From an uncultured Erysipelotrichaceae bacterium (lineage in GTDB: Bacteria; Bacillota_I; Bacilli_A; RF39; UBA660), in NCBI GenBank assembly GCA_902789225.1, contig CADANC010000003.1, positions 58,731 through 122,730 of the forward strand: a DNA stretch of 64,000 nt, in the 5' to 3' direction. Position 1 is the stretch's first letter. Each line of letters opens with the position of its first letter. The notes under the pieces were generated by a model. It made no database searches and was not told the DNA's origin. It saw only the letters and a program-made list of their open reading frames with translations. This document shows positions 1 to 64,000 of this stretch, piece by piece. Position numbers and translations under genes: made by a program.

Positions 1-603
1 TTCATATGTTAAATCTGTATCACCTTTAAATAAAAATGAATGAATCACTTCATGAGCAAGAGTTCCTGATGTACTTATATCGCCATTATTTTGAGCTATA
101 ATAAGATTTTTTTCTCCAGGAATAGGATAAGTAAACCCATCAAAATCAATAGCATCTTCAGTATCAGGTAAAAATTCTCTAATTAAATTATCAGCAAGTA
201 AATCATCAAGATGTCTAGAAATATCTTTATCATAATGATCGTAAAAGCCTCTAACCATATCAATAGAATCATCAAATGATAATTCTTCTATATACCTATA
301 AGGTTCTTCTAAATAGTAATCCTCAATAGTATTACTCAATCTAGCAAAAGCTTTATAAAAATCACGATTAGCTCTATAAGAAAGTAACACCTCTTTATAA
401 TAATTTTTATCCAAAAAAGAATCATATAGAGCATATTTTTTTAACAAACTATCTGGTAAATCAACATCATATCTTATATTGCGAATTCCATCAATCAAAG
501 AATAAATATATGATCTATAAAAATGTTTTAATTCGAAACTATCAGCAGCATTAGCCTCTCTATTTAAACTAAATAAAGCATCTCTAAGATAATCATTGCT
601 CAT
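1..603 (-). CDS. putative zinc metallopeptidase, partial (C-terminus runs off the left edge of the window)
   Basis: The minus-strand frame is open from an ATG at 603 to position 1 and is absent from the ORF track only because no stop lies in the window. An RBS (aggggtgatat) precedes the ATG. The translation begins MSNDYLRDALFSLNREANAAD. The last visible residues read LAHEVIHSFLFKGDTDLTYE, which is an HEXXH zinc-binding motif. Confidence 0.4.
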   Translation of the reverse strand, partial: MSNDYLRDALFSLNREANAADSFELKHFYRSYIYSLIDGIRNIRYDVDLPDSLLKKYALYDSFLDKNYYKEVLLSYRANRDFYKAFARLSNTIEDYYLEEPYRYIEELSFDDSIDMVRGFYDHYDKDISRHLDDLLADNLIREFLPDTEDAIDFDGFTYPIPGEKNLIIAQNNGDISTSGTLAHEVIHSFLFKGDTDLTYE

Positions 604-661
604 AATATCACCCCTGTGAGTAACTATAATAACATAAAAAAAGAAGATATAGTATATTTAT

Positions 662-1585
662 TTAGACTATATCTATTTCCTCTTTATCTTTTTCTTTATT
701 ATTTTCTTTCTTTTTTTCTACTTTCTTTTCTTCTTTTTTATCTTTCTTTTCTTCCACTGGCATATGAACATGTTTACCAGCAGGTTCTAGCAACAATTCA
801 GGATGTGCATAAATATATTCAATTAATTTTAAAGCTTTACAGAAATAGAAACCATCTGCAATTCTTTCATCTATAGTTGCTCCAAGATTCATGAAATATT
901 TGCCATCCTTTTCTCTAACTTCACCAAAAGTAATTAATGAAGATGATGTACCAAAGTTAGTTAGATTATGATAAATACCATTAGTCTTAAATGTACCTAA
1001 ATTAGATAAAATAGCACTAGAATAATAAATATTATCATCCATTAAACTCTTAGGTAACCAACCATGTTTATCAAGCCATTTAAGAAGCCCAATAATAGGT
1101 ATTCTAACAAATCCAGGTATTTTCCCAAGAAAATCAGCAGTACCATCAATACCACCTCTTTGTTTATTTCTAATTTTATCTACTTTTTCTTTAGTAATTC
1201 TAGAAATATCAAACAAAGTATCATTTTCTCCAACAGGAATAACCATTAAACATTCAACAGATCCATCTTCAAACTCTTCTTTTATTGAAGAAGCTAAACT
1301 AACATCTTTATGCATCCACATCTTTCTATTAGCAACAAATCTATTCATAAAAGGTCTTGAATATAAAACTTTTGCCATTACAGCAACAAACCCATGATAG
1401 AAAGTTAATCCTTCATGTTCTTTTTTTAATTCCTTAATAAATTTTACAAATTCAGTAACATCAATATCTACATTCATATAAACTGCAGAATCACATCTTC
1501 CAGGTTTAAAATCAAATAATACATATTGAAATCCATTAATATCTCTTACTCTGTAAGCATCTCTTCTATCGCCAAATTTTCTCAT
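662..1585 (-). CDS. 2-oxoacid dehydrogenase E2 / CAT-fold acyltransferase catalytic-domain homolog with a Lys/Glu-rich C-terminal tail
   Basis: SSAILSNLGTFKTNG resembles the E2 catalytic TISNLG..G block. NLGATIDERIADGFYF aligns with the E2 SLSFDHRVIDGA block, but the catalytic His is replaced by Glu. The tail is low-complexity (VEEKKDKKEEKKVEKKKENNKEKDKEE). No lipoyl or E3-binding domain is present. Confidence 0.45.
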   Translation of the reverse strand: MRKFGDRRDAYRVRDINGFQYVLFDFKPGRCDSAVYMNVDIDVTEFVKFIKELKKEHEGLTFYHGFVAVMAKVLYSRPFMNRFVANRKMWMHKDVSLASSIKEEFEDGSVECLMVIPVGENDTLFDISRITKEKVDKIRNKQRGGIDGTADFLGKIPGFVRIPIIGLLKWLDKHGWLPKSLMDDNIYYSSAILSNLGTFKTNGIYHNLTNFGTSSSLITFGEVREKDGKYFMNLGATIDERIADGFYFCKALKLIEYIYAHPELLLEPAGKHVHMPVEEKKDKKEEKKVEKKKENNKEKDKEEIDIV

Positions 1586-1672
1586 AATAATACTCTCCCT
1601 CTATTAAGAGTATAACAAGAAAGAGAAATTTATAAAAGAAAAAGTAGACAACAAGTGTCTACTAAAGTCTAC

Positions 1673-2683
1673 TTATTTTTGTTTAATGTAAGCACCTTTT
1701 TGTTTAAAAGTCGCTTTAATAGCTTTAGAATAATCACTTAAAGCATCCCTTAAGAAGCTATTTCTTTCTTTATTATAAGATGCATCTTCTTCATCTAAAC
1801 GAGCATTTTGTTCATTTCTTTGAGAATTTGTAACAGCAAGAGCTGCCATTCCTAAATCATTATCTCCAAATAAAGATCCTAACTTAACATGAGTAGATTT
1901 ACCTGATTCTCCTACATGTTCAACATACGCTCCATCTTCTTCATCAAAAGGAGAAACTGTAAATTCATAAGAATGGCTTTCATCATAACCACATGCATCA
2001 CAACATTTAGCTTTAATTAAATCTAGACCATAATTAGAAACAACTCCATAACCATCATCTCTTAACCAACCATTTACATGTTTTTCTTCATTATTTAAAA
2101 CTATTATGTCATGATAATAAACATCTTGTTCAGGTCCTATTTCATCTTTATATTCTTTTAATTCTTCTGCTTCAGAAATTAGTGCTTTAATACCTTTAAT
2201 ATAATAATAATTATTAATAACATGTGAATAATCTTCAATTTCATCAACATTAATACCATATTCATCAATAAACTCAGAAATATTTGTTATAAAATCTTCC
2301 CTACTGACTTCATCGCCAGAAGCATTATAAAAAACTCCATCTTCAATATGAGAATATGTAAGATAAATATCAGTATTTTTTAAACCCTCTACTTCTCTTC
2401 CTAAATTTAGACGATGTAAATCTTCAGATGCCTCTAAATAATCTTCTAGTAAGTCCATATTAATTTTAGTTCCTACATGTTCATCTAAAAATTCATCAAA
2501 ACAAGTAGTATCACTAACGTTTTCCAAAACATCATTAGGATTAGTTAGAGCATTAGCACTAAAAGAACAACCTGGAATCATAGTTAAAGTAACTATAATT
2601 GCTCCTGTCGCAATACCTTTACTAAGTTTATGTAATTTACCGTTATTAAAACCTTCATTAGAAATTAATAAATTTTTTATCAT
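1673..2683 (-). CDS. secreted or lipid-anchored acidic protein of unknown function
   Basis: The start was moved to the ATG at 2683 (MIKNLL), which has RBS aggggtg upstream. The N-terminus is a hydrophobic signal-like segment ending ...TLTMIPGCSFSANAL. The remainder is Asp/Glu-rich and carries a Cys cluster (KCCDACGYDESH). Confidence 0.35.
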   Translation of the reverse strand: MIKNLLISNEGFNNGKLHKLSKGIATGAIIVTLTMIPGCSFSANALTNPNDVLENVSDTTCFDEFLDEHVGTKINMDLLEDYLEASEDLHRLNLGREVEGLKNTDIYLTYSHIEDGVFYNASGDEVSREDFITNISEFIDEYGINVDEIEDYSHVINNYYYIKGIKALISEAEELKEYKDEIGPEQDVYYHDIIVLNNEEKHVNGWLRDDGYGVVSNYGLDLIKAKCCDACGYDESHSYEFTVSPFDEEDGAYVEHVGESGKSTHVKLGSLFGDNDLGMAALAVTNSQRNEQNARLDEEDASYNKERNSFLRDALSDYSKAIKATFKQKGAYIKQK

Positions 2684-2729
2684 ATATAACACCCCTAACG
2701 AGACCATATTATATCATATTTTTTAATAT

Positions 2730-3677
2730 TTATAAAGTGTTTTTTCTTTTTTCTCCAAAAACACTATAAACTATCTTATCTTTTAAATCATCATTTAATC
2801 CTATAGCAGCAGCATTATCATGCCCTCCACCACCAAATTTTTCAGCAATAATTCTAGCACTACTATTATCTTCTAAACTTCTCAAACTAATTTGATTATT
2901 TTCAAAAGCAAACATCACAATACAATCTAAATCGCTTTTATGATTTATTAAATATTCACATACTTCATTTCTATATTCATATTTTATAAAACAAATTCCT
3001 ACTTTAAATCCTTCAATATTAAGTATTTTTAAATATTTTAAAAATGATTCTACTTCTTTAATAGTTATTTCTTTTTTATTATTTATTTTCTCTAATTCAT
3101 AATCATCAAAAGAAAAATTATCATTATTACTAATCTTATTAATCATTCTATCAATATATTCATCTTTTCCAATAGCATTAAATAAAATAGCTAAATCATG
3201 AGCATCTTCTCTATCATATTTTTTATACTCATAAGTATCTTCTAATCTAACCAATTCAACAAATTGATCTAAAATATCATTTTGTTTTAAATAATTATTT
3301 TCAATTAAAAATTCATAATAAATCTGAGTAGCACAGCTTATTCCTTTATCATCTTTAACTCTAACTATGCAATTATTAAAATTATTTAAACCGGCATCAA
3401 ATGCAGTTTCATGATGATCAAATAAAAACAATTTATTAGTTAATTTAGAATCAGATAAAAGTCTTTCTAATAATTCTCTAGAAGGAGATAAATCACTAAT
3501 ATAAATTAAATCATAATTATATAAATCTTTATTTTCATAAATTTCTAGTAGTTTATTATTTAAATCACTAGGATTTTTACAAAAAATTATATCAATATTA
3601 TCAAAAGCTAATTTAGATAGAATTGCTCCACCCATACCATCAATATCAGCAATATGTGTAATAATTAATCGTTTCAT
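2730..3677 (-). CDS. DHH/DHHA1 family phosphoesterase (NrnA-like nanoRNase / pAp phosphatase family)
   Basis: Motif I is HIADIDGMGG. The DHH motif is in LFLFDHHET. The DHHA1 GGGH motif is in AEKFGGGGHDNAAAIG. At 315 aa, the length matches single-domain NrnA-like enzymes. Confidence 0.7.
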   Translation of the reverse strand: MKRLIITHIADIDGMGGAILSKLAFDNIDIIFCKNPSDLNNKLLEIYENKDLYNYDLIYISDLSPSRELLERLLSDSKLTNKLFLFDHHETAFDAGLNNFNNCIVRVKDDKGISCATQIYYEFLIENNYLKQNDILDQFVELVRLEDTYEYKKYDREDAHDLAILFNAIGKDEYIDRMINKISNNDNFSFDDYELEKINNKKEITIKEVESFLKYLKILNIEGFKVGICFIKYEYRNEVCEYLINHKSDLDCIVMFAFENNQISLRSLEDNSSARIIAEKFGGGGHDNAAAIGLNDDLKDKIVYSVFGEKRKNTL

Positions 3678-3739
3678 ACTATCACCTAAAAAAATTATAA
3701 CATAAAAAAAGATAATACAAATTGTATTATCTTCTTTTA

Positions 3740-4171
3740 TTAACTACATTTAAAGTTTTGTTTTTCAAATTCTTTAATAACTTCTTCTCTAGAAGTTTTT
3801 AAATTACTTGATCCTGAATATTTCTTAGCTTGTTCACCGTTCATATTGATAGTAACTAATATACCAGTATCAGTTTCAGTAATGACAGGCTTAACTCCAT
3901 ATTCAGATTCAAATGAAGCATATTGAGTATTAAAACTATCTAAGAAAGTCTTTTTAGAACTCATTAAATTTTCAGGTAAAATAGCTTCAATAGTCATATC
4001 CATTTTATCAAATTTACTATCAACTAATGTAATAATAACTTTACTATTTAATTGAACAGATGATACAGTTTGATCATAAGTACAAGTAACAGTTTCAGTC
4101 TTACCACCACAACCAGTTAAAAGTAATAATGATAAAGCAAATGCTATAACCCCAAATAAAACCTTTTTCAT
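3740..4171 (-). CDS. lipoprotein, unknown function
   Basis: The signal peptide carries a lipobox (MKKVLFGVIAFALSLLLLTGCGG). It is followed by a small soluble domain of about 120 aa. Confidence 0.5.
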   Translation of the reverse strand: MKKVLFGVIAFALSLLLLTGCGGKTETVTCTYDQTVSSVQLNSKVIITLVDSKFDKMDMTIEAILPENLMSSKKTFLDSFNTQYASFESEYGVKPVITETDTGILVTINMNGEQAKKYSGSSNLKTSREEVIKEFEKQNFKCS

Positions 4172-4229
4172 AATCTTCCTCCTAGTTAAATGATATCACA
4201 GTAGAATTTATTTATCAATAAGAGAAGAA

Positions 4230-5015
4230 TTATTTTTTAATATAACAATAGCCTACATTTTTACCATAATCATGAAATTCAAAATTAGCCTCAAAGATTC
4301 TTCTTTCTTTTTCAACCCTTTCAGGAAACTCATGAAATCTACTACATAAAACTATTCCATTATTTCTTAATAAGCCATATAAATTATTACTTAAATTAGT
4401 CATTTGTATATCAGTTTTTGCCCATTCAGGAATATTAGAAATCATAGCAATATCAAACTTATCATGTAAATCGACACTATCAAATAAATTAATATTTAAA
4501 AAGTCATTTTCTCTATCAGCAACACTGCCTATAGAGTTAATAGATTTAAACATAGTTTTACCATCTACTTCACCATCATGAAATAATAAGTGTACTTTTG
4601 ATGAATCTGATAAATGTTGTTTCCAAAATTTAAGAGCAACTAACTCTTCTCTTTTTTCAGGCTTAACTTTACTTAATAATTTAGCTAACCAAACATAATT
4701 ATCATCAAGAAGTTCATAAGGATATATTTCTTTGTTAATAGAAAGAGTCCACTTTCTCATATAATAATAATATAGAGCAAGTATATTTTTATCAAAAGAA
4801 TAAACTTTTTTAGCACCTAAATAATTAGCAAGAAAAAATTGATCACATGAAGCAAGTACTGTTAAAACATCTTTATCTAAGAAATCTACTTCTTTATACA
4901 TATCAACTAAATTTTCATTAGTTTCAAAATAAACTTTATCATAACCTGCTTTAGATAAATCCATCCCACTAATTATTGCACGTGAAGCTAAATAATCATC
5001 AGATATATGCATCAT
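4230..5015 (-). CDS. hypothetical cytoplasmic protein (possible Rossmann-fold methyltransferase-like)
   Basis: A 261-aa intact ORF with no signal peptide. DVLTVLASCDQFFLANYLGAKKVYSFD weakly resembles a SAM-binding motif I / acidic-loop arrangement. This is not a confident call. Confidence 0.3.
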   Translation of the reverse strand: MMHISDDYLASRAIISGMDLSKAGYDKVYFETNENLVDMYKEVDFLDKDVLTVLASCDQFFLANYLGAKKVYSFDKNILALYYYYMRKWTLSINKEIYPYELLDDNYVWLAKLLSKVKPEKREELVALKFWKQHLSDSSKVHLLFHDGEVDGKTMFKSINSIGSVADRENDFLNINLFDSVDLHDKFDIAMISNIPEWAKTDIQMTNLSNNLYGLLRNNGIVLCSRFHEFPERVEKERRIFEANFEFHDYGKNVGYCYIKK

Positions 5016-5086
5016 ACTATCACCCCAAAAGCCCTGATATTATACCAAAAATCACTAAAAAAAGCAAATAAAAAAGGATAACTAAG

Positions 5087-5989
5087 TTATCCATTTAAAT
5101 ATTCAATTGCATTTAATGCTGCTATTGTACCATCAGCTGTGGCAATAGTAACTTGTGAATATTTCTTAGTTCTAGAATCTCCAATAACATATAATCCAGG
5201 AACTTTAGTCTCAGTATTAGTAGAAATAACATAATCTCTTTCATCTAAATCAATCACATCATATGCAAATTTATTTTGAGGAATCAATCCAATATTTAAG
5301 AAAACTCCATCAACTTTCAATTTCTTTTTCTTTCCATCTACTTTAATAGATAGACCAGTTAATTCATCTTCTCCTAAATATTCTAATACATCAACATTAT
5401 ACATAATTTCAACATTATCAGTTGACTCAATTTTATTAATTAAATCTTTCTCACAAGTTAATCTATCCATCTTTTGAAGAATATATACTTTTTTAGCAAT
5501 CTTTGACATAGAATAAGCATTTATTACAGCAGAATTTCCTCCACCTATAATTGCAACATCTTTTCCTTTATAAAAAGCACCATCACAAGCAACACAAAAA
5601 TGTATTCCATGTCCTATTAATTTATCTTCATTAGGCAAATTTAGTGTTCTATAAGCTGATCCACTAGCAATAATTAATACTTTACCAAGATATTTATTAT
5701 CTTCAGTAATAACTTCTTTAATATTATCTTCTAAAACATTAATATTAGTAACTTCTTCAAGTTCAAATTCAACTCCCAATTCATCTATTTGATCAAACAT
5801 AATATCAGTAAGTTCTGATCCACTAACAGCTTTAACCCCAGGATAATTTTCAATCAAAGGAGTTGAAGCAATAGAACCACCAATAGTTTCCTTTTCAAGA
5901 ATTAATACTTTTTTTCCATCTCTTAGAAGGTAAAGGGCCGCACTCATTCCAGCAGGCCCAGCACCTATTATTATTGCATCATATATCAT
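5087..5989 (-). CDS. trxB: thioredoxin-disulfide reductase
   Basis: The N-terminal FAD-binding segment is IIGAGPAGMSAALY. The redox-active disulfide CVACDG is followed by a second GxGxxA NADPH fold (VAIIGGGNSAV). At 300 aa, the length is typical of low-Mr TrxR. Confidence 0.85.
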   Translation of the reverse strand: MIYDAIIIGAGPAGMSAALYLLRDGKKVLILEKETIGGSIASTPLIENYPGVKAVSGSELTDIMFDQIDELGVEFELEEVTNINVLEDNIKEVITEDNKYLGKVLIIASGSAYRTLNLPNEDKLIGHGIHFCVACDGAFYKGKDVAIIGGGNSAVINAYSMSKIAKKVYILQKMDRLTCEKDLINKIESTDNVEIMYNVDVLEYLGEDELTGLSIKVDGKKKKLKVDGVFLNIGLIPQNKFAYDVIDLDERDYVISTNTETKVPGLYVIGDSRTKKYSQVTIATADGTIAALNAIEYLNG

Positions 5990-5992
5990 AAA

Positions 5993-8383
5993 TTAATTGC
6001 TCTCAATATATTTCTTAATATTTGATAAGTTTTCAATTAATTCTTGATTCTTTCCATTTACTACTAATGTTGGAGCTTTCTTAACACCAAATTGTTTAGT
6101 CATATCAGGCATATCTTCAGCATCAACAAATTCATAAGTAATATGTTTTTTATCTAATAATTTCTTAGCCATCTTACAATTTGGACAAGTCTTAGTACCA
6201 AATAGTAATAATCCATCTTTAGCATCACTCTTTAAAATAGCTTTAGCTGATGCTTTCTTAGCTTCTTCTTTTACTTTTTCAATTTTCTTTTCACAGTTAT
6301 CTAAACTATATTCTTTACGCATTTCAAATTCTTTTGATTTTCCATCATTCCAGTTCTTAACAGGACGATAGTAACCAGTAATTCTAGAATATACTTCAGT
6401 ATCTTCTCCACAAATAGGACATTTATATACTTCACCAGTAATATATCCATGATTCTTACATACAGAATATGTAGGAGAAATTGTATAGTAAGGTAATTTA
6501 TAATTTTCAGCAATCTTTCTAACTAAGTTAGCACAAGTCTTCCAATCTGGCATTCTTTCTCCTAAGAATGTATGGAATACTGTACCACTTGTATATAAAG
6601 TTTGTAATTCATCTTGAATATCTAATGCACTAAATACGTCATCAGTATATCCAACAGGTAAATGACTAGAATTAGTATAGTAAGGAGTTTCATCATTAGA
6701 AGCAGTAATAATATCTGGATATAATTCCTTATCTTTCTTAGCTAAACGATAAGTTGTAGATTCAGCAGGAGTAGCTTCTAAGTTATATAAATCTCCATAT
6801 TGTTCTTGATAATCAGATAATTTTTCTCTCATGAAGTTTAATACTTCTTTAGTCCATTTAATTGCTTTTTCATGAGTTAAATCTTCTTTAATCCATTTAG
6901 CATTTAAGCAAGCTTCATTCATACCAACTAAACCAATAGTAGAGAAATGATTATTAAATGTTCCTAAATATCTCTTAGTATATGGATATAATCCTTCATC
7001 TAATAATTTAGTAACAACATCTCTTTTTATTTTTAAAGATTCAGCTGCTAAATCCATTAAATGTTCTAATCTATCATAGAATTCTTCTTCAGTCTTTGAA
7101 GTATAAGCAATTCTTGGCATATTGATTGTAACTACACCGATTGATCCAGTAGATTCACCTGATCCAAAGAAACCACCTGATTTTTTACGTAATTCACGTA
7201 AATCTAATCTTAAACGACAACACATTGATCTAACATCACTTGGTTCCATATCACTATTAATATAATTTGAGAAATAAGGAGTACCATATTTAGCTGTCAT
7301 TTCAAATAATAATTTATTATTTTCAGATTCTTTCCAATCAAAATCTTTAGTAATAGAATATGTAGGAATTGGATATTGGAATCCACGTCCATTAGCATCT
7401 CCTTCAATCATAATTTCGATAAATGCTTTATTAACCATATCCATTTCTTTTTGACAATCTTTATATTTGAAATCCATTTCTTTTCCACCAACGATAGCAT
7501 TTAATTCAGCTAAATCGTTTGGAACAGTCCAGTCTAATGTAATATTTGTAAATGGTGCTTGAGTACCCCAACGAGAAGGAGTATTAACCCCATATACAAA
7601 TGATTGAACAGCTTGTTTAACTTCTTTATATGATAAATTATCTACTTTAACAAAAGGAGCTAAATATGTATCAAATGATGAAAATGCTTGTGCTCCAGCC
7701 CATTCATTTTGCATAATACCTAAGAAGTTAACCATTTGATTAGTTAAAGTACTTAAATGTTTTGCAGGACTAGAAGTTATCTTTCCAGGAACTCCACCTA
7801 ATCCTTCTTGAATTAATTGTTTTAAACTCCATCCAGCACAATAACCAGTTAACATAGATAAATCATGTAAATGAAAATCACAATTTCTATGAGCATTAGC
7901 AATTTCTTCTGGATAAACTTCGCTTAACCAATAATTAGCAGTAATAGCTCCACTGTTAGATAAAATTAAACCACCTACTGAATAAGTAACAGTAGAATTT
8001 TCTTTAACTCTCCAGTCAGATACATTTAAATAACTATTAACTACTTTCTTATAATCTAATAAAGCTCCATCCATAGCTCTTTGCTTTTCATGTAACTTTC
8101 TATATAAAATATAGCTTTTAGCTACATCAGCATATTCAGCTTTAATTAATACTCTTTCAACACTATCTTGAATATCTTCTACTCCAACGATATTGTTTTT
8201 TACTTTATCATTGAAATCAGAAGTAACTTTAAGTGATAAGAAATCAACTACTTCTTTATCATAATCCTTATCTAAAGCTTCGAAAGCTTTAATTATAGCA
8301 TCACTAATCTTTTCTAATTTAAATGCTACTATTTTTCCATCTCTTTTTCTTACTTTATACATACCCATTCTCCTCTTATACAT
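5993..8383 (-). CDS. nrdD: anaerobic ribonucleoside-triphosphate reductase (class III) with a C-terminal glutaredoxin/NrdH-like CPNC domain
   Basis: The N-terminus is an ATP-cone (KVRKRDGKIVAFKLEKISDAI). The C-terminal glycyl-radical signature is SRITGYYRP, preceded by a Cys/His Zn-ribbon (CKNHGY...CPICG). An extra thioredoxin-fold module of about 75 aa sits at the extreme C-terminus (LLLFGTKTCPNCKMAKK...KKAPTLVVNG). The gene overlaps the nrdG stop by 8 nt. Confidence 0.9.
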   Translation of the reverse strand: MYKRRMGMYKVRKRDGKIVAFKLEKISDAIIKAFEALDKDYDKEVVDFLSLKVTSDFNDKVKNNIVGVEDIQDSVERVLIKAEYADVAKSYILYRKLHEKQRAMDGALLDYKKVVNSYLNVSDWRVKENSTVTYSVGGLILSNSGAITANYWLSEVYPEEIANAHRNCDFHLHDLSMLTGYCAGWSLKQLIQEGLGGVPGKITSSPAKHLSTLTNQMVNFLGIMQNEWAGAQAFSSFDTYLAPFVKVDNLSYKEVKQAVQSFVYGVNTPSRWGTQAPFTNITLDWTVPNDLAELNAIVGGKEMDFKYKDCQKEMDMVNKAFIEIMIEGDANGRGFQYPIPTYSITKDFDWKESENNKLLFEMTAKYGTPYFSNYINSDMEPSDVRSMCCRLRLDLRELRKKSGGFFGSGESTGSIGVVTINMPRIAYTSKTEEEFYDRLEHLMDLAAESLKIKRDVVTKLLDEGLYPYTKRYLGTFNNHFSTIGLVGMNEACLNAKWIKEDLTHEKAIKWTKEVLNFMREKLSDYQEQYGDLYNLEATPAESTTYRLAKKDKELYPDIITASNDETPYYTNSSHLPVGYTDDVFSALDIQDELQTLYTSGTVFHTFLGERMPDWKTCANLVRKIAENYKLPYYTISPTYSVCKNHGYITGEVYKCPICGEDTEVYSRITGYYRPVKNWNDGKSKEFEMRKEYSLDNCEKKIEKVKEEAKKASAKAILKSDAKDGLLLFGTKTCPNCKMAKKLLDKKHITYEFVDAEDMPDMTKQFGVKKAPTLVVNGKNQELIENLSNIKKYIESN

Positions 8384-9053
8384 ACCTAACTATAACATTA
8401 GGATATTCTTTTAATTCTTCTTTTAATTTTAAAAGTTCGTCTCGGCTAAAACTTTTAATATTTTTGTCTTTAACAACATCAGTATATTGAAAGTTTTGTA
8501 AATACAATTTACTATCTCCTATTAATTTAAGAATCTTAATAATGTCTTTCTTATCATGAACATCCTTCATAATAGTAGTTCTAAATTCGTATTTAATATT
8601 AGATTTTTTGATAAGATCTATACTTTCAAGTATTTTGTTAAAGTCAATCTTCTTGTTAATAACCTTCATATACTTATCTGGTATTGCTTTAATATCCATA
8701 GCTATATAATCTACTAAGTTATTATCAAGTATTTCTTTTAACATAGCAGGATTATAACCATTTGTATCTAATTTAATATCTAATTTAAATTCTTTAACTT
8801 TTTTAATAAAAGGTATTAAATCATCCCAAATAGTAGGTTCACCACCAGATATTACAACACCATCCAAGATTTTTCGTCTCTTATAAAGATAAGCCATAAC
8901 ATAATCTTCATCTATTGTTTCAGCTTTGTTATCAACTAAGTCTCTATTATAACAATAAGAACAATTAAAATTACAACCTTTGGTGAAGATAATACATGCA
9001 AGATGTTCCGGAAAATCTTGCGTTGTTAATTTATTAAGTCCACCTATCTTCAT
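8376..9053 (-). CDS. nrdG: anaerobic ribonucleotide reductase activating protein (radical SAM)
   Basis: The CxxxCxxC cluster is GCNFNCSYC. I placed the start at MKIGGLNKLTTQDF (ATG at 9053) because it has a strong RBS (aaggaggg). The track ORF begins 27 codons further upstream. Confidence 0.85.
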   Translation of the reverse strand: MKIGGLNKLTTQDFPEHLACIIFTKGCNFNCSYCYNRDLVDNKAETIDEDYVMAYLYKRRKILDGVVISGGEPTIWDDLIPFIKKVKEFKLDIKLDTNGYNPAMLKEILDNNLVDYIAMDIKAIPDKYMKVINKKIDFNKILESIDLIKKSNIKYEFRTTIMKDVHDKKDIIKILKLIGDSKLYLQNFQYTDVVKDKNIKSFSRDELLKLKEELKEYPNVIVRYV

Positions 9054-9080
9054 AACACTTTTCCCTCCTTGGATGATTTC

Positions 9081-9108
9081 ATTGTAACACAGAGAAGAAT
9101 TATTCCAA
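9081..9108 (-). promoter_or_regulatory. predicted sigma-A promoter of the nrdG-nrdD-trxB operon, with an extended -10
   Basis: Read on the minus strand, TTGGAA is the -35, a 16-nt spacer follows, and TGtTACAAT is the extended -10. The element lies about 30 nt upstream of the nrdG start. Confidence 0.4.
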
Positions 9109-9244
9109 TGTTGCATCTGCAACATTTTGAACATTTTTTTTAAAAATTTTTTTTCAATTAAAAAAGGCCCTTATTTTTAAACAAAATCAGAAAAAAATAA
9201 TAATTGTACACTAGAAGAAAACTTTACATTTAATTTACTAGGCA

Positions 9245-9271
9245 TTAAAAAACTAGTCTATTTTAGACTAG
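9245..9271 (-). terminator. rho-independent terminator after the P-type ATPase gene
   Basis: The stem is ctagtcta / tagactag with a 3-nt loop. A run of six T follows on the minus strand. Confidence 0.5.
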
Positions 9272-9331
9272 TAAAATTATTGCTTTTTCTTTTTATATCA
9301 TGGAATAATAAGAGTCAACTATAAAATATCA

Positions 9332-11887
9332 CTATAACCATTCTTCATATTTTTTAATATAAATACCCTTAACAATTAAAGCAATTACTCCATACAGTAA
9401 AACAAATCCAACTAGAAATAAATAGTAAATTGGAGGAAGTAAAACAAAATTGAATCCACCTACAAAACTTAAAATCATAGGAACTACTATTGTCGCAACT
9501 ATAGTTAATACTGTTAAAACTAACAAAGTATTACTTGGTCTAGATTTAGTAATATCTTTTGTCCTAATATAAAATATCATTAAAGTCTCAGATATAATAC
9601 ACTCAATAAACCAAGCTGTTTGGAAATATGCTTGTAAATCAATTGAATTATATTTAAGAATAAACCAGAATACTAGGAACGCTACAACATCAGTAATAGA
9701 TGAGATAACACCAAATATTACCATAAATCGACTAATTGACTTGATATCCCATTTTCTAACTTTTTTAAGAAATGAATCATCAACATTATCATAAGGTATA
9801 CCTATTTGTGATAATTCTACAATAAAATCTTGAATAAGCATCTGAATTGGTAACAAAGGCAAGAAAGGTAAAAAGATACTTGCAATTAGAATACTAAATA
9901 CATCTCCAAAGTCCTGACTTAGTGCTAATTTCATATATTTAATGATATTTCCATATACAGTTCTTCCTTCAATTACTCCATTATGAATAACTTCCAAATT
10001 TTGTTCAAGCAAAATAATATCACTAGATTCTTTAGCAATATCTGTTCCACCATCAACACTAATTCCTACGTCACTACTTTTTAAAGCAGGTGCATCATTT
10101 ACACCATCACCTAAATAACCAACACAATGTCCATTATTTCTAAGAGTTTTTACAACTCTTTCTTTTTGTATAGGATTCATTCTAGTAAAAATATTTACTT
10201 CTTCAACAAGTTTTCCAAGTTCATAATCATTTAATTCATCTATTTCTTTGCCAGTAACTATTCTTCCTTCTAATCCAACATGATTACAAATATTTTTAGT
10301 AGTATAAGAATTATCTCCAGTAAGTATTTTAATATCTACCCCATATTCTTTTAACTTATTAATAGTAACTTCAGCAGAAGGCTTAGGCGGATCAAGAAAA
10401 GCAATTAATCCTATTAAAGTAAAATCTTTTTCATCTTCTGCATCATATACATCAATTCCCACATATTCAGGCTTAACAGCAAGAGCAATTACTTGCATCC
10501 CCATCATAGCCATCTCATCTGCTTTATCCTCTACTTGTTTAATTATTTCTTTATTTATTTTAACTTCTTTATCATTAACACGAGCCATATCACATACTTT
10601 AATAATCTCTTCTAAAGCCCCTTTAGCAATAACTCTATAATTATCTTTATGTTTAACAACAATAGATGATCTTTTTCTCATATAGTCAAAAGGAATTTCA
10701 TCTATCTTTTCATAATTTGAAATGTCAACATTATGACTTTTAGCATATTGAACAATTGCTTTATCTACAATATTTTTAGTACCACCACCAAGATAACTAT
10801 TTACAAAAGCACATTTTAAGACGTATTCATCATCTTCTCCATCTACATTAATATATTTCTGTAATTCAATATTATTTTTTGTTAAAGTACCCGTTTTATC
10901 AGTACATAAAATATCAATAGAACCTAAATTTTGAATAGATTTAATGCTTTTAACCAAAGTATTCTTTTTAGCTAGAGCTTTACTTCCTCTAGTTAAATTA
11001 ACATTTACTATCATAGGAAGCATACTAGGAGTAATACCAACCGCAACTGATAAAGCAAAAAGAATTGCTTGATTCATATTACCACGTATCAAACCATATA
11101 TAACAAATACTGTAACAGAAATAATTATCATACATCTAATAAGAAGCATAGTAATACGATTCATTCCCTTATCAAAAGTAGTTTCATCTTTAACAACTTC
11201 TTTATCCTTATTCATACTACCTAAAAAAGTATCAAGACCAGTTTTAATAACTATTCCTTTACCTTGACCACTGATGATATTACATCCCATCAAACAAATA
11301 TTATTAATATCCATTAAATCTTCATTTGAATTATCTATATGAATATTTTTCTCAATAGGATCACTTTCACCAGTAAAAGAAGATTGATTAATAAACAAGT
11401 CTTTACTTTCAAATAAATACAAATCAGCTGGAACAACACTACCTGCACTTAATGTAATAATATCTCCACAAACGACTTTTTCTTGTCTAACTTCCTTTTG
11501 TACATTTTCTCTAATTACGTCAGTAAATATTTTAATCTTTTCTTTTAATCTTTCATTAAATCTATAAGTAGAATAATCTTGAACAAATCTAATAATTACA
11601 CTAATTAATGTAATACCTATAATTATACAAGCACCAAGCCTATCATTAGTAATAAAATCTATAACTGCTAAAAGAATAAGTATCAAAACAAACTTATCTT
11701 TAAATGCTTCAATAATAAAATACAAAGGAGTTTTTTTCTTAATATTTGTCGCAATATTTTTACCATATTCTAGAAGTCTATTAGAAACTTCTTTTTCATT
11801 TAATCCTTCTCTATTAGTCTTAAATAAATCCATCACTTCTTCTGAATTCATACTAGCAATTTCTTTATAATCTAAATTATTATTCAT
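9332..11887 (-). CDS. cation-transporting P-type ATPase (Mg2+/Ca2+ subfamily)
   Basis: An N-terminal cation-ATPase-N segment is present. Motifs TGES, the phosphorylation site CTDKTGTLT and the hinge GDGVNDAPAL are all present. There are about 10 TM helices. At 851 aa, the protein fits MgtA- or PMCA-like pumps. Confidence 0.85.
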   Translation of the reverse strand: MNNNLDYKEIASMNSEEVMDLFKTNREGLNEKEVSNRLLEYGKNIATNIKKKTPLYFIIEAFKDKFVLILILLAVIDFITNDRLGACIIIGITLISVIIRFVQDYSTYRFNERLKEKIKIFTDVIRENVQKEVRQEKVVCGDIITLSAGSVVPADLYLFESKDLFINQSSFTGESDPIEKNIHIDNSNEDLMDINNICLMGCNIISGQGKGIVIKTGLDTFLGSMNKDKEVVKDETTFDKGMNRITMLLIRCMIIISVTVFVIYGLIRGNMNQAILFALSVAVGITPSMLPMIVNVNLTRGSKALAKKNTLVKSIKSIQNLGSIDILCTDKTGTLTKNNIELQKYINVDGEDDEYVLKCAFVNSYLGGGTKNIVDKAIVQYAKSHNVDISNYEKIDEIPFDYMRKRSSIVVKHKDNYRVIAKGALEEIIKVCDMARVNDKEVKINKEIIKQVEDKADEMAMMGMQVIALAVKPEYVGIDVYDAEDEKDFTLIGLIAFLDPPKPSAEVTINKLKEYGVDIKILTGDNSYTTKNICNHVGLEGRIVTGKEIDELNDYELGKLVEEVNIFTRMNPIQKERVVKTLRNNGHCVGYLGDGVNDAPALKSSDVGISVDGGTDIAKESSDIILLEQNLEVIHNGVIEGRTVYGNIIKYMKLALSQDFGDVFSILIASIFLPFLPLLPIQMLIQDFIVELSQIGIPYDNVDDSFLKKVRKWDIKSISRFMVIFGVISSITDVVAFLVFWFILKYNSIDLQAYFQTAWFIECIISETLMIFYIRTKDITKSRPSNTLLVLTVLTIVATIVVPMILSFVGGFNFVLLPPIYYLFLVGFVLLYGVIALIVKGIYIKKYEEWL

Positions 11888-12080
11888 AGTATCACACCCT
11901 ATAAAACAATATTATATTAAAAAGAAAACTTTGTATATAAATATGTAAATAAAAAAAGGAATATTATTCCTTTTTTACGAATAGTAATATTCTAAAGATA
12001 AAGAAAAAAGCCTATAGAATCTATAACCAAAAAAACAAGTCCAGTTAAAGTTTCCATGTATTTAATACAGTAAAATAGTA

Positions 12081-12899
12081 TCAAAATTTATAAGTATCTT
12101 TTTCTGCCACTTCTTTTCCATTTCTATCATAATATCTAGTATTAGAATAATCTCCAAAAGATAATTTATCAGAATTTCCTACTTTATTACCAAATGTATC
12201 ATATATATTAACTTCTTCATGCCAATCACCAGTTTTAATAATTTCTTTTTTACCTATATAAGTTCCAAATTCATTATATAAATCTTTAGTTTTAACTGTT
12301 ATCTTAAAATCTTTTTCATAGCTATCATCCTTTTTATTTTGACTTTGAACATTATTACTTTTATTTGTATTATAACTTATATCATAAGAACCAGACGAAT
12401 ATGAAGAAGAATAACCATAATTACTATATTTATCTTTATTAGGATTTAATTTATCTGCTACAGCTCCATAGAATAATTTTGCAATACCCAATGGAATTGA
12501 GTGTACAAATCCAACAACAGCAAGTATTATTAGTGATGATAAAATTAAACTAAATATACCTTCTTTTCTTAAAGCAATAATGCAAAGTACTACCCAACTA
12601 ATCACTAAACTAGTAATAATTATTGGTATCATTTCATCTACATAATCATATTCAAAAACTTCTATCCTAAATATTTTAAATAAAAGTCTAATTATTAAAG
12701 GAATTAAAAGCATACAAAAACAGATTATCAATAAATATAACAATCCTTTAAATATACCTTTATCATAAGAAAACAAATATATGCATAACATCTCTATAGG
12801 ACCAAATAAAATAGAATAAACCATCCAAATTATATTGAAAAATTTATTATCTCTTTTTTTCTTTTTATTATTATCATTTTTCATATTAAACTCTCCCAT
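12081..12899 (-). CDS. membrane protein (4 TM) with a C-terminal extracytoplasmic domain carrying YD-like short repeats
   Basis: Four hydrophobic helices are followed by a Ser/Tyr-rich linker. The C-terminus carries two short YD-like motifs (YDTFGNKVGNSDK and YYDRNGKEVAEKD). Confidence 0.4.
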   Translation of the reverse strand: MGEFNMKNDNNKKKKRDNKFFNIIWMVYSILFGPIEMLCIYLFSYDKGIFKGLLYLLIICFCMLLIPLIIRLLFKIFRIEVFEYDYVDEMIPIIITSLVISWVVLCIIALRKEGIFSLILSSLIILAVVGFVHSIPLGIAKLFYGAVADKLNPNKDKYSNYGYSSSYSSGSYDISYNTNKSNNVQSQNKKDDSYEKDFKITVKTKDLYNEFGTYIGKKEIIKTGDWHEEVNIYDTFGNKVGNSDKLSFGDYSNTRYYDRNGKEVAEKDTYKF

Positions 12900-12961
12900 T
12901 TAGAATAATAATCAAAATTAATATACCATAAATTAATTAGATTATCTATATCATAAAAAAA

Positions 12962-12987
12962 TAAAAAAACTCTAACAAAAGTTAGAG
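12962..12987 (-). terminator. rho-independent terminator downstream of tRNA-Met
   Basis: The stem is ctctaac / gttagag with an aaaa loop. A T-run follows on the minus strand. Confidence 0.45.
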
Positions 12988-12998
12988 TTAAATACAAA

Positions 12999-13075
12999 TG
13001 GTAGCGCCGGAGAGATTCGAACTCACGACCTATCGGGTATGAACCGATTGCTCTAGCCAACTGAGCTACAGCGCC
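12999..13075 (-). tRNA. tRNA-Met (anticodon CAT; elongator-like, although tRNA-Ile2 lysidine cannot be excluded)
   Basis: The reverse complement is GGCGCTGTAGCTCAGTTGGCTAGAGCAATCGGTTCATACCCGATAGGTCGTGAGTTCGAATCTCTCCGGCGCTACCA. It folds as a cloverleaf with anticodon loop TTCATAC, T-loop TTCGAAT and an encoded CCA. Like Bacillus tRNA-Met, it has G1.U72 and U6.G67 wobble pairs. Confidence 0.85.
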
Positions 13076-13170
13076 ATTTGTTAACAAATAAATAATATCA
13101 AAAATAATATTAAATTGCAACCAAAAAATTACATTTTTATTTATTTTATAACATAAAAAGAAAAATAAGA

Positions 13171-13587
13171 TTAAAAATCTTGTTCTTCTTTATAATAATA
13201 AGTAACTGTTCCATTACAAACTAATCTATCTTGATCATCAAAAACATTACCTTCAACTACAGCTATATTTATCCCAGACTTAATAGTTTTTCCAATAACT
13301 TTTACTTTAGTTCCAGTAACAGCTTTTAAATAATTAATACTTGAATTAACTGTAAGACATCCTCTACCTTCAGATGCAGCACAATAACCACAACAAGTAT
13401 CTAATAGTCCAAATAAGAAACCACCATGACAAATATTATAAGGATTCATGCTAGTTTCAGTAATTAAAGCTTCCATTTCACAATAGCCTTCATCAATATC
13501 AATTAATTTAAAATTATTGTTTTTTATAAAGCCACCAATACTATCAAAATATTTAAAAGCTATATCTCTTCTTTCTTCTTTTGTCAT
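13171..13587 (-). CDS. hotdog-fold acyl-CoA thioesterase (PaaI/YbgC-like)
   Basis: A 138-aa protein. ICHGGFLFGLLDTCCGYCA is the typical PaaI active-site helix region. Confidence 0.7.
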   Translation of the reverse strand: MTKEERRDIAFKYFDSIGGFIKNNNFKLIDIDEGYCEMEALITETSMNPYNICHGGFLFGLLDTCCGYCAASEGRGCLTVNSSINYLKAVTGTKVKVIGKTIKSGINIAVVEGNVFDDQDRLVCNGTVTYYYKEEQDF

Positions 13588-13646
13588 TTTGACCTCCTAT
13601 TACTCAACTAATTAAGTATAACATATAAATAACAAAAATAAAAAAA

Positions 13647-14261
13647 CTAAGAATTATTCTTAGTCTTTTCTTTAGGTTTCTTCTCTTTTGAATAACCTAA
13701 ATACTTAATTATCTCAACTGTTAGACTTCTATTAGCCTCATCTTTTAATGGAATAGAATCAACTAGAGTATTTTCTTTTTCACATAAAGTATCATGTAAT
13801 ACACTTAATTGTTCTCTATTTGATTCTAAAAATCTATATTCAGTATCTTGAATATATGCAAAGTATGAATTAAATGGTTCTCCACCTTCAACATAATATC
13901 CATCTTCATTTCTATAGATTCTAAAAGTATCAAAAGATCTAAATTCATGATCATGCATATTTTGAAAATTATCTTCTAACATAAATCCATCTCTATCAGT
14001 TCTCCACCAACCAGTCCTATCATAAATATCATCACTTATACTATCAATTGTATGATCTAAAGAATCTAACTTAGTCTTAGTATCTTTAGTAACCATTCTT
14101 TTTAATAAAGTATAAGCTTTTTCTTCATTAGCACTATCGATATAAATATCTTTAGGAATTCTAAAAATATTACTATTAGCTCTTCTTTCAATACTAGCTG
14201 CTAAAATTCTATTAAATGGATTATAAGTTTTTCTTAATTCTTCAACAATTCTACTTTCCAT
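13647..14261 (-). CDS. hypothetical cytoplasmic protein
   Basis: A 204-aa intact ORF, aromatic- and charged-rich, with a KE-rich tail. I recognise no motif in it. Confidence 0.4.
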   Translation of the reverse strand: MESRIVEELRKTYNPFNRILAASIERRANSNIFRIPKDIYIDSANEEKAYTLLKRMVTKDTKTKLDSLDHTIDSISDDIYDRTGWWRTDRDGFMLEDNFQNMHDHEFRSFDTFRIYRNEDGYYVEGGEPFNSYFAYIQDTEYRFLESNREQLSVLHDTLCEKENTLVDSIPLKDEANRSLTVEIIKYLGYSKEKKPKEKTKNNS

Positions 14262-14329
14262 AATATTCCCCCTAAATTAGGCATATTATATCATAATAAC
14301 CATATAAAAGAAAGTATAATAATATACTT

Positions 14330-14875
14330 TCAATTTTTACTTACAACATTCTTAAAATCTTTATTCATTAATAGTTTGTTTCTCTCTGATATAAAATCTT
14401 TAATTTGATTAGATACATTACTACAATATTCTGATGTAACACTATCATCAATATTAGCGTTTCTATTACCACAACTTAATTCAGAACTACTATAATCAAA
14501 ATCACCATAAATATTTAATTGAAGATCATTATATGAAGAATTACAAGAATATTTAAGTTTATTAGAAGACAATTCTTCAGTAATATCACATAAATAATAT
14601 AATGAATCAAACTTTAAATTAATAGATTTCAGTGTATTAGTATTAATAATATATTGATATTCTACATATTCTTCATTTACATTATTCTTCATATTATTAT
14701 AAAAATCTTCTTGTGTATTATTAGTAACTTTCTTCCTATAAACATCACCATCAAGTACATAATTATTATCAATTAAGGTATCAGATACAATAGCAACATT
14801 AGATTTACCAAATAATAAAGTAAACAATATAAATAACGCAAATATTATTATAACTATTATTATTAATTTCTTCAT
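14330..14875 (-). CDS. small membrane-anchored Cys-rich extracytoplasmic protein
   Basis: The N-terminal TM segment is KKLIIIVIIIFALFILFTLLF. The exported domain of about 150 aa has eight Cys residues. Confidence 0.4.
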   Translation of the reverse strand: MKKLIIIVIIIFALFILFTLLFGKSNVAIVSDTLIDNNYVLDGDVYRKKVTNNTQEDFYNNMKNNVNEEYVEYQYIINTNTLKSINLKFDSLYYLCDITEELSSNKLKYSCNSSYNDLQLNIYGDFDYSSSELSCGNRNANIDDSVTSEYCSNVSNQIKDFISERNKLLMNKDFKNVVSKN

Positions 14876-14879
14876 ATTA

Positions 14880-15887
14880 TCACCTTTTTATATATTTAGA
14901 TGCATCAATTGCAGGATTAGGAGTACCAACAAATCTATATACTTTGAATCCCCCTTTAATATATCCATTAGAATATTGATCTATTCCAGGAAAAGAATAA
15001 GAGTTATATCCTGCTTCATAAACATTACCAGTTGTATTAGTACTATATCTTTTAGCAACCTCATTACTAACCCAAATCATAGTATGTCCAGAATGACCAA
15101 GAACATCACCAGGTTTAAGTTCAGAAGCACTTAAGTTATCAGAAATACCAATATATTTCCAATTAGGACTTTGTTCCATATAATCTAGTGCATCATCAGG
15201 ACTAATCATCCAAAATTCTTTATCTACAGTAGCTCTAATAATTGCTGCAGCTCCTTGAGTACATGAACAATATGCAGGATTATCATGACCATTTCCAGTA
15301 TGAGCAACAGCATCCATTATATCTTGATAATCTTGTACACGAGGATCACTAATTCTTACCCAATGATCAGCAGGATTACCAGTATTATTTGTAATTCTAC
15401 CTTCAGGAGCAAAAGTACCTGCAACACTACAAGCTAATTCAGCAATAGAAGATGCACCTTCTCCTAACCCAGGTTTATTAGGATTTATTCCAGAACTACC
15501 CTTTTCATATTCATCAGGTTCAATATATACTTTAGTAGGCGTTTTACCTTCACTTTCTTTTTCTATATATCTACTACTACCAGTAGAAGAATAAGCATTA
15601 TTCCAACATTGACTAAAAGAATATTTTTGTCCAAATAAAGACATAGTCAAGTTAACTAACAATGGTAATAAAAAAATAATTACACATGAAAGTATTGCAT
15701 TAGTAAATCTTTTCTTTAATTTATCGTTACTAGGATCAGCTAATAACTTAGTTAAAATAATACCTAATGACACAATTAAAACAATAGGAGCAGCAACTTC
15801 TAATACAGTAAATAACGTTTTAAAAATTCTTAGTATAAAACCTAATCCAGGATTACTGCAAGCATTAATATCTAAAATCATATTCAT
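14880..15887 (-). CDS. membrane-anchored CHAP-like cysteine amidase/peptidase
   Basis: Two N-terminal hydrophobic helices are followed by a Gly/Ser/Pro linker. The C-terminal domain has a Cys motif (NPAYCSCTQGAAAIIRA) and a His motif (KPGDVLGHSGHTMIWV). Both resemble the CHAP/NlpC-P60 catalytic pair. Confidence 0.5.
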   Translation of the reverse strand: MNMILDINACSNPGLGFILRIFKTLFTVLEVAAPIVLIVSLGIILTKLLADPSNDKLKKRFTNAILSCVIIFLLPLLVNLTMSLFGQKYSFSQCWNNAYSSTGSSRYIEKESEGKTPTKVYIEPDEYEKGSSGINPNKPGLGEGASSIAELACSVAGTFAPEGRITNNTGNPADHWVRISDPRVQDYQDIMDAVAHTGNGHDNPAYCSCTQGAAAIIRATVDKEFWMISPDDALDYMEQSPNWKYIGISDNLSASELKPGDVLGHSGHTMIWVSNEVAKRYSTNTTGNVYEAGYNSYSFPGIDQYSNGYIKGGFKVYRFVGTPNPAIDASKYIKR

Positions 15888-15986
15888 CTACCATTCCTAT
15901 CATTTTAATTTTATCAAAAATAATATGACTAATAAATATTAAACAATTATATTTACAAAAAAAGATTAAGAATCCTTAATCTTTTA

Positions 15987-16982
15987 CTATTGATATTTAT
16001 CAAGAGTTTGCATAAATTCATAAATATATGGACTTACAACTTCATATCCAGCTCTATTTAAATGTAAGTAGTCTGGTAAATAAGTTCTCTCTTCTACTCT
16101 TAAAATATTATTAAAATCATCACTTGCTAGATTAATATATTTTATATTCCATTTATTTAATATTTCTATAGTCTTATCATAATAAACTTTATAATCATTA
16201 TAAGACCACTTCTTACCTCTCTCAGTATAATTTGGTGTGTAGTAAGTAATAATATAACCTATACGAGAATTTGGCCACTTAGTAGTAACATAAAATAAAT
16301 AACTTTCCAATCCACCACAAAATGTTCTAGGATCAAAAGAATTAATATCTTTACTATCAGAAATATTACCTATAGGAGTATTATATAAAACATCGTTTAC
16401 CCCACCCTGAAGAATTACAAAATCATAATTCTCAGAATCATCATAATGACTCTTAACTTCACTAACTAACCATTTATTAGGATTATCATATGTAGAAACT
16501 CTATAATCAGAAATACCTGCATTTATAGATGTTTTTAAATCATAATTATCTCCTATATAATTAGCCCAAGAATATCCATTAGATAAGAATCCATATACAA
16601 TAGAATCCCCAAAAAATATTGCACTTTTTTGTAGTGTTTTACTCATATTAACTTTATATGTAGCTTTAGCCTCTAATTTATTATTACCTACAGCAGTACA
16701 AGTAATAATATTTTCTCCTACTTCTAATCTATCTTTATCACAAGTTGTTTTTCCTCCACTTTTTCCAAATTTAACTTCAACATTTTTTAAAGGATCAAAC
16801 TCTGTATCACCATCTATTATTATTTGTTCTTCAATTACAGTAATTGTAGGAACAGTTTTATCTAAAGATTCTTTCTTTTCTTCTTTCTTATGGTTATAAA
16901 TAAAAATAAACAATCCAATTAAAAGAAAAACAACTATTAATAAAAATATAATTATAATTAATTTCTTTTTTGATTTCATCAA
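15987..16982 (-). CDS. membrane-anchored Ig-like + SGNH/GDSL hydrolase (probable glycopolymer O-acetyl esterase/transferase)
   Basis: An N-terminal TM segment is followed by a bacterial Ig-like domain (IIDGDTEFDPL...). SGNH block I is AIFFGDSIVYG, block III is GGVNDV and block V is DYLHLN. Confidence 0.65.
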   Translation of the reverse strand: MMKSKKKLIIIIFLLIVVFLLIGLFIFIYNHKKEEKKESLDKTVPTITVIEEQIIIDGDTEFDPLKNVEVKFGKSGGKTTCDKDRLEVGENIITCTAVGNNKLEAKATYKVNMSKTLQKSAIFFGDSIVYGFLSNGYSWANYIGDNYDLKTSINAGISDYRVSTYDNPNKWLVSEVKSHYDDSENYDFVILQGGVNDVLYNTPIGNISDSKDINSFDPRTFCGGLESYLFYVTTKWPNSRIGYIITYYTPNYTERGKKWSYNDYKVYYDKTIEILNKWNIKYINLASDDFNNILRVEERTYLPDYLHLNRAGYEVVSPYIYEFMQTLDKYQ

Positions 16983-16983
16983 A

Positions 16984-18048
16984 TCACTCCATTTTAACTA
17001 TAGACATATCCATATACAAATTATACATATTATATAATATTAAAGTTTCTTCTATATTATTATTTTCTATATAATTTGAAACATTATTATTAAAATAACG
17101 CATATCAATTACATAAATATATTCATAATGATTAGTCAAAAACGGTATAAATGAATTTGCATAACTATTTTTTACTACTAATATTTTTTTATTATTAGTA
17201 AGATTTTTATTATGAATAATTATTTCACTATGATTATTATCTAAAAAATAAGCGTATTTATCTTTTTCAGATAAATATTTTTCATTATATAAAGTATTAG
17301 TTATTATATTTTTATCTACGTAATTTACTTCTAAATCATTATTAGTATTAAATGTATATATATCATCTAAAACATTTACTCCAAGTACTTTTGAAGAAGT
17401 AGTACCCATAAATTCAGAACTTACTTTTTCTATATTAAAGTCTTCCTTATTTAAATATTCTTCATTTTTTGTTTTCATAAATTCTACATAAGCATAATAT
17501 GCTCCAAAAGTAGTCCAATGATGATCAGTTCTATAATACATTTGCTCTTCTTTATTTTTTTCTATTAATACATCTCTTAAATCAATATTTGTAGAATATT
17601 TTAAATTCTTATATAAATTATCTAATTCATTATCTTCTTCTATATCTAAATGATAATACATCTTATCTTCATTTACTAAGATTGAATCAGGTACAAACAT
17701 TACATATACATTCTTATCTTTAGAAAAATCATTTATAGTTTCATATATATAATGAGATTTAGGATTATTGATAAATTTAGGAATTAAATAATTATCTTTA
17801 GCAATATAAGTATCATTTATATAAGTTTTACCTGATAATAAATCAACTTTAGTTTTAATACTTAATAGTTTATTTCTAGAAGGAAAATGATCACTCAAAT
17901 AATCATCAATATTTGAAATAGTAAATTTCTTCAAATATCTGTTTTCTAAATAAGAATAATTTTCTTTTTTAGAAAAAATAAATATAAAATCAAATAAAAC
18001 TATCATTAGTATTATAAATATAAAAATTATCTTATTAGTTCTCTTCAT
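16984..18048 (-). CDS. AlgJ/AlgX/PatB-like DHHW-family protein (O-acyltransferase partner of MBOAT)
   Basis: An N-terminal TM segment is followed by the YYRTDHHWTTFGAYYAY signature of the DHHW (AlgJ-type) family. The gene lies directly downstream of the MBOAT gene. Confidence 0.6.
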   Translation of the reverse strand: MKRTNKIIFIFIILMIVLFDFIFIFSKKENYSYLENRYLKKFTISNIDDYLSDHFPSRNKLLSIKTKVDLLSGKTYINDTYIAKDNYLIPKFINNPKSHYIYETINDFSKDKNVYVMFVPDSILVNEDKMYYHLDIEEDNELDNLYKNLKYSTNIDLRDVLIEKNKEEQMYYRTDHHWTTFGAYYAYVEFMKTKNEEYLNKEDFNIEKVSSEFMGTTSSKVLGVNVLDDIYTFNTNNDLEVNYVDKNIITNTLYNEKYLSEKDKYAYFLDNNHSEIIIHNKNLTNNKKILVVKNSYANSFIPFLTNHYEYIYVIDMRYFNNNVSNYIENNNIEETLILYNMYNLYMDMSIVKME

Positions 18049-18056
18049 AGTATCAC

Positions 18057-19370
18057 CTAAAAATTATTATATAAGAATGGATGAAATGATCCACTAACAA
18101 TAAATGAAATAGTAATTATAAATAAAATTAAATATACTACAGGCAATATTACATTAATAATAGCATTATTATTAATTTTATCATGTAACTTATCTGGCAT
18201 TTTAAAACATAAAATGATACCTATAATTATTAATAAAATATTTTCTTTCATATAAAATATAGTAGTTGTATCTATAATATTTTTACTAAAAATAGTTTTA
18301 ATAAAAGGTATTATATCTACTCCAATGAAGAAAATATATCCAAATAAAACAATTAATACTACATAAATATGTCTAACAAATCCAGGTAATTTATCTAATA
18401 TATTCTTAAATACATGTTTTTCTAAAACAATTATTATTCCATAGTACATTCCCCATAATAAGAAATTAACTGTATTACCATGCCACATTCCTGTTAAGAA
18501 CCATACTATTAATAGATTTATAATATTTCTAAATATACCTACTCTATTTCCTCCTAAAGGAATATAAACATATTCTTTAAAGAAATTACCTAAAGTAATA
18601 TGCCATCTTCTCCAAAATTCAGATATACTCTTAGATAAATAAGGATAATCAAAATTCTCTTTATAATTAATTCCTATCATTTTACCTAATCCAATAGCCA
18701 TATCACAATAACTAGAAAAATCTATATATAATTCTAAAGCAAATACAAGTAGAATAAATATATTTAAAATACTAGTTGGATTCTCAAGAGTAAGTAAAGT
18801 ATTAAATAATATTCCCAAATTATCAGATATTAATACCTTTTTTATTAATCCATTTAAAAATCTTCTAAATCCATCATAAAAATCATCTTTCGTAGGATTT
18901 AAATTAGCTAAATCATTTTTAAATGAACTATATCTAGTAATAGGTCCCATAGTAACATGAGTAAACATCATTATATAAGTAAAATAATATAAGATGTTCT
19001 TCTCAGCCTTAATTTTATTTCTTTTAACATCAATTATATAAGATAAACTATTAAAGATGTAGAAACTAATTCCTAAAGGAAAAATCAAAGAATGATTATA
19101 CTTAAATACTAATAATGTAGAAACATTTAATAGTATTAAAACATAATATAAAAAGTTTAATTTCTTAAATTTAGATATCAAAAGAATTACTAAATAATTA
19201 ATTAAGCCAATAGAAATAAGAATTATAAAATTATATAAACCACTATATAAGTAAAATAATATACTAAATACTAATAATACTAAGTATCTACACTTTTTAG
19301 GTATAAATCTATATATTAATAAAAAAACAGGTAAAAAGAAAAATATAAAAATTAAACTTGAAAAGTTCAT
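18057..19370 (-). CDS. MBOAT-family membrane-bound O-acyltransferase (AlgI/DltB/PatA-like)
   Basis: A polytopic 437-aa protein with the conserved MBOAT His region WRRWHITLGNFFKEYVYIPLGGNR. Its start overlaps the upstream lipoprotein gene by 1 nt. Confidence 0.8.
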   Translation of the reverse strand: MNFSSLIFIFFFLPVFLLIYRFIPKKCRYLVLLVFSILFYLYSGLYNFIILISIGLINYLVILLISKFKKLNFLYYVLILLNVSTLLVFKYNHSLIFPLGISFYIFNSLSYIIDVKRNKIKAEKNILYYFTYIMMFTHVTMGPITRYSSFKNDLANLNPTKDDFYDGFRRFLNGLIKKVLISDNLGILFNTLLTLENPTSILNIFILLVFALELYIDFSSYCDMAIGLGKMIGINYKENFDYPYLSKSISEFWRRWHITLGNFFKEYVYIPLGGNRVGIFRNIINLLIVWFLTGMWHGNTVNFLLWGMYYGIIIVLEKHVFKNILDKLPGFVRHIYVVLIVLFGYIFFIGVDIIPFIKTIFSKNIIDTTTIFYMKENILLIIIGIILCFKMPDKLHDKINNNAIINVILPVVYLILFIITISFIVSGSFHPFLYNNF

Positions 19371-19819
19371 TATTTTATATTTTCCTTTACTAAATCATAT
19401 GCTTTATCAGTATCTTTATAAGAAATATAAATTAAATAATTGCCTACACTAGTTTGAACTCTATCTTCTAATATTCCTACTGCTTCAGGTGAATATAAAG
19501 AACTTTGTGATTCTAATGTTTCAAAGAAATTATCCATTTGTTTTTTTACTTCATCTTTGTTTTTATCTGATACTTTTATTATTGCATATACAGATCCATC
19601 TTTATTTGAATTACTTTTTATTACATATTCATCCATTAAAGATAAATCAATACCATATATAGCTTCTAATTCCCTATCCTCCATAGAAACCATATCTTTC
19701 ATTTCAGCATCTAAACTTTTACTTGCTGCGTTCATATCAAGAGTAGCTTCTGAATTACTACTAGCTCCACATCCAGTTAATAATAGTATTCCTATTAAAC
19801 ATATAATTATTTTTTTCAT
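19370..19819 (-). CDS. lipoprotein co-transcribed with MBOAT
   Basis: The signal peptide carries a lipobox (MKKIIICLIGILLLTGCGASS). The 149-aa protein is translationally coupled to the MBOAT gene. Confidence 0.55.
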   Translation of the reverse strand: MKKIIICLIGILLLTGCGASSNSEATLDMNAASKSLDAEMKDMVSMEDRELEAIYGIDLSLMDEYVIKSNSNKDGSVYAIIKVSDKNKDEVKKQMDNFFETLESQSSLYSPEAVGILEDRVQTSVGNYLIYISYKDTDKAYDLVKENIK

Positions 19820-19820
19820 T

Positions 19821-21092
19821 TTAAACTCCTCCTAAATCTATATGTTTTATATAATCTATATAATATGCCTTTCCATTTTCATTTAAATGAAAACCACAAT
19901 TAGCCTCATCTTTACATTCATAATAATCATGATTAGCATAACCTGATCCATCTTTTAATCTATCAGCAAAATTTATAAAACCAATTTTATTTTTGTGACA
20001 GGTTTCTAATACATAGTAGTTATATTGATTAATTCTATATTGATGATTACCATTTATAGTTCCAGAATATACAGGAAATACAGCACTAAATACAAGTTTA
20101 GTATTAGGATAATTATTTTTTACATTATCTATAAGAGCTTGTGTTTCTTGAACTAATTGATCTTTATTCATATGAAGTATTGTATTAATACCTACAGAAG
20201 CAATTAAATATTTAGGTTGATAAGTTGATAAAGCCTCATTAAGTGTCATACTTCTTCCATCTACAAAAGTAGTAAATGTAGAAGTATTAATTTGTACAAT
20301 ATTTAAATTATACATACCCCAAGTTTGTGCTCCACTTAAATATCTTCCATGTTGATATAAAAATGCTACATTAGAATCTCCTAAAAAAACTGTATCTTTA
20401 AAATAATCATATTCTTTACTTTGATCATATTTTAATAAAACATCAGTATAAACATTATCTAAATTAAAACTATTTAAAGGTGCTTGTAAAACAGTTTGTC
20501 TATCAGCAACTTCAACATTTCTCTCTACAACAGTCTCATTATTTGCAGAATCAACAACACTATATTTAATTACATAAGTTCCTACAGCATTAATATCAAG
20601 ATTGCTATCTACTTTAACTTTATCTGTAATATCACCATCTACATTATCGCTAGCAGTATATCCAGCTTCATTATATTCCTCTCCAAGATTTAGATAAACA
20701 TCTTTTTCTCCATTTAATTCAATATGAGGTTTTTCCAAATCTTTTACAATTACTTTTCTTTGTAACTTTTTAGTAATAAATAAAACTTTAGAACTGTAGT
20801 TAACTTTATATTCCCCTACTTTAGTATTATCTATATTATTAGTAATTTTAATATTATCTATCTTTTTACCAAAGAATTTAGAAACTGCACCGCTTTCTAA
20901 ATATTTTTTATTAACACCTAATTCTACTTCTTTCTCGCCAATCAAAACAAAAGAAAAATTTTTATCTAAGAAAATATACGAACCACCAGAAATAATAAAT
21001 AATAAAGAAATAACAATTAATACTATAGAAATTATTTTAAATTTATTATTACTTTTATTCTTTTGCTCATCCTTTTGCTTATTCTTTTTCAT
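19821..21092 (-). CDS. membrane-anchored Ig-like + SGNH hydrolase (paralog of 15987..16982)
   Basis: The start was moved to MKKNKQKDEQ (ATG at 21092, RBS gaggaagag). An N-terminal TM segment is followed by an Ig-like repeat (GYTASDNVDGDITDKV...GTYVIKYSVVDSANN). SGNH block I is VFLGDSNVAF and the block V-like motif is CGFHLNENG. Confidence 0.6.
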   Translation of the reverse strand: MKKNKQKDEQKNKSNNKFKIISIVLIVISLLFIISGGSYIFLDKNFSFVLIGEKEVELGVNKKYLESGAVSKFFGKKIDNIKITNNIDNTKVGEYKVNYSSKVLFITKKLQRKVIVKDLEKPHIELNGEKDVYLNLGEEYNEAGYTASDNVDGDITDKVKVDSNLDINAVGTYVIKYSVVDSANNETVVERNVEVADRQTVLQAPLNSFNLDNVYTDVLLKYDQSKEYDYFKDTVFLGDSNVAFLYQHGRYLSGAQTWGMYNLNIVQINTSTFTTFVDGRSMTLNEALSTYQPKYLIASVGINTILHMNKDQLVQETQALIDNVKNNYPNTKLVFSAVFPVYSGTINGNHQYRINQYNYYVLETCHKNKIGFINFADRLKDGSGYANHDYYECKDEANCGFHLNENGKAYYIDYIKHIDLGGV

Positions 21093-21230
21093 AAACTCTT
21101 CCTCGTTATTATTGTACCATCTAAATAATATCACCAATTTTTTTTTATGTAAAGTTTGATAAATATTCAAATAATTATAACAAAAAATAAATTATTATAT
21201 ATTATTTGTTATAATAAAAATGGTGATAAT

Positions 21231-22205
21231 ATGTATACAATTAATGATTGTGTTTTAATAAGAAAAACAGGCGTTTTTCCAGAAAATGGTATAATTCAAA
21301 CTCCAATAAATGGATTAGCTTATGAATTTGGTAAATCTACAATATTAGGAGATGCCATATATGATAAATTAAGAGAAGAATATACCAATCCTGAAGATTT
21401 AATTAGAGAAGGAAAAAAATATGATGTTTATTTTGAAACATATAGAAGAACTATTCATTTCACTATAAATGGTGTTGTAGCAGATTCTTTGTATGGGCAA
21501 TTTCCATATCCGTTTGCTATTATTGAACCACTAAAACATCATGTTGATGATGATTCACTAGAAACTCTAAGAGTTGAAGATACATATTTTTCTGATGATA
21601 TGAAGTTATCAGATGAAGCTATAATACTTATACCAGAAGAAGAAAGAGAAAAACTAGCCGAAAGATATGATCTTACAGGATTAAATATCCGCACCTACAC
21701 AGGTGAGTTAGAGAAAGCAATTAAAGATGAGTTACAAGAAGCAGGCTATGACTTCTTTGATGTAAATGATCACGGATATAGAAAAGGCCTAGATAGTGGA
21801 ACAAAAGATAGCGAAATGTATACTTTTATTTATGAATATTGTCAAGCTCATGGAATTCCACAAAAAAAGCATTTCTATTCAGACATTAATTATGAAGATC
21901 AACAAAAAAGAATGGAAGAAGCTGAAAGGATGGATGAACTACATCTAAAATATATATTAGATAGTGGTTTAGTAAGTGAAGAAGTAGTAGAAAAAACAAA
22001 TGCTATGTTAGAAGATAGAAGATATTATAAACAAGAATTTAATGAATTAATGAGACAAGTAGTTGATCAAGTTGGATTAGAAAAATTAGCTGAATTAACA
22101 AGTGAATTTAATCAAAAAATGATAAATGAAAGAGAATTAAGAATAATGGCTAATAAAGAAAAAAAACCTCAACAAACAAAAGATAAATCAAATAAAAAAG
22201 ACTAG
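21231..22205 (+). CDS. hypothetical acidic cytoplasmic protein
   Basis: The start was placed at MYTINDCVLIRK (ATG at 21231). The 324-aa protein has no TM segment and a Lys-rich coiled-coil-like tail. I recognise no motif in it. Confidence 0.4.
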   Translation: MYTINDCVLIRKTGVFPENGIIQTPINGLAYEFGKSTILGDAIYDKLREEYTNPEDLIREGKKYDVYFETYRRTIHFTINGVVADSLYGQFPYPFAIIEPLKHHVDDDSLETLRVEDTYFSDDMKLSDEAIILIPEEEREKLAERYDLTGLNIRTYTGELEKAIKDELQEAGYDFFDVNDHGYRKGLDSGTKDSEMYTFIYEYCQAHGIPQKKHFYSDINYEDQQKRMEEAERMDELHLKYILDSGLVSEEVVEKTNAMLEDRRYYKQEFNELMRQVVDQVGLEKLAELTSEFNQKMINERELRIMANKEKKPQQTKDKSNKKD

Positions 22206-22219
22206 AAAACTAGCCTTTT

Positions 22220-22825
22220 TTAATATGGAATATAAGGTAATAAACCTATCAATATAATAGAAACAAAAAATAGTAATAATAAGAATACTTTATTAAATTT
22301 ATTTAATTTTAAGGTATCACTTAAATTATAAATAATACCATATAAAATTCCTACTAATATTAAACCAGCTATTATTCCTAAATATATTTTTAAAGTATTA
22401 CTTAAATCTGAAAAAATAGCAGTATTAAATCTTTCTACAAGTAAACTATATGTCATTATGCAATATCCAGTAGCACCATGAGAAAAATAAAATATTATTC
22501 CTGATCCTTTAGAATTATCAGCCAATATCGCAACACCAAATCCTGCTATAAAGAATACAAAACCAAATAAATAAAATAGAAAGTTTTGAGGAACAGTAGG
22601 TAAAAGTATAATTGCTCCAAATATTATAAATAACAAGCAAATCATTATAATAAAAAATACATCTTTATTTTTAATACCTAATACATCTAAAATATTCTTA
22701 CTAAGATTCTTATTTCTATCAACAGATATTCTCATTAATCTTACAAATTCATCGAATTGTTTTTCAATATATTCACTATCTTCATTATGTAATTCATCGA
22801 GTTTTTTCTTATTTTCTTCATACAT
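22220..22825 (-). CDS. small membrane protein (cytoplasmic N-terminal region of about 60 aa followed by 4 TM)
   Basis: Hydropathy shows a charged N-terminal region of about 60 aa followed by four hydrophobic helices. It lies downstream of, and on the same strand as, the 468-aa protein. Confidence 0.4.
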   Translation of the reverse strand: MYEENKKKLDELHNEDSEYIEKQFDEFVRLMRISVDRNKNLSKNILDVLGIKNKDVFFIIMICLLFIIFGAIILLPTVPQNFLFYLFGFVFFIAGFGVAILADNSKGSGIIFYFSHGATGYCIMTYSLLVERFNTAIFSDLSNTLKIYLGIIAGLILVGILYGIIYNLSDTLKLNKFNKVFLLLLFFVSIILIGLLPYIPY

Positions 22826-22929
22826 AATATCACCTATCCATTTACTATAATTATATATCTAAAAACAATTATTTATAATAATAAATATATAAAAGTAGAT
22901 TACTTTACTAAATTTGTTCATAAACAACT

Positions 22930-24336
22930 CTAATTTTTTTTAGAATTCCAATAATCTCTATTATTTACTAATCTTTTGATTTTCTTTATTTCATAAGTAG
23001 GAGATATTTCTCTCTTATCTCGAAGTTTAAGAGCTGTAATTGTTTTTCTTACTTGTTCTACATCATCTCCACAAATTGAACCCTCTAATACAAAATCACC
23101 TCTTGTATCTATTATTTTTAAGCCACCATTTTCTATAGAAGTAAATATACTATCATTATCTAAATATCTTGTTAAAGGTATAATTCCAGCATCATATTGC
23201 ACTCTACTTGTCCTACATTTTGGAGTATATAAACCATCTAAAACATAACAAGTAATACCTTCATCATAAGGATCAAAAGGTAAAGCAGTATTCATTACTC
23301 TTAATGCTCCAATATCAGATAGAAATTTAAAATCAAATGGTTCAACTCTACCCTGTTGAGCCTCATATGCTTCTTCAATTGGTTTGAGTCTATTGTTTTT
23401 GTCATCTTCTAAATGTATTCTTATATCATCATCATCAAGACTTTTGTCATTTATTCTTTGGTTCCAAAGACTAAATTCATCATCCTCTACATAAAATTCA
23501 GGATGCTTTGAAGCAAGAATTTTTAATCTACTACCAAAATAAACTTTCTTTTTTTTAGTTAAAGAATCTTTTTGCCATACACCATAAGCATATGCCAGAT
23601 TTCTCAATTGATCTAAACAATAAGTATCTTCTAAAATTGCTGGAAGAGTAACTTGATACAAATTAGGATAATTAATAATAAAGAATAAATCGGTCTCATC
23701 AAACTCTCCATCTCTATCAATTGTAAGTTCTTTTATATTAGGAAGTACTGTATTTAAGAAAAAGTATGGATAATTCATAGGAGTATCACATATATTAACT
23801 TTAGAACAATTCATATTAACACTACCTGTATATTCTTCAATATTTGAATTAAAAATACTTAGATAATCCCCATTAAAACCATTTAAAGATTGAAAATCTT
23901 CAATTATACAATTATTTATTAATATAGATGCTCCTTTACAAGGAAGAGATCCTATTTTTAATTCTTTAGGAATAATACAAGATCCAAATTCTACACATTT
24001 ATCTTTGTAGTAACCTTTATGTGAAATTGAACATAAAGAAAGAATAATATTAATAAATTCAAGTTTTATCGTCATATTTAAAAAACGAATAAATTTTATT
24101 TTATCTATTGTATAGAAATCTCTATTTTCTTTATTTAAAAATAATAGAAACTCCATAAAACAATCAGCTATATCTATATCTTCTCTAGCATTTGGCATTT
24201 TTTCAATTCTTAAATCTGATGATCTTTTTTTACTCGATGTTAGAGTTATTCTAACTTCGTTTTCACAACAATAAGCTTCTAGATAGTCATCTAAAGTATT
24301 AGGAGGATTTTCAAAATATTTATATTTAAACTCCAT
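22930..24336 (-). CDS. large hypothetical soluble protein (468 aa)
   Basis: The start was moved to MEFKYKYFENPP (ATG at 24336, RBS ggtga). The longer track start would overlap the divergent gene. The protein is Cys-rich with a hydrophobic-repeat middle region. No P-loop, HEXXH or nuclease motif was seen. Confidence 0.4.
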   Translation of the reverse strand: MEFKYKYFENPPNTLDDYLEAYCCENEVRITLTSSKKRSSDLRIEKMPNAREDIDIADCFMEFLLFLNKENRDFYTIDKIKFIRFLNMTIKLEFINIILSLCSISHKGYYKDKCVEFGSCIIPKELKIGSLPCKGASILINNCIIEDFQSLNGFNGDYLSIFNSNIEEYTGSVNMNCSKVNICDTPMNYPYFFLNTVLPNIKELTIDRDGEFDETDLFFIINYPNLYQVTLPAILEDTYCLDQLRNLAYAYGVWQKDSLTKKKKVYFGSRLKILASKHPEFYVEDDEFSLWNQRINDKSLDDDDIRIHLEDDKNNRLKPIEEAYEAQQGRVEPFDFKFLSDIGALRVMNTALPFDPYDEGITCYVLDGLYTPKCRTSRVQYDAGIIPLTRYLDNDSIFTSIENGGLKIIDTRGDFVLEGSICGDDVEQVRKTITALKLRDKREISPTYEIKKIKRLVNNRDYWNSKKN

Positions 24337-24481
24337 AATAATCACCATTTTCTTTATTTGTTTTTTTACAATATCATAAAAAAAATCATTATTCAATAAA
24401 ATAAAATGTATAAATATTATATAAAAAAATATACTTTTTGAGTTTTTTATGTTATAATATGCTCCGAAATGAGGATATATT

Positions 24482-25474
24482 ATGAAAATAAGAATAAATC
24501 CAAAAATGATAAATTTATTATTAACTACCAGTGCTCTTACTATAGGACTTACAGCTTGTAGTCCTGACAAAACACAAACATCAGGAGAAATTCATTATAA
24601 TATAGGAGAACACCAATTAATAGAAGTAGATCTAGGAATAGATTGGCCATTTGGTAAAGATGGTTTATATGGTTTAGAAGCACCAAAAGGATATAGAGTC
24701 GTAGATTTTGATTATGATTTTTTAGAAGATTCTACATCATATAGTGACTATTTTTATGAAAACACAAGCGAAGTTACTACTAATAATTCTAATAGTTTTG
24801 GTCAACCTGTTAATGATATAAAAGATAATGATAATCTATATGAGGCTGGAGAACATAGTATTGTTTCAATAGATAGAGGTATTAATCTATTAGGTAGTTT
24901 AGGTTTTACAAAAGACATAGAAGCACCAGTTGGATATGAAATAGTTGATTATGATTATGATGTGACTAATGGACTTGATTTTGAAAATATTACATATCAA
25001 AATAAAGAACTAGTAGAAGTTAATGATTTTGATAATTTTGGAACACCTATTGATAGTACAGAAAAAGATGATAAAGACTATTATGATATAGGTGAACATA
25101 CTATTGTTACACTTAACCGTAGTATTAATCCATTTTTTGGAAAAGATGAAAGTAAAACAATAGAAGCACCTGAAGGTTATGAGATAATTGACTATGATTA
25201 TGATAAATTACCTTCTACAGAATATGAAACAATTCTTTACAGAAATAATGTTCCAGTATCTAAAGTTAAAGACAGTTTTGGAACGCCTTTAGAAGAAGTA
25301 AGAGAAAAAGATGAGGCATTAGTAGAAATAGATAGAGACTTAAATATGCTATTTGGTAAAGTAACATTAAAAGAAGCTGATAAAAAAGATGGTTATTATT
25401 TAATAGATTACGATTATGATAAAAATCCATATTTTGAGTTTGAAACTCATGTTTACAAGAAGGGTAAAAAATAA
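24482..25474 (+). CDS. lipoprotein with four tandem repeats of about 80 aa ending in (I/V)DYDYD
   Basis: The lipobox is LTTSALTIGLTACSPDK. There are four repeats of the form GEHxxV..D/NR.IN..FGK...EAP.GYE(I/V)(I/V)DYDYD. An extended -10 (TGtTATAAT) and an RBS (gagga) lie upstream. Confidence 0.55.
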   Translation: MKIRINPKMINLLLTTSALTIGLTACSPDKTQTSGEIHYNIGEHQLIEVDLGIDWPFGKDGLYGLEAPKGYRVVDFDYDFLEDSTSYSDYFYENTSEVTTNNSNSFGQPVNDIKDNDNLYEAGEHSIVSIDRGINLLGSLGFTKDIEAPVGYEIVDYDYDVTNGLDFENITYQNKELVEVNDFDNFGTPIDSTEKDDKDYYDIGEHTIVTLNRSINPFFGKDESKTIEAPEGYEIIDYDYDKLPSTEYETILYRNNVPVSKVKDSFGTPLEEVREKDEALVEIDRDLNMLFGKVTLKEADKKDGYYLIDYDYDKNPYFEFETHVYKKGKK

Positions 25475-25491
25475 TATACCCTTCTTTTTTT
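25460..25491 (+). terminator. rho-independent terminator after the repeat lipoprotein gene
   Basis: The stem is aagggta / taccctt, and a T-run (ttcttttttt) follows. Confidence 0.5.
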
Positions 25492-25528
25492 CAACAAAAA
25501 AAACCATGTATATAAAAACATAGTTTTT

Positions 25529-26005
25529 CTAATGTGGATATTTCTTAATATGAACTTTCGGACTATTAAAAATAATTTCTGGACTGTAGTATTCATCAGT
25601 AGTTTCTGACGGAACCCAGCCATATGCTTCAATAATTTTTGAAAATTCATCTAATCTTTTTTCAGGTATAGTAATTAAAGGTTTTTCAGTACCTAAATAA
25701 TCATATGAATCCTCTAATATCATTTTAGAATAACCTTTTCTACGATATTCTTCATCTATTAAAAATGTACATATTTTAGCTTCATCATCAGTTTTTTTTA
25801 ACATAGATAAACCAACTATTTGAAAACCATCTAAATAAAATATAGCCTCACCTTCTCCATCTAATATTCTTGGTATATTTGTCTGATAATACCATTTGTA
25901 ATATTCTGGATATTGAAGTTTATTATAATCTGTTAATAAATATATCTCGTTAGCAGCCCTAGAAAAATTTTTATCTCTCATAGTACTTAATACGTATTTT
26001 TCCAT
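25529..26005 (-). CDS. GNAT-family N-acetyltransferase
   Basis: A 158-aa protein. The acetyl-CoA motif A is ICTFLIDEEYRRKGYSKMIL (R-x-x-G-x-S/A). Confidence 0.65.
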   Translation of the reverse strand: MEKYVLSTMRDKNFSRAANEIYLLTDYNKLQYPEYYKWYYQTNIPRILDGEGEAIFYLDGFQIVGLSMLKKTDDEAKICTFLIDEEYRRKGYSKMILEDSYDYLGTEKPLITIPEKRLDEFSKIIEAYGWVPSETTDEYYSPEIIFNSPKVHIKKYPH

Positions 26006-26129
26006 GATACACCTCGGCTTTATATTATAACATAATCAAAAGTTATTACAATAATCTATATATTCACAAAAAAAGAACTATTTGTAAGTTCTTTATATAA
26101 GATTCGAATAATTCGAACAGATTCTTAAA

Positions 26130-26205
26130 TGGTGTCCCTGAGAGGAGTCGAACCTCCGACCAAAGGTTTAGGAAACCTCTGCTCTATCCACTGAGCTACA
26201 GAGAC
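26130..26205 (-). tRNA. tRNA-Arg (anticodon CCT)
   Basis: The reverse complement is GTCTCTGTAGCTCAGTGGATAGAGCAGAGGTTTCCTAAACCTTTGGTCGGAGGTTCGACTCCTCTCAGGGACACCA. It folds as a cloverleaf with anticodon loop TTCCTAA and an encoded CCA. Confidence 0.85.
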
Positions 26206-26216
26206 AAGTAAGAAGA

Positions 26217-27869
26217 CTAAACTTCTTGAATAACTGTAATTATCATTGGTTTAGCTTCAGTTTCTTGATAGAAATAATTTCCAAGTTCCGCTCTTACATC
26301 ATTTTTAATTCTTGTATAGTCAACTCTCTTACCACTATCTTTTGTATCTTCTAAAATAACATTTCTTGCTATTTCAGCTGTCTTTTCGATTAATTCTTGA
26401 CTTTCTTTAACATATACAAAACCACGAGTAAGTATTTCAGGTCCCCCAATTATTTCTTTAGTATCTTTATCTAAAGTACAACTAATTATAACGATACCAC
26501 TATTACCTAACATTTCTCTATCTTTTAAAACTAAATCTCCAATGTCATCTCCACTAGAACCACTAATTAAAACTTGTTCTACAGGAACTTTTTCAAATGA
26601 CTCAATCATTTCACCATTATCAAATTCAACAACATCACCATTTAATTTTAAAATAATATTATTTTTATCCATACCACATGCTTCAGCAACTTCAGCATTA
26701 GCATATTGATCTTTATACTCCCCTTTTACAGGAAAATAATATTTAGGATTCATCAAATTAATCATTAACATCAAATCTTCACTAGATGCATGATGTAATA
26801 AACTCTTCTTATTAGAAAGCATTATACCATTAGCACCTATTTGTGCTATTTGATCTAACACATCACTTGATTTCTTTTCAATACCAGGATAACTAGGTTC
26901 AGTAATAAATACTGTATCTTCATCAGTTAATTTAATAAATTTATCATAACCTTTAATTATTCTATTTAAATTTGAGAAAGGTCTTTCTTTTTCATCACTA
27001 ATAAATACAATAATACCTTTTTCATTAAGAGATTCTAAATTTTTAATTCTACTCTCATCAAAAGTTAAATATCCCTCTTTTAAGGATTCACTTATCATAT
27101 TTTGTAATCCTTTACCCATAACAATAACATTTCTATGAGTTTTCATTATTTCATCAAATAATTCTTGAATTCTATAAAAATGTGCAGGAAATACAGTACA
27201 AATAATTCTTCCTTCATTATGAGCAAGTACTTCTCTAATTAAAGAAGCTGCCCTATCTAGTGGACTAGTATGACCTACTTTACTTGCATAAATAGATTCA
27301 CTTAACAAACATAAAACTCCTTGTTTACCAACATATGCAAGTTTTCCGATATCACATTTATAATTACCCAACATAGTTGAGTCAAAAGTATAATCCCCTG
27401 TATAAACAATTGCTCCATCTGGAGTATACAAAACATAACAAACTGCATCAGGAATAGAATGTGTAACACTAATTGGAAAAATACTATTATTACCAAACAC
27501 AATTTTATTATAAGGCTTAATTTCAATTAAATTACATTTCTCAATTAACTCATTACTCATATCATTTTTTAATATTTCTAATGTTAAATGAGTACCATAT
27601 ACTGGAATATCATGAACAGCCTCCAATATATCAGGAGTAGCTCCCATATTAGATTCATGGCCATGAGATAAGAATATTCCCTTTATTTTATCCTTGTTAT
27701 CAATTAAAAATTGATGACCAGGAATAATATAATCTATTCCTAAATTAATATCATTATCGTACTTTAAACCACAATCAAATATAAATATTTCTTCGTCTAC
27801 ATTAACGACATACATGTTTTTGCCATTTTCATTTAATCCGCCTAAAGCAAAAACTTTAATTTTACTCAA
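26217..27869 (-). CDS. rnj: ribonuclease J
   Basis: A metallo-beta-lactamase region (FLSHGHESNMG) is followed by beta-CASP and C-terminal domains. At 550 aa, the length is typical of RNase J1/J2. Confidence 0.85.
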   Translation of the reverse strand: MSKIKVFALGGLNENGKNMYVVNVDEEIFIFDCGLKYDNDINLGIDYIIPGHQFLIDNKDKIKGIFLSHGHESNMGATPDILEAVHDIPVYGTHLTLEILKNDMSNELIEKCNLIEIKPYNKIVFGNNSIFPISVTHSIPDAVCYVLYTPDGAIVYTGDYTFDSTMLGNYKCDIGKLAYVGKQGVLCLLSESIYASKVGHTSPLDRAASLIREVLAHNEGRIICTVFPAHFYRIQELFDEIMKTHRNVIVMGKGLQNMISESLKEGYLTFDESRIKNLESLNEKGIIVFISDEKERPFSNLNRIIKGYDKFIKLTDEDTVFITEPSYPGIEKKSSDVLDQIAQIGANGIMLSNKKSLLHHASSEDLMLMINLMNPKYYFPVKGEYKDQYANAEVAEACGMDKNNIILKLNGDVVEFDNGEMIESFEKVPVEQVLISGSSGDDIGDLVLKDREMLGNSGIVIISCTLDKDTKEIIGGPEILTRGFVYVKESQELIEKTAEIARNVILEDTKDSGKRVDYTRIKNDVRAELGNYFYQETEAKPMIITVIQEV

Positions 27870-27928
27870 TTTTTTATTCCTCCTTTTCTAATAATTAATC
27901 GTAAAAAGACTAACTAATTATACCAAAA

Positions 27929-28612
27929 TTAGTCTATTTTAGCAAGTTTATCAAGAGCTACTTTAGCAGCTTCTTGTTCTGCTTCTTTCTTAGATGAGCC
28001 TACTCCTCTACCATAAACAATTCCATCTACTAATACATCTACAGTGAATGTTTTATCATGACTAGGACCAACTTCATCAATTAAATTATAATGAATAGTA
28101 TCTTGTTCAGCTTGTACATATTCTTGTAAAGCACTCTTATAATCATTAAAGAAATTAACTTTAGGATTTTCAATATAAGGAACAATCACTTCTAATATAA
28201 TTCTTCTAACAGTACTAAAACCTAAATCTAAATATATAGCAGCCATTAATGATTCAAATATATCAGCAACAATAGCTTTTTTATAACGTCCATTCTCTTT
28301 TAGTTCACCATGTCCAAGTCTTAAATATTTTTCAAGACCTAAATCCATAGAATATTCATATAAAGCATTTTCACAAACATAACTAGATCTAACTTTAGTC
28401 ATTTCACCTTCATCTTCAGAATAATTAGTATATAAATATTCAGCTATTACCATATCAACTATAGCGTCACCTAAAAATTCCAATCTTTCATAATCTTGTT
28501 TAGCCTTATGTTCATTAGCATAACTAGAATGAGAAAAAGCTATATTATATAATTTCTCATCATTAGGTTTAATATTCAATTTATTAAATAATTCATTCAT
28601 TATAATCACCAC
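27929..28612 (-). CDS. rnc: ribonuclease III
   Basis: The RNase III signature is ERLEFLGDAIVDMVIAEYLY. A C-terminal dsRBD is present. Confidence 0.9.
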   Translation of the reverse strand: MVIIMNELFNKLNIKPNDEKLYNIAFSHSSYANEHKAKQDYERLEFLGDAIVDMVIAEYLYTNYSEDEGEMTKVRSSYVCENALYEYSMDLGLEKYLRLGHGELKENGRYKKAIVADIFESLMAAIYLDLGFSTVRRIILEVIVPYIENPKVNFFNDYKSALQEYVQAEQDTIHYNLIDEVGPSHDKTFTVDVLVDGIVYGRGVGSSKKEAEQEAAKVALDKLAKID

Positions 28613-28687
28613 ATAAATTATATCACAAAAATATTTACATCGAATATTTGAATTGAGTTTAGTAAAAATATATAGTAAAATATAAAT

Positions 28688-28906
28688 ATGAAAAAAATAT
28701 TAATAAACCTAATTAAGGTATATCAAAAAATGCCACTATCTAGTCACAAGAATTGTAGATTTACACCTACATGTAGTGAATATGCAATAGAAGCAATAGA
28801 TAGATATGGATCAATAAAAGGTACAACAATGGCAATAAAAAGAATAATAAGATGTAACCCATTTGGAAAATATGGATATGATCCTGTACCTAAAAGGAGT
28901 AAATAA
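28688..28906 (+). CDS. yidD: membrane protein insertion efficiency factor YidD
   Basis: A 72-aa protein. The YidD core is [19 protein letters not shown]...[17 protein letters not shown]. Confidence 0.8.
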
Positions 28907-28907
28907 T

Positions 28908-29780
28908 ATGAATAGAATTAAAATGATTTTTATAACTATATTTTTTATAGGACTAACATTTATATGTACAGGATGTACTAATGATGACATGCAAAATATT
29001 AATATAATTGTTACTAATTATCCTAATGAATATATAGTATCTAAATTATATGGAGATTATTCTACAATAAAATCTGTATATCCTGATGGAGTTAAAACAG
29101 ATGAATACAAAATAAGTAATAAATCTAAAAAAGAATATGCAACTACTGGATTATTTGTATATAATGGTTTAATTGAAAAAGAAAGATCTCTAGCAGTTGA
29201 CCTATTAGATTTAAATTCAAACTTAAAAATAATAGATACTGCCTATGTATTAGAAACAGATTATTCTACAGAAGAATTATGGTTAGAACCTTCTTCTCTT
29301 CTAATGATGGCACAAAATGTAAGAATAGGTTTAGAAGAATATATAACAGCTACAGTATTAGAAAATGAAATAGATGAAAAATATGAAGAATTAAAAGTAA
29401 CATTATCTGAATTAGATGCAGAATATCGTTTAGAAGTAGAAAATGCAGAAAATAAAAAAATAGTTGTTGCGAATGCTTCACTAAAGTATTTAGAAAAATT
29501 TAATTTTGAAGTATATTGTATAGATAGCGATGCTACTGATAAAACAATAAGTGAAGTTAATCAAATGATAGATAATAATGAAATCAATTATATCTATATA
29601 TTTAAAAATGATAATATAAATGATAGAGCACAAGAAATATTAAATGCACATGAAAACTTAAAAACACTATCCTTACATAAATTAGATAATATAACAGATG
29701 AAGAAAGAGATAATGATGAAGACTATGTTTCAATTATGAAAAAGAATTTAGATGAATTGAAAAAAGAACTATATCAATAG
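28908..29780 (+). CDS. lipoprotein, unknown function
   Basis: The start was placed at MNRIKMIFITIFFIGLTFICTGCTND (ATG at 28908, RBS aaaggag). A lipobox is present, followed by a coiled-coil-rich acidic domain. Confidence 0.5.
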   Translation: MNRIKMIFITIFFIGLTFICTGCTNDDMQNINIIVTNYPNEYIVSKLYGDYSTIKSVYPDGVKTDEYKISNKSKKEYATTGLFVYNGLIEKERSLAVDLLDLNSNLKIIDTAYVLETDYSTEELWLEPSSLLMMAQNVRIGLEEYITATVLENEIDEKYEELKVTLSELDAEYRLEVENAENKKIVVANASLKYLEKFNFEVYCIDSDATDKTISEVNQMIDNNEINYIYIFKNDNINDRAQEILNAHENLKTLSLHKLDNITDEERDNDEDYVSIMKKNLDELKKELYQ

Positions 29781-29860
29781 TTCTTTTTACATAATTATTC
29801 TTGCAAAAACAGATATTATTTGATAGAATTATATATGTTTACAAGAAGCGAGGTGAAATT

Positions 29861-30124
29861 ATGCCAAATATTAAAGGAGCAATCAAAAGAGTTCGTGGTA
29901 ATAATAGAAAGAGAGTTATTAATACTTATGTATCATCATCTATGTCAACAGCTATTAAAAAATTCGAAAAATCAGTAAAAGAAAATAATAAAGAAGCTGC
30001 AAAAGCAAATCTAAATGTTGCTCTACAAAGAATTGATAAAGCAGTAAATTCAAAATTAGCTCATAAAAATAAAGCTGCTAGATTAAAAAGTAGATTAACA
30101 AAGAAATTAAATAATATGGAATAA
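29861..30124 (+). CDS. rpsT: 30S ribosomal protein S20
   Basis: The start was placed at MPNIKGAIKRVRGNNRKR (ATG at 29861, RBS gaggtg). The 87-aa protein is basic and matches S20 along its length. Confidence 0.85.
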   Translation: MPNIKGAIKRVRGNNRKRVINTYVSSSMSTAIKKFEKSVKENNKEAAKANLNVALQRIDKAVNSKLAHKNKAARLKSRLTKKLNNME

Positions 30125-30148
30125 CCAATTGTATAATTGGTTTTTTTA
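30123..30148 (+). terminator. rho-independent terminator after rpsT
   Basis: The stem is aaccaatt / aattggtt with a gtat loop. A run of seven T follows. Confidence 0.55.
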
Positions 30149-30176
30149 ATATAAAATATTAATTGGAGGATAAAAC

Positions 30177-31088
30177 ATGAAAAGACTTATACCCTACTTA
30201 TTAATATTAATACTTTTAGCGGTCATCATTCTAAATAAAGATGCAATATATGAAAAATATACTGATTATATTATAGAAATAGAATCTAAAGAAATAAAAG
30301 CACCTGAAAATAACGAATATTCAAGAAATTATAGTTTTAGTTATGTACAACTAACTGATGATTTCATACCTGAAAATAAACAAGATTTATTAAATATATT
30401 ATTTACAGGACTTAATTCAGGAAAAGATTCATTTGATTTTTATTGTTCTAAAGATTATGACACATGCATTGAAGATGTAGAAGCAATTGCTAAAGACCAA
30501 GTAGTAATATCGGATATAAATAATTTTGTTCATCCATATAATTCATTTAATCATATAGAAACTAAATATGACACATTAGGACATATAACAATCACAACAA
30601 CAAGAAATTATACAGAAAGTCAAATAAATGAAATCAATAATAAAGTTGATGAAATATATAATAGTATATATGATCCAAATGTAGATTTAACAACAAATAT
30701 AAGTAATATTCATGATTATATAGTGAATAATACACAATATGATAAAGAAAGATCAGATCATAATGTAGTAACTTATTATTCAGATATAGCATATGGACCT
30801 CTATTACAAGGATATGCCTTATGTGGAGGATATGCAGATGCTATGGAATTATTCTTAGAAAAATTAGGAGTAGAAAGTTTTAAAGTATCAAGTGAAGAAC
30901 ATGTATGGAATGCTGTACATCTAAATGATACATGGTTACATCTAGACTTAACTTGGGATGATCCCATAACAACTTCAGGCGAAAACTATTTAACAAAAGA
31001 TTATTTTCTAATAACAACAGAACAATTAGAAGCAATCACTATTAGAGAACATAATTATGATAAAAATGTATATAAAGAATTAGCATAA
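30177..31088 (+). CDS. transglutaminase-like (Cys-His-Asp) domain protein with an N-terminal membrane anchor
   Basis: An N-terminal TM segment is present. The Cys motif is YALCGGYADAM, the His motif is EEHVWNAVHL and the Asp motif is HLDLTWDD. This ordering is typical of the transglutaminase-like superfamily. Confidence 0.65.
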   Translation: MKRLIPYLLILILLAVIILNKDAIYEKYTDYIIEIESKEIKAPENNEYSRNYSFSYVQLTDDFIPENKQDLLNILFTGLNSGKDSFDFYCSKDYDTCIEDVEAIAKDQVVISDINNFVHPYNSFNHIETKYDTLGHITITTTRNYTESQINEINNKVDEIYNSIYDPNVDLTTNISNIHDYIVNNTQYDKERSDHNVVTYYSDIAYGPLLQGYALCGGYADAMELFLEKLGVESFKVSSEEHVWNAVHLNDTWLHLDLTWDDPITTSGENYLTKDYFLITTEQLEAITIREHNYDKNVYKELA

Positions 31089-31103
31089 AAAAAGAGTAGT
31101 CAC

Positions 31104-31976
31104 CTACTCTTTTATATATTTATAAACTTTGTTAATTGTATTATTGAAATTTAAAAAATCAACATCAAACCATTTAACATCAAATTGATTATTAAAAAAA
31201 GTATATTGTCTCTTAGCAAAATGTCTAGAGTCTTTTTTTATTTCATTAATAACTTCATCTAATTTTTTATCTCCAAATAAATATTCCTTAAACTCTTTAT
31301 AACCTATTCCACTATTTAAAATACGACTAGTCTCATATTCATCTTTTAATGATTCAACTTCACTAAGTAAGCCATTTTCTAACATCTTATCTACTCTATC
31401 ATTGATTCTATCATAAATAATATTTCTATCAGTAGTAAGACCTATAACTTTAATATTATAAAGAAGTTTATCTTTATCATTGCTAAATTCTGAATTATTA
31501 ATAAATTTATTTAAAAGTCTAACTAATCTTTGACGATTATTAACATGAACATCAATTTTTTCATCATAATTTCTAATCTTATCAAGTATTTCTTCATTAG
31601 TTAAATCATCAAAAGAAGAATAATTATTTTCAACACTAAATCTATAATCATATAAAGCTGCTTTAATATATAATCCGGTACCACCTACAATAATAACTCT
31701 CTTATTTCTAGATTCTATATCTTTAATACAATTTCTACAATCTTTTTGATAATCAAATACAGTATAATCTTCATTTACATCACGAATATCAATTAAATGA
31801 TGAACAATACCACTCATTTCTTCCTTACTAGGTTTAGCACTTCCTATATTTAATTTTTTATATATAGAAACACTATCTCCATTGATTATTTCAGCATTAT
31901 TTTTTTTTGCTAATTCAATAGATAATTTAGTTTTTCCTACACCAGTAGGCCCAACAATAACAATAATATCATTCAT
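31104..31976 (-). CDS. miaA: tRNA dimethylallyltransferase
   Basis: The P-loop is IVIVGPTGVGKTKLSIELAK. The 290-aa protein has MiaA-like motifs throughout. A bidirectional hairpin (aagagtag-tcac-ctactctt) overlaps its stop codon. Confidence 0.9.
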   Translation of the reverse strand: MNDIIVIVGPTGVGKTKLSIELAKKNNAEIINGDSVSIYKKLNIGSAKPSKEEMSGIVHHLIDIRDVNEDYTVFDYQKDCRNCIKDIESRNKRVIIVGGTGLYIKAALYDYRFSVENNYSSFDDLTNEEILDKIRNYDEKIDVHVNNRQRLVRLLNKFINNSEFSNDKDKLLYNIKVIGLTTDRNIIYDRINDRVDKMLENGLLSEVESLKDEYETSRILNSGIGYKEFKEYLFGDKKLDEVINEIKKDSRHFAKRQYTFFNNQFDVKWFDVDFLNFNNTINKVYKYIKE

Positions 31977-33741
31977 TATAATCCCTCTTAAACATTTTAT
32001 CTAATTCATCTCTAGTATAAGTAATAATTGTAGGTCTACCATGAGGACATGTAAAAGGATTATCACAATATCTAACATTATCTACAATCCATTGCATGTC
32101 ATCAATACTTAAATATTCATGAGCTTTAACACTATTATGACAAGCAATACTCATAATAGTAGTATCAATAAATTTTTCTTTAGAAAAATCACCTTTTTGA
32201 CAAATAAGTTCAAAAATATTATTTATCTCTTTAGAAGAATTCTTTTGATCTATCCATTGAGGATGAGATCTAACTAAAAACGTTCCTTCACCAAATTCTT
32301 CACAAGATATACCAAGTTCTTCTAAAATATATAATCTATCTTTTATTCTTAGATAATTATCTTTACTTAACTCTATTTTTATTGGAGTTAATAAATCAAT
32401 TACAGTGCTTCCTCCATTTAAGAATTCACTCATATATTTTTCATAGTTAATTCTCTCAGCAGCAGCATGTTGGTCAACTAGATAAAAACCATCTTCGTTA
32501 TAACATAAAATATATGTCATAAAAACATTACCAATTACATTCATTTTATTTATTCTAGCAACTCTTGCTTCGCTCTCTTCCAAAGAATCAGCTATATCTT
32601 CTTTTTCTTCATGAACTTCAAAATCCAATTTTATTTCTTCATAATTCTTTTCTTCTTTTTTTAAAACTTTTTCTTCTTCATCATCAACATGTTTAATCTG
32701 ATTATAAACTTCATTAAAAGAAGTAGATGTTCTAACATTAGCTTCAGGAATTAAAGTAAGAGTTTTTAATCTATCATTAATAGAATTACTAATTAGTTTT
32801 AATAAACTATCTAACTTAGAAAACTTAATATCCATTTTAGTAGGATGAATATTAATATCTACTAAGATAGGATCTACATCAATATTAAGAACAATAATAG
32901 GATATCTTCCTTTATGAACGTAGGTATGATAACTATCTATAATACATCTATTTAAATCATTATTTTTAATAACTCTTCCATTAACTAAAGTAGTAATACT
33001 ATTTCTATTAGATTTAGTTACTTCAGGATAAGAAATATATCCAGTAATACTATAATCATCATTAGATGCATCAATAGGTATCATCTTTTTAGTAATATTA
33101 GCCCCATATATATCATAAATTACTTTTAGTAAATCACCATTACCAGAAGTTTCTAATAATACATTATCATTATTACTTAATTTAAATTTTATATTAGGAT
33201 AAGATAAAGCCATCTTATCAATATATTCAACTATATTAGCAAGTTCAACATATAAATTCTTTAAATACTTTAATCTTACTGGAGTATTATAGAATAAATC
33301 ACTTACAATGATATCAGTACCTTTTGCTAAATCACATGATTTAACTTTCATATCATTTCCACCATTTATAGTAATTAAAGTACCTACTTTGCCATCACTA
33401 GTCTTAAGTCTAACTTTACTAACACTAGCTATACTTGGAAGAGCCTCACCTCTAAATCCTAATGATTCAATATAAAACAAATCATCCAAATTACTTATCT
33501 TACTAGTGGCATGCCTTTGAAAAGCAAGTTTAGCATCTTCTCTACTCATACCAATACCATTATCATAAACTTCTATTTCTTTAACTCCAGAATCAGTTAA
33601 TTTAATTTCTATTACATCAGCTTCACCATCAATAGAATTTTCAACAAGTTCTTTGACAACATTCATGCATGATTCAACAACTTCACCAGCTGCTATTTTA
33701 TTTGCTAAGTTGTCATCCATTACTTTAATTTTATTCATCAA
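31969..33741 (-). CDS. mutL: DNA mismatch repair protein MutL
   Basis: The GHKL ATPase motifs are ELVENSIDG and DNGIGMSREDAKLAFQRHATSKI. A C-terminal dimerisation domain is present. The gene overlaps miaA by 8 nt. Confidence 0.9.
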   Translation of the reverse strand: MMNKIKVMDDNLANKIAAGEVVESCMNVVKELVENSIDGEADVIEIKLTDSGVKEIEVYDNGIGMSREDAKLAFQRHATSKISNLDDLFYIESLGFRGEALPSIASVSKVRLKTSDGKVGTLITINGGNDMKVKSCDLAKGTDIIVSDLFYNTPVRLKYLKNLYVELANIVEYIDKMALSYPNIKFKLSNNDNVLLETSGNGDLLKVIYDIYGANITKKMIPIDASNDDYSITGYISYPEVTKSNRNSITTLVNGRVIKNNDLNRCIIDSYHTYVHKGRYPIIVLNIDVDPILVDINIHPTKMDIKFSKLDSLLKLISNSINDRLKTLTLIPEANVRTSTSFNEVYNQIKHVDDEEEKVLKKEEKNYEEIKLDFEVHEEKEDIADSLEESEARVARINKMNVIGNVFMTYILCYNEDGFYLVDQHAAAERINYEKYMSEFLNGGSTVIDLLTPIKIELSKDNYLRIKDRLYILEELGISCEEFGEGTFLVRSHPQWIDQKNSSKEINNIFELICQKGDFSKEKFIDTTIMSIACHNSVKAHEYLSIDDMQWIVDNVRYCDNPFTCPHGRPTIITYTRDELDKMFKRDYNE

Positions 33742-33785
33742 ATCACATTCTTTCTAAATGAAGTCTATACTAATTGTTTAAATAA

Positions 33786-34199
33786 TTAACAGCTAATTTT
33801 TTTACCATTGTCTTTAGATTTTTTTCCAGAATAATATACTCTACACTCATTAGTACAATCAAGTTTAACCTTAAATGTATATTCTGATACTTCAGTAGAA
33901 TCATCTTCAGTAATAAAAACCTTTCCATCACAAAATCCCTTATTTGATGGATCAATAGGTTCATCCATATAACCCTGATTATATAAATCTCTAATATCAT
34001 ATTCAGTATTTCCTGTTTGTAAATCATTCATATACTTGCCTTGAGCAGCTGAATAAGCAGATTCATAAATATTATCATATGCACGATTTCTAGTCTTACC
34101 AATATATTTAGTTACTGCTGGTAATGCAACAGCAAACAAAATACCAATTATAACAATCACACCAAGTAACTCTATCATAGAAAACCCTTTATTATTCAT
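33786..34199 (-). CDS. prepilin-type N-terminal cleavage/methylation domain protein (type IV pilin / pseudopilin)
   Basis: The start was placed at MNNKGFSMIELLGVIVIIGILFAVALPAV (ATG at 34199, RBS gaggtg). The class III signal is G|FSMIE with Glu at +5. The 137-aa protein has three Cys residues in its C-terminal half. Confidence 0.7.
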   Translation of the reverse strand: MNNKGFSMIELLGVIVIIGILFAVALPAVTKYIGKTRNRAYDNIYESAYSAAQGKYMNDLQTGNTEYDIRDLYNQGYMDEPIDPSNKGFCDGKVFITEDDSTEVSEYTFKVKLDCTNECRVYYSGKKSKDNGKKISC

Positions 34200-34237
34200 A
34201 AAACACCTCACTATAAATATTATCTAAAATAATTATA

Positions 34238-36004
34238 CTACATTTCTTCATCAAGTGACTCTTTTAATTTAGTAGCGACTTCCTCCGGAACCACTTCACT
34301 AAGTTCATCAATAGAAGCTTCTTTAATTTTTTTTAAAGAGCCAAATCTCTTTAATAATTCTTTCTTACGAACTTCTCCAATACCCTCAATTAAATCTAAT
34401 CTAGAAGCAAGAGCACCTTTAGATTTAATATTTCTATGGTATGAAATAGCATATCTATGTACTTCGTCTTGTATCTTAGTTAAAAATAAGAATAAATTAG
34501 TATCTTTACTTACTTCTAATATTTCATAATTAGAATTCATAATAGCATTAGTTCTATGCTTATCATTTTTAACTAAACCAATAATAGTAATATCTAAATG
34601 TAAAGAATCTATAATTTCCTTACAAACAGCAATTTGAGTCTTGCCACCATCCATAACAATAATATCAGGCATAACTCCATTATCCATTAGTAATCTATAA
34701 TATCTTCTATAAATAACTTCTCTCATAGCACTCAAATCATCTTTAACAGAAACATCTAATTTAAATTTACGATATTCATTCTTATTAGGTAAAAAATCAT
34801 CAAAAACAACCATACCACCTACATAATAAGTACCAAATAAATGAGAATTATCAAAAGCCTCAATTCTAGAAGCACTAGAAATATTAAGTAATTCTCTCAA
34901 TTCTTTAACAGCATTAATTCTTTTTAAATCATCTTTTTCAATAGTCTCTTCTCTTAATCTAAATTGCTCTTCTGCATTCTCTTTAGCTAGATCAATTAAT
35001 TTTTTTATTTTCCCTTTACTAGGCTTATAAACATTAATATTAAAATACTCACTCATAAGATCAATATCAAATTCATCTGATACATATAATTCATGAGGCA
35101 TTATACCCTGTTTATCATAAAATTTAATTAAATATTCTAAAGAAGCTTCAACAGGATCATCTAAGCAACCAATAATCTCATTATGTCTACCAAACAATAA
35201 TCCATTTCTTATAAAGAATATTTCTATACTTAAATAATTCTTATCACAGTAATAATTAACTACATCAAAATCATTACTATTATTAAGATCTATTTTTTGT
35301 CTCTTTAATGTTGTATTAATATCATCAATCATAATTTTATATTCTTGTGCTCTTTCATAGTTCATATCATTTGATGCCTCTAACATTTTTTCATTAAGCT
35401 TAGATGTAACAATTGAACTATTTCCTCTTAAGAATGATTTAATCTCTTCTATCATTTCATTAATCTTATCTTCATCAATATTTAACTTACAATAACCTAA
35501 ACATTCATGAATATGATAGTAAAGACATAAATCTTTCTTTAAATGATCACATTTTCTTAATGGATATACTCTATTTATTATTTCTACAGTTCTACGAGCT
35601 GCTCCTGCATTAGGATAAGGTCCAAATAAATTACCCTTCATTTTCTTTCTTTTAACATTTCGAACAACTTTAACTACAGGATATTTTTCATGAGTAACCT
35701 CAATATATGGATAACTCTTATCATCACGAAGTAATATATTATATTTAGGATCATATTTTTTTATTAAAGTAATTTCTAATATTAAGGACTCTAATTCAGA
35801 TGAAGTAACTATATATTCAAAATCATCTATATCTTCAACTAACATTCTAGTTTTACCGGTAACTGTTCTAGTAAAATAACTTCTAAGCCTTCTTTGTAAG
35901 TTTTTAGCTTTTCCTACATATATTATTACCCCATCTTTATTTTTCATTTGATAACTACCAGGTTTAGTAGGAACAAGAGCAAGTTTATCTTTAAAATCCT
36001 TCAT
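34238..36004 (-). CDS. uvrC: excinuclease ABC subunit C
   Basis: The N-terminal GIY-YIG motif is GVIIYVGKAKNLQRRLRSYF. UvrBC-interaction, RNase H-like and C-terminal HhH domains follow. The protein is 588 aa. Confidence 0.9.
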   Translation of the reverse strand: MKDFKDKLALVPTKPGSYQMKNKDGVIIYVGKAKNLQRRLRSYFTRTVTGKTRMLVEDIDDFEYIVTSSELESLILEITLIKKYDPKYNILLRDDKSYPYIEVTHEKYPVVKVVRNVKRKKMKGNLFGPYPNAGAARRTVEIINRVYPLRKCDHLKKDLCLYYHIHECLGYCKLNIDEDKINEMIEEIKSFLRGNSSIVTSKLNEKMLEASNDMNYERAQEYKIMIDDINTTLKRQKIDLNNSNDFDVVNYYCDKNYLSIEIFFIRNGLLFGRHNEIIGCLDDPVEASLEYLIKFYDKQGIMPHELYVSDEFDIDLMSEYFNINVYKPSKGKIKKLIDLAKENAEEQFRLREETIEKDDLKRINAVKELRELLNISSASRIEAFDNSHLFGTYYVGGMVVFDDFLPNKNEYRKFKLDVSVKDDLSAMREVIYRRYYRLLMDNGVMPDIIVMDGGKTQIAVCKEIIDSLHLDITIIGLVKNDKHRTNAIMNSNYEILEVSKDTNLFLFLTKIQDEVHRYAISYHRNIKSKGALASRLDLIEGIGEVRKKELLKRFGSLKKIKEASIDELSEVVPEEVATKLKESLDEEM

Positions 36005-36073
36005 ATAATCACTTCCAACTCATATTATAACATAATATCATAAATAAAAAGGAAGTAAACACTTCCTTAATTA

Positions 36074-38479
36074 TTATTGACTATTTTCTACTTCATCCAA
36101 AAGATTTTCTCCATCATCTTCTTCATCAGCAATTAACTTATCTTCCTCATCTTTTTCGTCATATTTTATTTCGACATTTTGAGTAAAATCCATCTTCTCT
36201 TCAGTAGCAAGTTGTTCTTTAGCTTCATTAACAGTAATAGTTTCAACTTCTTGTTGAGGTGTTAAATCTTGTCTTCCAACTACTTCCCAATTATTAGAAC
36301 CATCAGGTTTCCTAATAACTCCAGTCTCTTCTAATTCATCAATGATACGACCTGCTCTATTATATCCAACTTTGAATTTTCTTTGAATCATAGAAGCGCT
36401 AGCTTTATTAGTAGAAGTAACCAAGTCTACTACTTCATCATATAAAGGATCTAAATCATTTATATTGATTCCAGCTCCACCTACACTAGCTCCAGATAAA
36501 TTTTCTAATGTAGCATCATATTGAGCTTCTTGTTGAGATTTAACATGATCACATATTCTTTTAATTTCATCATCTGTAATAAATGAACCTTGAATACGAG
36601 TAGGAGTATTAGTTCCAATAGGCATATATAACATATCACCTTTACCAAGAAGTTTTTCTGCTCCAACTGTATCAAGAATAGTACGAGAATCAATTCCAGA
36701 TCCTACAGCAAAAGCTATACGAGAAGGAATATTAGCCTTAATTAAACCAGTAATAACTTCAGTTGAAGGTCTTTGAGTTGCTACAATTAAATGCATTCCA
36801 GCAGCTCTAGCTTTTTGAGTAATACGTAAAATAGAATCTTCAACGTCTTTAGCAGCAACCATCATCAAGTCACTTAACTCGTCTATAATAATTACTATAT
36901 AAGGCATTCTCTTTTTCTTTTCACTATTTTTCTTATTTTCTTTATCAATATAATCATTATATGATTCAATGTTCTTTGTACCAGAATCACTAAATTGATG
37001 ATAACGTCTTTCCATTTCTTGAACCATTTTTTGAAGTAAAACACTAGCTTCCTTAGGATCATTAACAACAGGACACATCAAATGAGGAATATCATTATAA
37101 ACAGATAACTCAACTACTTTAGGATCCACCATAGCAAGTTTAACTTCATCAGGTTTAGCTCTCATCAATATAGAACAAATAATACCATTAACACATACAC
37201 TCTTACCAGAACCAGTAGTACCAGCAATAAGTAAGTGAGGCATCTTATCAATTCTACAAGTACCTATATCACCCATGATACTTTTACCTAGAGGAACTAA
37301 TAACTTTTGATCAAATTGAGATTTCATTTCATTAGAGTCAATTATTTCTCTAAAACTAACACTTCTAGGATGATCATTAGCAAACTCAATTCCTACAGTT
37401 CTCTTTCCAGGAATAGGAGCTTCAATTCTTACATCTTTTTTAGCAAGTTCTAAAGCAATTTCTCTATTAATACTTGTAATCTTATTAACACGTGTACCAG
37501 ACGCAACTTCTAACTCATATTGAGCAACAGTAGGTCCAACATGTACTTCTTTAACAGTAGCATTAATATTAAAATCTTTTAAAACATTTTCTAAATGTTG
37601 AATATTTTCATTAATAGCATCTTGTTGCTTATCATCATCAATATCATCTTTCTTAATTTCATTTAATAAATCAATACTAGGTAATTGATAATTCTCATTA
37701 ACAACAACTTCTTTTTTCTGAGGCTCACTCTTAACAATAACAGGCTGAGCTGCTTGATTATCTGCCACAGTATCTTTATGTAAACCAGTAATTATAGCAG
37801 TAGATGTTAATTCTTTTTCTTTTCCATCTTCTTCATCTTCATCATCATCTTCTTTAGAAGAATCAATTTTTTCTTTTATTTTTTCTTTTCCTTCAACAAA
37901 TTTTTCTGATATAGTTCCAAAGAAGTCAAATCCGATAATCATAAATAATCCAAATAGAATTAATAATCCAGATATAATATACATTCCTGCCATAGAAAAC
38001 AATTTAACAAATATTATAGCAAGAACACCACCAATAATACCTCCACCACAATAGAAGTAATTATTAATCTCTCCACCACTCATCATAGTCTTAAATGTAT
38101 CAATAATATGATTCATAGTATCATTAAATACAAACATAGCATTATTTCCGTTAGTAAAGAATCCTCTATGAAATAAAATAACAGCACCTAAGAATAATAA
38201 ATAAGCACCAATAAATCTAGTTGAAAATAAATCAGCATCTTCATCTTTTACTAATAGTACTAATCCAATTACAATTAATCCTGTCAATAATACATAACAT
38301 AATAAAGATCCAACTAATAGTATAGTTACCCAATGAATAAATTTTCCAACTATACCAAAATTACCAAATCCAAGTATACTTAAAATAATAAGAAATATAC
38401 CCGTCAATTGATTCTTATATCTAAAAACAACTTTCTTCTTTCTTCCTCTTTTAGCCATAGTCCTCACCCTATAAGTCAA
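36074..38479 (-). CDS. ftsK: DNA translocase FtsK/SpoIIIE
   Basis: An N-terminal 4-TM region is followed by an acidic linker. The motor domain has Walker A (GTTGSGKSV) and Walker B (YIVIIIDELSDL) motifs. A C-terminal gamma winged-helix domain is present. Confidence 0.9.
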   Translation of the reverse strand: MTYRVRTMAKRGRKKKVVFRYKNQLTGIFLIILSILGFGNFGIVGKFIHWVTILLVGSLLCYVLLTGLIVIGLVLLVKDEDADLFSTRFIGAYLLFLGAVILFHRGFFTNGNNAMFVFNDTMNHIIDTFKTMMSGGEINNYFYCGGGIIGGVLAIIFVKLFSMAGMYIISGLLILFGLFMIIGFDFFGTISEKFVEGKEKIKEKIDSSKEDDDEDEEDGKEKELTSTAIITGLHKDTVADNQAAQPVIVKSEPQKKEVVVNENYQLPSIDLLNEIKKDDIDDDKQQDAINENIQHLENVLKDFNINATVKEVHVGPTVAQYELEVASGTRVNKITSINREIALELAKKDVRIEAPIPGKRTVGIEFANDHPRSVSFREIIDSNEMKSQFDQKLLVPLGKSIMGDIGTCRIDKMPHLLIAGTTGSGKSVCVNGIICSILMRAKPDEVKLAMVDPKVVELSVYNDIPHLMCPVVNDPKEASVLLQKMVQEMERRYHQFSDSGTKNIESYNDYIDKENKKNSEKKKRMPYIVIIIDELSDLMMVAAKDVEDSILRITQKARAAGMHLIVATQRPSTEVITGLIKANIPSRIAFAVGSGIDSRTILDTVGAEKLLGKGDMLYMPIGTNTPTRIQGSFITDDEIKRICDHVKSQQEAQYDATLENLSGASVGGAGININDLDPLYDEVVDLVTSTNKASASMIQRKFKVGYNRAGRIIDELEETGVIRKPDGSNNWEVVGRQDLTPQQEVETITVNEAKEQLATEEKMDFTQNVEIKYDEKDEEDKLIADEEDDGENLLDEVENSQ

Positions 38480-38543
38480 TTATACAATAAAAGAAATAAA
38501 AAAAAAAGAACTAGACAGTTCTTAAATTTTTATAGACAATTAA

Positions 38544-39101
38544 TTATGCTCTAGAAACATATTTTCCATCTGAAGTAGAAACAACTATAGTTTCCCCTTC
38601 TTCAATGAATAAAGGAACTCTAACTAATAGTCCAGTCTCAACAGTAGCATCTTTTAATGCATTGTTAGTAGTATTACCCTTAACAGCAGGTTCAGTATGA
38701 GTTACTTTTAAATTAATCTTATCAGGAAGATCTATACCAATAACTTCTCCTTCAAAAGAAGTAATATAAACTTCTGCATTTTCGATTAAATAATTAACTC
38801 CATCACCTAAATGATCTTTAGTTAAACTAATTTGTTCATAAGTTTCCATATTCATAAAATAATATTCATCACCCATAGAATATAGATATTGCATTAATTG
38901 TTTTTCAATTCTAGCAGTCTCAACTTTAACACCAGCATTAAATGTTTTTTCAAATATAGCTCCACTTCTTAAATTCTTAAGTTTTGCTTTAACTATTGCT
39001 GCACCTTTACCAGGTTTAACATGTTGAGTTTCCATTACTACAAAGATCTCACCATCTACTTGAATAGTAATACCATTTTTTAAATCATTAGTGCTTATCA
39101 C
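38544..39101 (-). CDS. efp: elongation factor P
   Basis: The start codon is GTG at 39101, preceded by RBS gggagg. The KPGKGAA loop carries the modified Lys. The 185-aa protein has the three-domain EF-P layout. Confidence 0.9.
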   Translation of the reverse strand: MISTNDLKNGITIQVDGEIFVVMETQHVKPGKGAAIVKAKLKNLRSGAIFEKTFNAGVKVETARIEKQLMQYLYSMGDEYYFMNMETYEQISLTKDHLGDGVNYLIENAEVYITSFEGEVIGIDLPDKINLKVTHTEPAVKGNTTNNALKDATVETGLLVRVPLFIEEGETIVVSTSDGKYVSRA

Positions 39102-39117
39102 TTAGATTACCTCCCTA

Positions 39118-39282
39118 TTACTTTTTCTCCTTATGTTCAGTATGTTTTCTACAAGTTGGACAATATTTGCTTAATTCAAGACGATCAACTGTTTTCTTAA
39201 CATTTTTTTCTACACGATAATTTTCTTGACCACATACACCACAAACTAATGTTTTGTATTGTCTATTTCCTACCTTTGCCAT
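39118..39282 (-). CDS. rpmG: 50S ribosomal protein L33 (Cys4 zinc-ribbon type)
   Basis: This gene is not in the ORF track. The minus-strand translation is [54 protein letters not shown] (54 aa) and matches L33 (C..C..NY...RLEL.KYC..C.KHT.H.E.K). The RBS is aggagg. Its stop codon abuts the efp RBS. Confidence 0.75.
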
Positions 39283-39310
39283 TTCAATACCTCCTTTAAC
39301 GCCTGTATAT

Positions 39311-39338
39311 ATTATAACAAAATTCTTTTAAATATCAA
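39311..39338 (-). promoter_or_regulatory. predicted sigma-A promoter for rpmG-efp
   Basis: Read on the minus strand, TTGATA is the -35, a 16-nt spacer follows, and TATAAT is the -10. The element lies about 30 nt upstream of the rpmG RBS. Confidence 0.45.
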
Positions 39339-39350
39339 GATTTTTTATCA

Positions 39351-40523
39351 TTAAACAATAACATATGGATTATCTATTGTTCCATCACCCATTTGAACTA
39401 AAGTATTAACTTTAAGTTCAATAACAGGTCGAACCCCAAACTCTTGATCTAAAGTATAAGTATTATTTAAAGGTTTACTACCATTTATAGCATACATTTT
39501 ACTAGATCCATTAAAACCATTACTACCAAGTAGCCAATAATTACCACCATTATATAAGTAATAAGTTGAATTACCTCTACTTGATTTAATAGAACCATTA
39601 CCCGCTAAAATAGCTTCTTCTACACTTAATAATCCAATAGGATAAGAAAGTTTACCATTACTCATATTAATACTATATTCCTTATCACAACTAATACTAG
39701 GCATACCTTTATATATTCTATAACTAGTACAATAATACTTGTCTTTACCATCTAATATTCTTTGAATATAGTTAGGAATAATATAATCCATATAACTTGA
39801 ATCTACCTTTTCTTTTGTTTTTTCTTCTAAATATTTATTTTCATCTATTAGAGACTTTTCATCTTTAGAAGCCATACTTTCTAAATAACCATACCAATTC
39901 ATAACACTAGTATCATTACAAAAATTAATATCTTGATTTAAATAATCTTTATAAATATCTAAATTTTCAATATACCATTTATCAATAAAACTTTTAATTA
40001 AAGAATCACTATAACTAATATATTTTTCTCCTCTATAACTCTTATTATAAGGACTATTACCAATAGTAGTATCTAAAACATTACATGTATTATCACTAGA
40101 TAATCCAGAATAAATTAATCTAATAGAACCAGTATCAGTAGTTCTAACAATTCTAAAACAATGACTACCTAATTTAACATAATTAGTATTAACTACACCT
40201 CTATAATAATAAATAGGATAACTATCATTAATAGTACTATCAATCACATATAATCCTGAAGTAGTAACATCTTCACTAGATTTAGTATAATTAATTCCTT
40301 TATCACTAATAGGATTACTATCTCTAATTATTTGATTTAAACCGCTAATTTCAACAGTACCACTATTATGAGATAAATCTTTTATTTCACATCCACTATT
40401 AGTATAGATTTTACCACTTAATAATAAATATTTAACTAAAAAGAAAATTCCAACTAATATACCTATAATAAATATAAAAGTAAAAAGATTACTAAAAAAC
40501 CCACCTTTTTTTTCTTTTTCCAT
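39351..40523 (-). CDS. large membrane-anchored exported protein at the end of the pilin cluster (possible large minor pilin / tip-associated protein)
   Basis: The N-terminus is KKGGFFSNLFTFIFIIGILVGIFFLV, a prepilin-like hydrophobic segment that lacks Glu at +5. The exported domain of about 350 aa is Ser/Asn/Tyr-rich and contains Cys pairs. Confidence 0.4.
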   Translation of the reverse strand: MEKEKKGGFFSNLFTFIFIIGILVGIFFLVKYLLLSGKIYTNSGCEIKDLSHNSGTVEISGLNQIIRDSNPISDKGINYTKSSEDVTTSGLYVIDSTINDSYPIYYYRGVVNTNYVKLGSHCFRIVRTTDTGSIRLIYSGLSSDNTCNVLDTTIGNSPYNKSYRGEKYISYSDSLIKSFIDKWYIENLDIYKDYLNQDINFCNDTSVMNWYGYLESMASKDEKSLIDENKYLEEKTKEKVDSSYMDYIIPNYIQRILDGKDKYYCTSYRIYKGMPSISCDKEYSINMSNGKLSYPIGLLSVEEAILAGNGSIKSSRGNSTYYLYNGGNYWLLGSNGFNGSSKMYAINGSKPLNNTYTLDQEFGVRPVIELKVNTLVQMGDGTIDNPYVIV

Positions 40524-40583
40524 ATATAATCACCCTACACTAAGATTATAACATAAAAAAAAGAATATAAATAAATTATATTC

Positions 40584-41048
40584 TTAACCTTCTTTACAAT
40601 AATAATTTGCATTACTATAATCAAAATTAAACTTGTCAGAAGTTACATCACTTTTACTTACTTTACTATAATCGTTATCACCTGAATTAAGTGTATAAGT
40701 TCCATCAGTCAAATAAACACTATAGGTTTCGTCAGCAACATTAATTCTAACATATCCTTCGTATTTATCACTTTTATCAAATAACACTTTAGATTCATCT
40801 TTACCAATCAAAATATAAAAGTTTTGTGCTGGTATTGTAACAACTGATTTGAAATTTGTACCATCATTAGAACAAATCAATCCATCATTTTGATATAAAG
40901 TTTTAACTTGTTTACCATAACTATTAGCTGCACTTACTAAATTTTTCTTATATGTAGTTCCACCCATACTTCTAGTATAGAATAGAACAAGTCCAAAAGC
41001 TGCTGCAATAATAATTATAAATATAATTATAATTAAACTCTTCTTCAT
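40584..41048 (-). CDS. small membrane-anchored exported protein in the pilin cluster
   Basis: An N-terminal TM segment (LIIIIFIIIIAAAFGLVLF) is followed by a 120-aa exported domain. There is no canonical GFxxxE cleavage motif. Confidence 0.4.
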   Translation of the reverse strand: MKKSLIIIIFIIIIAAAFGLVLFYTRSMGGTTYKKNLVSAANSYGKQVKTLYQNDGLICSNDGTNFKSVVTIPAQNFYILIGKDESKVLFDKSDKYEGYVRINVADETYSVYLTDGTYTLNSGDNDYSKVSKSDVTSDKFNFDYSNANYYCKEG

Positions 41049-41052
41049 ATTA

Positions 41053-41640
41053 TTACCCCGTTACAACACATGGAGTACCAGTACCAGTTCCAGGAGTAGC
41101 TCCTGTAACAGCTACATCAGCTCTAGTTAATTGATCAGCAGGAACTCCACTACTAGGGTTAGCTTTATCAGCAACAATTCCATGTCCACCAGTATCAACC
41201 ATAGAAACATAATAAGTTAGTTTAATACTATCAGCTCCACCTGAGGCACCTGCAGTAACCTTTTCAACATGAACTTGAACAAAGCCTTCAACATCAGCTG
41301 TACCCCAAGAAGACTTACCACCATCTCCGATTAAAGCAGAAGCATTACTATAAGCTTCGCTAGAATCTGCTGAAGTCTTAAATGCCACATAGTAATTAGC
41401 GTTATCAGAAGGTAAAGCACTAGCAACTTTTCTGTCAGTACCAGTACCACATGATATTTCATCGGCAGCCCATCCATTTCTAACAGCTTGAACATAAGTC
41501 TGTGCAGTAGTAATAAAAGTATTTTTTCTAGCATTTTCAATTGTTCTAGAAACAGCAGGTATAGCAACTAACATCAATATACCTAAAATAGTAATAACAG
41601 CAAGTAACTCAATTAATGTAAATCCTTTTTTATCAATCAT
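41053..41640 (-). CDS. type IV pilin-like protein with a Gly/Ala/Thr/Pro-rich C-terminal region
   Basis: The start was placed at MIDKKGFTLIELLAVITILGILMLVAIPAV (ATG at 41640, RBS aggaga). The class III signal is G|FTLIE. Two Cys residues (EISCGTG and TPCVVTG) could form a domain-spanning disulfide. The C-terminus ends ...TGATPGTGTGTPCVVTG. Confidence 0.7.
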   Translation of the reverse strand: MIDKKGFTLIELLAVITILGILMLVAIPAVSRTIENARKNTFITTAQTYVQAVRNGWAADEISCGTGTDRKVASALPSDNANYYVAFKTSADSSEAYSNASALIGDGGKSSWGTADVEGFVQVHVEKVTAGASGGADSIKLTYYVSMVDTGGHGIVADKANPSSGVPADQLTRADVAVTGATPGTGTGTPCVVTG

Positions 41641-41716
41641 ATTTATTCTCCTATCTTTACAATAAAAATATATCACAATATTATTTTTTAAACAATACGT
41701 TTACACATTTTATAAA

Positions 41717-42349
41717 CTATTTGTCATTAGCATCATATAATACAGCATGTGTATTTTGAAGACTATTATAATTTGAAGGATAAGTAGCTGATATATAAAA
41801 TGCAGGATACAAACCAGAGAACTCTGTTAAAGGCCAAGTTATAGCATCACCCCTATTTTTAATAAAATCTTTTGTTTTTTTACCATCAACTTCAAATTCA
41901 TTAACATCTATTAGCTTAACTCCACGATCCGCACCAGATGCAGCACAAGTACAATTAGACTCACTACAACCAGAATTTACATTTTTGCATTCAATTAATT
42001 GTACATAATATTTATATGTTCCACCTCCATTGCAAACCAAAACATATGATAAGTGCGAATAATATGCACCACCTTGTGGAGGATCATTAAAATCGCCATT
42101 ATCTAGAAATGATAAATCCATCAAAGTACATCGTCCATTCGTAGGTTTACTTACACTATCATCAGTAGTACCTCGTACTTTATATGAAGCAACCGTTGCT
42201 AGCTTTTTGGCATCCTCAACATAAATAGTATTTTTTTGATTATTTAAAATACTCATAATATTAGGAGCAGCAACTGCCATAAGCAATCCTAATATTACTA
42301 ATGCAGCAAGTAATTCAATTAAAGTAAATCCTTTTCTATTTATTTTCAT
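41717..42349 (-). CDS. type IV pilin-like protein (Cys-rich)
   Basis: The N-terminus is MKINRKGFTLIELLAALVILGLLMAVAAPNI, a class III signal with Glu at +5. The 210-aa protein has about 10 Cys residues in its exported domain. Confidence 0.7.
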   Translation of the reverse strand: MKINRKGFTLIELLAALVILGLLMAVAAPNIMSILNNQKNTIYVEDAKKLATVASYKVRGTTDDSVSKPTNGRCTLMDLSFLDNGDFNDPPQGGAYYSHLSYVLVCNGGGTYKYYVQLIECKNVNSGCSESNCTCAASGADRGVKLIDVNEFEVDGKKTKDFIKNRGDAITWPLTEFSGLYPAFYISATYPSNYNSLQNTHAVLYDANDK

Positions 42350-42392
42350 ATCATCACCATCTTAATTATATCACAAACAAAAAAAAAGAAAG

Positions 42393-43043
42393 TTATTTTA
42401 ATTCACTTTCTATCATTTTTATTTTTTTCTTGATAAGAAACTGTCTACTCCAATCACTTTTAGGTAGAAGTTTTTGAATAATTTGATTACTTTTTAATTC
42501 TCTTTCATAATATTCATAAAATAACTTATCTTTATTTTGTAATAATATAGGTCCAAAATAATATTCTTTTTTCTTATATCTTTTCTTACCTTTTTTAAAT
42601 ACTAAAATATTATAAATATATTTATCTTTAACTAATACTTCATTTTCTATATAATATCCTATCCTAACTAAGTATTTTCTAACAGCTTCAATATAATTAT
42701 TAGGACTTAAAATAAAAGTATCAATATCTTTAATCTTAGAAATATTATTTCTAATTATACCTATAATATTTATACCACCCATTCCACATATAATAACTCC
42801 ATCTTCACCATTATATGCATCAAGGCCATCTCCTAATCTAAGTTCACCATCAACTTTATTAGATTTAAAATTCTTTCTAGCATTATCTAGTGGTCCTTGT
42901 TTATTGTCTGATCCAACTATTTTAATATTTTTTTTTAATAGATAAACTTCTAATAGTCCATGATCACAACCTATATCTAAATAAGAAAGATCACTTGTAG
43001 TTAATTCACTTATTGCTTTTAACCTATTATTTAACTTTATCAT
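42393..43043 (-). CDS. trmK: tRNA (adenine22-N1)-methyltransferase TrmK (YqfN-like)
   Basis: [17 protein letters not shown] matches the TrmK SAM-binding motif. The gene sits immediately downstream of sigA as in Bacillus (dnaG-sigA-yqfN). Confidence 0.7.
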
Positions 43044-44137
43044 TCAGTTAAGAAATCCTTTAATTTTCTAGATCTAGAAGGATGTTTTAATTTACGTAAA
43101 GCTTTAGCTTCAATTTGACGAATTCTCTCACGTGTAACTCCAAAGATTTGTCCAACTTCTTCTAAAGTTCTACATTGACCATCATCTAATCCAAATCTTA
43201 ATCTTAATACTTTTTCTTCTCTTTCAGTTAGAGTTGCTAAAACATTATTTAATTCTTCTTTTAACATCTCAACTGTAGCATATTCTTCAGGTCCCATTGT
43301 ATGACCATCAGGAATAAAATCACCTAAATGAGAATCTTCTTCTTCTCCAATAGGAGTTTCTAAAGATACAGGATCTTGAGATATCTTATATACTTCTCTA
43401 ACTTTATCTACTGTAATATCTAATCTTTCAGCAATTTCTTCATCTGTTGGTTCTCTATTTAATTCTTGAGTAAGTTGTCTTTGTACTCTAGCTAATTTAT
43501 TAATAGTCTCAACCATGTGTACAGGAACTCTAATAGTTCTAGCTTGATCAGCTATAGCTCTAGTAATAGCTTGTCTAATCCACCAAGTTGCATAAGTAGA
43601 AAACTTATAACCTTTACTAGGATCAAACTTATCTACTGCTTTCATTAATCCAATATTTCCTTCTTGAATTAAATCTAAGAATAACATTCCACGTCCAACA
43701 TATCTTTTAGCAATACTAACAACAAGTCTTAAATTTGATTCAGCAAGAACTCTCTTAGCTTCTGGATCTCCTTCTTCAACTCTTTTAGCATATTCAAATT
43801 CTTCAGCACTAGTAAGTAAGTTAATTCTACCTATTTCTTTTAAATACATTCTAACAGGATCATTAATCTTTACATCTTTACTAAGTGTTAAATCTTCTAC
43901 ATTAGTAGTATCAGTAATTTCTTCTCCAGTAGCATCATCTTCAGTTTCACCTTCACTTGAAACTACATTTACACCTGCATCAACTAAATTATTATATAAT
44001 TCATCTAATGCATCACTATCCATATCAAGGCCTTTTAATTCATCAGCTAATTGTTCATAAGTGATATAACCTTGTTTTAGACCTAAATCAATTAATTTCT
44101 TTTCTCTTTCTTCAAGAGTCTTAATTTCCCCTATCAT
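43040..44137 (-). CDS. sigA: RNA polymerase primary sigma factor (sigma-70 / SigA)
   Basis: Regions 1.2 through 4.2 are present. The -10 recognition helix is [23 protein letters not shown]. The region 4.2 HTH is [29 protein letters not shown]. Confidence 0.9.
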
Positions 44138-44139
44138 AG

Positions 44140-45876
44140 TTACTCTCCCATCCTAAGCTTAGTAATTCTATCAGCAATTTTAGCTTGTTCAACTGGATCA
44201 TATTCTTTCTTTATTAAAGATGTTAATCTCTCTATTTCTTTCCTAAGACTATAATTCTTCACTACATTAAAATAGTCCATTAATTCATCTTTGTCAACCT
44301 TATCCACATAATTATCATCTAAAATTTCATTTAGAATACTAAGAACATCTTCACTATTAGATGCATAAGTATAAAAATCTGCAATATTAATACTTCCATA
44401 TTTATGATAATAATAAATAATTTCAGCATTTAAGAGTCTATATTTATCAGTAGGATAATTCAAATGAGCTTTTTCAACTTCATTAATAACCCAATCGTTA
44501 TTTAACATAAAATATAAAATTTGCTCTATAGCCTTCTGATATTTATCTTTTCTCTTCTTTTTCTTAATATCTTTAGGAATATTAATATTAACAACATTTT
44601 CATTTTTACTAAATCTCTCTAGTTGCTTTTCCAACGTATTATAACTCAAATCATATTCTTTTGCAAGACTTCTAAGTTCAATTTCTTTCCTAACAGGATC
44701 ATTTATTTTAGCAATCTCTTTTAATACATTATTTATATAATTAGATTTTTCTTCAACACTATTAAAATTAACATTTTCTTTTAACTTATCTATTTTATAA
44801 TCACTAAAATTAACAGCATTTTCAAGTAAAGATAAAAACTTATCTTTACCATTATTCATTATAAATGTATCAGGATCATCTGGATTAGGAAGAGGAAGTA
44901 CTTTTACTTCAACTCCTTCTTTTAAGAATAATTCACCATTCTTTAAAGTAGCGTTAACTCCAGGATCATCACCATCTAAACATAAAATAATATTATTACT
45001 TAATCTTTTAATTAAACTAATTTGTTCTTTAGTTAAAGCAGTACCCATCAAAGCAACAGTATTTCTAACACCAATAGTACTCGCTCTAATAACATCCATA
45101 AATCCTTCCATTACTATAATGGAATGAGCGACTCTAGCTTCTTCTCTAGCTTCTTCATAGTGATATAACATTTCACTTTTCTTAAATATAGGACTTTCTT
45201 TAGTATTTACATATTTAGAAGTATCAACATCTTTATAAATTCTTCCACTAAAGCCAACATAATGTCCATAAATATCTTTTAAAGGAAACATAATCCTATC
45301 TATATACATATCGTGTTCACTAGAAGACAATCCAATATCATTTAAAGTAGAAATACTATATTTCTTACCTACAAGTAATTTAGTTAAATCATCTCGACTA
45401 GGTAAAGATAATCCTATTTCAAATTCTTTAATTACATCTTCACCTAATTTTCTATTTTTCAAATATTCTTTAGCAGCTTTACCCATAGTAGAATTCAAAT
45501 TATTTTGATAATACTTAGTAGCTAAATCATATGCTTCATATAAATTGTCATATTTAGTTGTTTTCTTTTCTACTTTAACAGAAGAAACATCTACTCCACA
45601 TTTATCTCCTAAATACTTTAAAGCACTCCGAAAATCAACATGATCATAATTCATAATGAAGTTAAATACATTTCCAGCTGCTCCACAAGAAAAACATTTA
45701 TAAATTTGTTTATCTCTAGATACACTCATAGATGGATTTGTATCGTCATGAAAAGGACAAACACCCCAAAAGTTTTTGCCCTTCTTAACTAAAGGTAATC
45801 TTTCCCCAATAATATCAACTATATCTATTTTATTTCTAATAGCATTAGCTAAATCATTATTCAAGAAAATCACCAC
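44140..45876 (-). CDS. dnaG: DNA primase
   Basis: The N-terminal zinc-binding motif is [13 protein letters not shown]...[18 protein letters not shown] core (EGFMDV...DGDDPG) and a C-terminal helicase-binding domain follow. Confidence 0.9.
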
Positions 45877-46334
45877 CTTCTCTTTACTTTAATTCTATGT
45901 AACCTGTCTTTATGAAATTCACCAAATTCTTTGTAATCTTCATTATATTTACTTCTATAAAAAATATTTTTTCTAGATAAATTATTAGATTGAATCCTAC
46001 CATTATAATGACTAATATTAAGAACATAACTATAAAAAGTAGTCTTTCCTAACCTATAAACATCTATATAGTTATCATCATCTAATACATTTAAACATCT
46101 ATTAAAATAAACATTATAAATACTATTAAGTTCTAATTCTTTATCATATATTGCTAATACATCTGAAACATCTCTTCCAAGAATAGATTTAACTTCACAT
46201 CTATTTCTATTCTCTTTTATACCAATTCTATGATCTCTCATATATTCTAATACAATACCAAAGTATCCAGAAACATAATCAGAATCAGTAACATCAGATA
46301 CATCAATTGTCTCTAAATATTTTTCATAATCCAT
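45870..46334 (-). CDS. hypothetical cytoplasmic protein translationally coupled to dnaG
   Basis: A 154-aa intact ORF that overlaps the dnaG start by 7 nt and begins 3 nt after the yqeH stop. I recognise no motif in it. Confidence 0.4.
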   Translation of the reverse strand: MDYEKYLETIDVSDVTDSDYVSGYFGIVLEYMRDHRIGIKENRNRCEVKSILGRDVSDVLAIYDKELELNSIYNVYFNRCLNVLDDDNYIDVYRLGKTTFYSYVLNISHYNGRIQSNNLSRKNIFYRSKYNEDYKEFGEFHKDRLHRIKVKRRW

Positions 46335-46337
46335 ATT

Positions 46338-47357
46338 CTAAATTAATGATTTTCTAAAGAAAATCTCCACTTCCTTATTAACATAAACATTAATTTTACC
46401 TTTACTAGATATCTTAACAAAACCAAGTCCACTAACAACTAAATCATTATCATATTTAACATCATAAGTACTTTTATTTAAATCAGTCAATTTAGTATTA
46501 TTTATATTTATTCTTTCTATTTTTAATTCATTAGATACAAAAACAGCAAAACTATTTCTAATACCTTCTAAATAATCAATTCTTACCAAGTCATTAATAA
46601 TGATACCTTGTCCAGCTCTAAGCTGGTAAATTCTAGGTTTAATCTCTTTCTTAGGACTAATCTTTTTAACTAATTCAATAGGAAGATTATTAATAATACT
46701 TCCAGAATCAATCAAACCAGGAGTATCAATTAAAGTTAAATAATCATTAACTACAATACTCAAAGTATTTAAAGTAGTACTAGGAAGAGGACTACTAGTT
46801 AAAGAATCAGCATTCTCACTATAGTTTCTAATAATATTATTAATTACACTACTCTTTCCAGCATTAGTTCTACCTACTACATAAACATTCTTACTAGTTT
46901 GATAATATTTAATTTTCTTTAATAAATAATCCATATTAAAATTATTAATTGTACTTACAGGAATAATCTCATCAAAGAAAATATTATAATTATTAAAATA
47001 TTCAACAAGTTTTTCTTCTTTAACACTCTTAGGTAAAACATCTCTTTTATTTAGAACTAATATCATCTTATTAGGAATAATATCTCTAATAACATCAAAA
47101 TCTTTCTCTAAATTAATTAGATCTGTAACATAAAGAACTAAATCATGAGTCTTACCTACAGCTTCTAACATCTTCATATATTCAACATTATTGTTAGTTA
47201 CAAGTTGATATTCCCCATAATTTTTTATTCTAAAACATCTTTGACAAAAATCATTTTCTAAATTTGTGGTGTATCCTGGCATTAATATATTCTCATCTTG
47301 TAAGAGGACACCGCACCCTAAACATTTTTTCTCATTCATAATATTTTCCTCTTTCAA
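46338..47357 (-). CDS. yqeH: ribosome biogenesis GTPase YqeH
   Basis: The N-terminal zinc finger is CLGCG...CQRCFRIKNYG. The GTPase domain is circularly permuted, with G4 (LNKRD) preceding G1 (GRTNAGKSS). Confidence 0.85.
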   Translation of the reverse strand: MKEENIMNEKKCLGCGVLLQDENILMPGYTTNLENDFCQRCFRIKNYGEYQLVTNNNVEYMKMLEAVGKTHDLVLYVTDLINLEKDFDVIRDIIPNKMILVLNKRDVLPKSVKEEKLVEYFNNYNIFFDEIIPVSTINNFNMDYLLKKIKYYQTSKNVYVVGRTNAGKSSVINNIIRNYSENADSLTSSPLPSTTLNTLSIVVNDYLTLIDTPGLIDSGSIINNLPIELVKKISPKKEIKPRIYQLRAGQGIIINDLVRIDYLEGIRNSFAVFVSNELKIERININNTKLTDLNKSTYDVKYDNDLVVSGLGFVKISSKGKINVYVNKEVEIFFRKSLI

Positions 47358-47847
47358 ATATTCCTTTTTTCATATATCTTTTAATAATAGCATTTTCTAT
47401 CTTTCTATTTAAGAAAGTAATCTTCATATCTTTTTCACCTAAAGGATCAACTAATATAGTTTTAATACGAAATCTATTACCAGCAAAAACATCAGTAACT
47501 ATTTGATCTCCTATTATAACCATTTCTTTTTTCTTTAGATTATAATTCCTTTTTACTCTTCTTAATCCAATTGTACTAGGTTTAAAACTCCAACTAACTC
47601 CACCAATACCTAAATCTTTTAAGTAAGGTTCTATTCTACTTCTAGTATTATTAGAACAAATAAGTACTAAAAAATCTTTTTTTAAGCTTTTTAGTAAATC
47701 CTTAGTTTTTTTAGGACACTTCTCATTACTAATCAAACCTAAAGTATTATCAAGATCATAAATTAAGCAAGTAACTCCTTCTTCTTTTAGTTTTTCATAG
47801 TCAATATGATAAATATCTTTGTAATATCTAGTTGGTCTAAACCTCAT
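47332..47847 (-). CDS. yqeG: HAD-superfamily phosphatase YqeG
   Basis: HAD motif I is CLIYDLDNTL. The gene is adjacent to and overlapping yqeH, as in the conserved yqeG-yqeH pair. Confidence 0.8.
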   Translation of the reverse strand: MRFRPTRYYKDIYHIDYEKLKEEGVTCLIYDLDNTLGLISNEKCPKKTKDLLKSLKKDFLVLICSNNTRSRIEPYLKDLGIGGVSWSFKPSTIGLRRVKRNYNLKKKEMVIIGDQIVTDVFAGNRFRIKTILVDPLGEKDMKITFLNRKIENAIIKRYMKKGIFERGKYYE

Positions 47848-47892
47848 AAAATCACCGCCATTATTATATAAAATAATATAGAATAAATCAAA

Positions 47893-49302
47893 TTAGTACT
47901 TAAATTTCTTAAATATAGTTTTTAATGTTTCAGCAGCAAATTTTCTATTCAAAACAACTGCATAAATAATTGATAATATTGCAACAACTATATTTATATA
48001 TAAATTATTATAGTAATATGCAACAAAAGCTATTATGAAAACACACACTAAAGAAAATATACTTCTTTTATTAAAAGTGATTTTCATATATTTTTTCAAA
48101 TCAAAGTATCTACTCATCATCATAGTAAAGTATGCTACTGCTGTAGATATTGCTGCTGCAAAAAGGCCTATTTTTTTAATAAAACATATATTTACAACTA
48201 TATTTATAATAGCTCCAATAATAGTAACATAAGCTACTTCTTTAGTCTTTTTAAGTCCAATATAGATTCCAGTATATAAAACAATAACTACATTAAATAC
48301 ATATGCTACTACAAGTATAGGAATGTACTTAAGAGCTTCATTGAACTTAGAATTAACAAATATTGGAAATACAAAAGGCATTAATGTAATAAGTAATAAT
48401 CCAACACATCCAAATAATTTAATCATTGAGTTAATAATTTCAGAGAAAAATTCTTCTCTATCTTTATCATTTATATGTAAAGCACTACTCTCACTCCAAC
48501 TTAAATTAAAAATACCAAGTAATGCATTCATTATAGTTGGAAATTTATTACTAATTGCATAAATACCATTAGCAGCTGTTCCTATTACCCAAGATACTAT
48601 TGTTCTATCAGATACATTAACTATCCACCAACTAATACTATTTGGGACTAGTGGAAGTGAATAACCTAACATCTTTTTAATTAACTTTGTATCTTTTAAT
48701 TTAATAGAAAAATATTTATATAATTTTAATCTAAAGAATATATAAACACAACATATAAAATTAGCAAAAGCCATAGAGAAGATCATACCAGTTTCTTTAT
48801 AGCCTAAACCACAAATTAAAATAATATTAGAAATAATTGTAACAAGACCAGTCACAATACAAGCAATACTATAATCTATAGTTTTTCCCATACCACGACA
48901 AACTTGTAATAAATCATCCCCTATAGTACAAACAACTACAGAAAAATATATTAATAATTTATAAGGAAAATCAACAAATAAACAAACAATACCATATATA
49001 ATACTAAATATTAATAAAGCGCCTAATATAATATAGAAGTTATTAGTAATATTAGATTTATTATCTTTATCTTTTCCCCTACTATCAACTAAAAATCTAA
49101 ATACACTCATTCCACTTTGAATAGATATTATAGGTACAAACAAAGTTACATAAGTCTGAATTAAATCTACAATACCATATTCTTTAGTACTTAAATAAGC
49201 TGTATATAAAGGTAATAAAAAGAACGATATTAACTGAGTTGAAGTTTTTCCTATAAATAAAATAATCGTATTCTTTATGAGTTCTTTTTTCTTTTTATCC
49301 AT
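47893..49302 (-). CDS. MOP-superfamily flippase (MurJ/Wzx-like, SpoVB/YtgP-type)
   Basis: A 469-aa polytopic protein with about 14 TM helices. It sits next to murE. Confidence 0.65.
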   Translation of the reverse strand: MDKKKKELIKNTIILFIGKTSTQLISFFLLPLYTAYLSTKEYGIVDLIQTYVTLFVPIISIQSGMSVFRFLVDSRGKDKDNKSNITNNFYIILGALLIFSIIYGIVCLFVDFPYKLLIYFSVVVCTIGDDLLQVCRGMGKTIDYSIACIVTGLVTIISNIILICGLGYKETGMIFSMAFANFICCVYIFFRLKLYKYFSIKLKDTKLIKKMLGYSLPLVPNSISWWIVNVSDRTIVSWVIGTAANGIYAISNKFPTIMNALLGIFNLSWSESSALHINDKDREEFFSEIINSMIKLFGCVGLLLITLMPFVFPIFVNSKFNEALKYIPILVVAYVFNVVIVLYTGIYIGLKKTKEVAYVTIIGAIINIVVNICFIKKIGLFAAAISTAVAYFTMMMSRYFDLKKYMKITFNKRSIFSLVCVFIIAFVAYYYNNLYINIVVAILSIIYAVVLNRKFAAETLKTIFKKFKY

Positions 49303-49787
49303 AAATGTCCTCCGAAATATAGAAATATTCCAAATAAATAACCTATACTGTCAATAATTACATCAAAAAAATTACCATCTCTACCAACAACAAAGTTTTG
49401 ATGTATTTCATCACTACAAGCATATAAAAAACATATTAAAATAGAAAATAATAAAATCTTTTTTAAAGTAATATTAAATTCAAAAAACAAACTACAAAGA
49501 GTAAATCCTAATATAAAATAAATAATCATATGAGCAGACTTCCTAACAACGGTAACATATTTATCAATTATCTTCTGCTCTTCTACACTACTTAGTTTTT
49601 TATTATTAAAAGTATAATAAATATTTAATATTATTGAATCACTTTTCTTTGTAGATTCTATTCCATTATCATTAGAAAATGAAAAAATATTAATCATACA
49701 TAAAAGTATAATAAATATTTTTACAGTTATTCTAACTATTTTGAAACTTTTCATCAATTGCTTTTCTTGCAACTTCTGCTTCATCAT
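49275..49787 (-). CDS. VanZ-family membrane protein
   Basis: The conserved VanZ core is RKSAHMIIYFILG...CSDEIHQNFVVGRDGNFFDVIIDSIGYLFG. There are four or five TM helices. Confidence 0.65.
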   Translation of the reverse strand: MMKQKLQEKQLMKSFKIVRITVKIFIILLCMINIFSFSNDNGIESTKKSDSIILNIYYTFNNKKLSSVEEQKIIDKYVTVVRKSAHMIIYFILGFTLCSLFFEFNITLKKILLFSILICFLYACSDEIHQNFVVGRDGNFFDVIIDSIGYLFGIFLYFGGHLWIKRKKNS

Positions 49788-51165
49788 AAGAAATATATTC
49801 TCCTTTTGTTATTTGATAAGGCTCATTACCTTTACATAGAAGTAAGACAATATCTCCATTCTCTGCATTATATATAGCCTTATTAACTGCTTCTTCTCTA
49901 TCTAATATAATTTCATAATTATTAGTTTTAACATCACTTACCATCATATCACAAATATCTTTTGGATCTTCATCTCTAGGATCATCTGTTGTAAAAATAG
50001 TGTTATCGGCATAATCACAACATATTTTTCCAATTACAGGTCTTTTTTCTTGATCTCTTCCACCAGCACTACCTATAACTACATATATTTTATTATGATC
50101 TAATTCCTTACTAAATTTTAAAATAGATTCAATAGCGTGAGGAGTATGTGCAAAATCAACTATAACCATAAATGGATTATCAACAATAATATCCATTCTT
50201 CCTTCTACTTTGATATTTTTAATATTATTAACTAAATCATCCATCTCAAAACCAAGACAAGTACAAGCAAGTAATGCACTAGCTAAATTATAGATGTTAT
50301 ATAAAGCTAATAAAGGACTATTAACTTCATATATTTTATCTTTATATTTAAAAGTAATATCAGTATGATCAACATATAACTTATATGAAACAATTTCCAT
50401 ATCAGCATCATTCATACCATAAGTAACAACTTGACCATTACTAGCTTCTTTGAATTCTTCAAAATATTCATCATCTTTATTTAAAACACAAAAACCATCT
50501 TTTTTAGTTTTTCTAAATAATTCTTTTTTACATTCTTTATAATTATCAAAAGTCTTATGAATATTTAAATGCTCAGGCGCAATATTAGAATAAATAGAAA
50601 CATCAAAATCAAAAGTACTTAGTCTATTCCTATAGAAAGCCTCACTAGATGTTTCCATAGATACATACTTACAACCATTATTTCTAAATGTATCTAAAAA
50701 TCTATATAACAAATGTGCATCAGGTGTAGTATTAATTAAATGTTCATGAAAATTAGTACAAGTTGCTCCATTAGTACCAATATAACCACAAACATCTTCT
50801 CCAATTAAAGTTCTAACTATCTCAGCAATAGTTGTCTTACCATCAGTTCCAGTAACCGCAATAAATTTCAAATCATTTTGAGGATCACCATAAAACTTCC
50901 TACATATTTTAGGAAATTCTTCATTAGTATTATCAACTTTAATTAAAGGAACACTTTTTTCTCCAACATCATGAGATATAACACAAGCTACAGCTCCATG
51001 TTCTATCGCATCATCAATAAAGTCATGTCTATCAGCACTAACCCCCATAGTACAAACAAACAAATCTCCATCAACACACTCTTTTGAGTTAAGAGAAACA
51101 CCTTTTATTAATACTTCACTATCAGTATTATCAAACAATTCATTTAATTTCATCATATGACTCAC
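49732..51165 (-). CDS. murE: UDP-N-acetylmuramoyl-L-alanyl-D-glutamate--2,6-diaminopimelate (or L-lysine) ligase
   Basis: The Mur-ligase P-loop is AVTGTDGKTT. The N-terminal arrangement (FVCTMGVSADRHDFIDDAIEHGA) is MurE-type. The C-terminal DDPR is a DNPR-like motif and suggests a meso-DAP-type enzyme. Confidence 0.85.
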   Translation of the reverse strand: MSHMMKLNELFDNTDSEVLIKGVSLNSKECVDGDLFVCTMGVSADRHDFIDDAIEHGAVACVISHDVGEKSVPLIKVDNTNEEFPKICRKFYGDPQNDLKFIAVTGTDGKTTIAEIVRTLIGEDVCGYIGTNGATCTNFHEHLINTTPDAHLLYRFLDTFRNNGCKYVSMETSSEAFYRNRLSTFDFDVSIYSNIAPEHLNIHKTFDNYKECKKELFRKTKKDGFCVLNKDDEYFEEFKEASNGQVVTYGMNDADMEIVSYKLYVDHTDITFKYKDKIYEVNSPLLALYNIYNLASALLACTCLGFEMDDLVNNIKNIKVEGRMDIIVDNPFMVIVDFAHTPHAIESILKFSKELDHNKIYVVIGSAGGRDQEKRPVIGKICCDYADNTIFTTDDPRDEDPKDICDMMVSDVKTNNYEIILDREEAVNKAIYNAENGDIVLLLCKGNEPYQITKGEYISYDEAEVARKAIDEKFQNS

Positions 51166-51256
51166 CTACATAAAATTATACAGTAAATATATATAAAAAT
51201 AAAGTAAACACTTTTTCTCAATTACTTTTTATTGTAAAATTAAAAGAGGTGATAAT

Positions 51257-52165
51257 ATGAAAATTGTATTATTTGGAGCAGGCTCAGATTTAGGTACACA
51301 TATAGATGGTTCAAAACTAGGTCCAACTCAAATAAAAAATGATATCCAAGCCTCATTTCCAGGAGAAATAGTAGAACAATATCAAGAAAATAGTATAATT
51401 AAAAGTAGAAATCTATCAGATAGAAGAAAAAACGAATATGAAATAGAAGAATTTAATTCTACTGCCTATGAAAAATTAGTAGAATTAAAAGGAAGAGAAG
51501 ATACTTTTGTAATAACTGTAGGTGGAGATGATACAGTATCAATCCCATCAGTTCTAGCAAGTAAAAAAGTATTGGAAGACGTAGGATTAATCTATTTTAC
51601 CGGATCATGTTTATATGATACTTATAAAACATCCCCTAATGGTAATATGAGAGATTTAACAATTGCCAGTATAAATAATTATAAAACTGAAGGAATGAAT
51701 TATTATGCAAATGATAGAATATTCCCAGGTAAAACAGTAATAATAGGTTGTAGAGAAATGACTGAATCCGAAAATGAAAATCTAAAATATTCAGGAGTTA
51801 ATTGTATTACAGCAAAGAATATAAAAGAAGAAGGAATAGAAGATACATTAGAAAGAGCCTTCGAATTAGCAGTAGAAAAAACAAAAGGAGTACATGTAGT
51901 ATTCTCCTTAGGATTTATAGATCCAGAATATGCTCCAGGTGTATCAGAACCAAAATTCGATGGATTTGATGAAACAATAGTAACAACAATACATGAATAT
52001 TTAGTAAAACATATTGATTTAATAGTAGGATATGATATAGTTGATTTTAATCCACTACGTGATGAAGATAGAAAAACAGAACAAATTGCAATCAACTGTA
52101 TTGCCTCTATGGTAAATGCAGCACAAACTAAAGAAAGATTAGAAAAATTAGAAAAGAAATATTAA
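51257..52165 (+). CDS. arginase/deacetylase-fold (ureohydrolase-like) protein with degenerate metal-binding motifs
   Basis: Overall length and the GGDDT block resemble the arginase GGDHS motif. The FSLGFIDPEYAP block resembles the SxDxDxxDP motif. The His and Asp manganese ligands appear to be substituted. Confidence 0.45.
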   Translation: MKIVLFGAGSDLGTHIDGSKLGPTQIKNDIQASFPGEIVEQYQENSIIKSRNLSDRRKNEYEIEEFNSTAYEKLVELKGREDTFVITVGGDDTVSIPSVLASKKVLEDVGLIYFTGSCLYDTYKTSPNGNMRDLTIASINNYKTEGMNYYANDRIFPGKTVIIGCREMTESENENLKYSGVNCITAKNIKEEGIEDTLERAFELAVEKTKGVHVVFSLGFIDPEYAPGVSEPKFDGFDETIVTTIHEYLVKHIDLIVGYDIVDFNPLRDEDRKTEQIAINCIASMVNAAQTKERLEKLEKKY

Positions 52166-52189
52166 AAGATATCCACTTGGATATCTTTT

Positions 52190-52591
52190 TTAATCACTAT
52201 AATTTGGACAATTCAAAATTGCTTTATAAGAAAATTTTCCTTTTTCTACAAAGGTTACTTCCACTTTAGTACCATTTATATCACAAGGTTTTTTATTACT
52301 ATCAACAAATTCACCTATATAGTTATTATTTTGTAATGTACCTAAAGTAATTTCTTTTTTTTCGCCACTCGTTCTAGGATATAAAGCCTGATTCTTTTGT
52401 AAATATGATTTAGCTGCAGTAATTAATTCTTTTTTTTGAGTTTCATAATAATTTTCATTACCCTTTTTTATTAATCCATTAACTGCAACAATACCTATAA
52501 CAGAAATAATACCTAATATAGTAACAACAGCTAATACCTCAACCATAGTAAACCCATTTTTCTTATTTTTCTTTTTTCTTTTTTTACTCAT
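52190..52591 (-). CDS. prepilin-type N-terminal cleavage/methylation domain protein (pseudopilin)
   Basis: The N-terminus is MSKKRKKKNKKNGFTMVEVLAVVTILGIISVIGIVAV, with G|FTMVE and Glu at +5. The 133-aa protein has two Cys residues near its C-terminus. Confidence 0.65.
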   Translation of the reverse strand: MSKKRKKKNKKNGFTMVEVLAVVTILGIISVIGIVAVNGLIKKGNENYYETQKKELITAAKSYLQKNQALYPRTSGEKKEITLGTLQNNNYIGEFVDSNKKPCDINGTKVEVTFVEKGKFSYKAILNCPNYSD

Positions 52592-52673
52592 AAAATCAAT
52601 CCTCTACTTATAACTTATTAAATAATTAAATTTAAATCAATAAAAAAGAAGTAATTTTACTTCTTATTTACTA

Positions 52674-53798
52674 TTAAAAACTTCTTTCCCTTAAGAATAT
52701 AGGAATATCATCATTATCAACATCTGTATTGTAATTAGGTTTTTCTTCTTTTTCTGATAATGCTTCAACATTCTTAGGAACTTGACTTCTTCTACTTGTT
52801 GTAGGAATTAATAATTCCTCAGGTTCTTCATCTTTTTCTTCTTCAATATCTTTATCAAATCCAGTAGCAATTACTGTAACTATAACCTCTTCAGATAAGT
52901 TTTCATTTATTACAGAACCAAATATTGTATTAATATCTTTTTGTGATGCAGCTCTTACAACTTCTGCAGCTTGTTCAGCTTCGAATAATGTTAAATTAAC
53001 TCCACCAGTAATATTAATAATAGCATCTGTTGCTCCTTCTATAGATGTTTCAAGTAATGGTGATGAAACAGCTTGTCTAGCAGCTTCAATAGCTCTATCT
53101 TCACCCATACCAATACCAATACCAATGATTGCTCTACCTGAATTTTCCATTACAGATTTAATATCAGCAAAGTCTAAGTTAACAAGACCAACAACAGCAA
53201 TCAAATCAGAAATTGATTGAACACCACGACGAAGTACATTATCTACTTCTTTAAATGCTTCAAGCATAGGTGTAGTCTTATCAATAATAGTTCTTAATCT
53301 ATCATTTGGAATAACAATTAATGTATCAACATGATTCTTTAATTCTTCAATTCCTTGTAATGCATTTTGCATTCTTCTCTTACCTTCGAATGAAAATGGC
53401 TTAGTAACAATTGCAACAGTTAATGCTCCAAGTGCTTGAGATATCTCAGCAACTACAGCAGCAGCTCCAGTTCCAGTTCCACCACCCATTCCACAAGTAA
53501 TGAAAACCATATCTGCACCAGTTAATGCATCTTCGATTTCTTTTTTTGATTCAACTGCAGATTCACGACCAATTTCAGGTCTTCCACCAGCACCTAATCC
53601 ATCAGTTAAAGCAGCACCAATTTGAATTTTAACATCTGCCTTTGAATTATTTAAAACTTGTAAATCAGTATTAGCCGCAATGAATTCAACACCTTTAACT
53701 CCGGATTCAACCATTCTGTTAATAGCATTTCCTCCACCTCCACCAAGTCCAATAACCTTGATTTTGGCTAATTGATCCATCTCTAATCCACCTTGCAT
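52674..53798 (-). CDS. ftsZ: cell division protein FtsZ
   Basis: The tubulin signature is [11 protein letters not shown]. The N-terminus reads [19 protein letters not shown]-terminal variable tail ends in the conserved DIPIFLR peptide. An RBS (aaggagg) precedes the first ATG. Confidence 0.92.
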
Positions 53799-53812
53799 AA
53801 CACCTATCCTCC

Positions 53813-55048
53813 TTAATTGTCGAAGAAATGTCCAAACATTTTACGAGCTATACCCCCGTTAGAGACACCTTCGTTCACAGAAACTAAATTCTTAAATTCA
53901 TTTTCATTTATCATATTATAACTCTTTCCCCTTAGAGTTAATTTATCATCAAAATATATACAACTACCTAGTGCACTAGAAAATTTATTATTACGGATAC
54001 CCATAATATCTATTTTGCAAACTTTACCAATACCATTAAAATAGATATCAACTAAATGATCCATACCTTTAATTTCGCTTAATCCACCTGTTACAATTAT
54101 ATAACTTATTTTTCTATTTGTTAAGTTTTTTATTTCTTCTAAAGATAATTTAAGTATTTCTCTAATACGAGCTTCTACTACTTTAGATAAGCCTATTTGT
54201 TTAACTTGCTTATCGTTTCCTTCATTATCTTTTATAGTAGTATCTTCATTATAATCAGCATCTACGCCTATAGCATAGGCAAAATCTTCTTTTAATTTTC
54301 TAGCATCTTTTAAGTCACAATTATAAATATAAGCAACATCTTTATCAACATTAATACTACCCATATTAAGTACACTATTCTTAATTTGAATGCCTTTATT
54401 AAATACAGAAATATTAGTACTAGTTTCTCCTATATTAATAACTGCTCCAACACTATTATCATAAAAATTATTTTTAATAGTATAGTAGTCTCCAGTTGAT
54501 TTAAAACAAACATCTATTGTATCTACACCAGCTAACTTTAAAGTTTCAAGAACTCTATACATTGAACTCTTATCAATAGAACTAATAACGATTTTAGACT
54601 CTAATGTCTTACCACTTAATCCTTTAGGATCTTTTACTTTCTTAACTCCATCTATAACAAAATAAATAGGTGTAGAAGTAACTAATTCTTGATCCTCAAA
54701 ATTAATCTTTCCAATCGCATCATTTAATAAATTAGTAATGTCTGCCCCTGTAATTTTTTGACTATCTAAAGTATCAACACTACCTTCTACTATATCCATC
54801 TTAAGATGTATAGGATTTAAACAACATACTGCCTTAGTAATAGTAAGTCCCAACATATTTTCAATTTCATCTAAACTTTTTCTAACTAATGTAGAAACAC
54901 CCTTAGTATTAGTAATTTCACCATTAGTAATATAAGGACATGGAGTACTAATAGAAGAAAGTAAATTAAATTTATTCTTAATTTTTTCTAAAACAACTAT
55001 TTTAATACTATTAGTACCAATATCTATTCCAGTATAAACATTACCCAT
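53813..55048 (-). CDS. ftsA: cell division protein FtsA
   Basis: An actin-like ATPase. The phosphate-1 motif is [15 protein letters not shown]. The 411-aa protein has a C-terminal amphipathic tail. It lies immediately upstream of ftsZ. Confidence 0.9.
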
Positions 55049-55111
55049 CTATTTTCCTCCTACAATATAATTCAATTATACAATAATTTATATCATTTGA
55101 AAAGAAAAAGA

Positions 55112-56428
55112 CTACTTTTTATAATAAACAAAATAATTAGAGTCTTCACCTATTAGTTTATATTTTTTAAAGATATAATCACATATATTATTATCAAATT
55201 GATTAATATTATTATATGAACTCTTATTTATAATAAAATAAGTATCCTTTTTATTATCAAAGTCTTTTAAAATTTTATTTTCTCCATCATATCCAAAATT
55301 ACCATATAATAAATTAGTATAATAATTAATATTTCTATCATGATTAATATTATAAAAAACAGCATTTTCACCCAACAAAATATAATTATTCATCTTATAT
55401 TTTAAAACCAACTTATCAACATCATCGTTTAACTTAACAAAATCAGAACTCGTATAAAAATCAGGATAATACTTGCTATGATAAAAAGTAGTTTTAAAAG
55501 TATTAATATTAATGAAAAAATATCCTAAAATAAATAAAATACTACAAACCAATATAGAAATACTATATTTAAATTTATAATTAAAATTAATAAGATAAAT
55601 AACTAATGTACTGAATAAAAAATAAGAAAAATGATTAAAATCACATATAGGAATTATAAAACCTATAGGTACTAATAAAAATAAATAAGTCATTTTATCC
55701 TTATTCTTAGTAAGAATATAAATACTAATAATAATAATTATAATAGAAAGAATAAACCATATATTAAATCCTAAATTATTAGTAGATGAAAAGTCTACCA
55801 TACCTAATATAGAAAGATTAACAAAATCTTTAAATAAACCAAATATGAACAAATAAATAATAAATAAAATCAAAGGAATAAATATACCTAAAATAATCTT
55901 AAAAAAAGACTTAATATCTTTAAATAAATAACAGAAAAAAGGAAGTAAAAAGAATATTCCTATACTATGTTTAGTTAATATAGATAAACCAATACATAAT
56001 CCTATTAAATAATTACTCTTTTTATTCTTATATAAATAAAATATTAATACAAACCAAAATATCATTAATAAATTATATGTTTGTGTTACAGGATATAACT
56101 TACATATAGATATCAAAAGTATAAATAAATAAGCTTTATAATCATATAATTTAAATAATAAATAAAATATTAAAGTACCTATAATAGCATTACTTACAGT
56201 AAAAGTAATAAACGAATCATTAATCAATAAGAACAATGAAGAATAATAAAAATATAAAGGAGTTGAAACTATATTTAAATCTAAATAAGGTAGTTTTCCA
56301 TATATTAAAGAACGGCTATATCCATACATTAATGTAGCATCATATATATTATGATAATATCCAAAGAAATTATATATTAACATAAAGAAAACAAATATAA
56401 ATATTAATCTTATAATATTCTTTTTCAT
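55112..56428 (-). CDS. polytopic membrane protein, GT-C-fold glycosyltransferase-like / Wzy-like (tandem paralog 1 of 3)
   Basis: A 438-aa protein with 11-13 TM helices. The first extracytoplasmic loop has Asp/Tyr/Pro residues (YDATLMYGYSRSLIYGKLPYLD). A conserved block KSNYLIGLCIGLSILTKHSIG is present. The C-terminal soluble domain is about 100 aa. Confidence 0.55.
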   Translation of the reverse strand: MKKNIIRLIFIFVFFMLIYNFFGYYHNIYDATLMYGYSRSLIYGKLPYLDLNIVSTPLYFYYSSLFLLINDSFITFTVSNAIIGTLIFYLLFKLYDYKAYLFILLISICKLYPVTQTYNLLMIFWFVLIFYLYKNKKSNYLIGLCIGLSILTKHSIGIFFLLPFFCYLFKDIKSFFKIILGIFIPLILFIIYLFIFGLFKDFVNLSILGMVDFSSTNNLGFNIWFILSIIIIIISIYILTKNKDKMTYLFLLVPIGFIIPICDFNHFSYFLFSTLVIYLINFNYKFKYSISILVCSILFILGYFFININTFKTTFYHSKYYPDFYTSSDFVKLNDDVDKLVLKYKMNNYILLGENAVFYNINHDRNINYYTNLLYGNFGYDGENKILKDFDNKKDTYFIINKSSYNNINQFDNNICDYIFKKYKLIGEDSNYFVYYKK

Positions 56429-56430
56429 AA

Positions 56431-57747
56431 TTACTCCTTATAATAAACTAAAAAATCTTCTATACTATATTTCTTATCAGAGACTTCCACAATATAATCG
56501 TATATTTCCATAGAAAACTGTGTATCTTCTCTTTTATTAATATAAAAATACACATCATGCATATCATCTATTCTTTTTTTCATTTTATTTATACCATCAT
56601 AACCATAATTACCATCATTAGGTATATCAAAATAAGTAATTTGATGATTACTCATAATATCAAAAAACATATTATCATAACTAAACATATAATTATTATC
56701 TCGACTATTATAATCAGTATAAATATAATTAATATACTCTTCTAGCCTATCACTAACTAAATAACCATAAAAATATTTATTAGTTAGAATATTCTTATCT
56801 TTATATAAATTCCAATTCAAATAAAAATTAATAAAAACAATAAAGACAAATATTAAAGAACAAAACAAATAAATATGTTTAATATATTTTTTATTAACAC
56901 TAGAATTATAAATAATTATAAATAAATATATAAAAGCAAAATAATTAAAATGAAATTGATCAATTATTGGAAGAATAAAAGAGTAAGCACCCAATATATA
57001 ATAATTATAAATATCTTTAGGATTCTTAATAAATCTATATATTAAATAGATTAATAATACAAAACTAATAATTAATATATAAAGAGTAAATCCTCCATTA
57101 GAAGAACCAAAATCAAATAATCCAAGAATAGTTAAATCAACAAATTCATACAAACTATGATTAATTAATAAATATAGAAAGAAAACAACCAATAAAGGAA
57201 TAACTCCAATTATTCTTTTTTTAATCTTAGAAAAATCAAAAGTACCTATCAAAGTAACTAATAAAAAGAAGACTCCTATACTATGCTTAGTAAGAATAAG
57301 AAGAGAAAGAACAATTCCAATTAAATAATCACTCTTATTATTTTTTTCTAAATAAAGTAAAAATATTACTAAAAAAACTGCTAAAAAATTATAATTAGGC
57401 AATATAAAAAAGAATCTAGGAAAAGCAATTATAGGTAATAATATTAATACTTTATTACCTATAAGTTTATAAATAAAGGCAAAAAACAAAGTAACTAAAA
57501 TAGCTTGTCCAAATAAAAATAACAAATAACTATCTTTTATTAATAAAAATCCACTCATCAAATATTGATATAAAGGAGTCATCACAATATTAAAATCTTT
57601 ATAAGGAATCTCTCCCAACCTAATAGCATGACTCATTCCAAAATTCCAAGTAACATCAGCAAAGTTTATAGAAAAAAGTATTAATAAAGAATAAACAACG
57701 AAAAAAGAAACAAATATTATTAATATGTTTTTAATATTCTTTTTCAT
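56431..57747 (-). CDS. polytopic membrane protein, GT-C-fold glycosyltransferase-like / Wzy-like (tandem paralog 2 of 3)
   Basis: A 438-aa protein homologous to its two neighbours. Its loop 1 is ADVTWNFGMSHAIRLGEIPYKDFNIVMTPLY. The conserved block is EKNNKSDYLIGIVLSLLILTKHSIG. Confidence 0.55.
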   Translation of the reverse strand: MKKNIKNILIIFVSFFVVYSLLILFSINFADVTWNFGMSHAIRLGEIPYKDFNIVMTPLYQYLMSGFLLIKDSYLLFLFGQAILVTLFFAFIYKLIGNKVLILLPIIAFPRFFFILPNYNFLAVFLVIFLLYLEKNNKSDYLIGIVLSLLILTKHSIGVFFLLVTLIGTFDFSKIKKRIIGVIPLLVVFFLYLLINHSLYEFVDLTILGLFDFGSSNGGFTLYILIISFVLLIYLIYRFIKNPKDIYNYYILGAYSFILPIIDQFHFNYFAFIYLFIIIYNSSVNKKYIKHIYLFCSLIFVFIVFINFYLNWNLYKDKNILTNKYFYGYLVSDRLEEYINYIYTDYNSRDNNYMFSYDNMFFDIMSNHQITYFDIPNDGNYGYDGINKMKKRIDDMHDVYFYINKREDTQFSMEIYDYIVEVSDKKYSIEDFLVYYKE

Positions 57748-57755
57748 CTTATCAC

Positions 57756-59069
57756 CTACTCTTTATAATATACTTTATTACCCATAATTTCATATTTAAA
57801 TTGAGAATTATCAATTATATATTCATTAATCTCAGTAGCACTCTGCCTATTAGTACAATCATTTAAGTAGAAATAAACATCATGCATATTATCAATTCTC
57901 TTCTTCATTTTATTAATTCCATTATATCCATAATTACCATAATTATTAATTGAAAAATAATCAATTCTTTTATCAGTAATTATATTAAAAAACATAGAAT
58001 CACAACTAAACATATAGTTGTTATCTCTCATCTCATAATCTTTAATAACTTTAGTAATATATTCATTAGCATACTCATCTACATAATAATGATCAAAATG
58101 ATTATAATTATAGAATTTATAATTTCTTAACCTTTCTTTATGAAGAACAAAAATATTAAAACAAATAGAAAAAATAAATACTAAATAAAATATTACTTTA
58201 AATAATAAATTATATGTAATATTATGATTAATTAATAAAATCAAAATAAAGATAAACAATAAATAACTAACATGATGAAGATCACATATAGGAATTATAA
58301 AAGAAAATGATCCAATCAAATAATAATTAGTTATATCTTTATAATTATTCTTTATTCTATAAATTAGATAAATAAAAACAGGAATAACTAATAAAGAAGC
58401 AATAATATTAAAAGAAGAATTTCCAGAAAAATCAAACAAACCTAAAAAACATAAATCTATAAAAGAATTAAAACTATTGGTAATTAATAAATATGAAATA
58501 AATATTATATTCATAGGAATAAAACCAATTATTCTTTTTTTTATCTTATCAAAATCAAAAGAACTGATTAAGACCATTATAAGCAGGAAGATACCTATAC
58601 TTTGTTTAGTTAAAAATAACAAAGATAAAATAAATCCTATAAGATAATCAGATTTATTATTCTTTTCTAAATATATTAATAATACTATAAATAATAAACA
58701 TAAAAAGTTATAACTAGGATATATCATATAAGAAGATAACATTATAAGTAATAAAAAATATATTTTTTTTTCTAATAATTTATCTAACAAAAAAATAAAA
58801 GCCAATAAAAGAATAGATTGTTCTATTAAAAAAACAAACCATGAATTTTTAATAAATAAACCTATGCTCATAATAGCAGGATATAAAGGCGTAATAATCA
58901 TATTAAAATCTTTATAAGGAATCTCACCTATCCTAATAGCATGACTAAATCCATAATTCCAAATAACATCTGCATCACCTGTAGAAAAAAATAAAAAGAA
59001 ACTAAAAAATATAATGAATAATATTATATATTTACTAATATTCAAAATATTTTTTTTAGCTTCTTTCAT
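57756..59069 (-). CDS. polytopic membrane protein, GT-C-fold glycosyltransferase-like / Wzy-like (tandem paralog 3 of 3)
   Basis: A 437-aa protein. It is the closest paralog of 56431..57747 (ADVIWNYGFSHAIRIGEIPYKDFNMIITPLY; EKNNKSDYLIGFILSLLFLTKQSIG). Confidence 0.55.
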   Translation of the reverse strand: MKEAKKNILNISKYIILFIIFFSFFLFFSTGDADVIWNYGFSHAIRIGEIPYKDFNMIITPLYPAIMSIGLFIKNSWFVFLIEQSILLLAFIFLLDKLLEKKIYFLLLIMLSSYMIYPSYNFLCLLFIVLLIYLEKNNKSDYLIGFILSLLFLTKQSIGIFLLIMVLISSFDFDKIKKRIIGFIPMNIIFISYLLITNSFNSFIDLCFLGLFDFSGNSSFNIIASLLVIPVFIYLIYRIKNNYKDITNYYLIGSFSFIIPICDLHHVSYLLFIFILILLINHNITYNLLFKVIFYLVFIFSICFNIFVLHKERLRNYKFYNYNHFDHYYVDEYANEYITKVIKDYEMRDNNYMFSCDSMFFNIITDKRIDYFSINNYGNYGYNGINKMKKRIDNMHDVYFYLNDCTNRQSATEINEYIIDNSQFKYEIMGNKVYYKE

Positions 59070-59072
59070 ATA

Positions 59073-59759
59073 TTACTCCTTTATTTCAAAGTGATTACCA
59101 TTATCTAAGTATAATATTCCTTTATGTCCTTCAAGTTGAACAACAATATTATCATAATAATTAATTTTACTAAATTTAGTTAGAGTAACAAATACCATAT
59201 TACCATCATCCATATACAATTTAAATCTTTCATCATCTAATGGAGTACTAGAATATTCTATATCACTAATCTTAATCAGTACATTACCCTTAACCTTATC
59301 AAGAGCTGTAATAAATCTTTTATATTTATTTTTTGGAACATAATTATTTAATCTAGGTATATTAAAATTATATAAACAATCATCCATATTAATAGATGTA
59401 TTATTATTAAAAACAACATTCTTACTATAAACATCATAAATTACAGGTTTATTTTCATCTATATCAATAATTAAACTTCTATTAAGTTTTCTTCTAACAT
59501 TAACTTTATTTATATAAGGAGATTTTTTTAATTTTTTCTCTACTTTTGAACTATTTGTAAGTAAAAAAGAAGGATAATCTATTACGCCACCTAACTCTAA
59601 AACATAATCATCTTTTAGATAAGTAGTATTTTTAACTACTATATTACTTATAGGTCTATCCAAAAAAAACTTACAAGCCAAAACAATACCTAAAATAACA
59701 ATTATAAGTATTAATAAAGGTAATATTTTAATTTTCCTTTTCTTTACTTTTCTAGCCAT
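59073..59759 (-). CDS. divIB: cell division protein DivIB/FtsQ
   Basis: A short basic cytoplasmic N-terminus is followed by a single TM segment (ILPLLILIIVILGIVLA). POTRA and beta domains follow. The gene sits between murB and the ftsA block. Confidence 0.65.
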   Translation of the reverse strand: MARKVKKRKIKILPLLILIIVILGIVLACKFFLDRPISNIVVKNTTYLKDDYVLELGGVIDYPSFLLTNSSKVEKKLKKSPYINKVNVRRKLNRSLIIDIDENKPVIYDVYSKNVVFNNNTSINMDDCLYNFNIPRLNNYVPKNKYKRFITALDKVKGNVLIKISDIEYSSTPLDDERFKLYMDDGNMVFVTLTKFSKINYYDNIVVQLEGHKGILYLDNGNHFEIKE

Positions 59760-59760
59760 A

Positions 59761-60681
59761 TTACTCCCAATTTACAAATTCTTGTTCACATTTTAAATCA
59801 ACATTATACTTTTCTAATACAGTATCATGAACTAACATAATAAGTTCATGTATATCAGTCGCAGTCGCATGATTATAATTAACAATAAAATTAGCATGCT
59901 TTTTTGATACCATTGCGCCGCCTATTTTTTTTCCTTTCAAACCGGCCTCCTCAATAAGTCTTCCAGCAAAATCCCCTTCAGGATTACGGAAAACACTACC
60001 ACAAGAAGGATATTCTAAAGGTTGAGACTCAATTCTTCTCTTACGTCTATCATTCATAACTTCTAAAATAGCTTCTTTTTTACCCTTCTTTAATTGAATT
60101 AAAGCTTCTAAACAAATATATCCAGGATGTTTTTTCAAGAAAGAATCTCTATAATGAAAATCTAACTCTAAATTAGTAAGAGTAATAACTTCAAATTGAT
60201 CAGTTAATACTTTTACATTTTTAACTACATAACCCATATCACTTTTATAGGCACCAGCATTCATATATACAGCTCCACCTACAGTACCAGGTATACCAGA
60301 AGCAAATTCTAATCCAGTTAAATCTCTTTTAGCACATAAAGTAGATAATTTAATAAGAGAAAAACCAGCTCCCACTCTAACTCTATTTTGAGACAAAAAC
60401 TTAACTTTATCAAAATCTTTTAATTTAATTAAAACACCATCATATAATTCATCACTAAATAATAAATTACTACAATTACCAATAATTTTAAATTTAATAT
60501 CATTATTTTTTAATAGTTTTAGTAAACCAACAAGTTCTTTTAAGTTATTTGGATAAGCTATAACTCTAGCTTTACCTCCAGCCTTATAAGAAGAGATTTT
60601 TTCTAATTCTACATTTTCATCTACTTTAATATTTAATTTTTTTATATTCTTAATAATATTTTTATCCATTATTATCACCAA
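59761..60681 (-). CDS. murB: UDP-N-acetylenolpyruvoylglucosamine reductase
   Basis: The FAD-binding domain carries GGKARVIAYP...IGNCSNLL. The MurB catalytic residues include the GSVFRNP region. The protein is 306 aa. Confidence 0.9.
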   Translation of the reverse strand: MVIIMDKNIIKNIKKLNIKVDENVELEKISSYKAGGKARVIAYPNNLKELVGLLKLLKNNDIKFKIIGNCSNLLFSDELYDGVLIKLKDFDKVKFLSQNRVRVGAGFSLIKLSTLCAKRDLTGLEFASGIPGTVGGAVYMNAGAYKSDMGYVVKNVKVLTDQFEVITLTNLELDFHYRDSFLKKHPGYICLEALIQLKKGKKEAILEVMNDRRKRRIESQPLEYPSCGSVFRNPEGDFAGRLIEEAGLKGKKIGGAMVSKKHANFIVNYNHATATDIHELIMLVHDTVLEKYNVDLKCEQEFVNWE

Positions 60682-61750
60682 TAACTTTCAAAATGACATC
60701 ATATATTCTGCTGCTAGAATCTTTTATTCCTAGCTTTAGACTATTATTATGAATTTCCTCATAACGTTTTTTATCATCAAATAATTTATCAATTGTATTT
60801 ATTATTTTATTAGCATTAAATTCATCTTCACTAACAACAATTGCTGCTCCAGCATCTTCTAATTCTTTAGCATTAATCATTTGATGATTATGAGTTACAT
60901 AAGGACTAGGAACTAATATAGTAGGAAGCCCAATAGAAGTAACTTCAGCTATAGTAGAAGCCCCTGCTCTAGATACTAATAAATCACTATCTTTCATAAG
61001 ATTAATTAAATCTTCACAATAACTTAATAATTTAACATTTTCAGGCACTAATATATCTTTATAATTATCAATATAATTCTTACCTGTAATAACTAATACT
61101 TGATAATTTTTATTTTTAAATGCAGGAATTAATTCCTTAATCTTATTAGTCATAGTAATAGAACCTAAACTACCCATTACAAAAATAACTAATTTTTTAT
61201 TATCATCAAATCCATATTTAGATTTATTGATTTTATTAACATTAACAATTTCTTCACTTCTAGGATTACCTGTATAAACACATTTTTCTTCAGGAAAATA
61301 TTTAACACTACCAGGAAGAGAAACACATATCTTTTTAACTTTCTTAGTAAGTAATTTATTAGACAATCCAGGAATAGAATTCTGCTCATGAATAATAGAA
61401 GGTATTCCTAATTTATAAGCCGCATTTAAAACAGGTAAAGTAATATACCCACCTACACCAATAACAATATCAGGCTTAAATTCTTTAAGTATATTTAAAG
61501 CCTCTTTATAACCTTTTCTATATTTCTTAAAAACCTTAAAATTATGAAACAATCTATGTCTATCTAATCCTTCAATATCAAATCCTTTAAAAGGAATTCC
61601 AGCCTTAGGAACAATATCTTTTTCCATTTTAGTAGATGTTCCAATATATAAAACATCACTATCTTTATCTTCCGATTTAATCTTATTTATTATTGAAAGA
61701 GCTGGATATATATGACCTCCACTACCTCCTGCTACGACAACATATTTCAT
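60662..61750 (-). CDS. murG: UDP-N-acetylglucosamine--N-acetylmuramyl-(pentapeptide) pyrophosphoryl-undecaprenol N-acetylglucosamine transferase
   Basis: The N-terminus is VVAGGSGGHIYPALSI. The C-terminal GT-B region is MGSLG...RAGASTIAEV. The gene overlaps murB by 20 nt. Confidence 0.9.
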   Translation of the reverse strand: MKYVVVAGGSGGHIYPALSIINKIKSEDKDSDVLYIGTSTKMEKDIVPKAGIPFKGFDIEGLDRHRLFHNFKVFKKYRKGYKEALNILKEFKPDIVIGVGGYITLPVLNAAYKLGIPSIIHEQNSIPGLSNKLLTKKVKKICVSLPGSVKYFPEEKCVYTGNPRSEEIVNVNKINKSKYGFDDNKKLVIFVMGSLGSITMTNKIKELIPAFKNKNYQVLVITGKNYIDNYKDILVPENVKLLSYCEDLINLMKDSDLLVSRAGASTIAEVTSIGLPTILVPSPYVTHNHQMINAKELEDAGAAIVVSEDEFNANKIINTIDKLFDDKKRYEEIHNNSLKLGIKDSSSRIYDVILKVIGDNNG

Positions 61751-61865
61751 ATAAAAGTCACCTCAAGTCTTTATACATAATTATTATATCATTAATATAA
61801 AAAAACTTATATTTATTTTAATAATTTATGTAAACATGATAAAATATAGCAAAGGAAGTAATAGT

Positions 61866-62996
61866 ATGAAAATAGGAATTATAGCTGAATTTAATCCATT
61901 ACATAATGGCCATTTATATTTAATAAATAAAATAAAAGAAAAGTATGAAAATGCTTCTATTATCTTAGTATTAAGTGGAAACTATACTCAAAGAGGAATA
62001 CCATCAATTATAGATAAATGGAAAAAGACTGAACTATCTCTAAAACTAGGAATAGATTTAGTAGTAGAATTACCTTTTCCTTTTTCAACTCAATCAGCAG
62101 ATTACTTTGCATACGGCGCAACTACCCTACTAAATTATTTAAAAGTAGATAAACTAATATTTGGATCAGAATCAAATGATATAAAAGTATTAGAAAAAAT
62201 AGTAGATGCTCAAAAAGATGATAAATTTAATACGTTAGTAAAACTATATTGTAAATCAGGCTATAACTATCCAACAGCACTATCTCTATCATTAGAAGAA
62301 TTAACTAATGAAAAAGTAACTACTCCAAATGATTTATTAGGAATAAGCTATATAAAAGCAATAAAAGAAAATAATTATTCTATAGAAGTAGAAACAATAA
62401 AAAGAACAAATGATTATCATGAAGAAGAATTAGAAAAAGATATATCTTCCGCTACATCAATTAGAAAAGCACTAAAAGAAGGAATAGATATATCTAATCA
62501 AGTACCAAAAATAGAACTAGATTATTTAAATGAATTACATTATATAGATGATTATTTTAACATTATAAAATATAAAATTATTACAGAAGAAGACTTATCA
62601 ATATATCAAACAGTAGATAAAGAAATAGTTAAAAAATTAAGAAAAGAAATACTAAACTCAAATAATATAGATGAATATATAAAAAGAATTAAAACTAAAA
62701 GATATACTTATAACAAGATTAGTAGAATGTTACTACATATATTAACTAATTTTACTAAAGAAAAAGCAAAAGAGTTTAATAAGATATCATATATTAGAGT
62801 ATTAGGAATAAATAATACCGGAAGAAACATATTAAATAGTATAAAAAAAGATATAGAAGTACCTATAATTAGTAAGATAACAAAAGAAAAAGATCCAATG
62901 TTAGAATACGAATTAGAAGTAGATAAAATATACTATTTAAATTCAATTTATACTAACGATAATTTAATTTACTATAAGGAGGATAAAAATGATTAA
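61866..62996 (+). CDS. tmcAL: tRNA(Met) cytidine acetate ligase TmcAL-like nucleotidyltransferase (YlbM/DUF795 family)
   Basis: The start was placed at MKIGIIAEFNPLHNGHLYLI (ATG at 61866, RBS aaggaag). The HxGH-type nucleotidyltransferase motif and the length of about 376 aa match the family. Confidence 0.65.
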   Translation: MKIGIIAEFNPLHNGHLYLINKIKEKYENASIILVLSGNYTQRGIPSIIDKWKKTELSLKLGIDLVVELPFPFSTQSADYFAYGATTLLNYLKVDKLIFGSESNDIKVLEKIVDAQKDDKFNTLVKLYCKSGYNYPTALSLSLEELTNEKVTTPNDLLGISYIKAIKENNYSIEVETIKRTNDYHEEELEKDISSATSIRKALKEGIDISNQVPKIELDYLNELHYIDDYFNIIKYKIITEEDLSIYQTVDKEIVKKLRKEILNSNNIDEYIKRIKTKRYTYNKISRMLLHILTNFTKEKAKEFNKISYIRVLGINNTGRNILNSIKKDIEVPIISKITKEKDPMLEYELEVDKIYYLNSIYTNDNLIYYKEDKND

Positions 62997-63672
62997 ACAA
63001 AAAGCCACAGGGCAATTAATAGTAATATCTGGACCATCTGGTGCAGGAAAAGGAACAGTAATATCAAGATTATTAGAAAAAAATAAAGATCTTTGGTTAT
63101 CAATTTCTGCTACATCTAGAAAACCTAGAGGAAAAGAAAAAGATGGTGTAGAATACTACTTCCTATCAGAAGAAGATTTTGTTAAAAAAATCGATGAAAA
63201 CTATTTTTTAGAATATGCTAAATATCAAGATAATTATTATGGAACTCCTAAATCAACAATAGTAGATAAATTAAAAGAAGGAATAGATGTAGTATTAGAA
63301 ATAGAAATACAAGGAGCAGCAAAAATAAAAGAACTAATTCCTGAAGCATTATTTATTTTTATCCTACCTCCTACTGAAAAAGAGTTATTAAAAAGACTAA
63401 TTGGTAGAAATACAGAAGATAGCGAAAAAATAATTAAAAGATTTGAAAGAGCTTATAAGGAAATAAATGAAGTTACAAAATACAACTATGTAGTTGTAAA
63501 TGATAAATTAGATGAAGCAGTTGAAAAAGTTAATGCTATAATTAAAGCAGAAAAATGCCGAGTAGATAGAATTGAAGATATAACTCTCGCAAATCAAGAA
63601 GAAATAATACATGAAGCAATTATAAACAAGAAATTTAAAAACAAAACTATATATGAAAACATAAAAAAATAA
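62989..63672 (+). CDS. gmk: guanylate kinase
   Basis: The P-loop is ISGPSGAGKGT. The GMP-binding residues are SATSRKPRGKEKDGVEYYF. The gene overlaps the tmcAL stop by 8 nt. Confidence 0.9.
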   Translation: MIKQKATGQLIVISGPSGAGKGTVISRLLEKNKDLWLSISATSRKPRGKEKDGVEYYFLSEEDFVKKIDENYFLEYAKYQDNYYGTPKSTIVDKLKEGIDVVLEIEIQGAAKIKELIPEALFIFILPPTEKELLKRLIGRNTEDSEKIIKRFERAYKEINEVTKYNYVVVNDKLDEAVEKVNAIIKAEKCRVDRIEDITLANQEEIIHEAIINKKFKNKTIYENIKK

Positions 63673-63694
63673 ACTAGAAATAGTTTATTTTTTA
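63671..63694. terminator. bidirectional rho-independent terminator between gmk and a convergent gene
   Basis: The stem is aaacta / tagttt with a gaaa loop. An A-run precedes it and a T-run follows it. Confidence 0.5.
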
Positions 63695-64000
63695 TGTTTA
63701 TTGCCATTAGATTTATTCCAATTATCTAAATTATTCCAATCTTCAAAGTCTCCATAATCAGTATTTTCTTTATTAGAATAATAATCAGATAATTTAGCTA
63801 AAAAATCATCATTAGTTAGGCTATTTACAGCATCTCTTGCCAAGAAGCGTTTTAAATAATCCTTTTCATCACCTCTATATAGTACATAAGGAGAATTAAC
63901 AAAATAATCTTTATTATTTTTTGTTTTTATCTTAACAGGATAAGTAGAATCAAAGCCTCTTTCAAAGATTCTATCACTTCCTGCTCTATCAATATCTAAA
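63685..64000 (-). CDS. hypothetical protein, partial (N-terminus runs off the right edge of the window)
   Basis: The minus-strand frame is open from the window edge to a TAA stop at 63685. The visible C-terminus reads ...LDIDRAGSDRIFERGFDSTYPVKIKTKNNKDYFVNSPYVLYRGDEKDYLKRFLARDAVNSLTNDDFLAKLSDYYSNKENTDYGDFEDWNNLDNWNKSNGNKHKK. Confidence 0.4.
   Translation of the reverse strand, partial: LDIDRAGSDRIFERGFDSTYPVKIKTKNNKDYFVNSPYVLYRGDEKDYLKRFLARDAVNSLTNDDFLAKLSDYYSNKENTDYGDFEDWNNLDNWNKSNGNKHKK

Follow-up and report, generated by a model that had tools for sequence, protein, structure and literature searches.

Oxygen-sensitive class III ribonucleotide reductases (RNRs) provide strict anaerobes, among them much of the gut microbiota, with their DNA precursors, and a compact locus on the 64,000-nucleotide stretch of DNA analysed here (the window) raises the question of where one such enzyme obtains its electrons. 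Thiol-dependent class III RNRs are already known, with both the thioredoxin-dependent NrdD2 and the NrdH-dependent NrdD3 established (PMC4493059, PMC9176816), as is one listed fusion of a glutaredoxin to NrdD. A first-pass annotation of the window had proposed that an nrdG-nrdD-trxB operon, whose NrdD ends in a glutaredoxin-like domain, encodes a self-contained path from NADPH to a thiol-type enzyme.

The genes nrdG, nrdD and a trxB-like gene form a three-gene block at 9053-5087 on the minus strand, as do all features given below apart from one strandless palindrome. The activase gene nrdG (8376..9053, within an ORF at 9134-8376) most probably starts at the ATG at 9053, which is preceded by a ribosome-binding site (AAGGAGGG), and specifies a radical-SAM protein of 225 aa. 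The second gene, the nrdD::redoxin fusion, occupies an ORF of 796 aa (8383-5993), of which the most probable start is the ATG at 8362 (5993..8362; 789 aa, the length at which public homologues are called); depending on this choice, nrdG and nrdD overlap or are 13 nt apart. Only 3 nt separate the nrdD stop codon from the trxB-like gene (5087..5989; 300 aa), which encodes a low-Mr flavoprotein disulfide reductase. A terminator-like hairpin at the end of the P-type ATPase gene that lies upstream (9252..9272; ACTAGTCTAAAATAGACTAGT, then a T-run) forms the upstream operon boundary and another, overlapping the trxB stop codon (5076..5092; GGATAACTTAGTTATCC then TTTTTTATTT), the downstream one, and no internal terminator was found within the block. 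From these gaps and hairpins the three genes look like a single operon, and in this respect, as in the 3-nt spacing, the first-pass annotation was borne out. Upstream of nrdG lie a promoter-like site (9081..9108; TTGGAA-16-(TG)TACAAT), a consensus match only, and a perfect 8-2-8 palindrome (ATGTTGCA-GA-TGCAACAT; 9108..9125) that abuts the -35 hexamer and is a candidate operator. No NrdR box was found upstream of nrdG in the window; among 58 orthologous operons, 19 do have such boxes ahead of nrdG, and in these trxB belongs to an RNR regulon.

In profile searches NrdG matched TIGR02495 (NrdG2) at 213.7 bits (cutoff 131) together with the Radical_SAM and Fer4_12 domains, and NrdD accordingly has its partner activase encoded directly upstream. 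NrdD itself carries an ATP-cone (PF03477, E 5.4e-19; aa 10-99, 8087..8356) and a full-length NRDD catalytic domain (PF13597, E 8.5e-194; aa 128-692), and scores 1155 bits against NF006126 (cutoff 548) and 539 bits against TIGR02487 (cutoff 326). Sequence reading and alignment place its glycyl-radical motif, SRITGYYRP with G670, at aa 666-674 (6362..6388), and this RxxGY motif is joined by the finger-loop radical cysteine and the beta-A cysteine of class III enzymes. The protein had been described as running about 100 aa beyond the motif, which is about right, the actual figure being 122 aa.

This extension begins with a variable, low-complexity linker of ~38 aa (aa 687-724, 6212..6325) that differs in length and sequence among orthologues. 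A CxC dithiol is present in the linker of ~40% of orthologues, whereas the window protein has a single linker cysteine, C704. The AF2 pLDDT of the linker is below 50 in a full-length model that is weak overall (pLDDT 63) and too poor to judge whether the redoxin docks. Beyond it lies a thioredoxin-fold redoxin domain of 72 aa (aa 725-796, 5996..6211) with CPNC at aa 733-736, a cis-Pro APT at aa 770-772 in the segment KKAPTLVV (aa 768-775), and an NxSNI motif; T-C-P-N-C, A-P-T-L and N-x-S-N-I are the family's invariants, and CP[NKG]C and APT[LM] are conserved across genomic loci while the linker varies. The domain matches the Pfam Glutaredoxin family (PF00462) over aa 726-778 at 39 bits (cutoff 22.9, E 9.7e-10), its AF2 model (pLDDT 92) has the order beta-alpha-beta-alpha-beta-beta-alpha, with the CxxC opening helix 1 and the cis-Pro preceding strand 3, and Foldseek assigns it a probability of 1.0 to both Trx and Grx structures. 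The thioredoxin-fold module read earlier from CPNC and KKAPTLVV is thus confirmed.

The label glutaredoxin-like holds at the Pfam level and not beyond it. Neither the Grx signature (TVP ... GGxdD) nor the NrdH signature SGF(R/N)P occurs in the domain. A glutathione-dependent glutaredoxin was considered and rejected, all three Grx profiles falling far below cutoff (TIGR02181, 22.8 bits against 90; TIGR02180, 16.3 against 87; NF007923, 16.9 against 129). NrdH (TIGR02194, 26.9 bits) and YruB (TIGR02196, 28 bits) are the best-scoring named small-redoxin families, though also far below their cutoffs (85.75 and 88.55). The profile search proposed earlier thus gave a match to the Pfam Glutaredoxin family and none above cutoff to NrdH. 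NxSNI, seen in the family by direct reading, presumably occupies the place of the GG motif of glutaredoxins. In sequence comparison with solved structures, the closest relatives include desulfothioredoxin (2L6C), PDO, Grx-like and MJ0307 proteins, and no glutathione-dependent glutaredoxin ranked above these. We take the PDO, Grx-like and MJ0307 proteins to be reductase-dependent. Desulfothioredoxin is so too, being paired with a thioredoxin reductase that prefers NADH (PMC5627308). By its best-scoring named families the domain appears to work like NrdH/YruB without being a member of either family.

Does the catalytic core of NrdD match such a partner? With the NrdD2 subtype defined by a third active-site cysteine, an active-site glutamate and turnover on a redoxin system in place of formate (PMC4493059), both residues are present. 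The beta-A cysteine C182 in GYCAGW (7829..7846) aligns with C125 of the T. maritima enzyme, itself only distantly related (153 bits), and is invariant in 81 of 81 orthologues. The finger loop MCCR (M387, C388, C389, R390; 7214..7225), found as RSMCCRL in 80 of 81 orthologues, aligns with the SCCR loop in 4coi and the MGCR loop in 8p23; C388 and C389 correspond to T. maritima C329 and C330, and C389 takes the radical-cysteine position of P. copri MGCR. The putative active-site base, E536 in NLEATPAE (6761..6784; 81 of 81 orthologues), aligns with E495 in T. maritima FNIEQVPAE, whereas the formate-type P. copri enzyme reads SILATPAE, with a leucine at this position. Alignment with the two types, the check proposed earlier, thus yields thiol-type residues shared with T. 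maritima and unlike P. copri MGCR/Leu, together with a methionine that the prediction of an exclusively thiol-type enzyme had not foreseen. The active site is best read as thiol (NrdD2) type with the formate-linked Met also retained. Enzymes with MCCR hold components for the use of either formate or redoxin/thioredoxin, and with Met387 kept in the loop, use of formate stays possible (PMC9669993). The genomic layout, for its part, points to thiols and not formate as the electron source.

The reductase carries the FAD motif GAGPAG (aa 9-14), the redox motif CVAC (aa 132-135) and the pyrophosphate motif GGGNSA (aa 149-154), which correspond to the GxGxxG, CxxC and GGGxxA of TrxB. It departs from TrxB in the NADPH 2'-phosphate motif, VxxxHRRDxxR in thioredoxin reductases (PMC5627308, PMC10880999): QKMDRLT (aa 172-178) replaces HRRxxxR, VYILQKMDRLT aligning with HRRDTLR in 7aaw and with HRRDHLK in 4zn0, and the TIGR01292 score of 289 bits is below the cutoff of 343.45. 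NADPH, the donor first proposed, is accordingly doubtful. Clostridial ferredoxin-dependent reductases (FFTRs) and the enzymes that group with them are without both GxGxxA and HRRxxxR (PMC10880999). The window reductase lacks HRR and keeps GGGNSA, it scores 122 bits against the FFTR structure 6gna, far under the NTR-like 7aaw (207 bits) and 3cty (197 bits), and no ferredoxin gene is consistently linked to these operons. Because HRRxxxR is missing and GGGxxA retained, NADH or another non-NADPH donor is more likely than NADPH.

From domain architecture, active-site residues, fold, operon structure and the conservation of fusion and synteny described below, we infer each electron-transfer step and the nature of the reductase donor, and we consider a self-contained, redoxin-dependent class III RNR operon the probable reading. 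NrdG would place the glycyl radical on NrdD, and each turnover would leave a disulfide between C182 and C388, the first of the finger-loop cysteines, E536 serving as the base. The CPNC domain, on its flexible linker just past the glycyl-radical domain, would re-reduce this disulfide in cis or across the dimer, and would itself be re-reduced by the trxB-like flavoprotein, made from the same mRNA, through the CVAC dithiol and FAD. A 9-kDa domain would have to gain access to a buried active-site disulfide, and external shuttle cysteines are not known in class III RNRs (PMC4390871).

The layout recurs in gut bacteria by the hundred, and in some phages. Each of the 80 related genomic loci examined, which come from Oscillospiraceae, Christensenellaceae, Lachnospiraceae, Acutalibacteraceae, Bacilli MAGs and Lentisphaeria, has the fusion in frame, as do 120 of the 120 best database homologues. 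A few database entries do show a 'stand-alone' protein of 80-90 aa after a shortened nrdD, as if assembly or a frameshift had joined nrdD to a small redoxin gene in the window; however, it is these entries that are artefactual, L083 having a 1-nt frameshift and L081 a scaffold gap filled by an N-run, and with in-frame fusions in ~29 phage loci as well, an artefactual origin was rejected as barely conceivable and the junction taken as real, a point that the first-pass annotation had left to be checked. In ~70 of the 80 loci the next gene downstream is a trxB-like ORF, at a median distance of ~12 nt, and this synteny spans several families and Lentisphaeria. Among 64 phage relatives, ~29 carry the fused redoxin domain and none has an adjacent trxB, and in other phages an nrdD of the MCCR type that lacks the fusion is directly preceded by a separate NrdH-like gene; these phage arrangements appear to constitute an independent link between NrdD and a redoxin. 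Against the proposed pathway stand the Met in MCCR, the buried position of the disulfide together with the single linker cysteine, the lack of an adjacent trxB in ~10 of 80 genomes and 64 of 64 phage loci, and the sub-cutoff score of the reductase.

The gaps in synteny would suit a trxB-like gene that is a general thioredoxin reductase and a neighbour by chance, the fused domain being reduced by any cellular system with no dedicated pathway, and the 64-kb window offers no other trxA or trxB for comparison. Yet the synteny is tight where it occurs, and most reductases next to nrdD depart from the canonical HRR-type, which accounts for only 15 of 70 (Q-type, 38 of 70; TLFDK/GDANTA-type, 13 of 70), a pattern that suits a specialised paralogue better than an NADPH-dependent housekeeping enzyme, so that this explanation is distinctly unlikely. 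A stronger competitor, though still an improbable one, holds that catalysis still draws on formate, by way of a Met-Cys thiosulfuranyl route, while the redoxin and TrxB-like protein only activate or repair the enzyme: the redoxin, tethered right behind the Zn-ribbon and glycyl-radical domain, would keep their cysteines reduced so that NrdG can radicalise the enzyme after oxidative episodes. Met387 is present in 80 of 81 orthologues, MCCR enzymes are equipped for either reductant (PMC9669993), thioredoxin activates the formate-type E. coli enzyme (Padovani et al. 2001, as cited in PMC4390871), and one source labels homologue P0044 '(formate)'. Against this, the third cysteine and the glutamate are invariant and superfluous for a formate mechanism, a dedicated operon reductase in ~70 of 80 species is a heavy cost for repair, and in phages the redoxin domain persists even where the linker is minimal.

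If the redoxin-dependent pathway is confirmed, the dNTP supply of these hosts and their phages would be tied to the NADH or ferredoxin pool and not to formate metabolism. A fused redoxin, conserved over many lineages and accompanied by an operon-encoded reductase, makes a strong genomic case for a thiol pathway and offers a compact three-protein system for testing it. The finding also flags the '(formate)' name as a probable mis-annotation and suggests that the electron donor of the reductase has diversified. It is enticing to speculate further, if only tentatively, on a full relay from the reductase to the tethered redoxin, then optionally to the linker CxC, and on to C182/C388, with NADH, NADPH or a non-pyridine donor replacing formate according to lineage and phages using the host reductase. 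The diversified donor site (Q-, HRR- and TLFDK/GDANTA-type) suggests gut anaerobes that couple dNTP synthesis to different donors, and phages that carry the redoxin-fused enzyme without a reductase could plug into that of the host. Were this relay real, dependence on a redoxin would prevail in the large MCCR branch of gut class III RNRs, and the linker CxC would give these enzymes their first known external shuttle dithiol.

How does the locus compare with known systems? In E. coli a thiol redoxin likewise acts on a class III NrdD, but as an activator of a formate-type enzyme drawn from the general Trx system and not as a fused catalytic reductant (Padovani et al. 2001, cited in PMC4390871). 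The NrdD2 enzymes of N. bacilliformis and T. maritima are reduced by thioredoxin and thioredoxin reductase (Wei et al. 2014, as relayed in PMC4493059 and PMC9669993). They share with the window enzyme the glycyl radical, beta-A cysteine, double-Cys finger loop and active-site glutamate, and a protein dithiol is the reductant there and predicted here. However, they rely on a free, general TrxA and an NADPH reductase encoded elsewhere, and have SCCR without Met, where the window has a fused redoxin, an operon reductase without the NADPH motif, and MCCR. A fused glutaredoxin is a working RNR reductant in the Grx::ATP-cone::NrdB of Facklamia ignava, although this enzyme belongs to class I and bears its GSH-dependent, GrxC-type domain at the N-terminus; Table S1 of the same study, which covers Grx-RNR fusions in RefSeq, lists the one Glutaredoxin:NrdD fusion, from Lachnospiraceae bacterium TWA4 (subclass NrdDd), and gives no analysis, breadth or linked reductase for it (PMC6187632). 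Atypical reductases of anaerobes, with their small redoxins, form a further group, comprising the pairs of D. vulgaris TR3 with desulfothioredoxin (NADH) and T. maritima TR with a Grx-like protein (NADH-preferring), as well as T. acidophilum TrxR and DvTRi (non-NAD(P)H) and the clostridial FFTR (ferredoxin) (PMC5627308, PMC10880999). The window pair resembles these in joining a non-canonical small redoxin to a low-Mr TrxR scaffold that has CxxC and FAD motifs but an altered 2'-phosphate site, and the solved structures nearest to its reductase include 3CTY and 7JYP; it differs in keeping GGGxxA, unlike TRi/FFTR-type enzymes, and none of the atypical pairs is known to be dedicated or fused to an RNR. 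Wei et al. in 2015 reportedly described a Methanosarcina barkeri NrdD3 with an operon-encoded NrdH and ferredoxin:disulfide reductase. That system, summarised in Table 1 of PMC9176816, differs in having no glutamate, a separate NrdH and a [4Fe-4S] reductase instead of a TrxB-family flavoprotein; like the window locus, however, it is a class III RNR operon that supplies both a small redoxin and a disulfide reductase of its own, with a donor suited to anaerobic carriers.

The nrdD gene of this window encodes a class III ribonucleotide reductase (RNR) to which a small redoxin domain is joined at the C terminus. On the 796-aa open reading frame, an ATP-cone occupies aa 10–99 and a full NRDD domain aa 128–692 (E 8.5e-194; NF006126, 1155 bits); the glycyl-radical motif SRITGYYRP lies at aa 666–674, with about 38 aa of linker ahead of the redoxin domain. 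The latter carries CPNC at aa 733–736 and the cis-Pro segment KKAPTLVV at aa 768–775, and is matched at aa 726–778 by Pfam Glutaredoxin (39 bits against a gathering score of 22.9) and, more weakly over the same stretch, by the Thioredoxin_3 and Thioredoxin profiles. An AF2 model of aa 721–796, built with 20 homologous domains, has a pLDDT of 92 and the minimal beta-alpha-beta-alpha-beta-beta-alpha thioredoxin fold, and Foldseek aligned it with thioredoxins and glutaredoxins at a probability of 1.0. Profiles, motifs and fold therefore confirm the first-pass annotation, which had read a thioredoxin-fold module with these two motifs at the C terminus. A full-length AF2 model of NrdD, tried as a test of redoxin docking, was too poor to interpret (mean pLDDT 63), its input being a shallow alignment of sequences 80–94% identical.

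The fusion is not an artefact of assembly or of a frameshift at the junction, the latter being one of the findings that the same annotation had named as undoing its proposal. The frame is open from RITGYYRP through the redoxin domain in 80/80 loci, these being the best 80 of 592 relatives found by scanning one genome per GTDB species. Their sources are MAGs and isolates from gut and rumen, in groups that include Oscillospiraceae, Christensenellaceae, Acutalibacteraceae, Lachnospiraceae, Bacilli, Erysipelotrichaceae, Lentisphaeria and Ruminococcus turbiniformis. Nearly all of the 120 best homologues from a collection of 5.8 billion proteins (773–950 aa, and 79–100% identical to the window protein where identity was reported) likewise combine PF00462, ATP-cone and NRDD. 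Among the relatives, T-C-P-N-C is near-invariant, with CPKC or CPGC in a few, and A-P-T-[LM] and N-x-S-N-I are kept too, while the linker is unconstrained in both length and sequence. Separate small proteins matching the CPNC domain were considered as traces of an ancestral split operon, and the short matches proved to be fragments; two that were checked on long contigs are broken fused genes, one by a 1-nt frameshift (L083) and one by an N-run scaffold gap (L081). Clustering at 50% identity reduces the fused clade to a few representatives, some intein-bearing, and the nearest unfused relatives are enzymes of 688–711 aa with the finger-loop motif MCCR (50–55% identity).

Some neighbours of this clade depart from its architecture. 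Many relatives of 1000–1900 aa were matched in 2–5 stretches, and large insertions, presumably inteins, appear to split many close relatives, including the fused homologues P0125, P0126 and P0133. A more distant MCCR enzyme (P0173, 895 aa) ends, beyond a longer linker, in a thioredoxin-like domain of another kind (CPKC ... VPLAI), which suggests that redoxins became fused to NrdD more than once. Two other homologues, P0152 (782 aa, 47% identity to the window protein) and P0135 (666 aa, 55%), show neither the beta-A Cys nor the CC finger loop nor the glycyl-radical motif, P0152 retaining a redoxin-like tail without CxxC; both look like catalytically dead NrdD-like paralogues.

The fused gene sits in the middle of what is, by its layout on the minus strand, a three-gene operon. 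Upstream, a P-type ATPase gene has its 3' end at 9332 and is followed by a hairpin with a T-run (9272–9252, minus strand); then come a promoter-like TTGGAA-16-TACAAT (9108–9081, minus strand) and nrdG, which runs from 9053 to 8376 and matches TIGR02495 with 213.7 bits (cutoff 131). Its ATG at 9053, the start chosen by the first-pass annotation, is kept here and is preceded by the ribosome-binding site AAGGAGGG. For nrdD, a start at 8362 is more probable than one at 8383, as GAGGAG precedes it and it yields a 789-aa protein as in public data; the alternative would make nrdD overlap nrdG. The trxB-like gene (5989–5087) begins 3 bases past the nrdD stop codon (5993–5995), on the same strand, as first described, and its own stop codon is overlapped by a hairpin with a T-run (5092–5076, minus strand). 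No terminator-like site was found between the three genes. A promoter-like match at 6006–5978, considered as a separate trxB promoter, was rejected because its -10 hexamer includes the trxB start codon and because such matches are no more frequent in the region than in shuffled sequence (32 against 40.3). Gene structure thus points to co-transcription of nrdG, nrdD and trxB. Directly 3' of the operon is a 261-aa ORF (4230–5015, minus strand) with an extended -10-like element of its own, TGGTATAAT, and zero Pfam matches at E <= 0.01.

As to regulation, 19 of the 58 orthologous operons have classical NrdR boxes (ACACAAGATATTGTGT-like) 5' of nrdG, for example at -232, -64 and -32 in locus L016 and at -89 in L052; none was found 5' of nrdG in the window, where two tRNAs were all that Rfam gave at the gathering threshold, with no riboswitch among its matches. 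Adjoining the -35 hexamer of the promoter-like site before nrdG is a perfect 8-2-8 palindrome, ATGTTGCA-GA-TGCAACAT (9108–9125), which differs from the NrdR box and may be an operator. A loosely similar TGTTGC-N-GCAACA occurs about 200 nt 5' of nrdG in loci L007 and L016.

The arrangement recurs widely. Among the best 80 of the 592 relatives, about 70 genomes have a trxB-like ORF directly 3' of the fused nrdD, at gaps of -20 to +246 nt (median about 12 nt), and nrdG is mostly 5'. The CPNC domain is also found at the C terminus of about 29 of 64 NrdD relatives on IMG/VR viral contigs (e.g. L095, 2992–5007; L100, 3022–5037). Many of these fused proteins are without the ATP-cone, and their linkers are short, at about 10 aa; PHROG matches to exonuclease, DNA polymerase, dCMP deaminase and thymidylate kinase confirm the phage context. 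No trxB was found within 3 kb of a fused nrdD on these contigs, and phages apparently bring the redoxin and rely on a host reductase. In contig L131, a separate 81-aa NrdH-like gene (2998–3243; CPQC, VTGFN) lies directly 5' of an unfused MCCR-type nrdD, abutting or overlapping its start, with nrdG next, in a cluster with dCMP deaminase, thymidylate kinase and DNA polymerase; L127, L132 and L133 have the same gene arrangement. Such a pairing of NrdD with a small redoxin, by fusion in certain lineages and by gene adjacency elsewhere, is the classic signature of functional partnership.

What kind of redoxin is tethered can be narrowed by comparison. The label 'glutaredoxin-like' holds as far as the Pfam match goes and fails for glutathione (GSH) dependence, since the domain scores far under the cutoffs of GSH-dependent glutaredoxin equivalogs. 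Its best named small-redoxin matches, NrdH (26.9, cutoff 85.75) and YruB (28, cutoff 88.55), are also far below cutoff. Against solved structures, the domain profile found the PDO/'glutaredoxin-like' proteins of Pyrococcus and Aquifex, Desulfovibrio vulgaris desulfothioredoxin and MJ0307. The PDO/'glutaredoxin-like' proteins and MJ0307 depend on a thioredoxin-reductase-type flavoprotein and are not known to depend on glutathione. Desulfothioredoxin (DvTrx3) pairs with DvTR3, a reductase that prefers NADH (PMC5627308). Given the sub-cutoff scores and these reductase-dependent relatives, the domain probably works like an NrdH- or thioredoxin-type redoxin, and it forms a subfamily of its own.

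The reductase sequence does not support the NADPH step proposed for it in the first-pass annotation. The FAD motif, CVAC and GGGNSA are all present, but VYILQKMDRLT (a Q-type site, with QKMDRLT at 5456–5476) stands where NADPH-dependent enzymes carry VxxxHRRDxxR, and TIGR01292 scores 289 bits, under its cutoff of 343. Its closest solved relatives include 7JYP, with QNLPYLT at the donor site, which we take to be a Thermotogales enzyme akin to the NADH-preferring T. maritima TR, and Thermoplasma acidophilum TrxR (3CTY), with EYMPKYMCE. The HRR motif divides NADPH enzymes from those that use NADH, ferredoxin or an unknown donor, and T. acidophilum TrxR reportedly does not accept NAD(P)H (PMC5627308, PMC10880999). 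Three donor-site types were seen among the 70 operon-linked reductases: 38, the window enzyme among them, combine Q[NDK][LM]xxLT with GGGNxA, 15 have the canonical HRRxxFR, and 13 pair TLFDKFF with the degenerate pyrophosphate motif GDANTA. The operon position has thus been kept while the donor site diversified, which suggests different electron donors by lineage. The retained GGGxxA suggests a dinucleotide donor in the window, and NADH is our best guess, held with low confidence. Ferredoxin or rubredoxin genes, sought as a clue to the donor, were linked to the operon in 2/81 loci only, with no pattern.

At the other end of the path, the predicted thiol-type active site is borne out. HMMER alignment with T. 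maritima NrdD places window YCAGW on YCFAY (C125), SMCCRL on ASCCRL (C329/C330) and YNLEATPAE on FNIEQVPAE (E495), whereas the formate-type enzyme of Prevotella copri, with MGCR and SILATPAE at these sites, lacks the extra Cys and the Glu. The beta-A Cys, the double-Cys loop and the Glu are invariant or nearly so across 81 orthologues; NrdD3, in the summary of Wei's subtypes in PMC4493059, has the Cys and no Glu. A caveat is that the finger loop (M387–R390) is MCCR and not SCCR: 83% of double-Cys enzymes retain the finger-loop Met, so that either reductant is possible for them, and MCCR enzymes have the components for formate and thioredoxin alike (PMC9669993). One source names a fused homologue (P0044) 'ribonucleoside-triphosphate reductase (formate)', which, given its NrdD2-type residues and fused redoxin, is probably annotation carry-over.

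In the path we propose, the donor would feed electrons into the TrxB-like protein, through its FAD and then its CVAC; from CVAC they would pass to CPNC of the tethered domain, and CPNC would reduce the C182/C388 disulfide that each turnover produces, E536 acting as the base. Reduction by the donor and reduction of the active-site disulfide are the least secure steps of this scheme. For class III RNRs, no external shuttle cysteine is known (PMC4390871). In 35 of 81 orthologues the otherwise variable linker contains a CxC or CxxC pair (CEC, CDC, CAC, CGC and others; e.g. L003, L010, L027, L066), against about 2 expected from composition, and this could be such a shuttle dithiol. It cannot be essential, as the window linker (aa 687–724; nt 6212–6325) has a single Cys, C704. 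The main rival would leave formate as the catalytic reductant, the redoxin merely activating or repairing NrdD; the retained Met is compatible with formate, and an analogous activator role is described in Padovani 2001, as cited in PMC4390871, while the extra Cys and Glu are those of the thiol-dependent enzymes. A second rival would make trxB just a housekeeping reductase; it is to be set beside the recurrent neighbourhood of the two genes. The window contains no trxB paralogue and no WCGPC thioredoxin.

Our verdict is that the nrdD::redoxin–trxB system is a real, conserved variant. RNR operons with their own redoxin and reductase are known from methanogens. The breadth of the fusion and its tight link to an atypical TrxB-like reductase were not found in the literature searched, nor were the donor-site diversification and the phage versions; the papers of Wei et al. 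(PNAS 2014, Biochemistry 2015) may already report some of this. The operon lets the reductant question of MCCR enzymes be put to a direct test. Class III RNRs that depend on thiols (NrdD2, NrdD3) are established (PMC4493059, PMC9176816), and Table S1 of PMC6187632 gives one Glutaredoxin:NrdD fusion without comment; in class I RNR, a fused glutaredoxin is a proven reductant (PMC6187632).

Follow-up and report, generated by a model that had tools for sequence, protein, structure and literature searches.

A dispersed set of predicted type IV prepilin genes behind dnaG-sigA-trmK in an uncultured low-GC Bacilli bacterium

The window, a 64-kb stretch of DNA from an uncultured low-GC Bacilli bacterium of gut or rumen, was read for open reading frames of at least 50 aa inside positions 33000-48000 and of at least 100 aa outside that interval. 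Directly after trmK, four genes named pilin1, pilin2, p154 and p390 were verified at the coordinates of the first-pass annotation; every one of them is on the minus strand. The cluster is directly adjoined by dnaG, sigA and trmK upstream, and rpmG, efp, ftsK and uvrC are found downstream. It is an ordinary dispersed pilus gene set and not a novel system.

pilin1 (41717..42349, minus strand, 210 aa) carries the leader MKINRKG↓FTLIELL, the arrow marking the predicted cleavage site, and scored 35.6 bits with Pfam PF07963 (N_methyl, cut-off 21.2 bits) and 32.9 bits with TIGR02532 (cut-off 16.3 bits). pilin2 (41053..41640, minus strand, 195 aa) carries MIDKKG↓FTLIELL and scored 34.2 and 33.5 bits with the same two families. 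In both proteins, a short basic leader with Gly at -1 and Phe at +1 is followed by a hydrophobic alpha1N helix of about 20 residues with Glu at +5, and the segments MKINRKG↓F and MIDKKG↓F are kept in all orthologs. Judged by these sequence features, pilin1 and pilin2 are bona fide type IV prepilins, and their earlier designation as canonical class III prepilins with a G↓FTLIE motif stands. The length of 207 aa given before for pilin2 does not, because the GTG at 41676 from which it was counted falls within the predicted pilin2 promoter. The start of pilin2 is most likely the ATG at 41640, which is preceded 6 nt upstream by a strong ribosome-binding site (AGGAGA, 41647-41652) and yields 195 aa; metagenome gene callers also returned 195-197 aa.

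Family HMMs placed pilin1 and pilin2 in two separate families rather than as near-identical paralogs. The pilin1 family has at least 377 members, and homologs of pilin2 comprised 8637 representatives at E <1e-3 and 310 at E <1e-10. No NCBIfam equivalog cut-off was reached by either protein: the ComGC model (NF040999, cut-off 75) gave 24.2 bits for pilin1 and 32.6 bits for pilin2 over the N-terminal 30-40 residues only, and the GspG model (TIGR01710, cut-off 88.85) gave 33.6 and 28.4 bits, also over N-terminal residues only. ComGC, ComGD and ComGE were among the best weak NCBIfam matches, and the mature size of the pilins (188-203 aa) is well above that of ComGC-type subunits. Matches to PDB sequences were confined to helix alpha1 of type IV pilins with solved structures, and the best one of pilin2 was PilE1 of S. 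sanguinis (8pfb; E 4e-5, residues 6-60). The globular domain of pilin1 is rich in Cys and hypervariable from strain to strain.

The start codon of p154 (40584..41048, minus strand, 154 aa) lies 4 nt past the pilin2 stop codon. The protein consists of an N-terminal transmembrane segment (MKKSLIIIIF...), an alpha1C-like helix and a beta-sheet region, and its conserved Cys59 and Cys151 both align with Cys residues of pilin2. A p154 profile built without the transmembrane segment matched 60 pilin2-family representatives with up to 31.5 bits, compared with a maximum of 11.4 bits for shuffled sequences, and reciprocally the pilin2-family HMM matched p154 residues 34-145 at 29.4 bits. In the alignment with pilin2 of the window, 'KGF' is deleted and E5 is replaced by Ile, so that G-1, F+1 and E+5 are all lost; neither a G↓FxxxE motif nor any Pfam or NCBIfam match, N_methyl included, was found in p154. 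By homology, p154 is thus a paralog of the pilin2 globular domain devoid of a prepilin leader, with only 9 close orthologs and an AF2 model too low in confidence for use (pLDDT 45.9). The earlier proposal of a minor or tip pilin was right as to its derivation from a pilin; since the leader has been lost, p154 cannot be an ordinary minor pilin.

The same proposal had been made for p390 (39351..40523, minus strand, 390 aa) and does not hold. In this signal-anchored surface protein, a transmembrane segment spans residues 10-35, residues 36-58 are a disordered linker, and an enlarged C-type-lectin-like domain takes up about 60-390; no G↓FxxxE motif is present. The KKGG(S)FF register is not conserved, E5 is absent, and the AF2 model shows the transmembrane helix, the linker and the lectin-like domain with no pilin module or pilin fold. 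The model superposes on CTLD-core proteins of the IgAse-NTD / DUF1566 / DUF6273 group, whereas no Pfam or NCBIfam match was obtained at E up to 1; a profile of the p390 family found nothing among PDB sequences, and PF19789 occurred in just 2 of 102 relatives. Most family members have TasA/SipW-like N-termini, and an ORF with a prepilin motif was located within 10 kb in only 6 of 79 distant p390-family loci. On the other hand, in two loci (L007 and L094) genes of the p390 family and of the pilin1 family are 2-5 kb apart, P0063 (650 aa) is a canonical prepilin bearing a p390-type domain, and such a domain is weakly detectable in a 568-aa prepilin-like protein adjoining PilB in L100. The tie of p390 to a pilus is plausible but loose.

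Two further orphan prepilin genes, which the first-pass annotation did not include, bring the number in the 64 kb to four; like pilin1 and pilin2, both scored higher than curated cut-offs for the prepilin motif. One of them, between uvrC and mutL (33786..34199, minus strand, 137 aa), encodes MNNKG↓FSMIELL and scored 27.9 bits with PF07963; the order uvrC-pilin-mutL is also found in L009, where the pilin is 64% identical and its neighbours about 93-95%, and in the distant L095. The other, directly 3' of ftsZ (52190..52591, minus strand, 133 aa), has a 13-residue basic leader (...KKNG↓FTMVEVL) and scored 51-54 bits with pilin family HMMs; the PF07963 match was weak for the same gene in L001.

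No assembly machinery had been seen in the window, and ORF reading together with tblastn of its 64 kb confirmed this: PilB, PilC, PilD, PilT, PilM, PilN, TadZ/A/B/C, ComEA and ComEC queries taken from related loci gave a best E of 0.02. Nor was such machinery found in the 10-kb surroundings of ten related pilin loci, and the window has no comE or comF genes. Location of the machinery elsewhere, as was suggested at the time, is a sensible reading, given that related low-GC Bacilli carry PilB, PilC and PilD, often as scattered genes. In L067 the PilB gene is monocistronic, and in L096, L098 and L102 it is accompanied by only 1-2 pilins. The ATPases of relatives score closer to PilB/GspE than to ComGA.

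The tandem of a pilin1-family and a pilin2-family gene was found after trmK in L009/L010, L013, L012 and L093, and the same pair is also present in L095. In two other Bacillota contigs, core type IV pilus genes follow dnaG-sigA-trmK. L100 (26% GC, sigA 71% identical) shows the order comEA-comEC-dnaG-sigA-trmK-PilC(T2SSF)-PilD(A24), with a divergent PilB(T2SSE) and two prepilin-like genes, and L110 shows dnaG-sigA-trmK-nif3-x-PilB-PilT-PilC-PilA-PilD-PilMNO. In Erysipelotrichales, the comG operon is located directly upstream of efp, as in Bulleidia extructa (PMC12786226). The placement of the pilin genes, which had been called unusual, is not so in this lineage, where trmK-pilin-pilin is kept over wide divergence. 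The site from dnaG-sigA-trmK to rpmG-efp is probably the ancestral position of Bacillota type IV pilus or comG genes, at which only the pilin genes would be left in this lineage.

Orthologs of pilin1 are 63-64% identical where backbone genes reach 93-99%. Compared with L009 and L013, identity was 93-99% for the backbone, 63% for pilin1, 76% for pilin2 and 64% for the 137-aa pilin; compared with L001, backbone proteins were 98-100% identical and pilin2 75.5%. In a sharply bounded block at about 41000-41550, nucleotide identity to L001 drops to 70-74% between flanks of about 99-100%. Among the divergent pilin2 alleles (window, L001, L009 and L013), residues 1-65 are 88-97% identical and residues 66 to the end 62-69%; the C-terminal two-thirds constitute an allelic cassette. 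The pilin alleles are mosaics in which conserved blocks alternate with variable loops. No silent pilS-like cassettes were found in the window, and the variation looks like allele replacement between strains and not like intragenomic gene conversion.

We consider it rather probable that the region holds the structural genes of a type IV filament, either a type IV pilus or a competence-type pilus, and that the genes for its assembly are located in another part of the genome. The products of pilin1 and pilin2 would be made as prepilins and cut after Gly by a peptidase of the PilD/ComC type, and a PilB-type ATPase and a PilC-type platform would then polymerise them via their conserved hydrophobic N-terminal helices. 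Assembly is something we infer entirely, since any PilB, PilC and PilD genes of this organism would lie outside the view, which covered 64 kb and the 10-kb flanks of relatives. The globular domains would be displayed on the filament surface under diversifying selection, possibly exerted by phage or host, and swapped between strains by recombination, in line with their hypervariability and the allelic block. p154, a duplicate of pilin2 minus the cleavage site and Glu5, is for this reason most likely an uncleaved pilin-fold protein kept in the membrane; it could act as an assembly partner, a base or anchor, or a regulator of pilin2 rather than as a polymerising subunit. p390 would be a membrane-anchored lectin-like protein, transcribed separately and probably a ligand-binding adhesin; a few other lineages have the same domain joined to the N-terminus of a true pilin.

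A filament restricted to DNA uptake is a possible but not a likely reading of the same genes, which would then form a competence (Com) pseudopilus, a remnant of comG with relocated comGA and comGB, and not an adhesive or motility pilus. Their position directly upstream of (rpmG-)efp is that of Erysipelotrichales comG (PMC12786226), the L100 genes for PilC, PilD and PilB after trmK share a block with comEA and comEC, Com pilins likewise have short basic leaders, and Com proteins appear among the best weak NCBIfam matches. However, the ComGC scores remain far under the cut-off and within the N-terminal 30-40 residues, ComGC is only about half as large as the mature pilins, and the strong strain-level hypervariability is more typical of the exposed major pilins of long pili. 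Likewise, the relatives' ATPases are nearer PilB/GspE, and the window has no comE or comF genes.

Transcription signals bear on a second alternative, which is unlikely, namely that transcription of the dnaG-sigA-trmK operon runs on into the pilin genes, which would hence be expressed constitutively along with the housekeeping sigma factor. All these genes share one strand, the gap after trmK is only 43 nt, and in C. perfringens a type IV pilus gene is co-transcribed with essential genes, as pilT-ftsA-ftsZ (PMC6958937). Over the trmK stop codon lies a terminator-like hairpin (7 bp, 11-nt loop) with a U-tract (42379..42411, minus strand); it is weak (-5.5 kcal/mol, z = -1.1) and termination may leak. 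Nevertheless, hairpin and U-run recur at exactly this position in L010, L013, L012 and L093, five diverged loci with the window, and include one compensatory change (GAAAGU/ACUUUC in the window, GAAAGC/GCUUUC in L010). They are followed by a predicted extended -10 element, TGaTATAAT (42365..42373, minus strand), and by the pilin1 ribosome-binding site GGTGA (42354-42358, minus strand), of which TATAAT and GGTGAT are kept in the same four loci.

pilin2 and p390 also have their own conserved promoter-like elements, which speaks further against read-through. The predicted pilin2 promoter is TTGTTT-17 nt-TGaTATATT (41667..41695, minus strand), whose block TGATATATT is kept in L001, L010, L013 and L012, the last one showing TTGACT-17-TGaTATATT despite a diverged remainder of the intergenic region. 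A stronger terminator-like hairpin (10-bp AT-rich stem; -8.0 kcal/mol, z = -2.7) with U8 directly 3' of p154 (40555..40585, minus strand) is kept in L001, L010 and L013. Upstream of p390, a predicted extended -10 element, TGtTATAAT (40545..40553, minus strand), is kept in L001 and L010 and reads TGaTATAAT in L013. Promoter-like hexamers are not enriched in the AT-rich window (98 found, 103.6 expected from shuffles), and operon boundaries were drawn from conservation alone. The first-pass annotation had appended the cluster to the sigA operon and had named a terminator and a separate promoter as what would count against this; both were found in silico, the trmK hairpin being weak. The cluster probably lies outside the dnaG-sigA operon as transcription units of its own, and some read-through past trmK may occur. 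On account of its separate conserved promoter and strong ribosome-binding site, pilin2 is likely the major subunit, and p154 would be co-transcribed with it and probably translationally coupled.

It is quite improbable, though conceivable, that p154 stands for a class of membrane proteins, derived from pilins but leaderless, that has not been described before. It would be a duplicate of the major pilin, no longer open to cleavage or extrusion and translationally coupled to the hypervariable pilin2, and would serve the filament as a dedicated base, anchor or terminator subunit retained in the membrane, or as a checkpoint of assembly. p390 would then be a lectin partner that arose in parallel when a modular pilin lost its leader and, more radically, it would be a regular feature of genome architecture in the lineage to place every type IV pilus gene singly behind a housekeeping operon. 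Very improbable is the notion of relics in a reduced genome that has lost its machinery, which would either be decaying or have taken on another role as membrane or surface proteins that need no machinery. The small genome with its low GC (25%), the lack of machinery in the 64 kb and in the 10-kb surroundings of ten related loci, and the leader loss of p154 may be adduced for it, but against it stand four intact prepilin ORFs, G↓F..E N-termini perfectly conserved across strains and genera, variation limited to globular-domain loops (the opposite of neutral decay), a tandem pair kept over deep divergence, and PilB, PilC and PilD retained in related low-GC Bacilli.

A dispersed type IV filament, the reading that we prefer, does not overturn the current understanding of such filaments. 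Small-genome uncultured Bacilli of gut and rumen are poorly understood, and surface filaments likely determine their attachment, DNA uptake and phage susceptibility. In this lineage, the pilin genes are conserved yet dispersed behind housekeeping operons, and the system will escape pipelines that look for pil or comG genes in one contiguous operon. Allele replacement at pilin2 provides a ready marker of strain diversity and cell-surface selection, and experiments can be aimed concretely at the pilin paralog without a leader and at the widespread IgAse-NTD-like lectin family.

The window resembles the comG locus of Erysipelotrichales (PMC12786226) in its position relative to efp, in its prepilin-type proteins with short leaders, and in belonging to a walled Bacillota lineage with reduced genomes. 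It differs by the absence of comGA and comGB, by rpmG intercalated before efp, and by pilins of about double the ComGC size that fall below the ComGC-GG equivalog cut-offs. In C. perfringens, type IV pilus genes are split over three loci with four pilins and include the pilT-ftsA-ftsZ operon (PMC6958937); as in the window, they occupy several sites, some beside essential cell-division genes (the pilin after ftsZ is the counterpart here), and individual pilins are equipped with promoters and terminators of their own. Most C. perfringens pilins still adjoin pilB, pilC and pilD, whereas all four pilin genes of the window stand apart from machinery.

Major pilins with allelic or antigenic variation are encoded by the pilA groups of P. 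aeruginosa and by pilE of Neisseria. The window pilins share with these a conserved N-terminus, a hypervariable C-terminal globular domain and, in pilin2 compared with L001, a recombination-bounded block between otherwise identical strains; they differ in that silent pilS-like cassettes are lacking in the window. The pilins of S. sanguinis are located inside the pil machinery locus. PilE1 and PilE2 of this species (8pfb) are alike in their short basic leader, G↓F(T/S)L(I/V)E motif, conserved alpha1 and two adjacent genes, but their globular domains are unrelated by sequence, the similarity being confined to the N-terminal helix, and the window pilins are orphans from two separate families.

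p390 has no detectable sequence similarity to its structural counterparts, the N-terminal domain of the Thomasclavelia ramosa IgA peptidase (PDB 9qa6; PMC12237041) and the DUF1566/Lcl and DUF6273-type CTLDs. Unlike the T. ramosa enzyme, it has neither a metallopeptidase domain nor an HExxH motif and is anchored by an N-terminal transmembrane segment instead of by sortase. In modular type IV pilins such as PilB and PilC of S. sanguinis, an adhesin module is grafted onto a pilin module. p390 of the window, having no class III leader or pilin module, is not itself a modular pilin; the likeness lies in P0063, in which a p390-type domain is carried by a prepilin, and more weakly in L100.

The window has a GC content of about 25% and carries nearly all of its genes on the minus strand, in the order yqeG, yqeH, a 154-aa unknown, dnaG (44140-45876), sigA (43040-44137), trmK (42393-43043; PF04816 at 140 bits), four ORFs (pilin1, pilin2, p154 and p390), rpmG, efp, ftsK, uvrC, a small ORF, mutL and miaA. 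The four ORFs that the first-pass annotation had described after trmK were found exactly where it had placed them, and its claim of class III leaders for the first two was borne out. Both pilin1 (41717-42349, minus strand; MKINRKG/FTLIELL) and pilin2 (41053-41640, minus strand; MIDKKG/FTLIELL) scored above the Pfam N_methyl and TIGR02532 cut-offs. The claimed length of 210 aa was correct for pilin1, but pilin2 is best read as a protein of 195 aa, starting at the ATG at 41640 with AGGAGA 6 nt upstream, rather than of 207 aa, a version whose GTG start lies inside a predicted promoter. Two additional prepilin genes, absent from that annotation, are present in the same 64 kb at 33786-34199 (minus strand), between uvrC and mutL, and at 52190-52591 (minus strand), immediately after ftsZ. 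Two small TM proteins (14330-14875 and 45870-46334) were also checked as further pilin-like genes and were not pilin-like. The second of these is the 154-aa ORF between yqeH and dnaG (minus strand); it overlaps the dnaG start, has no family match and is fast-evolving, with 69% identity in the related locus L013 versus 94-99% for its neighbours, and no match was found in the related locus L012. A fifth pilin paralog was seen after pnp in L011, a locus from the sample shared with L009.

The host is an uncultured, walled, low-GC member of the Bacilli, and the window contains the cell-wall and division genes murE, murG, murB, ftsA, ftsZ and divIB. An identical pilin1 protein is encoded on metagenome contigs sharing the window gene order (L001, 58 kb). 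The nearest genome record is L013 ('uncultured Firmicutes bacterium RUG343'), in which p390 is 83% identical and synteny matches that of the window; one 'Bacilli bacterium' MAG carries an annotated p154 ortholog. Between ftsA and divIB, three tandem paralogs encode polytopic membrane proteins of 437-438 aa (55112-59069, minus strand) in a stretch of very low GC content (17.5-20%).

The pilin genes had been described as appended to the dnaG-sigA-trmK operon, a view open to refutation by a terminator and a separate promoter, and predicted signals of both kinds were found. A 7-bp hairpin with a U-tract lies over the trmK stop. The window version is weak (-5.5 kcal/mol, z = -1.1); L010, L013, L012 and L093 each have a hairpin and U-run, of differing sequence, at the same place, with a compensatory pair between the window (GAAAGU/ACUUUC) and L010 (GAAAGC/GCUUUC). 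Beyond it lie a conserved TATAAT, which in the window reads TGnTATAAT, and then a GGTGAT RBS. Upstream of pilin2 we found TTGTTT-17-TGaTATATT, whose L012 counterpart, TTGACT-17-TGaTATATT, sits within a spacer that has otherwise diverged. After p154 comes a 10-bp hairpin with U8 (-8 kcal/mol, z = -2.7), and p390 and rpmG have TGtTATAAT and TTGATA-16-TGtTATAAT, respectively. Since a generic promoter scan of this AT-rich DNA was not enriched (98 matches versus 103.6 expected from shuffles), the conclusion on transcription units rests on conservation; the likely units are pilin1, pilin2-p154, p390 and a unit beginning rpmG-efp. The cluster is probably not a part of the sigA operon, with some read-through from trmK into the pilin genes possible.

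The tandem of a pilin1-family and a pilin2-family gene after trmK was found in the close relatives L009/L010 and L013, in L012, which keeps the pair though its trmK is only 63% identical, and in L093 (dnaG-sigA-trmK-pilin-pilin-nfo-PBP-rpmG-efp). The uvrC-pilin-mutL arrangement also occurs in L009 and in the distant locus L095, which has the pilin pair too. The p154 and p390 genes are lineage-specific additions. The pilins change very rapidly relative to the stable genes around them. Between the window and L001, backbone proteins are 98-100% identical and pilin2 75.5%; against L009 and L013, the backbone is 93-99% identical, pilin1 63%, pilin2 76%, p154 83-90% and p390 81-83%, and the uvrC-linked pilin is 64% identical in L009. 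Nucleotide identity between the window and L001 is about 99-100% save in one block at about 41000-41550, corresponding to the pilin2 globular domain, where it falls to 70-74%. Among the divergent pilin2 alleles (window, L001, L009 and L013), identity is 88-97% over residues 1-65 and only 62-69% over the remainder, with variable loops alternating with conserved blocks. No silent pilin cassettes or repeats were found within the window. Such variability marks pilin2 as a filament subunit that is exposed, under diversifying selection and subject to allele replacement between strains, and the strain-level allelic cassette in pilin2 is noteworthy.

Both p154 and p390 had been proposed as possible minor or tip pilins. 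Each has an N-terminal hydrophobic helix, and neither gave a prepilin motif or a curated family match. For p154 (40584-41048, minus strand), whose start codon lies 4 nt past the pilin2 stop, the proposal was partly borne out: homology to the pilin2 family shows it to be pilin-derived, but with its prepilin leader lost it cannot be an ordinary minor pilin. A word-based search returned only nine orthologs (81-97% identical). Their profile matches pilin2-family representatives over the alpha1C helix (a..Y..qVktLw..DGL.C) and the beta-sheet (kGYVrinv, Y.v.ltDGt). Without the TM segment, its matches were 60 members of the pilin2 family, scoring up to 31.5 bits (shuffled maximum 11.4 bits), and no pilin1-family or p390-family member; reciprocally, the pilin2-family HMM matched p154 residues 34-145 at 29.4 bits. 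In the alignment with window pilin2, 'KGF' is missing, Glu5 is replaced by Ile and both conserved cysteines align. The p154 homology rests on these profile searches, the AF2 model from 11 sequences (pLDDT 45.9) being too poor for a fold search. The protein is a pilin that has shed its leader, and the coupling of such a leaderless paralog to the probable major pilin, pilin2, is noteworthy.

The proposal failed for p390 (39351-40523, minus strand), which is not a pilin. Its 'KKGG(S)FF' N-terminal register varies among orthologs, Glu5 is lacking, and the AF2 model (94-sequence alignment, pLDDT 77) consists of a TM helix (10-35), a disordered linker and a single large globular domain. The family, a noteworthy IgAse-NTD-like lectin family whose profile matched nothing relevant among PDB sequences, is large, at least 578 genomic relatives having been found; gut 'Bacilli/Tenericutes/Mycoplasma sp. 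CAG:776' MAGs carry multiple copies of it, with numerous paralogs per genome (at least seven loci in Mycoplasma sp. CAG:776). Most members (e.g. the homologues P0026 and P0047, and L091 9029-13082) start with a TasA/SipW-type N-terminus (…G-T/S-x-Y-A-Y/F-F…), then have a beta-rich region and end in the lectin-like domain. A general linkage to pilins was largely rejected, as a prepilin motif occurred within 10 kb in only 6 of 79 distant loci. In the homologue P0063, a p390-type domain is joined to a true prepilin, a 568-aa prepilin-like protein next to PilB in L100 is weakly similar to that domain (27 bits), a family member lies 2-5 kb from a pilin1-family gene in L007 and L094, and in L078 and L063 a family gene is embedded in a Tad-like operon. 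We interpret the domain as a portable module for ligand binding that is used on several surface-anchor types. Elsewhere in the window, 14330-15887 (minus strand) encodes a membrane protein with a 'T4SS_pilin'-like N-terminal region, a label that derives from a weak Pfam match on L094 counterparts, and a C-terminal part (14880-15887) that may be NlpC/P60-like. It resembles genes adjoining pilin1-family and p390-family genes in L007 (12268-12852) and L094 (13256-15212), a hint that a wider neighbourhood of surface-protein genes recurs.

The finding in the window is real and of a familiar sort, namely orphan genes for type IV pilins whose machinery is presumably encoded elsewhere. That no machinery is in view was upheld by reading all ORFs of at least 100 aa outside 33000-48000 and at least 50 aa inside, and by tblastn, in which no match to PilB, PilC, PilD, PilT, PilM, PilN, TadZABC and ComEA/EC queries from related loci bettered E = 0.02, either in the window or in ten related loci. 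Tad-type assembly, suggested by p390-family and prepilin-like genes after TadZ-TadA-TadB-TadC in L078 and L063, was not adopted, as the window and its close relatives contain nothing Tad-like and the window pilins have classic T4a/Com-type leaders. The operon of L078 (1-7117) and L063 is itself a mixture of Tad machinery, TasA-like and T4-pilin-like proteins, in which a 518-aa p390-family protein, a 174-aa TasA/SipW-signal protein and two prepilin-like proteins (KKG/ITLIE and KNG/FVFIE) follow the Tad genes.

The wider lineage possesses T4P machinery. A monocistronic T2SSE ATPase was found in L067, a mouse-gut Bacilli MAG; a metagenome scan with it as query returned close relatives at 26-31% GC and no PilB attributable to the window genome. 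In L100 (26.0% GC; sigA 71% identical to that of the window), the minus strand reads comEA-comEC-dnaG-sigA-trmK-PilC (T2SSF)-PilD (A24), and two prepilin-like genes adjoin a divergent PilB (T2SSE); a full T4P core directly follows trmK there (L100 7630-20847), and the T2SSF repeats of the 714-aa PilC-like protein are preceded by about 300 aa of unusual N-terminal extension. In L110 (44% GC), a complete PilB-PilT-PilC-PilA-PilD-PilMNO cluster starts about 2.9 kb past dnaG-sigA-trmK, and in L096, L098 and L102 the only companions of PilB are one or two pilin genes.

As to filament type, which may be an adhesive T4P or a Com pilus, the pilins reached no equivalog cut-off; their large size and hypervariability speak for an exposed pilus, and the chromosomal position for descent from comG. 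In Erysipelotrichales, the comG operon is reported to be inherited vertically and to sit immediately upstream of efp (PMC12786226). Together with the T4P clusters of relatives after trmK, this identifies the trmK-efp interval as an old T4P/comG site in Bacillota, which in the window's lineage retains pilin genes only, and the positional homology of the window locus to T4P/comG loci is noteworthy. Dispersed T4P genes are normal for these small genomes, and in C. perfringens T4P genes are distributed over three loci, including a pilT-ftsA-ftsZ operon (PMC6958937).

Follow-up and report, generated by a model that had tools for sequence, protein, structure and literature searches.

A variable-copy array of putative GT-C glycosyltransferase genes between divIB and ftsA in uncultured Bacilli

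Three consecutive genes, here called X1, X2 and X3, lie on the minus strand between ftsA and divIB in the window, that is, the whole 64-kb stretch of DNA that was analysed. The locus contains the following features:

52164..53798, minus strand: ftsZ, a pseudopilin gene and then a terminator-like hairpin (52189-52164), the only one in the region
53813..55048, minus strand: ftsA, which bounds the slot on its downstream side, 63 nt past X1 (TIGR01174, E 2.7e-45; Pfam FtsA and SHS2_FTSA)
55112..56428, minus strand: X1, 438 aa, adjoining ftsA; putative catalytic Asp D30 (codon 56339-56341)
56431..57747, minus strand: X2, 438 aa, lying between the other two and used for the structural model; putative catalytic D31 (codon 57655-57657)
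56434..56814, minus strand: X2 residues 312-438, forming its extracytoplasmic alpha/beta domain at the C-terminus, which contains an invariant GNxGYxG loop and Q410
57529..57672, minus strand: EL1, the first extracytoplasmic loop of X2 (residues 26-73), with D31 and PYxDFN; predicted donor/catalytic site
57756..59069, minus strand: X3, 437 aa, adjoining divIB; putative catalytic D34 (codon 58968-58970)
59073..59759, minus strand: divIB/ftsQ, which bounds the slot on its upstream side (POTRA_1, E 1.4e-11)
59761..61750, minus strand: murG-murB, upstream in the same apparent transcription unit; orthologs in relatives carry Glyco_transf_28 and MurB_C

An earlier note had described three minus-strand ORFs of 437-438 aa inserted between divIB and ftsA; their coordinates match exactly, and the flanks were confirmed by the POTRA_1 and TIGR01174 matches, with murB/murG and ftsZ beyond. 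The X1-X2-X3 array has gaps of 2-8 nt, X3 is preceded by the ribosome-binding site AAGGAG, with the divIB stop 3 nt away, and the reading frames of murG and murB share 20 nt. The transcription unit of the array likely ends at the hairpin. Any coupling of the three paralogs to division is suggested by their position only. The pseudopilin gene after ftsZ had raised the idea of pilin glycosylation, which was dropped because the related loci L001 and L002 lack a pilin at that position.

BLASTP comparisons bore out the relationships proposed earlier, X2 and X3 being close (49% identity, E 7e-108) and X1 the most diverged copy (37% to X2, E 9e-60; 36% to X3, E 3e-42). The shared motifs were also found, ADV[TI]WN[FY]G[MF]SHAIR[LI]GEIPYKDFN and EKNNKSDYLIG...LTK[HQ]SIG in X2 and X3, with a degenerate version in X1. 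X1 keeps all of the family-invariant residues, and the conserved residues are kept in X3.

AF2 secondary structure, together with family-wide hydropathy and charge statistics, indicated about 11 transmembrane (TM) helices rather than the 12 counted at first, and the C-terminal soluble domain comprises about 125 aa instead of about 100. Predicted topology places the N-terminus of X2 inside and its C-terminus outside. EL1 contains two short helices and is negatively charged overall; the positive-inside rule puts it outside. D31 is found five to six residues past TM1 and is conserved in 102 of 104 copies, as are Y49 (103), D51 (100) and N53 (101). No recognisable carbohydrate-binding fold was found in the C-terminal domain. 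GT-C enzymes are defined by a polytopic membrane domain of 7-13 TM helices (PMC11127046), a range that includes the count obtained here. The paralogs also present an extracytoplasmic loop with a conserved acidic residue after TM1, and the high-confidence model has a fold like that of solved GT-C enzymes. Fold, topology and the post-TM1 Asp thus uphold the GT-C reading, supporting the view that the three genes encode paralogous, putatively active enzymes of an unnamed GT-C family.

Pfam and NCBIfam scans assigned X1-X3 to no family; the fold assignment rests on the model. Searches of PDB sequences with profiles built from 3 and 48 sequences returned only noise, with no similarity even at E<=10. 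Of the families proposed for profile searches, GT87 (PF09594, DUF2029) was reached by a minority of relatives, 10 of 48 scoring 25-29 bits (cut-off 25) and 38 falling below; X1-X3 themselves stayed under the 25-bit threshold, with no match at E<=1. The same was true of X1-X3 for PMT_2 (PF13231; GT39/GT83-like; threshold 26.1 bits, no match at E<=1), and relatives scored 21-26 bits, the top one 25.6. Where members matched GT87 or PMT_2, the match covered only about 150 residues of the TM2-TM7 core. The suggestion of a Wzy- or ligase-like protein found no backing, either in profiles (Wzy_C, O-antigen ligase, EpsG) or in a WaaL/Wzy fold.

We also considered whether the paralogs might be protein O-glycosyltransferases (PMT-, PgtC2- or PgfM-like) whose targets would be extracytoplasmic segments of proteins of division or the envelope (PBPs, PrsA, LCP or DivIB, for example); this would account for their location in the dcw cluster. 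However, the protein-glycosylating GT-Cs known from Firmicutes are members of the YfhO and Pgf families, and the paralogs match neither; the Pfam YfhO profile hit none of X1-X3 or the 48 relatives. Moreover, the neighbouring DivIB (228 aa) lacks a tail rich in Ser/Thr, and the presence of one to five fast-diverging paralogs fits diversity of glycan linkages better than a single protein-targeting activity. We therefore regard protein O-glycosylation as unlikely.

Across 104 diverged copies, little or no variation is seen in the post-TM1 Asp, K154, H266, the YN motif and the GNxG loop. These make up an active-site pattern, in which the invariant outer-face residues K154 and H266 would be compatible with phosphate binding. 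This pattern argues against non-catalytic scaffolds or lipid-binding subunits of GT-C fold, comparable to PIG-U/GAB1. Transporter folds, which the earlier note had named as a reading that would overturn its own, were at noise level (Foldseek probability <=0.07). A non-catalytic or transport role is thus quite improbable.

The family comprises 747 clusters (50% identity) at E<=1e-30 and 2418 at E<=1e-3, and all its known occurrences are in uncultured low-GC Bacilli MAGs of gut and rumen, which their records label variously Bacilli, Erysipelotrichaceae, Tenericutes or Mollicutes; all public records seen for it read 'hypothetical protein'. The earlier note had asked whether related genomes have 0, 1 or 3 copies at the divIB-ftsA slot; copy number there varies from 0 to 5 in relatives, and decaying fragments occur. 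The paralogs are under purifying selection (dN/dS 0.22-0.29, with 0.22 between X1 and its ortholog in L006). No universal ortholog group was apparent in an NJ tree, which, lacking bootstrap support, allows broad statements only. The slot can also hold other polytopic proteins and pgsA/LtaS-like genes, the latter association being limited to three loci; compared with the family by hhalign, group A5 of the slot proteins is remotely homologous (95%), group A7 is ambiguous (44%) and group A6 is unrelated. Two members (L029, L034) lie outside the dcw slot, with neighbours that offer no functional clue: RmuC, a hydrolase of the alpha/beta type, and a locus for pili or secretion.

Given that over 60 loci carry copies within the murG-murB-divIB-ftsA-ftsZ series, and that most PBPs are reported lost in the lineage (PMC10868615), the paralogs might be core enzymes of septal envelope synthesis, needed for division, that draw on lipid II or a different essential lipid-linked precursor and compensate for the lost PBPs. 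Nevertheless, 17 of 43 related loci in an FtsA-anchored sample carry no copy, the nearest sister lineages included, and in 14 of these 17 divIB directly adjoins ftsA; the paralogs are therefore not found wherever divIB and ftsA are conserved, and the zero-copy relatives suggest that division presumably proceeds normally without them. Their dN/dS is 2-10 times that of MurG, FtsA and FtsZ, and they show neither a match to FTSW_RODA_SPOVE nor a SEDS-like fold. A core synthase is thus very improbable. A separate FTSW_RODA_SPOVE gene was observed close to the cluster in the relative L005. Copy numbers of 0-5 and zero-copy sisters indicate that the array is an old accessory set with birth and death, and neither the product of one tandem triplication, as first described, nor a core division component.

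A recent horizontal insertion confined to one strain and brought in by a phage or other mobile element, in the manner of Gtr seroconversion cassettes, is scarcely credible despite the lower GC of the array (17-20%) than of its flanks and its absence from the closest sister lineages, because the low GC is due to codon positions 1 and 2 (GC3 0.116-0.126, versus 0.096-0.135 in neighbours), neither an integrase or transposase nor a tRNA or flanking repeat is present, a viral-contig scan returned no relatives, a different species (L006) has 1:1 orthologs of all three genes (dS ~0.45), and the slot is occupied across a clade with FtsA only 46-56% identical.

Pfam scans of nearly all ORFs of at least 150 aa detected neither a GT2/GtrB-like donor synthase nor a GtrA-type flippase in the 64-kb window, and no GT2 synthase or small flippase was seen beside the arrays of L001, L003 and L005. 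The locus therefore presents only the GT-C part of a Gtr-type three-component set (GT-C, GT2 synthase and flippase), leaving that picture incomplete in cis; the donor synthase and flippase could sit elsewhere in the genome. A Polysacc_synt/MatE protein (47893-49302), adjoining murE and VanZ, we infer to be a lipid II or Wzx-type flippase, and we draw no link between it and the array.

By analogy with characterised GT-C enzymes, we consider it probable that the paralogs transfer sugar from a polyprenyl-phosphate donor to an extracytoplasmic surface glycopolymer, as an accessory dcw module. Each would be anchored by about 11 TM helices, with the first loop, bearing the near-invariant Asp, and the alpha/beta domain on the outer face. 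The donor would most likely be an undecaprenyl-phosphate-sugar flipped to the outer leaflet, from which the sugar would pass to a glycan acceptor, most probably a lineage-specific surface glycopolymer (lipoglycan, LTA-like polymer or wall polysaccharide). Each paralog may have its own sugar or linkage specificity, a division of labour like that within the series ALG3/9/12, Aft/Emb and Gtr. Apparent co-transcription with murG-murB-divIB-ftsA-ftsZ would place their synthesis at the time and place at which new envelope forms, making them a variable-copy accessory module in a dcw 'hot spot'.

We hold as doubtful a bolder proposal, in which the divIB-ftsA interval would be a hot spot for a diversifying set of GT-Cs, co-transcribed with the divisome, that builds a septal glycopolymer replacing teichoic acids in this thin-walled clade, predicted to lack standard teichoic-acid pathways. 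Besides the X1-X3 family, the set would include one or more remote sister families and, in some cases, LtaS/PgsA-like genes; the turnover of paralogs would be the motor of variation in antigens or phage receptors.

If the proposed glycosyltransferase activity is true, X1-X3 would probably found a new GT-C family in CAZy. They would also open a first route to the surface glycans of Bacilli that abound in gut and rumen but are uncultured, and whose envelope chemistry is all but uncharted. With 0-5 copies at one unchanging place in the operon, the array offers a clean natural experiment on how paralogs arise and are lost, and allows the functional meaning of envelope-decorating enzymes in a division operon to be asked. 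At present, it overturns nothing in the known picture of cell division.

The closest known enzymes are GT-Cs with polyprenyl-phosphate-monosaccharide donors (ArnT/GT83, ALG3/ALG9/ALG12, PIG-M, PimE/GT87 and AftA/AftB/Emb), none of which showed sequence similarity to X1-X3 in the PDB searches. Unlike them, X1-X3 are shorter (~438 aa), have their own C-terminal alpha/beta domain and are encoded in tandem inside the dcw operon; likeness to Pfam GT87 and PMT_2 is confined to a core in a minority of the family. Three-component extracytoplasmic glycosylation, including the GT136 system (PMC11127046), offers a second comparison. GtrA/GtrB/Gtr* of enterobacteria, CsbB/GtcA/YfhO of Firmicute teichoic acids and GT136 resemble the proposed role in that a GT-C works on an already assembled polymer on the outer side of the membrane, and in that multiple variable specificities, encoded by accessory genes of varying copy number, lead to surface diversity. 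In contrast, the array has no adjacent GT2 Und-P-sugar synthase or GtrA/MATE donor flippase, and X1-X3 are neither of the YfhO family nor phage-borne, and lie in the dcw operon instead of a glycan or prophage locus. The products of ylxW, ylxX and sbp are not glycosyltransferases but small proteins of the DUF881 and DUF1290 types, and homology between them and X1-X3 is not expected. Yet these non-core, lineage-specific genes fill the divIB-ftsA slot of Bacillus subtilis (PMC6827917), the same operon position being taken by accessory genes in both cases.

Three consecutive genes for paralogous membrane proteins, X1 to X3, lie between ftsA and divIB, on the minus strand and at the positions proposed in the earlier note, whose quoted motifs we also found in the window proteins:

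55112-56428, minus strand: X1, 438 aa, adjoining ftsA
56431-57747, minus strand: X2, 438 aa, the middle copy
57756-59069, minus strand: X3, 437 aa, adjoining divIB

X2 and X3 share 49% identity (E 7e-108), and X1 has 37% and 36% identity with X2 and X3, respectively (E 9e-60 and 3e-42); no further paralog was found across the 64-kb window. DivIB (POTRA_1) and FtsA flank the array; murG-murB lie upstream of it, and ftsZ follows downstream. Each gene is preceded by a Shine-Dalgarno sequence, the intergenic gaps along the array are 3, 8 and 2 nt, then 63 nt up to ftsA, and no terminator-like hairpin occurs until past a pseudopilin gene downstream of ftsZ. These short gaps and the lack of an earlier hairpin indicate that X1-X3 are most likely co-transcribed with murG-murB-divIB-ftsA-ftsZ in one unit, as judged from sequence.

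The type IV pilin-like (N_methyl) gene directly 3' of ftsZ (52190-52591, minus) precedes the region's only terminator-like hairpin (52189-52164); it is absent from this position in two related loci, L001 and L002, and a further two pseudopilin genes are found 10 kb off (41053-42349, minus). On the opposite strand, between the end of the ftsZ-pilin operon and murE, is an arginase/agmatinase-family gene (51257-52165, plus), placed likewise in L001 and L002. Genes for MurE, a VanZ-like protein and a Polysacc_synt/MatE/MurJ-like flippase (47893-51165, minus) follow ftsZ instead of preceding murG, indicating that the dcw cluster is split and rearranged in this lineage. A HIGH_NTase1 gene upstream of murG is divergently transcribed.

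X1-X3 had no match to Pfam-A and NCBIfam models at E<=1, and a 48-homolog profile detected nothing among PDB sequences. Among these 48 relatives, 10 matched Pfam GT87 at 25-29 bits (cut-off 25 bits) and five came near PMT_2 (cut-off 26.1 bits), both matches spanning the TM2-TM7 core; the window copies fell below both thresholds. By sequence, the family sits at the margin of known GT-C models. A first fold comparison listed ALG6, DPY19, STT3B, PglB and EmbA behind its top matches. Foldseek concurred, returning ArnT (E 5e-4), then AftB, STT3, ALG12, ALG9 and PglB; transporter and receptor folds reached only noise-level scores, and no Wzy, WaaL or SEDS protein appeared. The GT-C half of the GT-C/Wzy-like identity first proposed is therefore upheld by fold, whereas the Wzy/ligase half is not.

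Combining helices from the AF2 model of X2, whose numbering we use, with statistics of hydropathy and charge across 104 family members, we obtain 11 TM helices, not the 12 first read, with a cytoplasmic N-terminus. Loops rich in K/R (residues 94-99, 170-180, 239-246 and 281-290; 134-140 is less clear, being also acidic) alternate with K/R-poor loops (109-119 and 258-267), and the first loop (26-73) and the C-terminal domain (312-438) are outside. All invariant or near-invariant residues map to the outer face or the C-terminal domain. Y119, N120, K154, G379-N380-x-G382 and Q410 occur in 104/104 copies, Y49, D51, N53, P260, D263 and H266 are invariant or nearly so, and D31 is kept in 102; an acidic residue shortly past TM1, in the first outer loop, is the catalytic hallmark of GT-C enzymes (PMC11127046). 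X1, X2 and X3 all retain the conserved residues. Against their 1:1 orthologs in L006, the closest other species, their dN/dS values (0.22, 0.25 and 0.29, respectively) resemble that of DivIB (0.27) and exceed those of MurG (0.15), MurB (0.12), FtsA (0.09) and FtsZ (0.03).

We favour, as best supported, the view that all three paralogs are active GT-C enzymes. Each would take a sugar from a polyprenyl-phosphate-linked donor at the outer leaflet and pass it to an extracytoplasmic acceptor, likeliest a lineage-specific surface glycopolymer. Co-transcription with dcw genes would have these enzymes made as new envelope is laid down. The picture is incomplete on three counts: neither a GT2 donor synthase nor a GtrA-type flippase lies near the array, no acceptor-binding fold is recognisable, and the association with LtaS/pgsA occurs in only three loci. 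A rival reading, protein O-glycosylation, has a precedent in streptococcal GT-Cs that modify PBP1a, PrsA and FtsQ (PMC12041528), but the window DivIB lacks a Ser/Thr-rich tail, and the enzymes known for this activity come from different families. A non-catalytic GT-C-fold protein is contradicted by the invariant active-site-like residues.

In an exhaustive profile search of clusters at 50% identity, 2418 representatives reached E<=1e-3, and 747 reached E<=1e-30. The 150 strongest matches were all 266-475 aa long, most of them full length (430-455 aa). Source records name family members only 'hypothetical protein', and the hosts are uncultured rumen/gut MAGs labelled Bacilli, Erysipelotrichaceae, Tenericutes or Mollicutes. 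Searching with the family gave 37 species-level genome loci. In 35 of them, one to five copies lie in tandem between divIB and ftsA, or the contig ends inside the array; the other two have solitary copies elsewhere, and in two of the 37 an additional copy precedes murG. We also examined an unbiased sample of 43 metagenomic loci showing both divIB and ftsA, found through FtsA. There, divIB was directly beside ftsA in 14, only other genes intervened in three, and 26 held one to five copies (one in 7, two in 2, three in 13, four in 3 and five in 1). With 17 of 43 loci devoid of a copy, the family is not present wherever division genes are. The nearest non-conspecific relatives, L045-L047 (FtsA 67-71% identical), have none. 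A core septal synthase is contradicted by such zero-copy relatives and the variable copy number, and the division coupling first suggested for X1-X3 is unproven and weakened.

A neighbour-joining tree of the 104 copies showed long deep branches and partial clustering by array position. X2 and X3, with their L006 orthologs, are sisters; X1 falls in another clade, no closer to them than to other species' copies. Together with copy numbers of zero to five among relatives, this indicates an old multigene family that evolves by birth and death of copies while keeping to one slot of the chromosome, and not the single tandem triplication of the earlier note. Short or broken matches in otherwise intact arrays (L023 4979-5834; L040 4946-7499; L018 6251-6703; L079 3714-4220) are probably decaying copies, fitting such turnover.

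A recent mobile insertion is likewise contradicted. The array's GC is low (17-20%), but its GC3 (0.116-0.126) is as in its neighbours (0.096-0.135), so that the low GC stems from codon positions 1 and 2, reflecting a hydrophobic, Lys/Asn/Tyr-rich membrane-protein composition; the window's MBOAT gene, away from the array, is just as AT-rich. The 64-kb surroundings are housekeeping (dnaG, rpoD, ftsK, uvrC, mutL, miaA, rnc, RNase J, nrdDG, efp), without a detected integrase or transposase. The only repeats are the paralogy of X1-X3, both tRNAs lie far from the array, and viral contigs yielded no relatives of the family.

The slot is a hot spot, which other genes also occupy in relatives:

PMT_2-type GT-C: L028
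polytopic group of ~475 aa: remote homology to the family (hhalign 95%, E 3e-8)
polytopic protein of ~470 aa, motif DYFWHIKAGE, adjoining ftsA: at least 10 loci (L017 8949-10373; L018 11055-12461; L024 1437-2849; also L058, L063, L079, L080, L081, L113, L120)
a further polytopic group
FAD amine-oxidase-like oxidoreductase, 513-524 aa: L007 11025-12566; L010 8377-9918; L014 12297-13871
CDP-alcohol phosphatidyltransferase (pgsA-like) with LtaS-like partner: L021 9704-12219; L031 4523-6914; L068 7498-9918

Their common theme is extracytoplasmic envelope biogenesis. The DYFWHIKAGE protein, with no Pfam match and no detectable kinship to the family, is a conserved, independent, unannotated occupant immediately upstream of ftsA. 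The FAD protein, between polytopic proteins in L007 and L014 and with one downstream in L010, could act on a lipid-linked sugar donor. The LtaS-like partner is a sulfatase-domain membrane protein, and the pair is possibly a lipoteichoic-acid-type module between GT-C copies and ftsA. The related uncultured orders RFN20, RF39 and ML615J-28 are predicted to be thin-walled, with most PBPs lost and without standard WTA/LTA pathways (PMC10868615).

Elsewhere in the window, consecutive genes encode a GDSL hydrolase, a DHHW/AlgX-like SGNH protein and an MBOAT acyltransferase (15987-19370 and 19821-21170, both minus), adjoined by a secreted Ig-like plus GDSL protein. They resemble a cassette for O-acylation of surface glycan or peptidoglycan, and so a second envelope-modification module. 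The anaerobic ribonucleotide reductase NrdD (5993-8383, minus) has a C-terminal glutaredoxin/thioredoxin-like domain (residues about 726-778), with a thioredoxin-reductase-like gene immediately downstream (5087-5989). Seven ORFs of 303-546 aa lack a Pfam match at E<=1e-4: 22930-24570 (minus) and 24482-25474 (plus), which overlap convergently at 24482-24570, 39351-40523 (minus), 30177-31088 (plus), 14880-15887 (minus), 21156-22205 (plus) and 1673-2707 (minus).

The enzyme class of X1-X3 is a known one, but their family is new, sizeable and unannotated. It is a candidate new GT family and would bear on envelope biology in uncultured Bacilli of gut and rumen; current understanding of division is unchanged. 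By analogy with the ALG3/9/12, Aft/Emb and Gtr series, the paralogs may differ in sugar or linkage specificity. Their operon position is unusual, with precedent: although the earlier note held that nothing canonically separates divIB from ftsA, Bacillus subtilis carries ylxW-ylxX-sbp there (PMC6827917), and the slot is thus not canonically empty.
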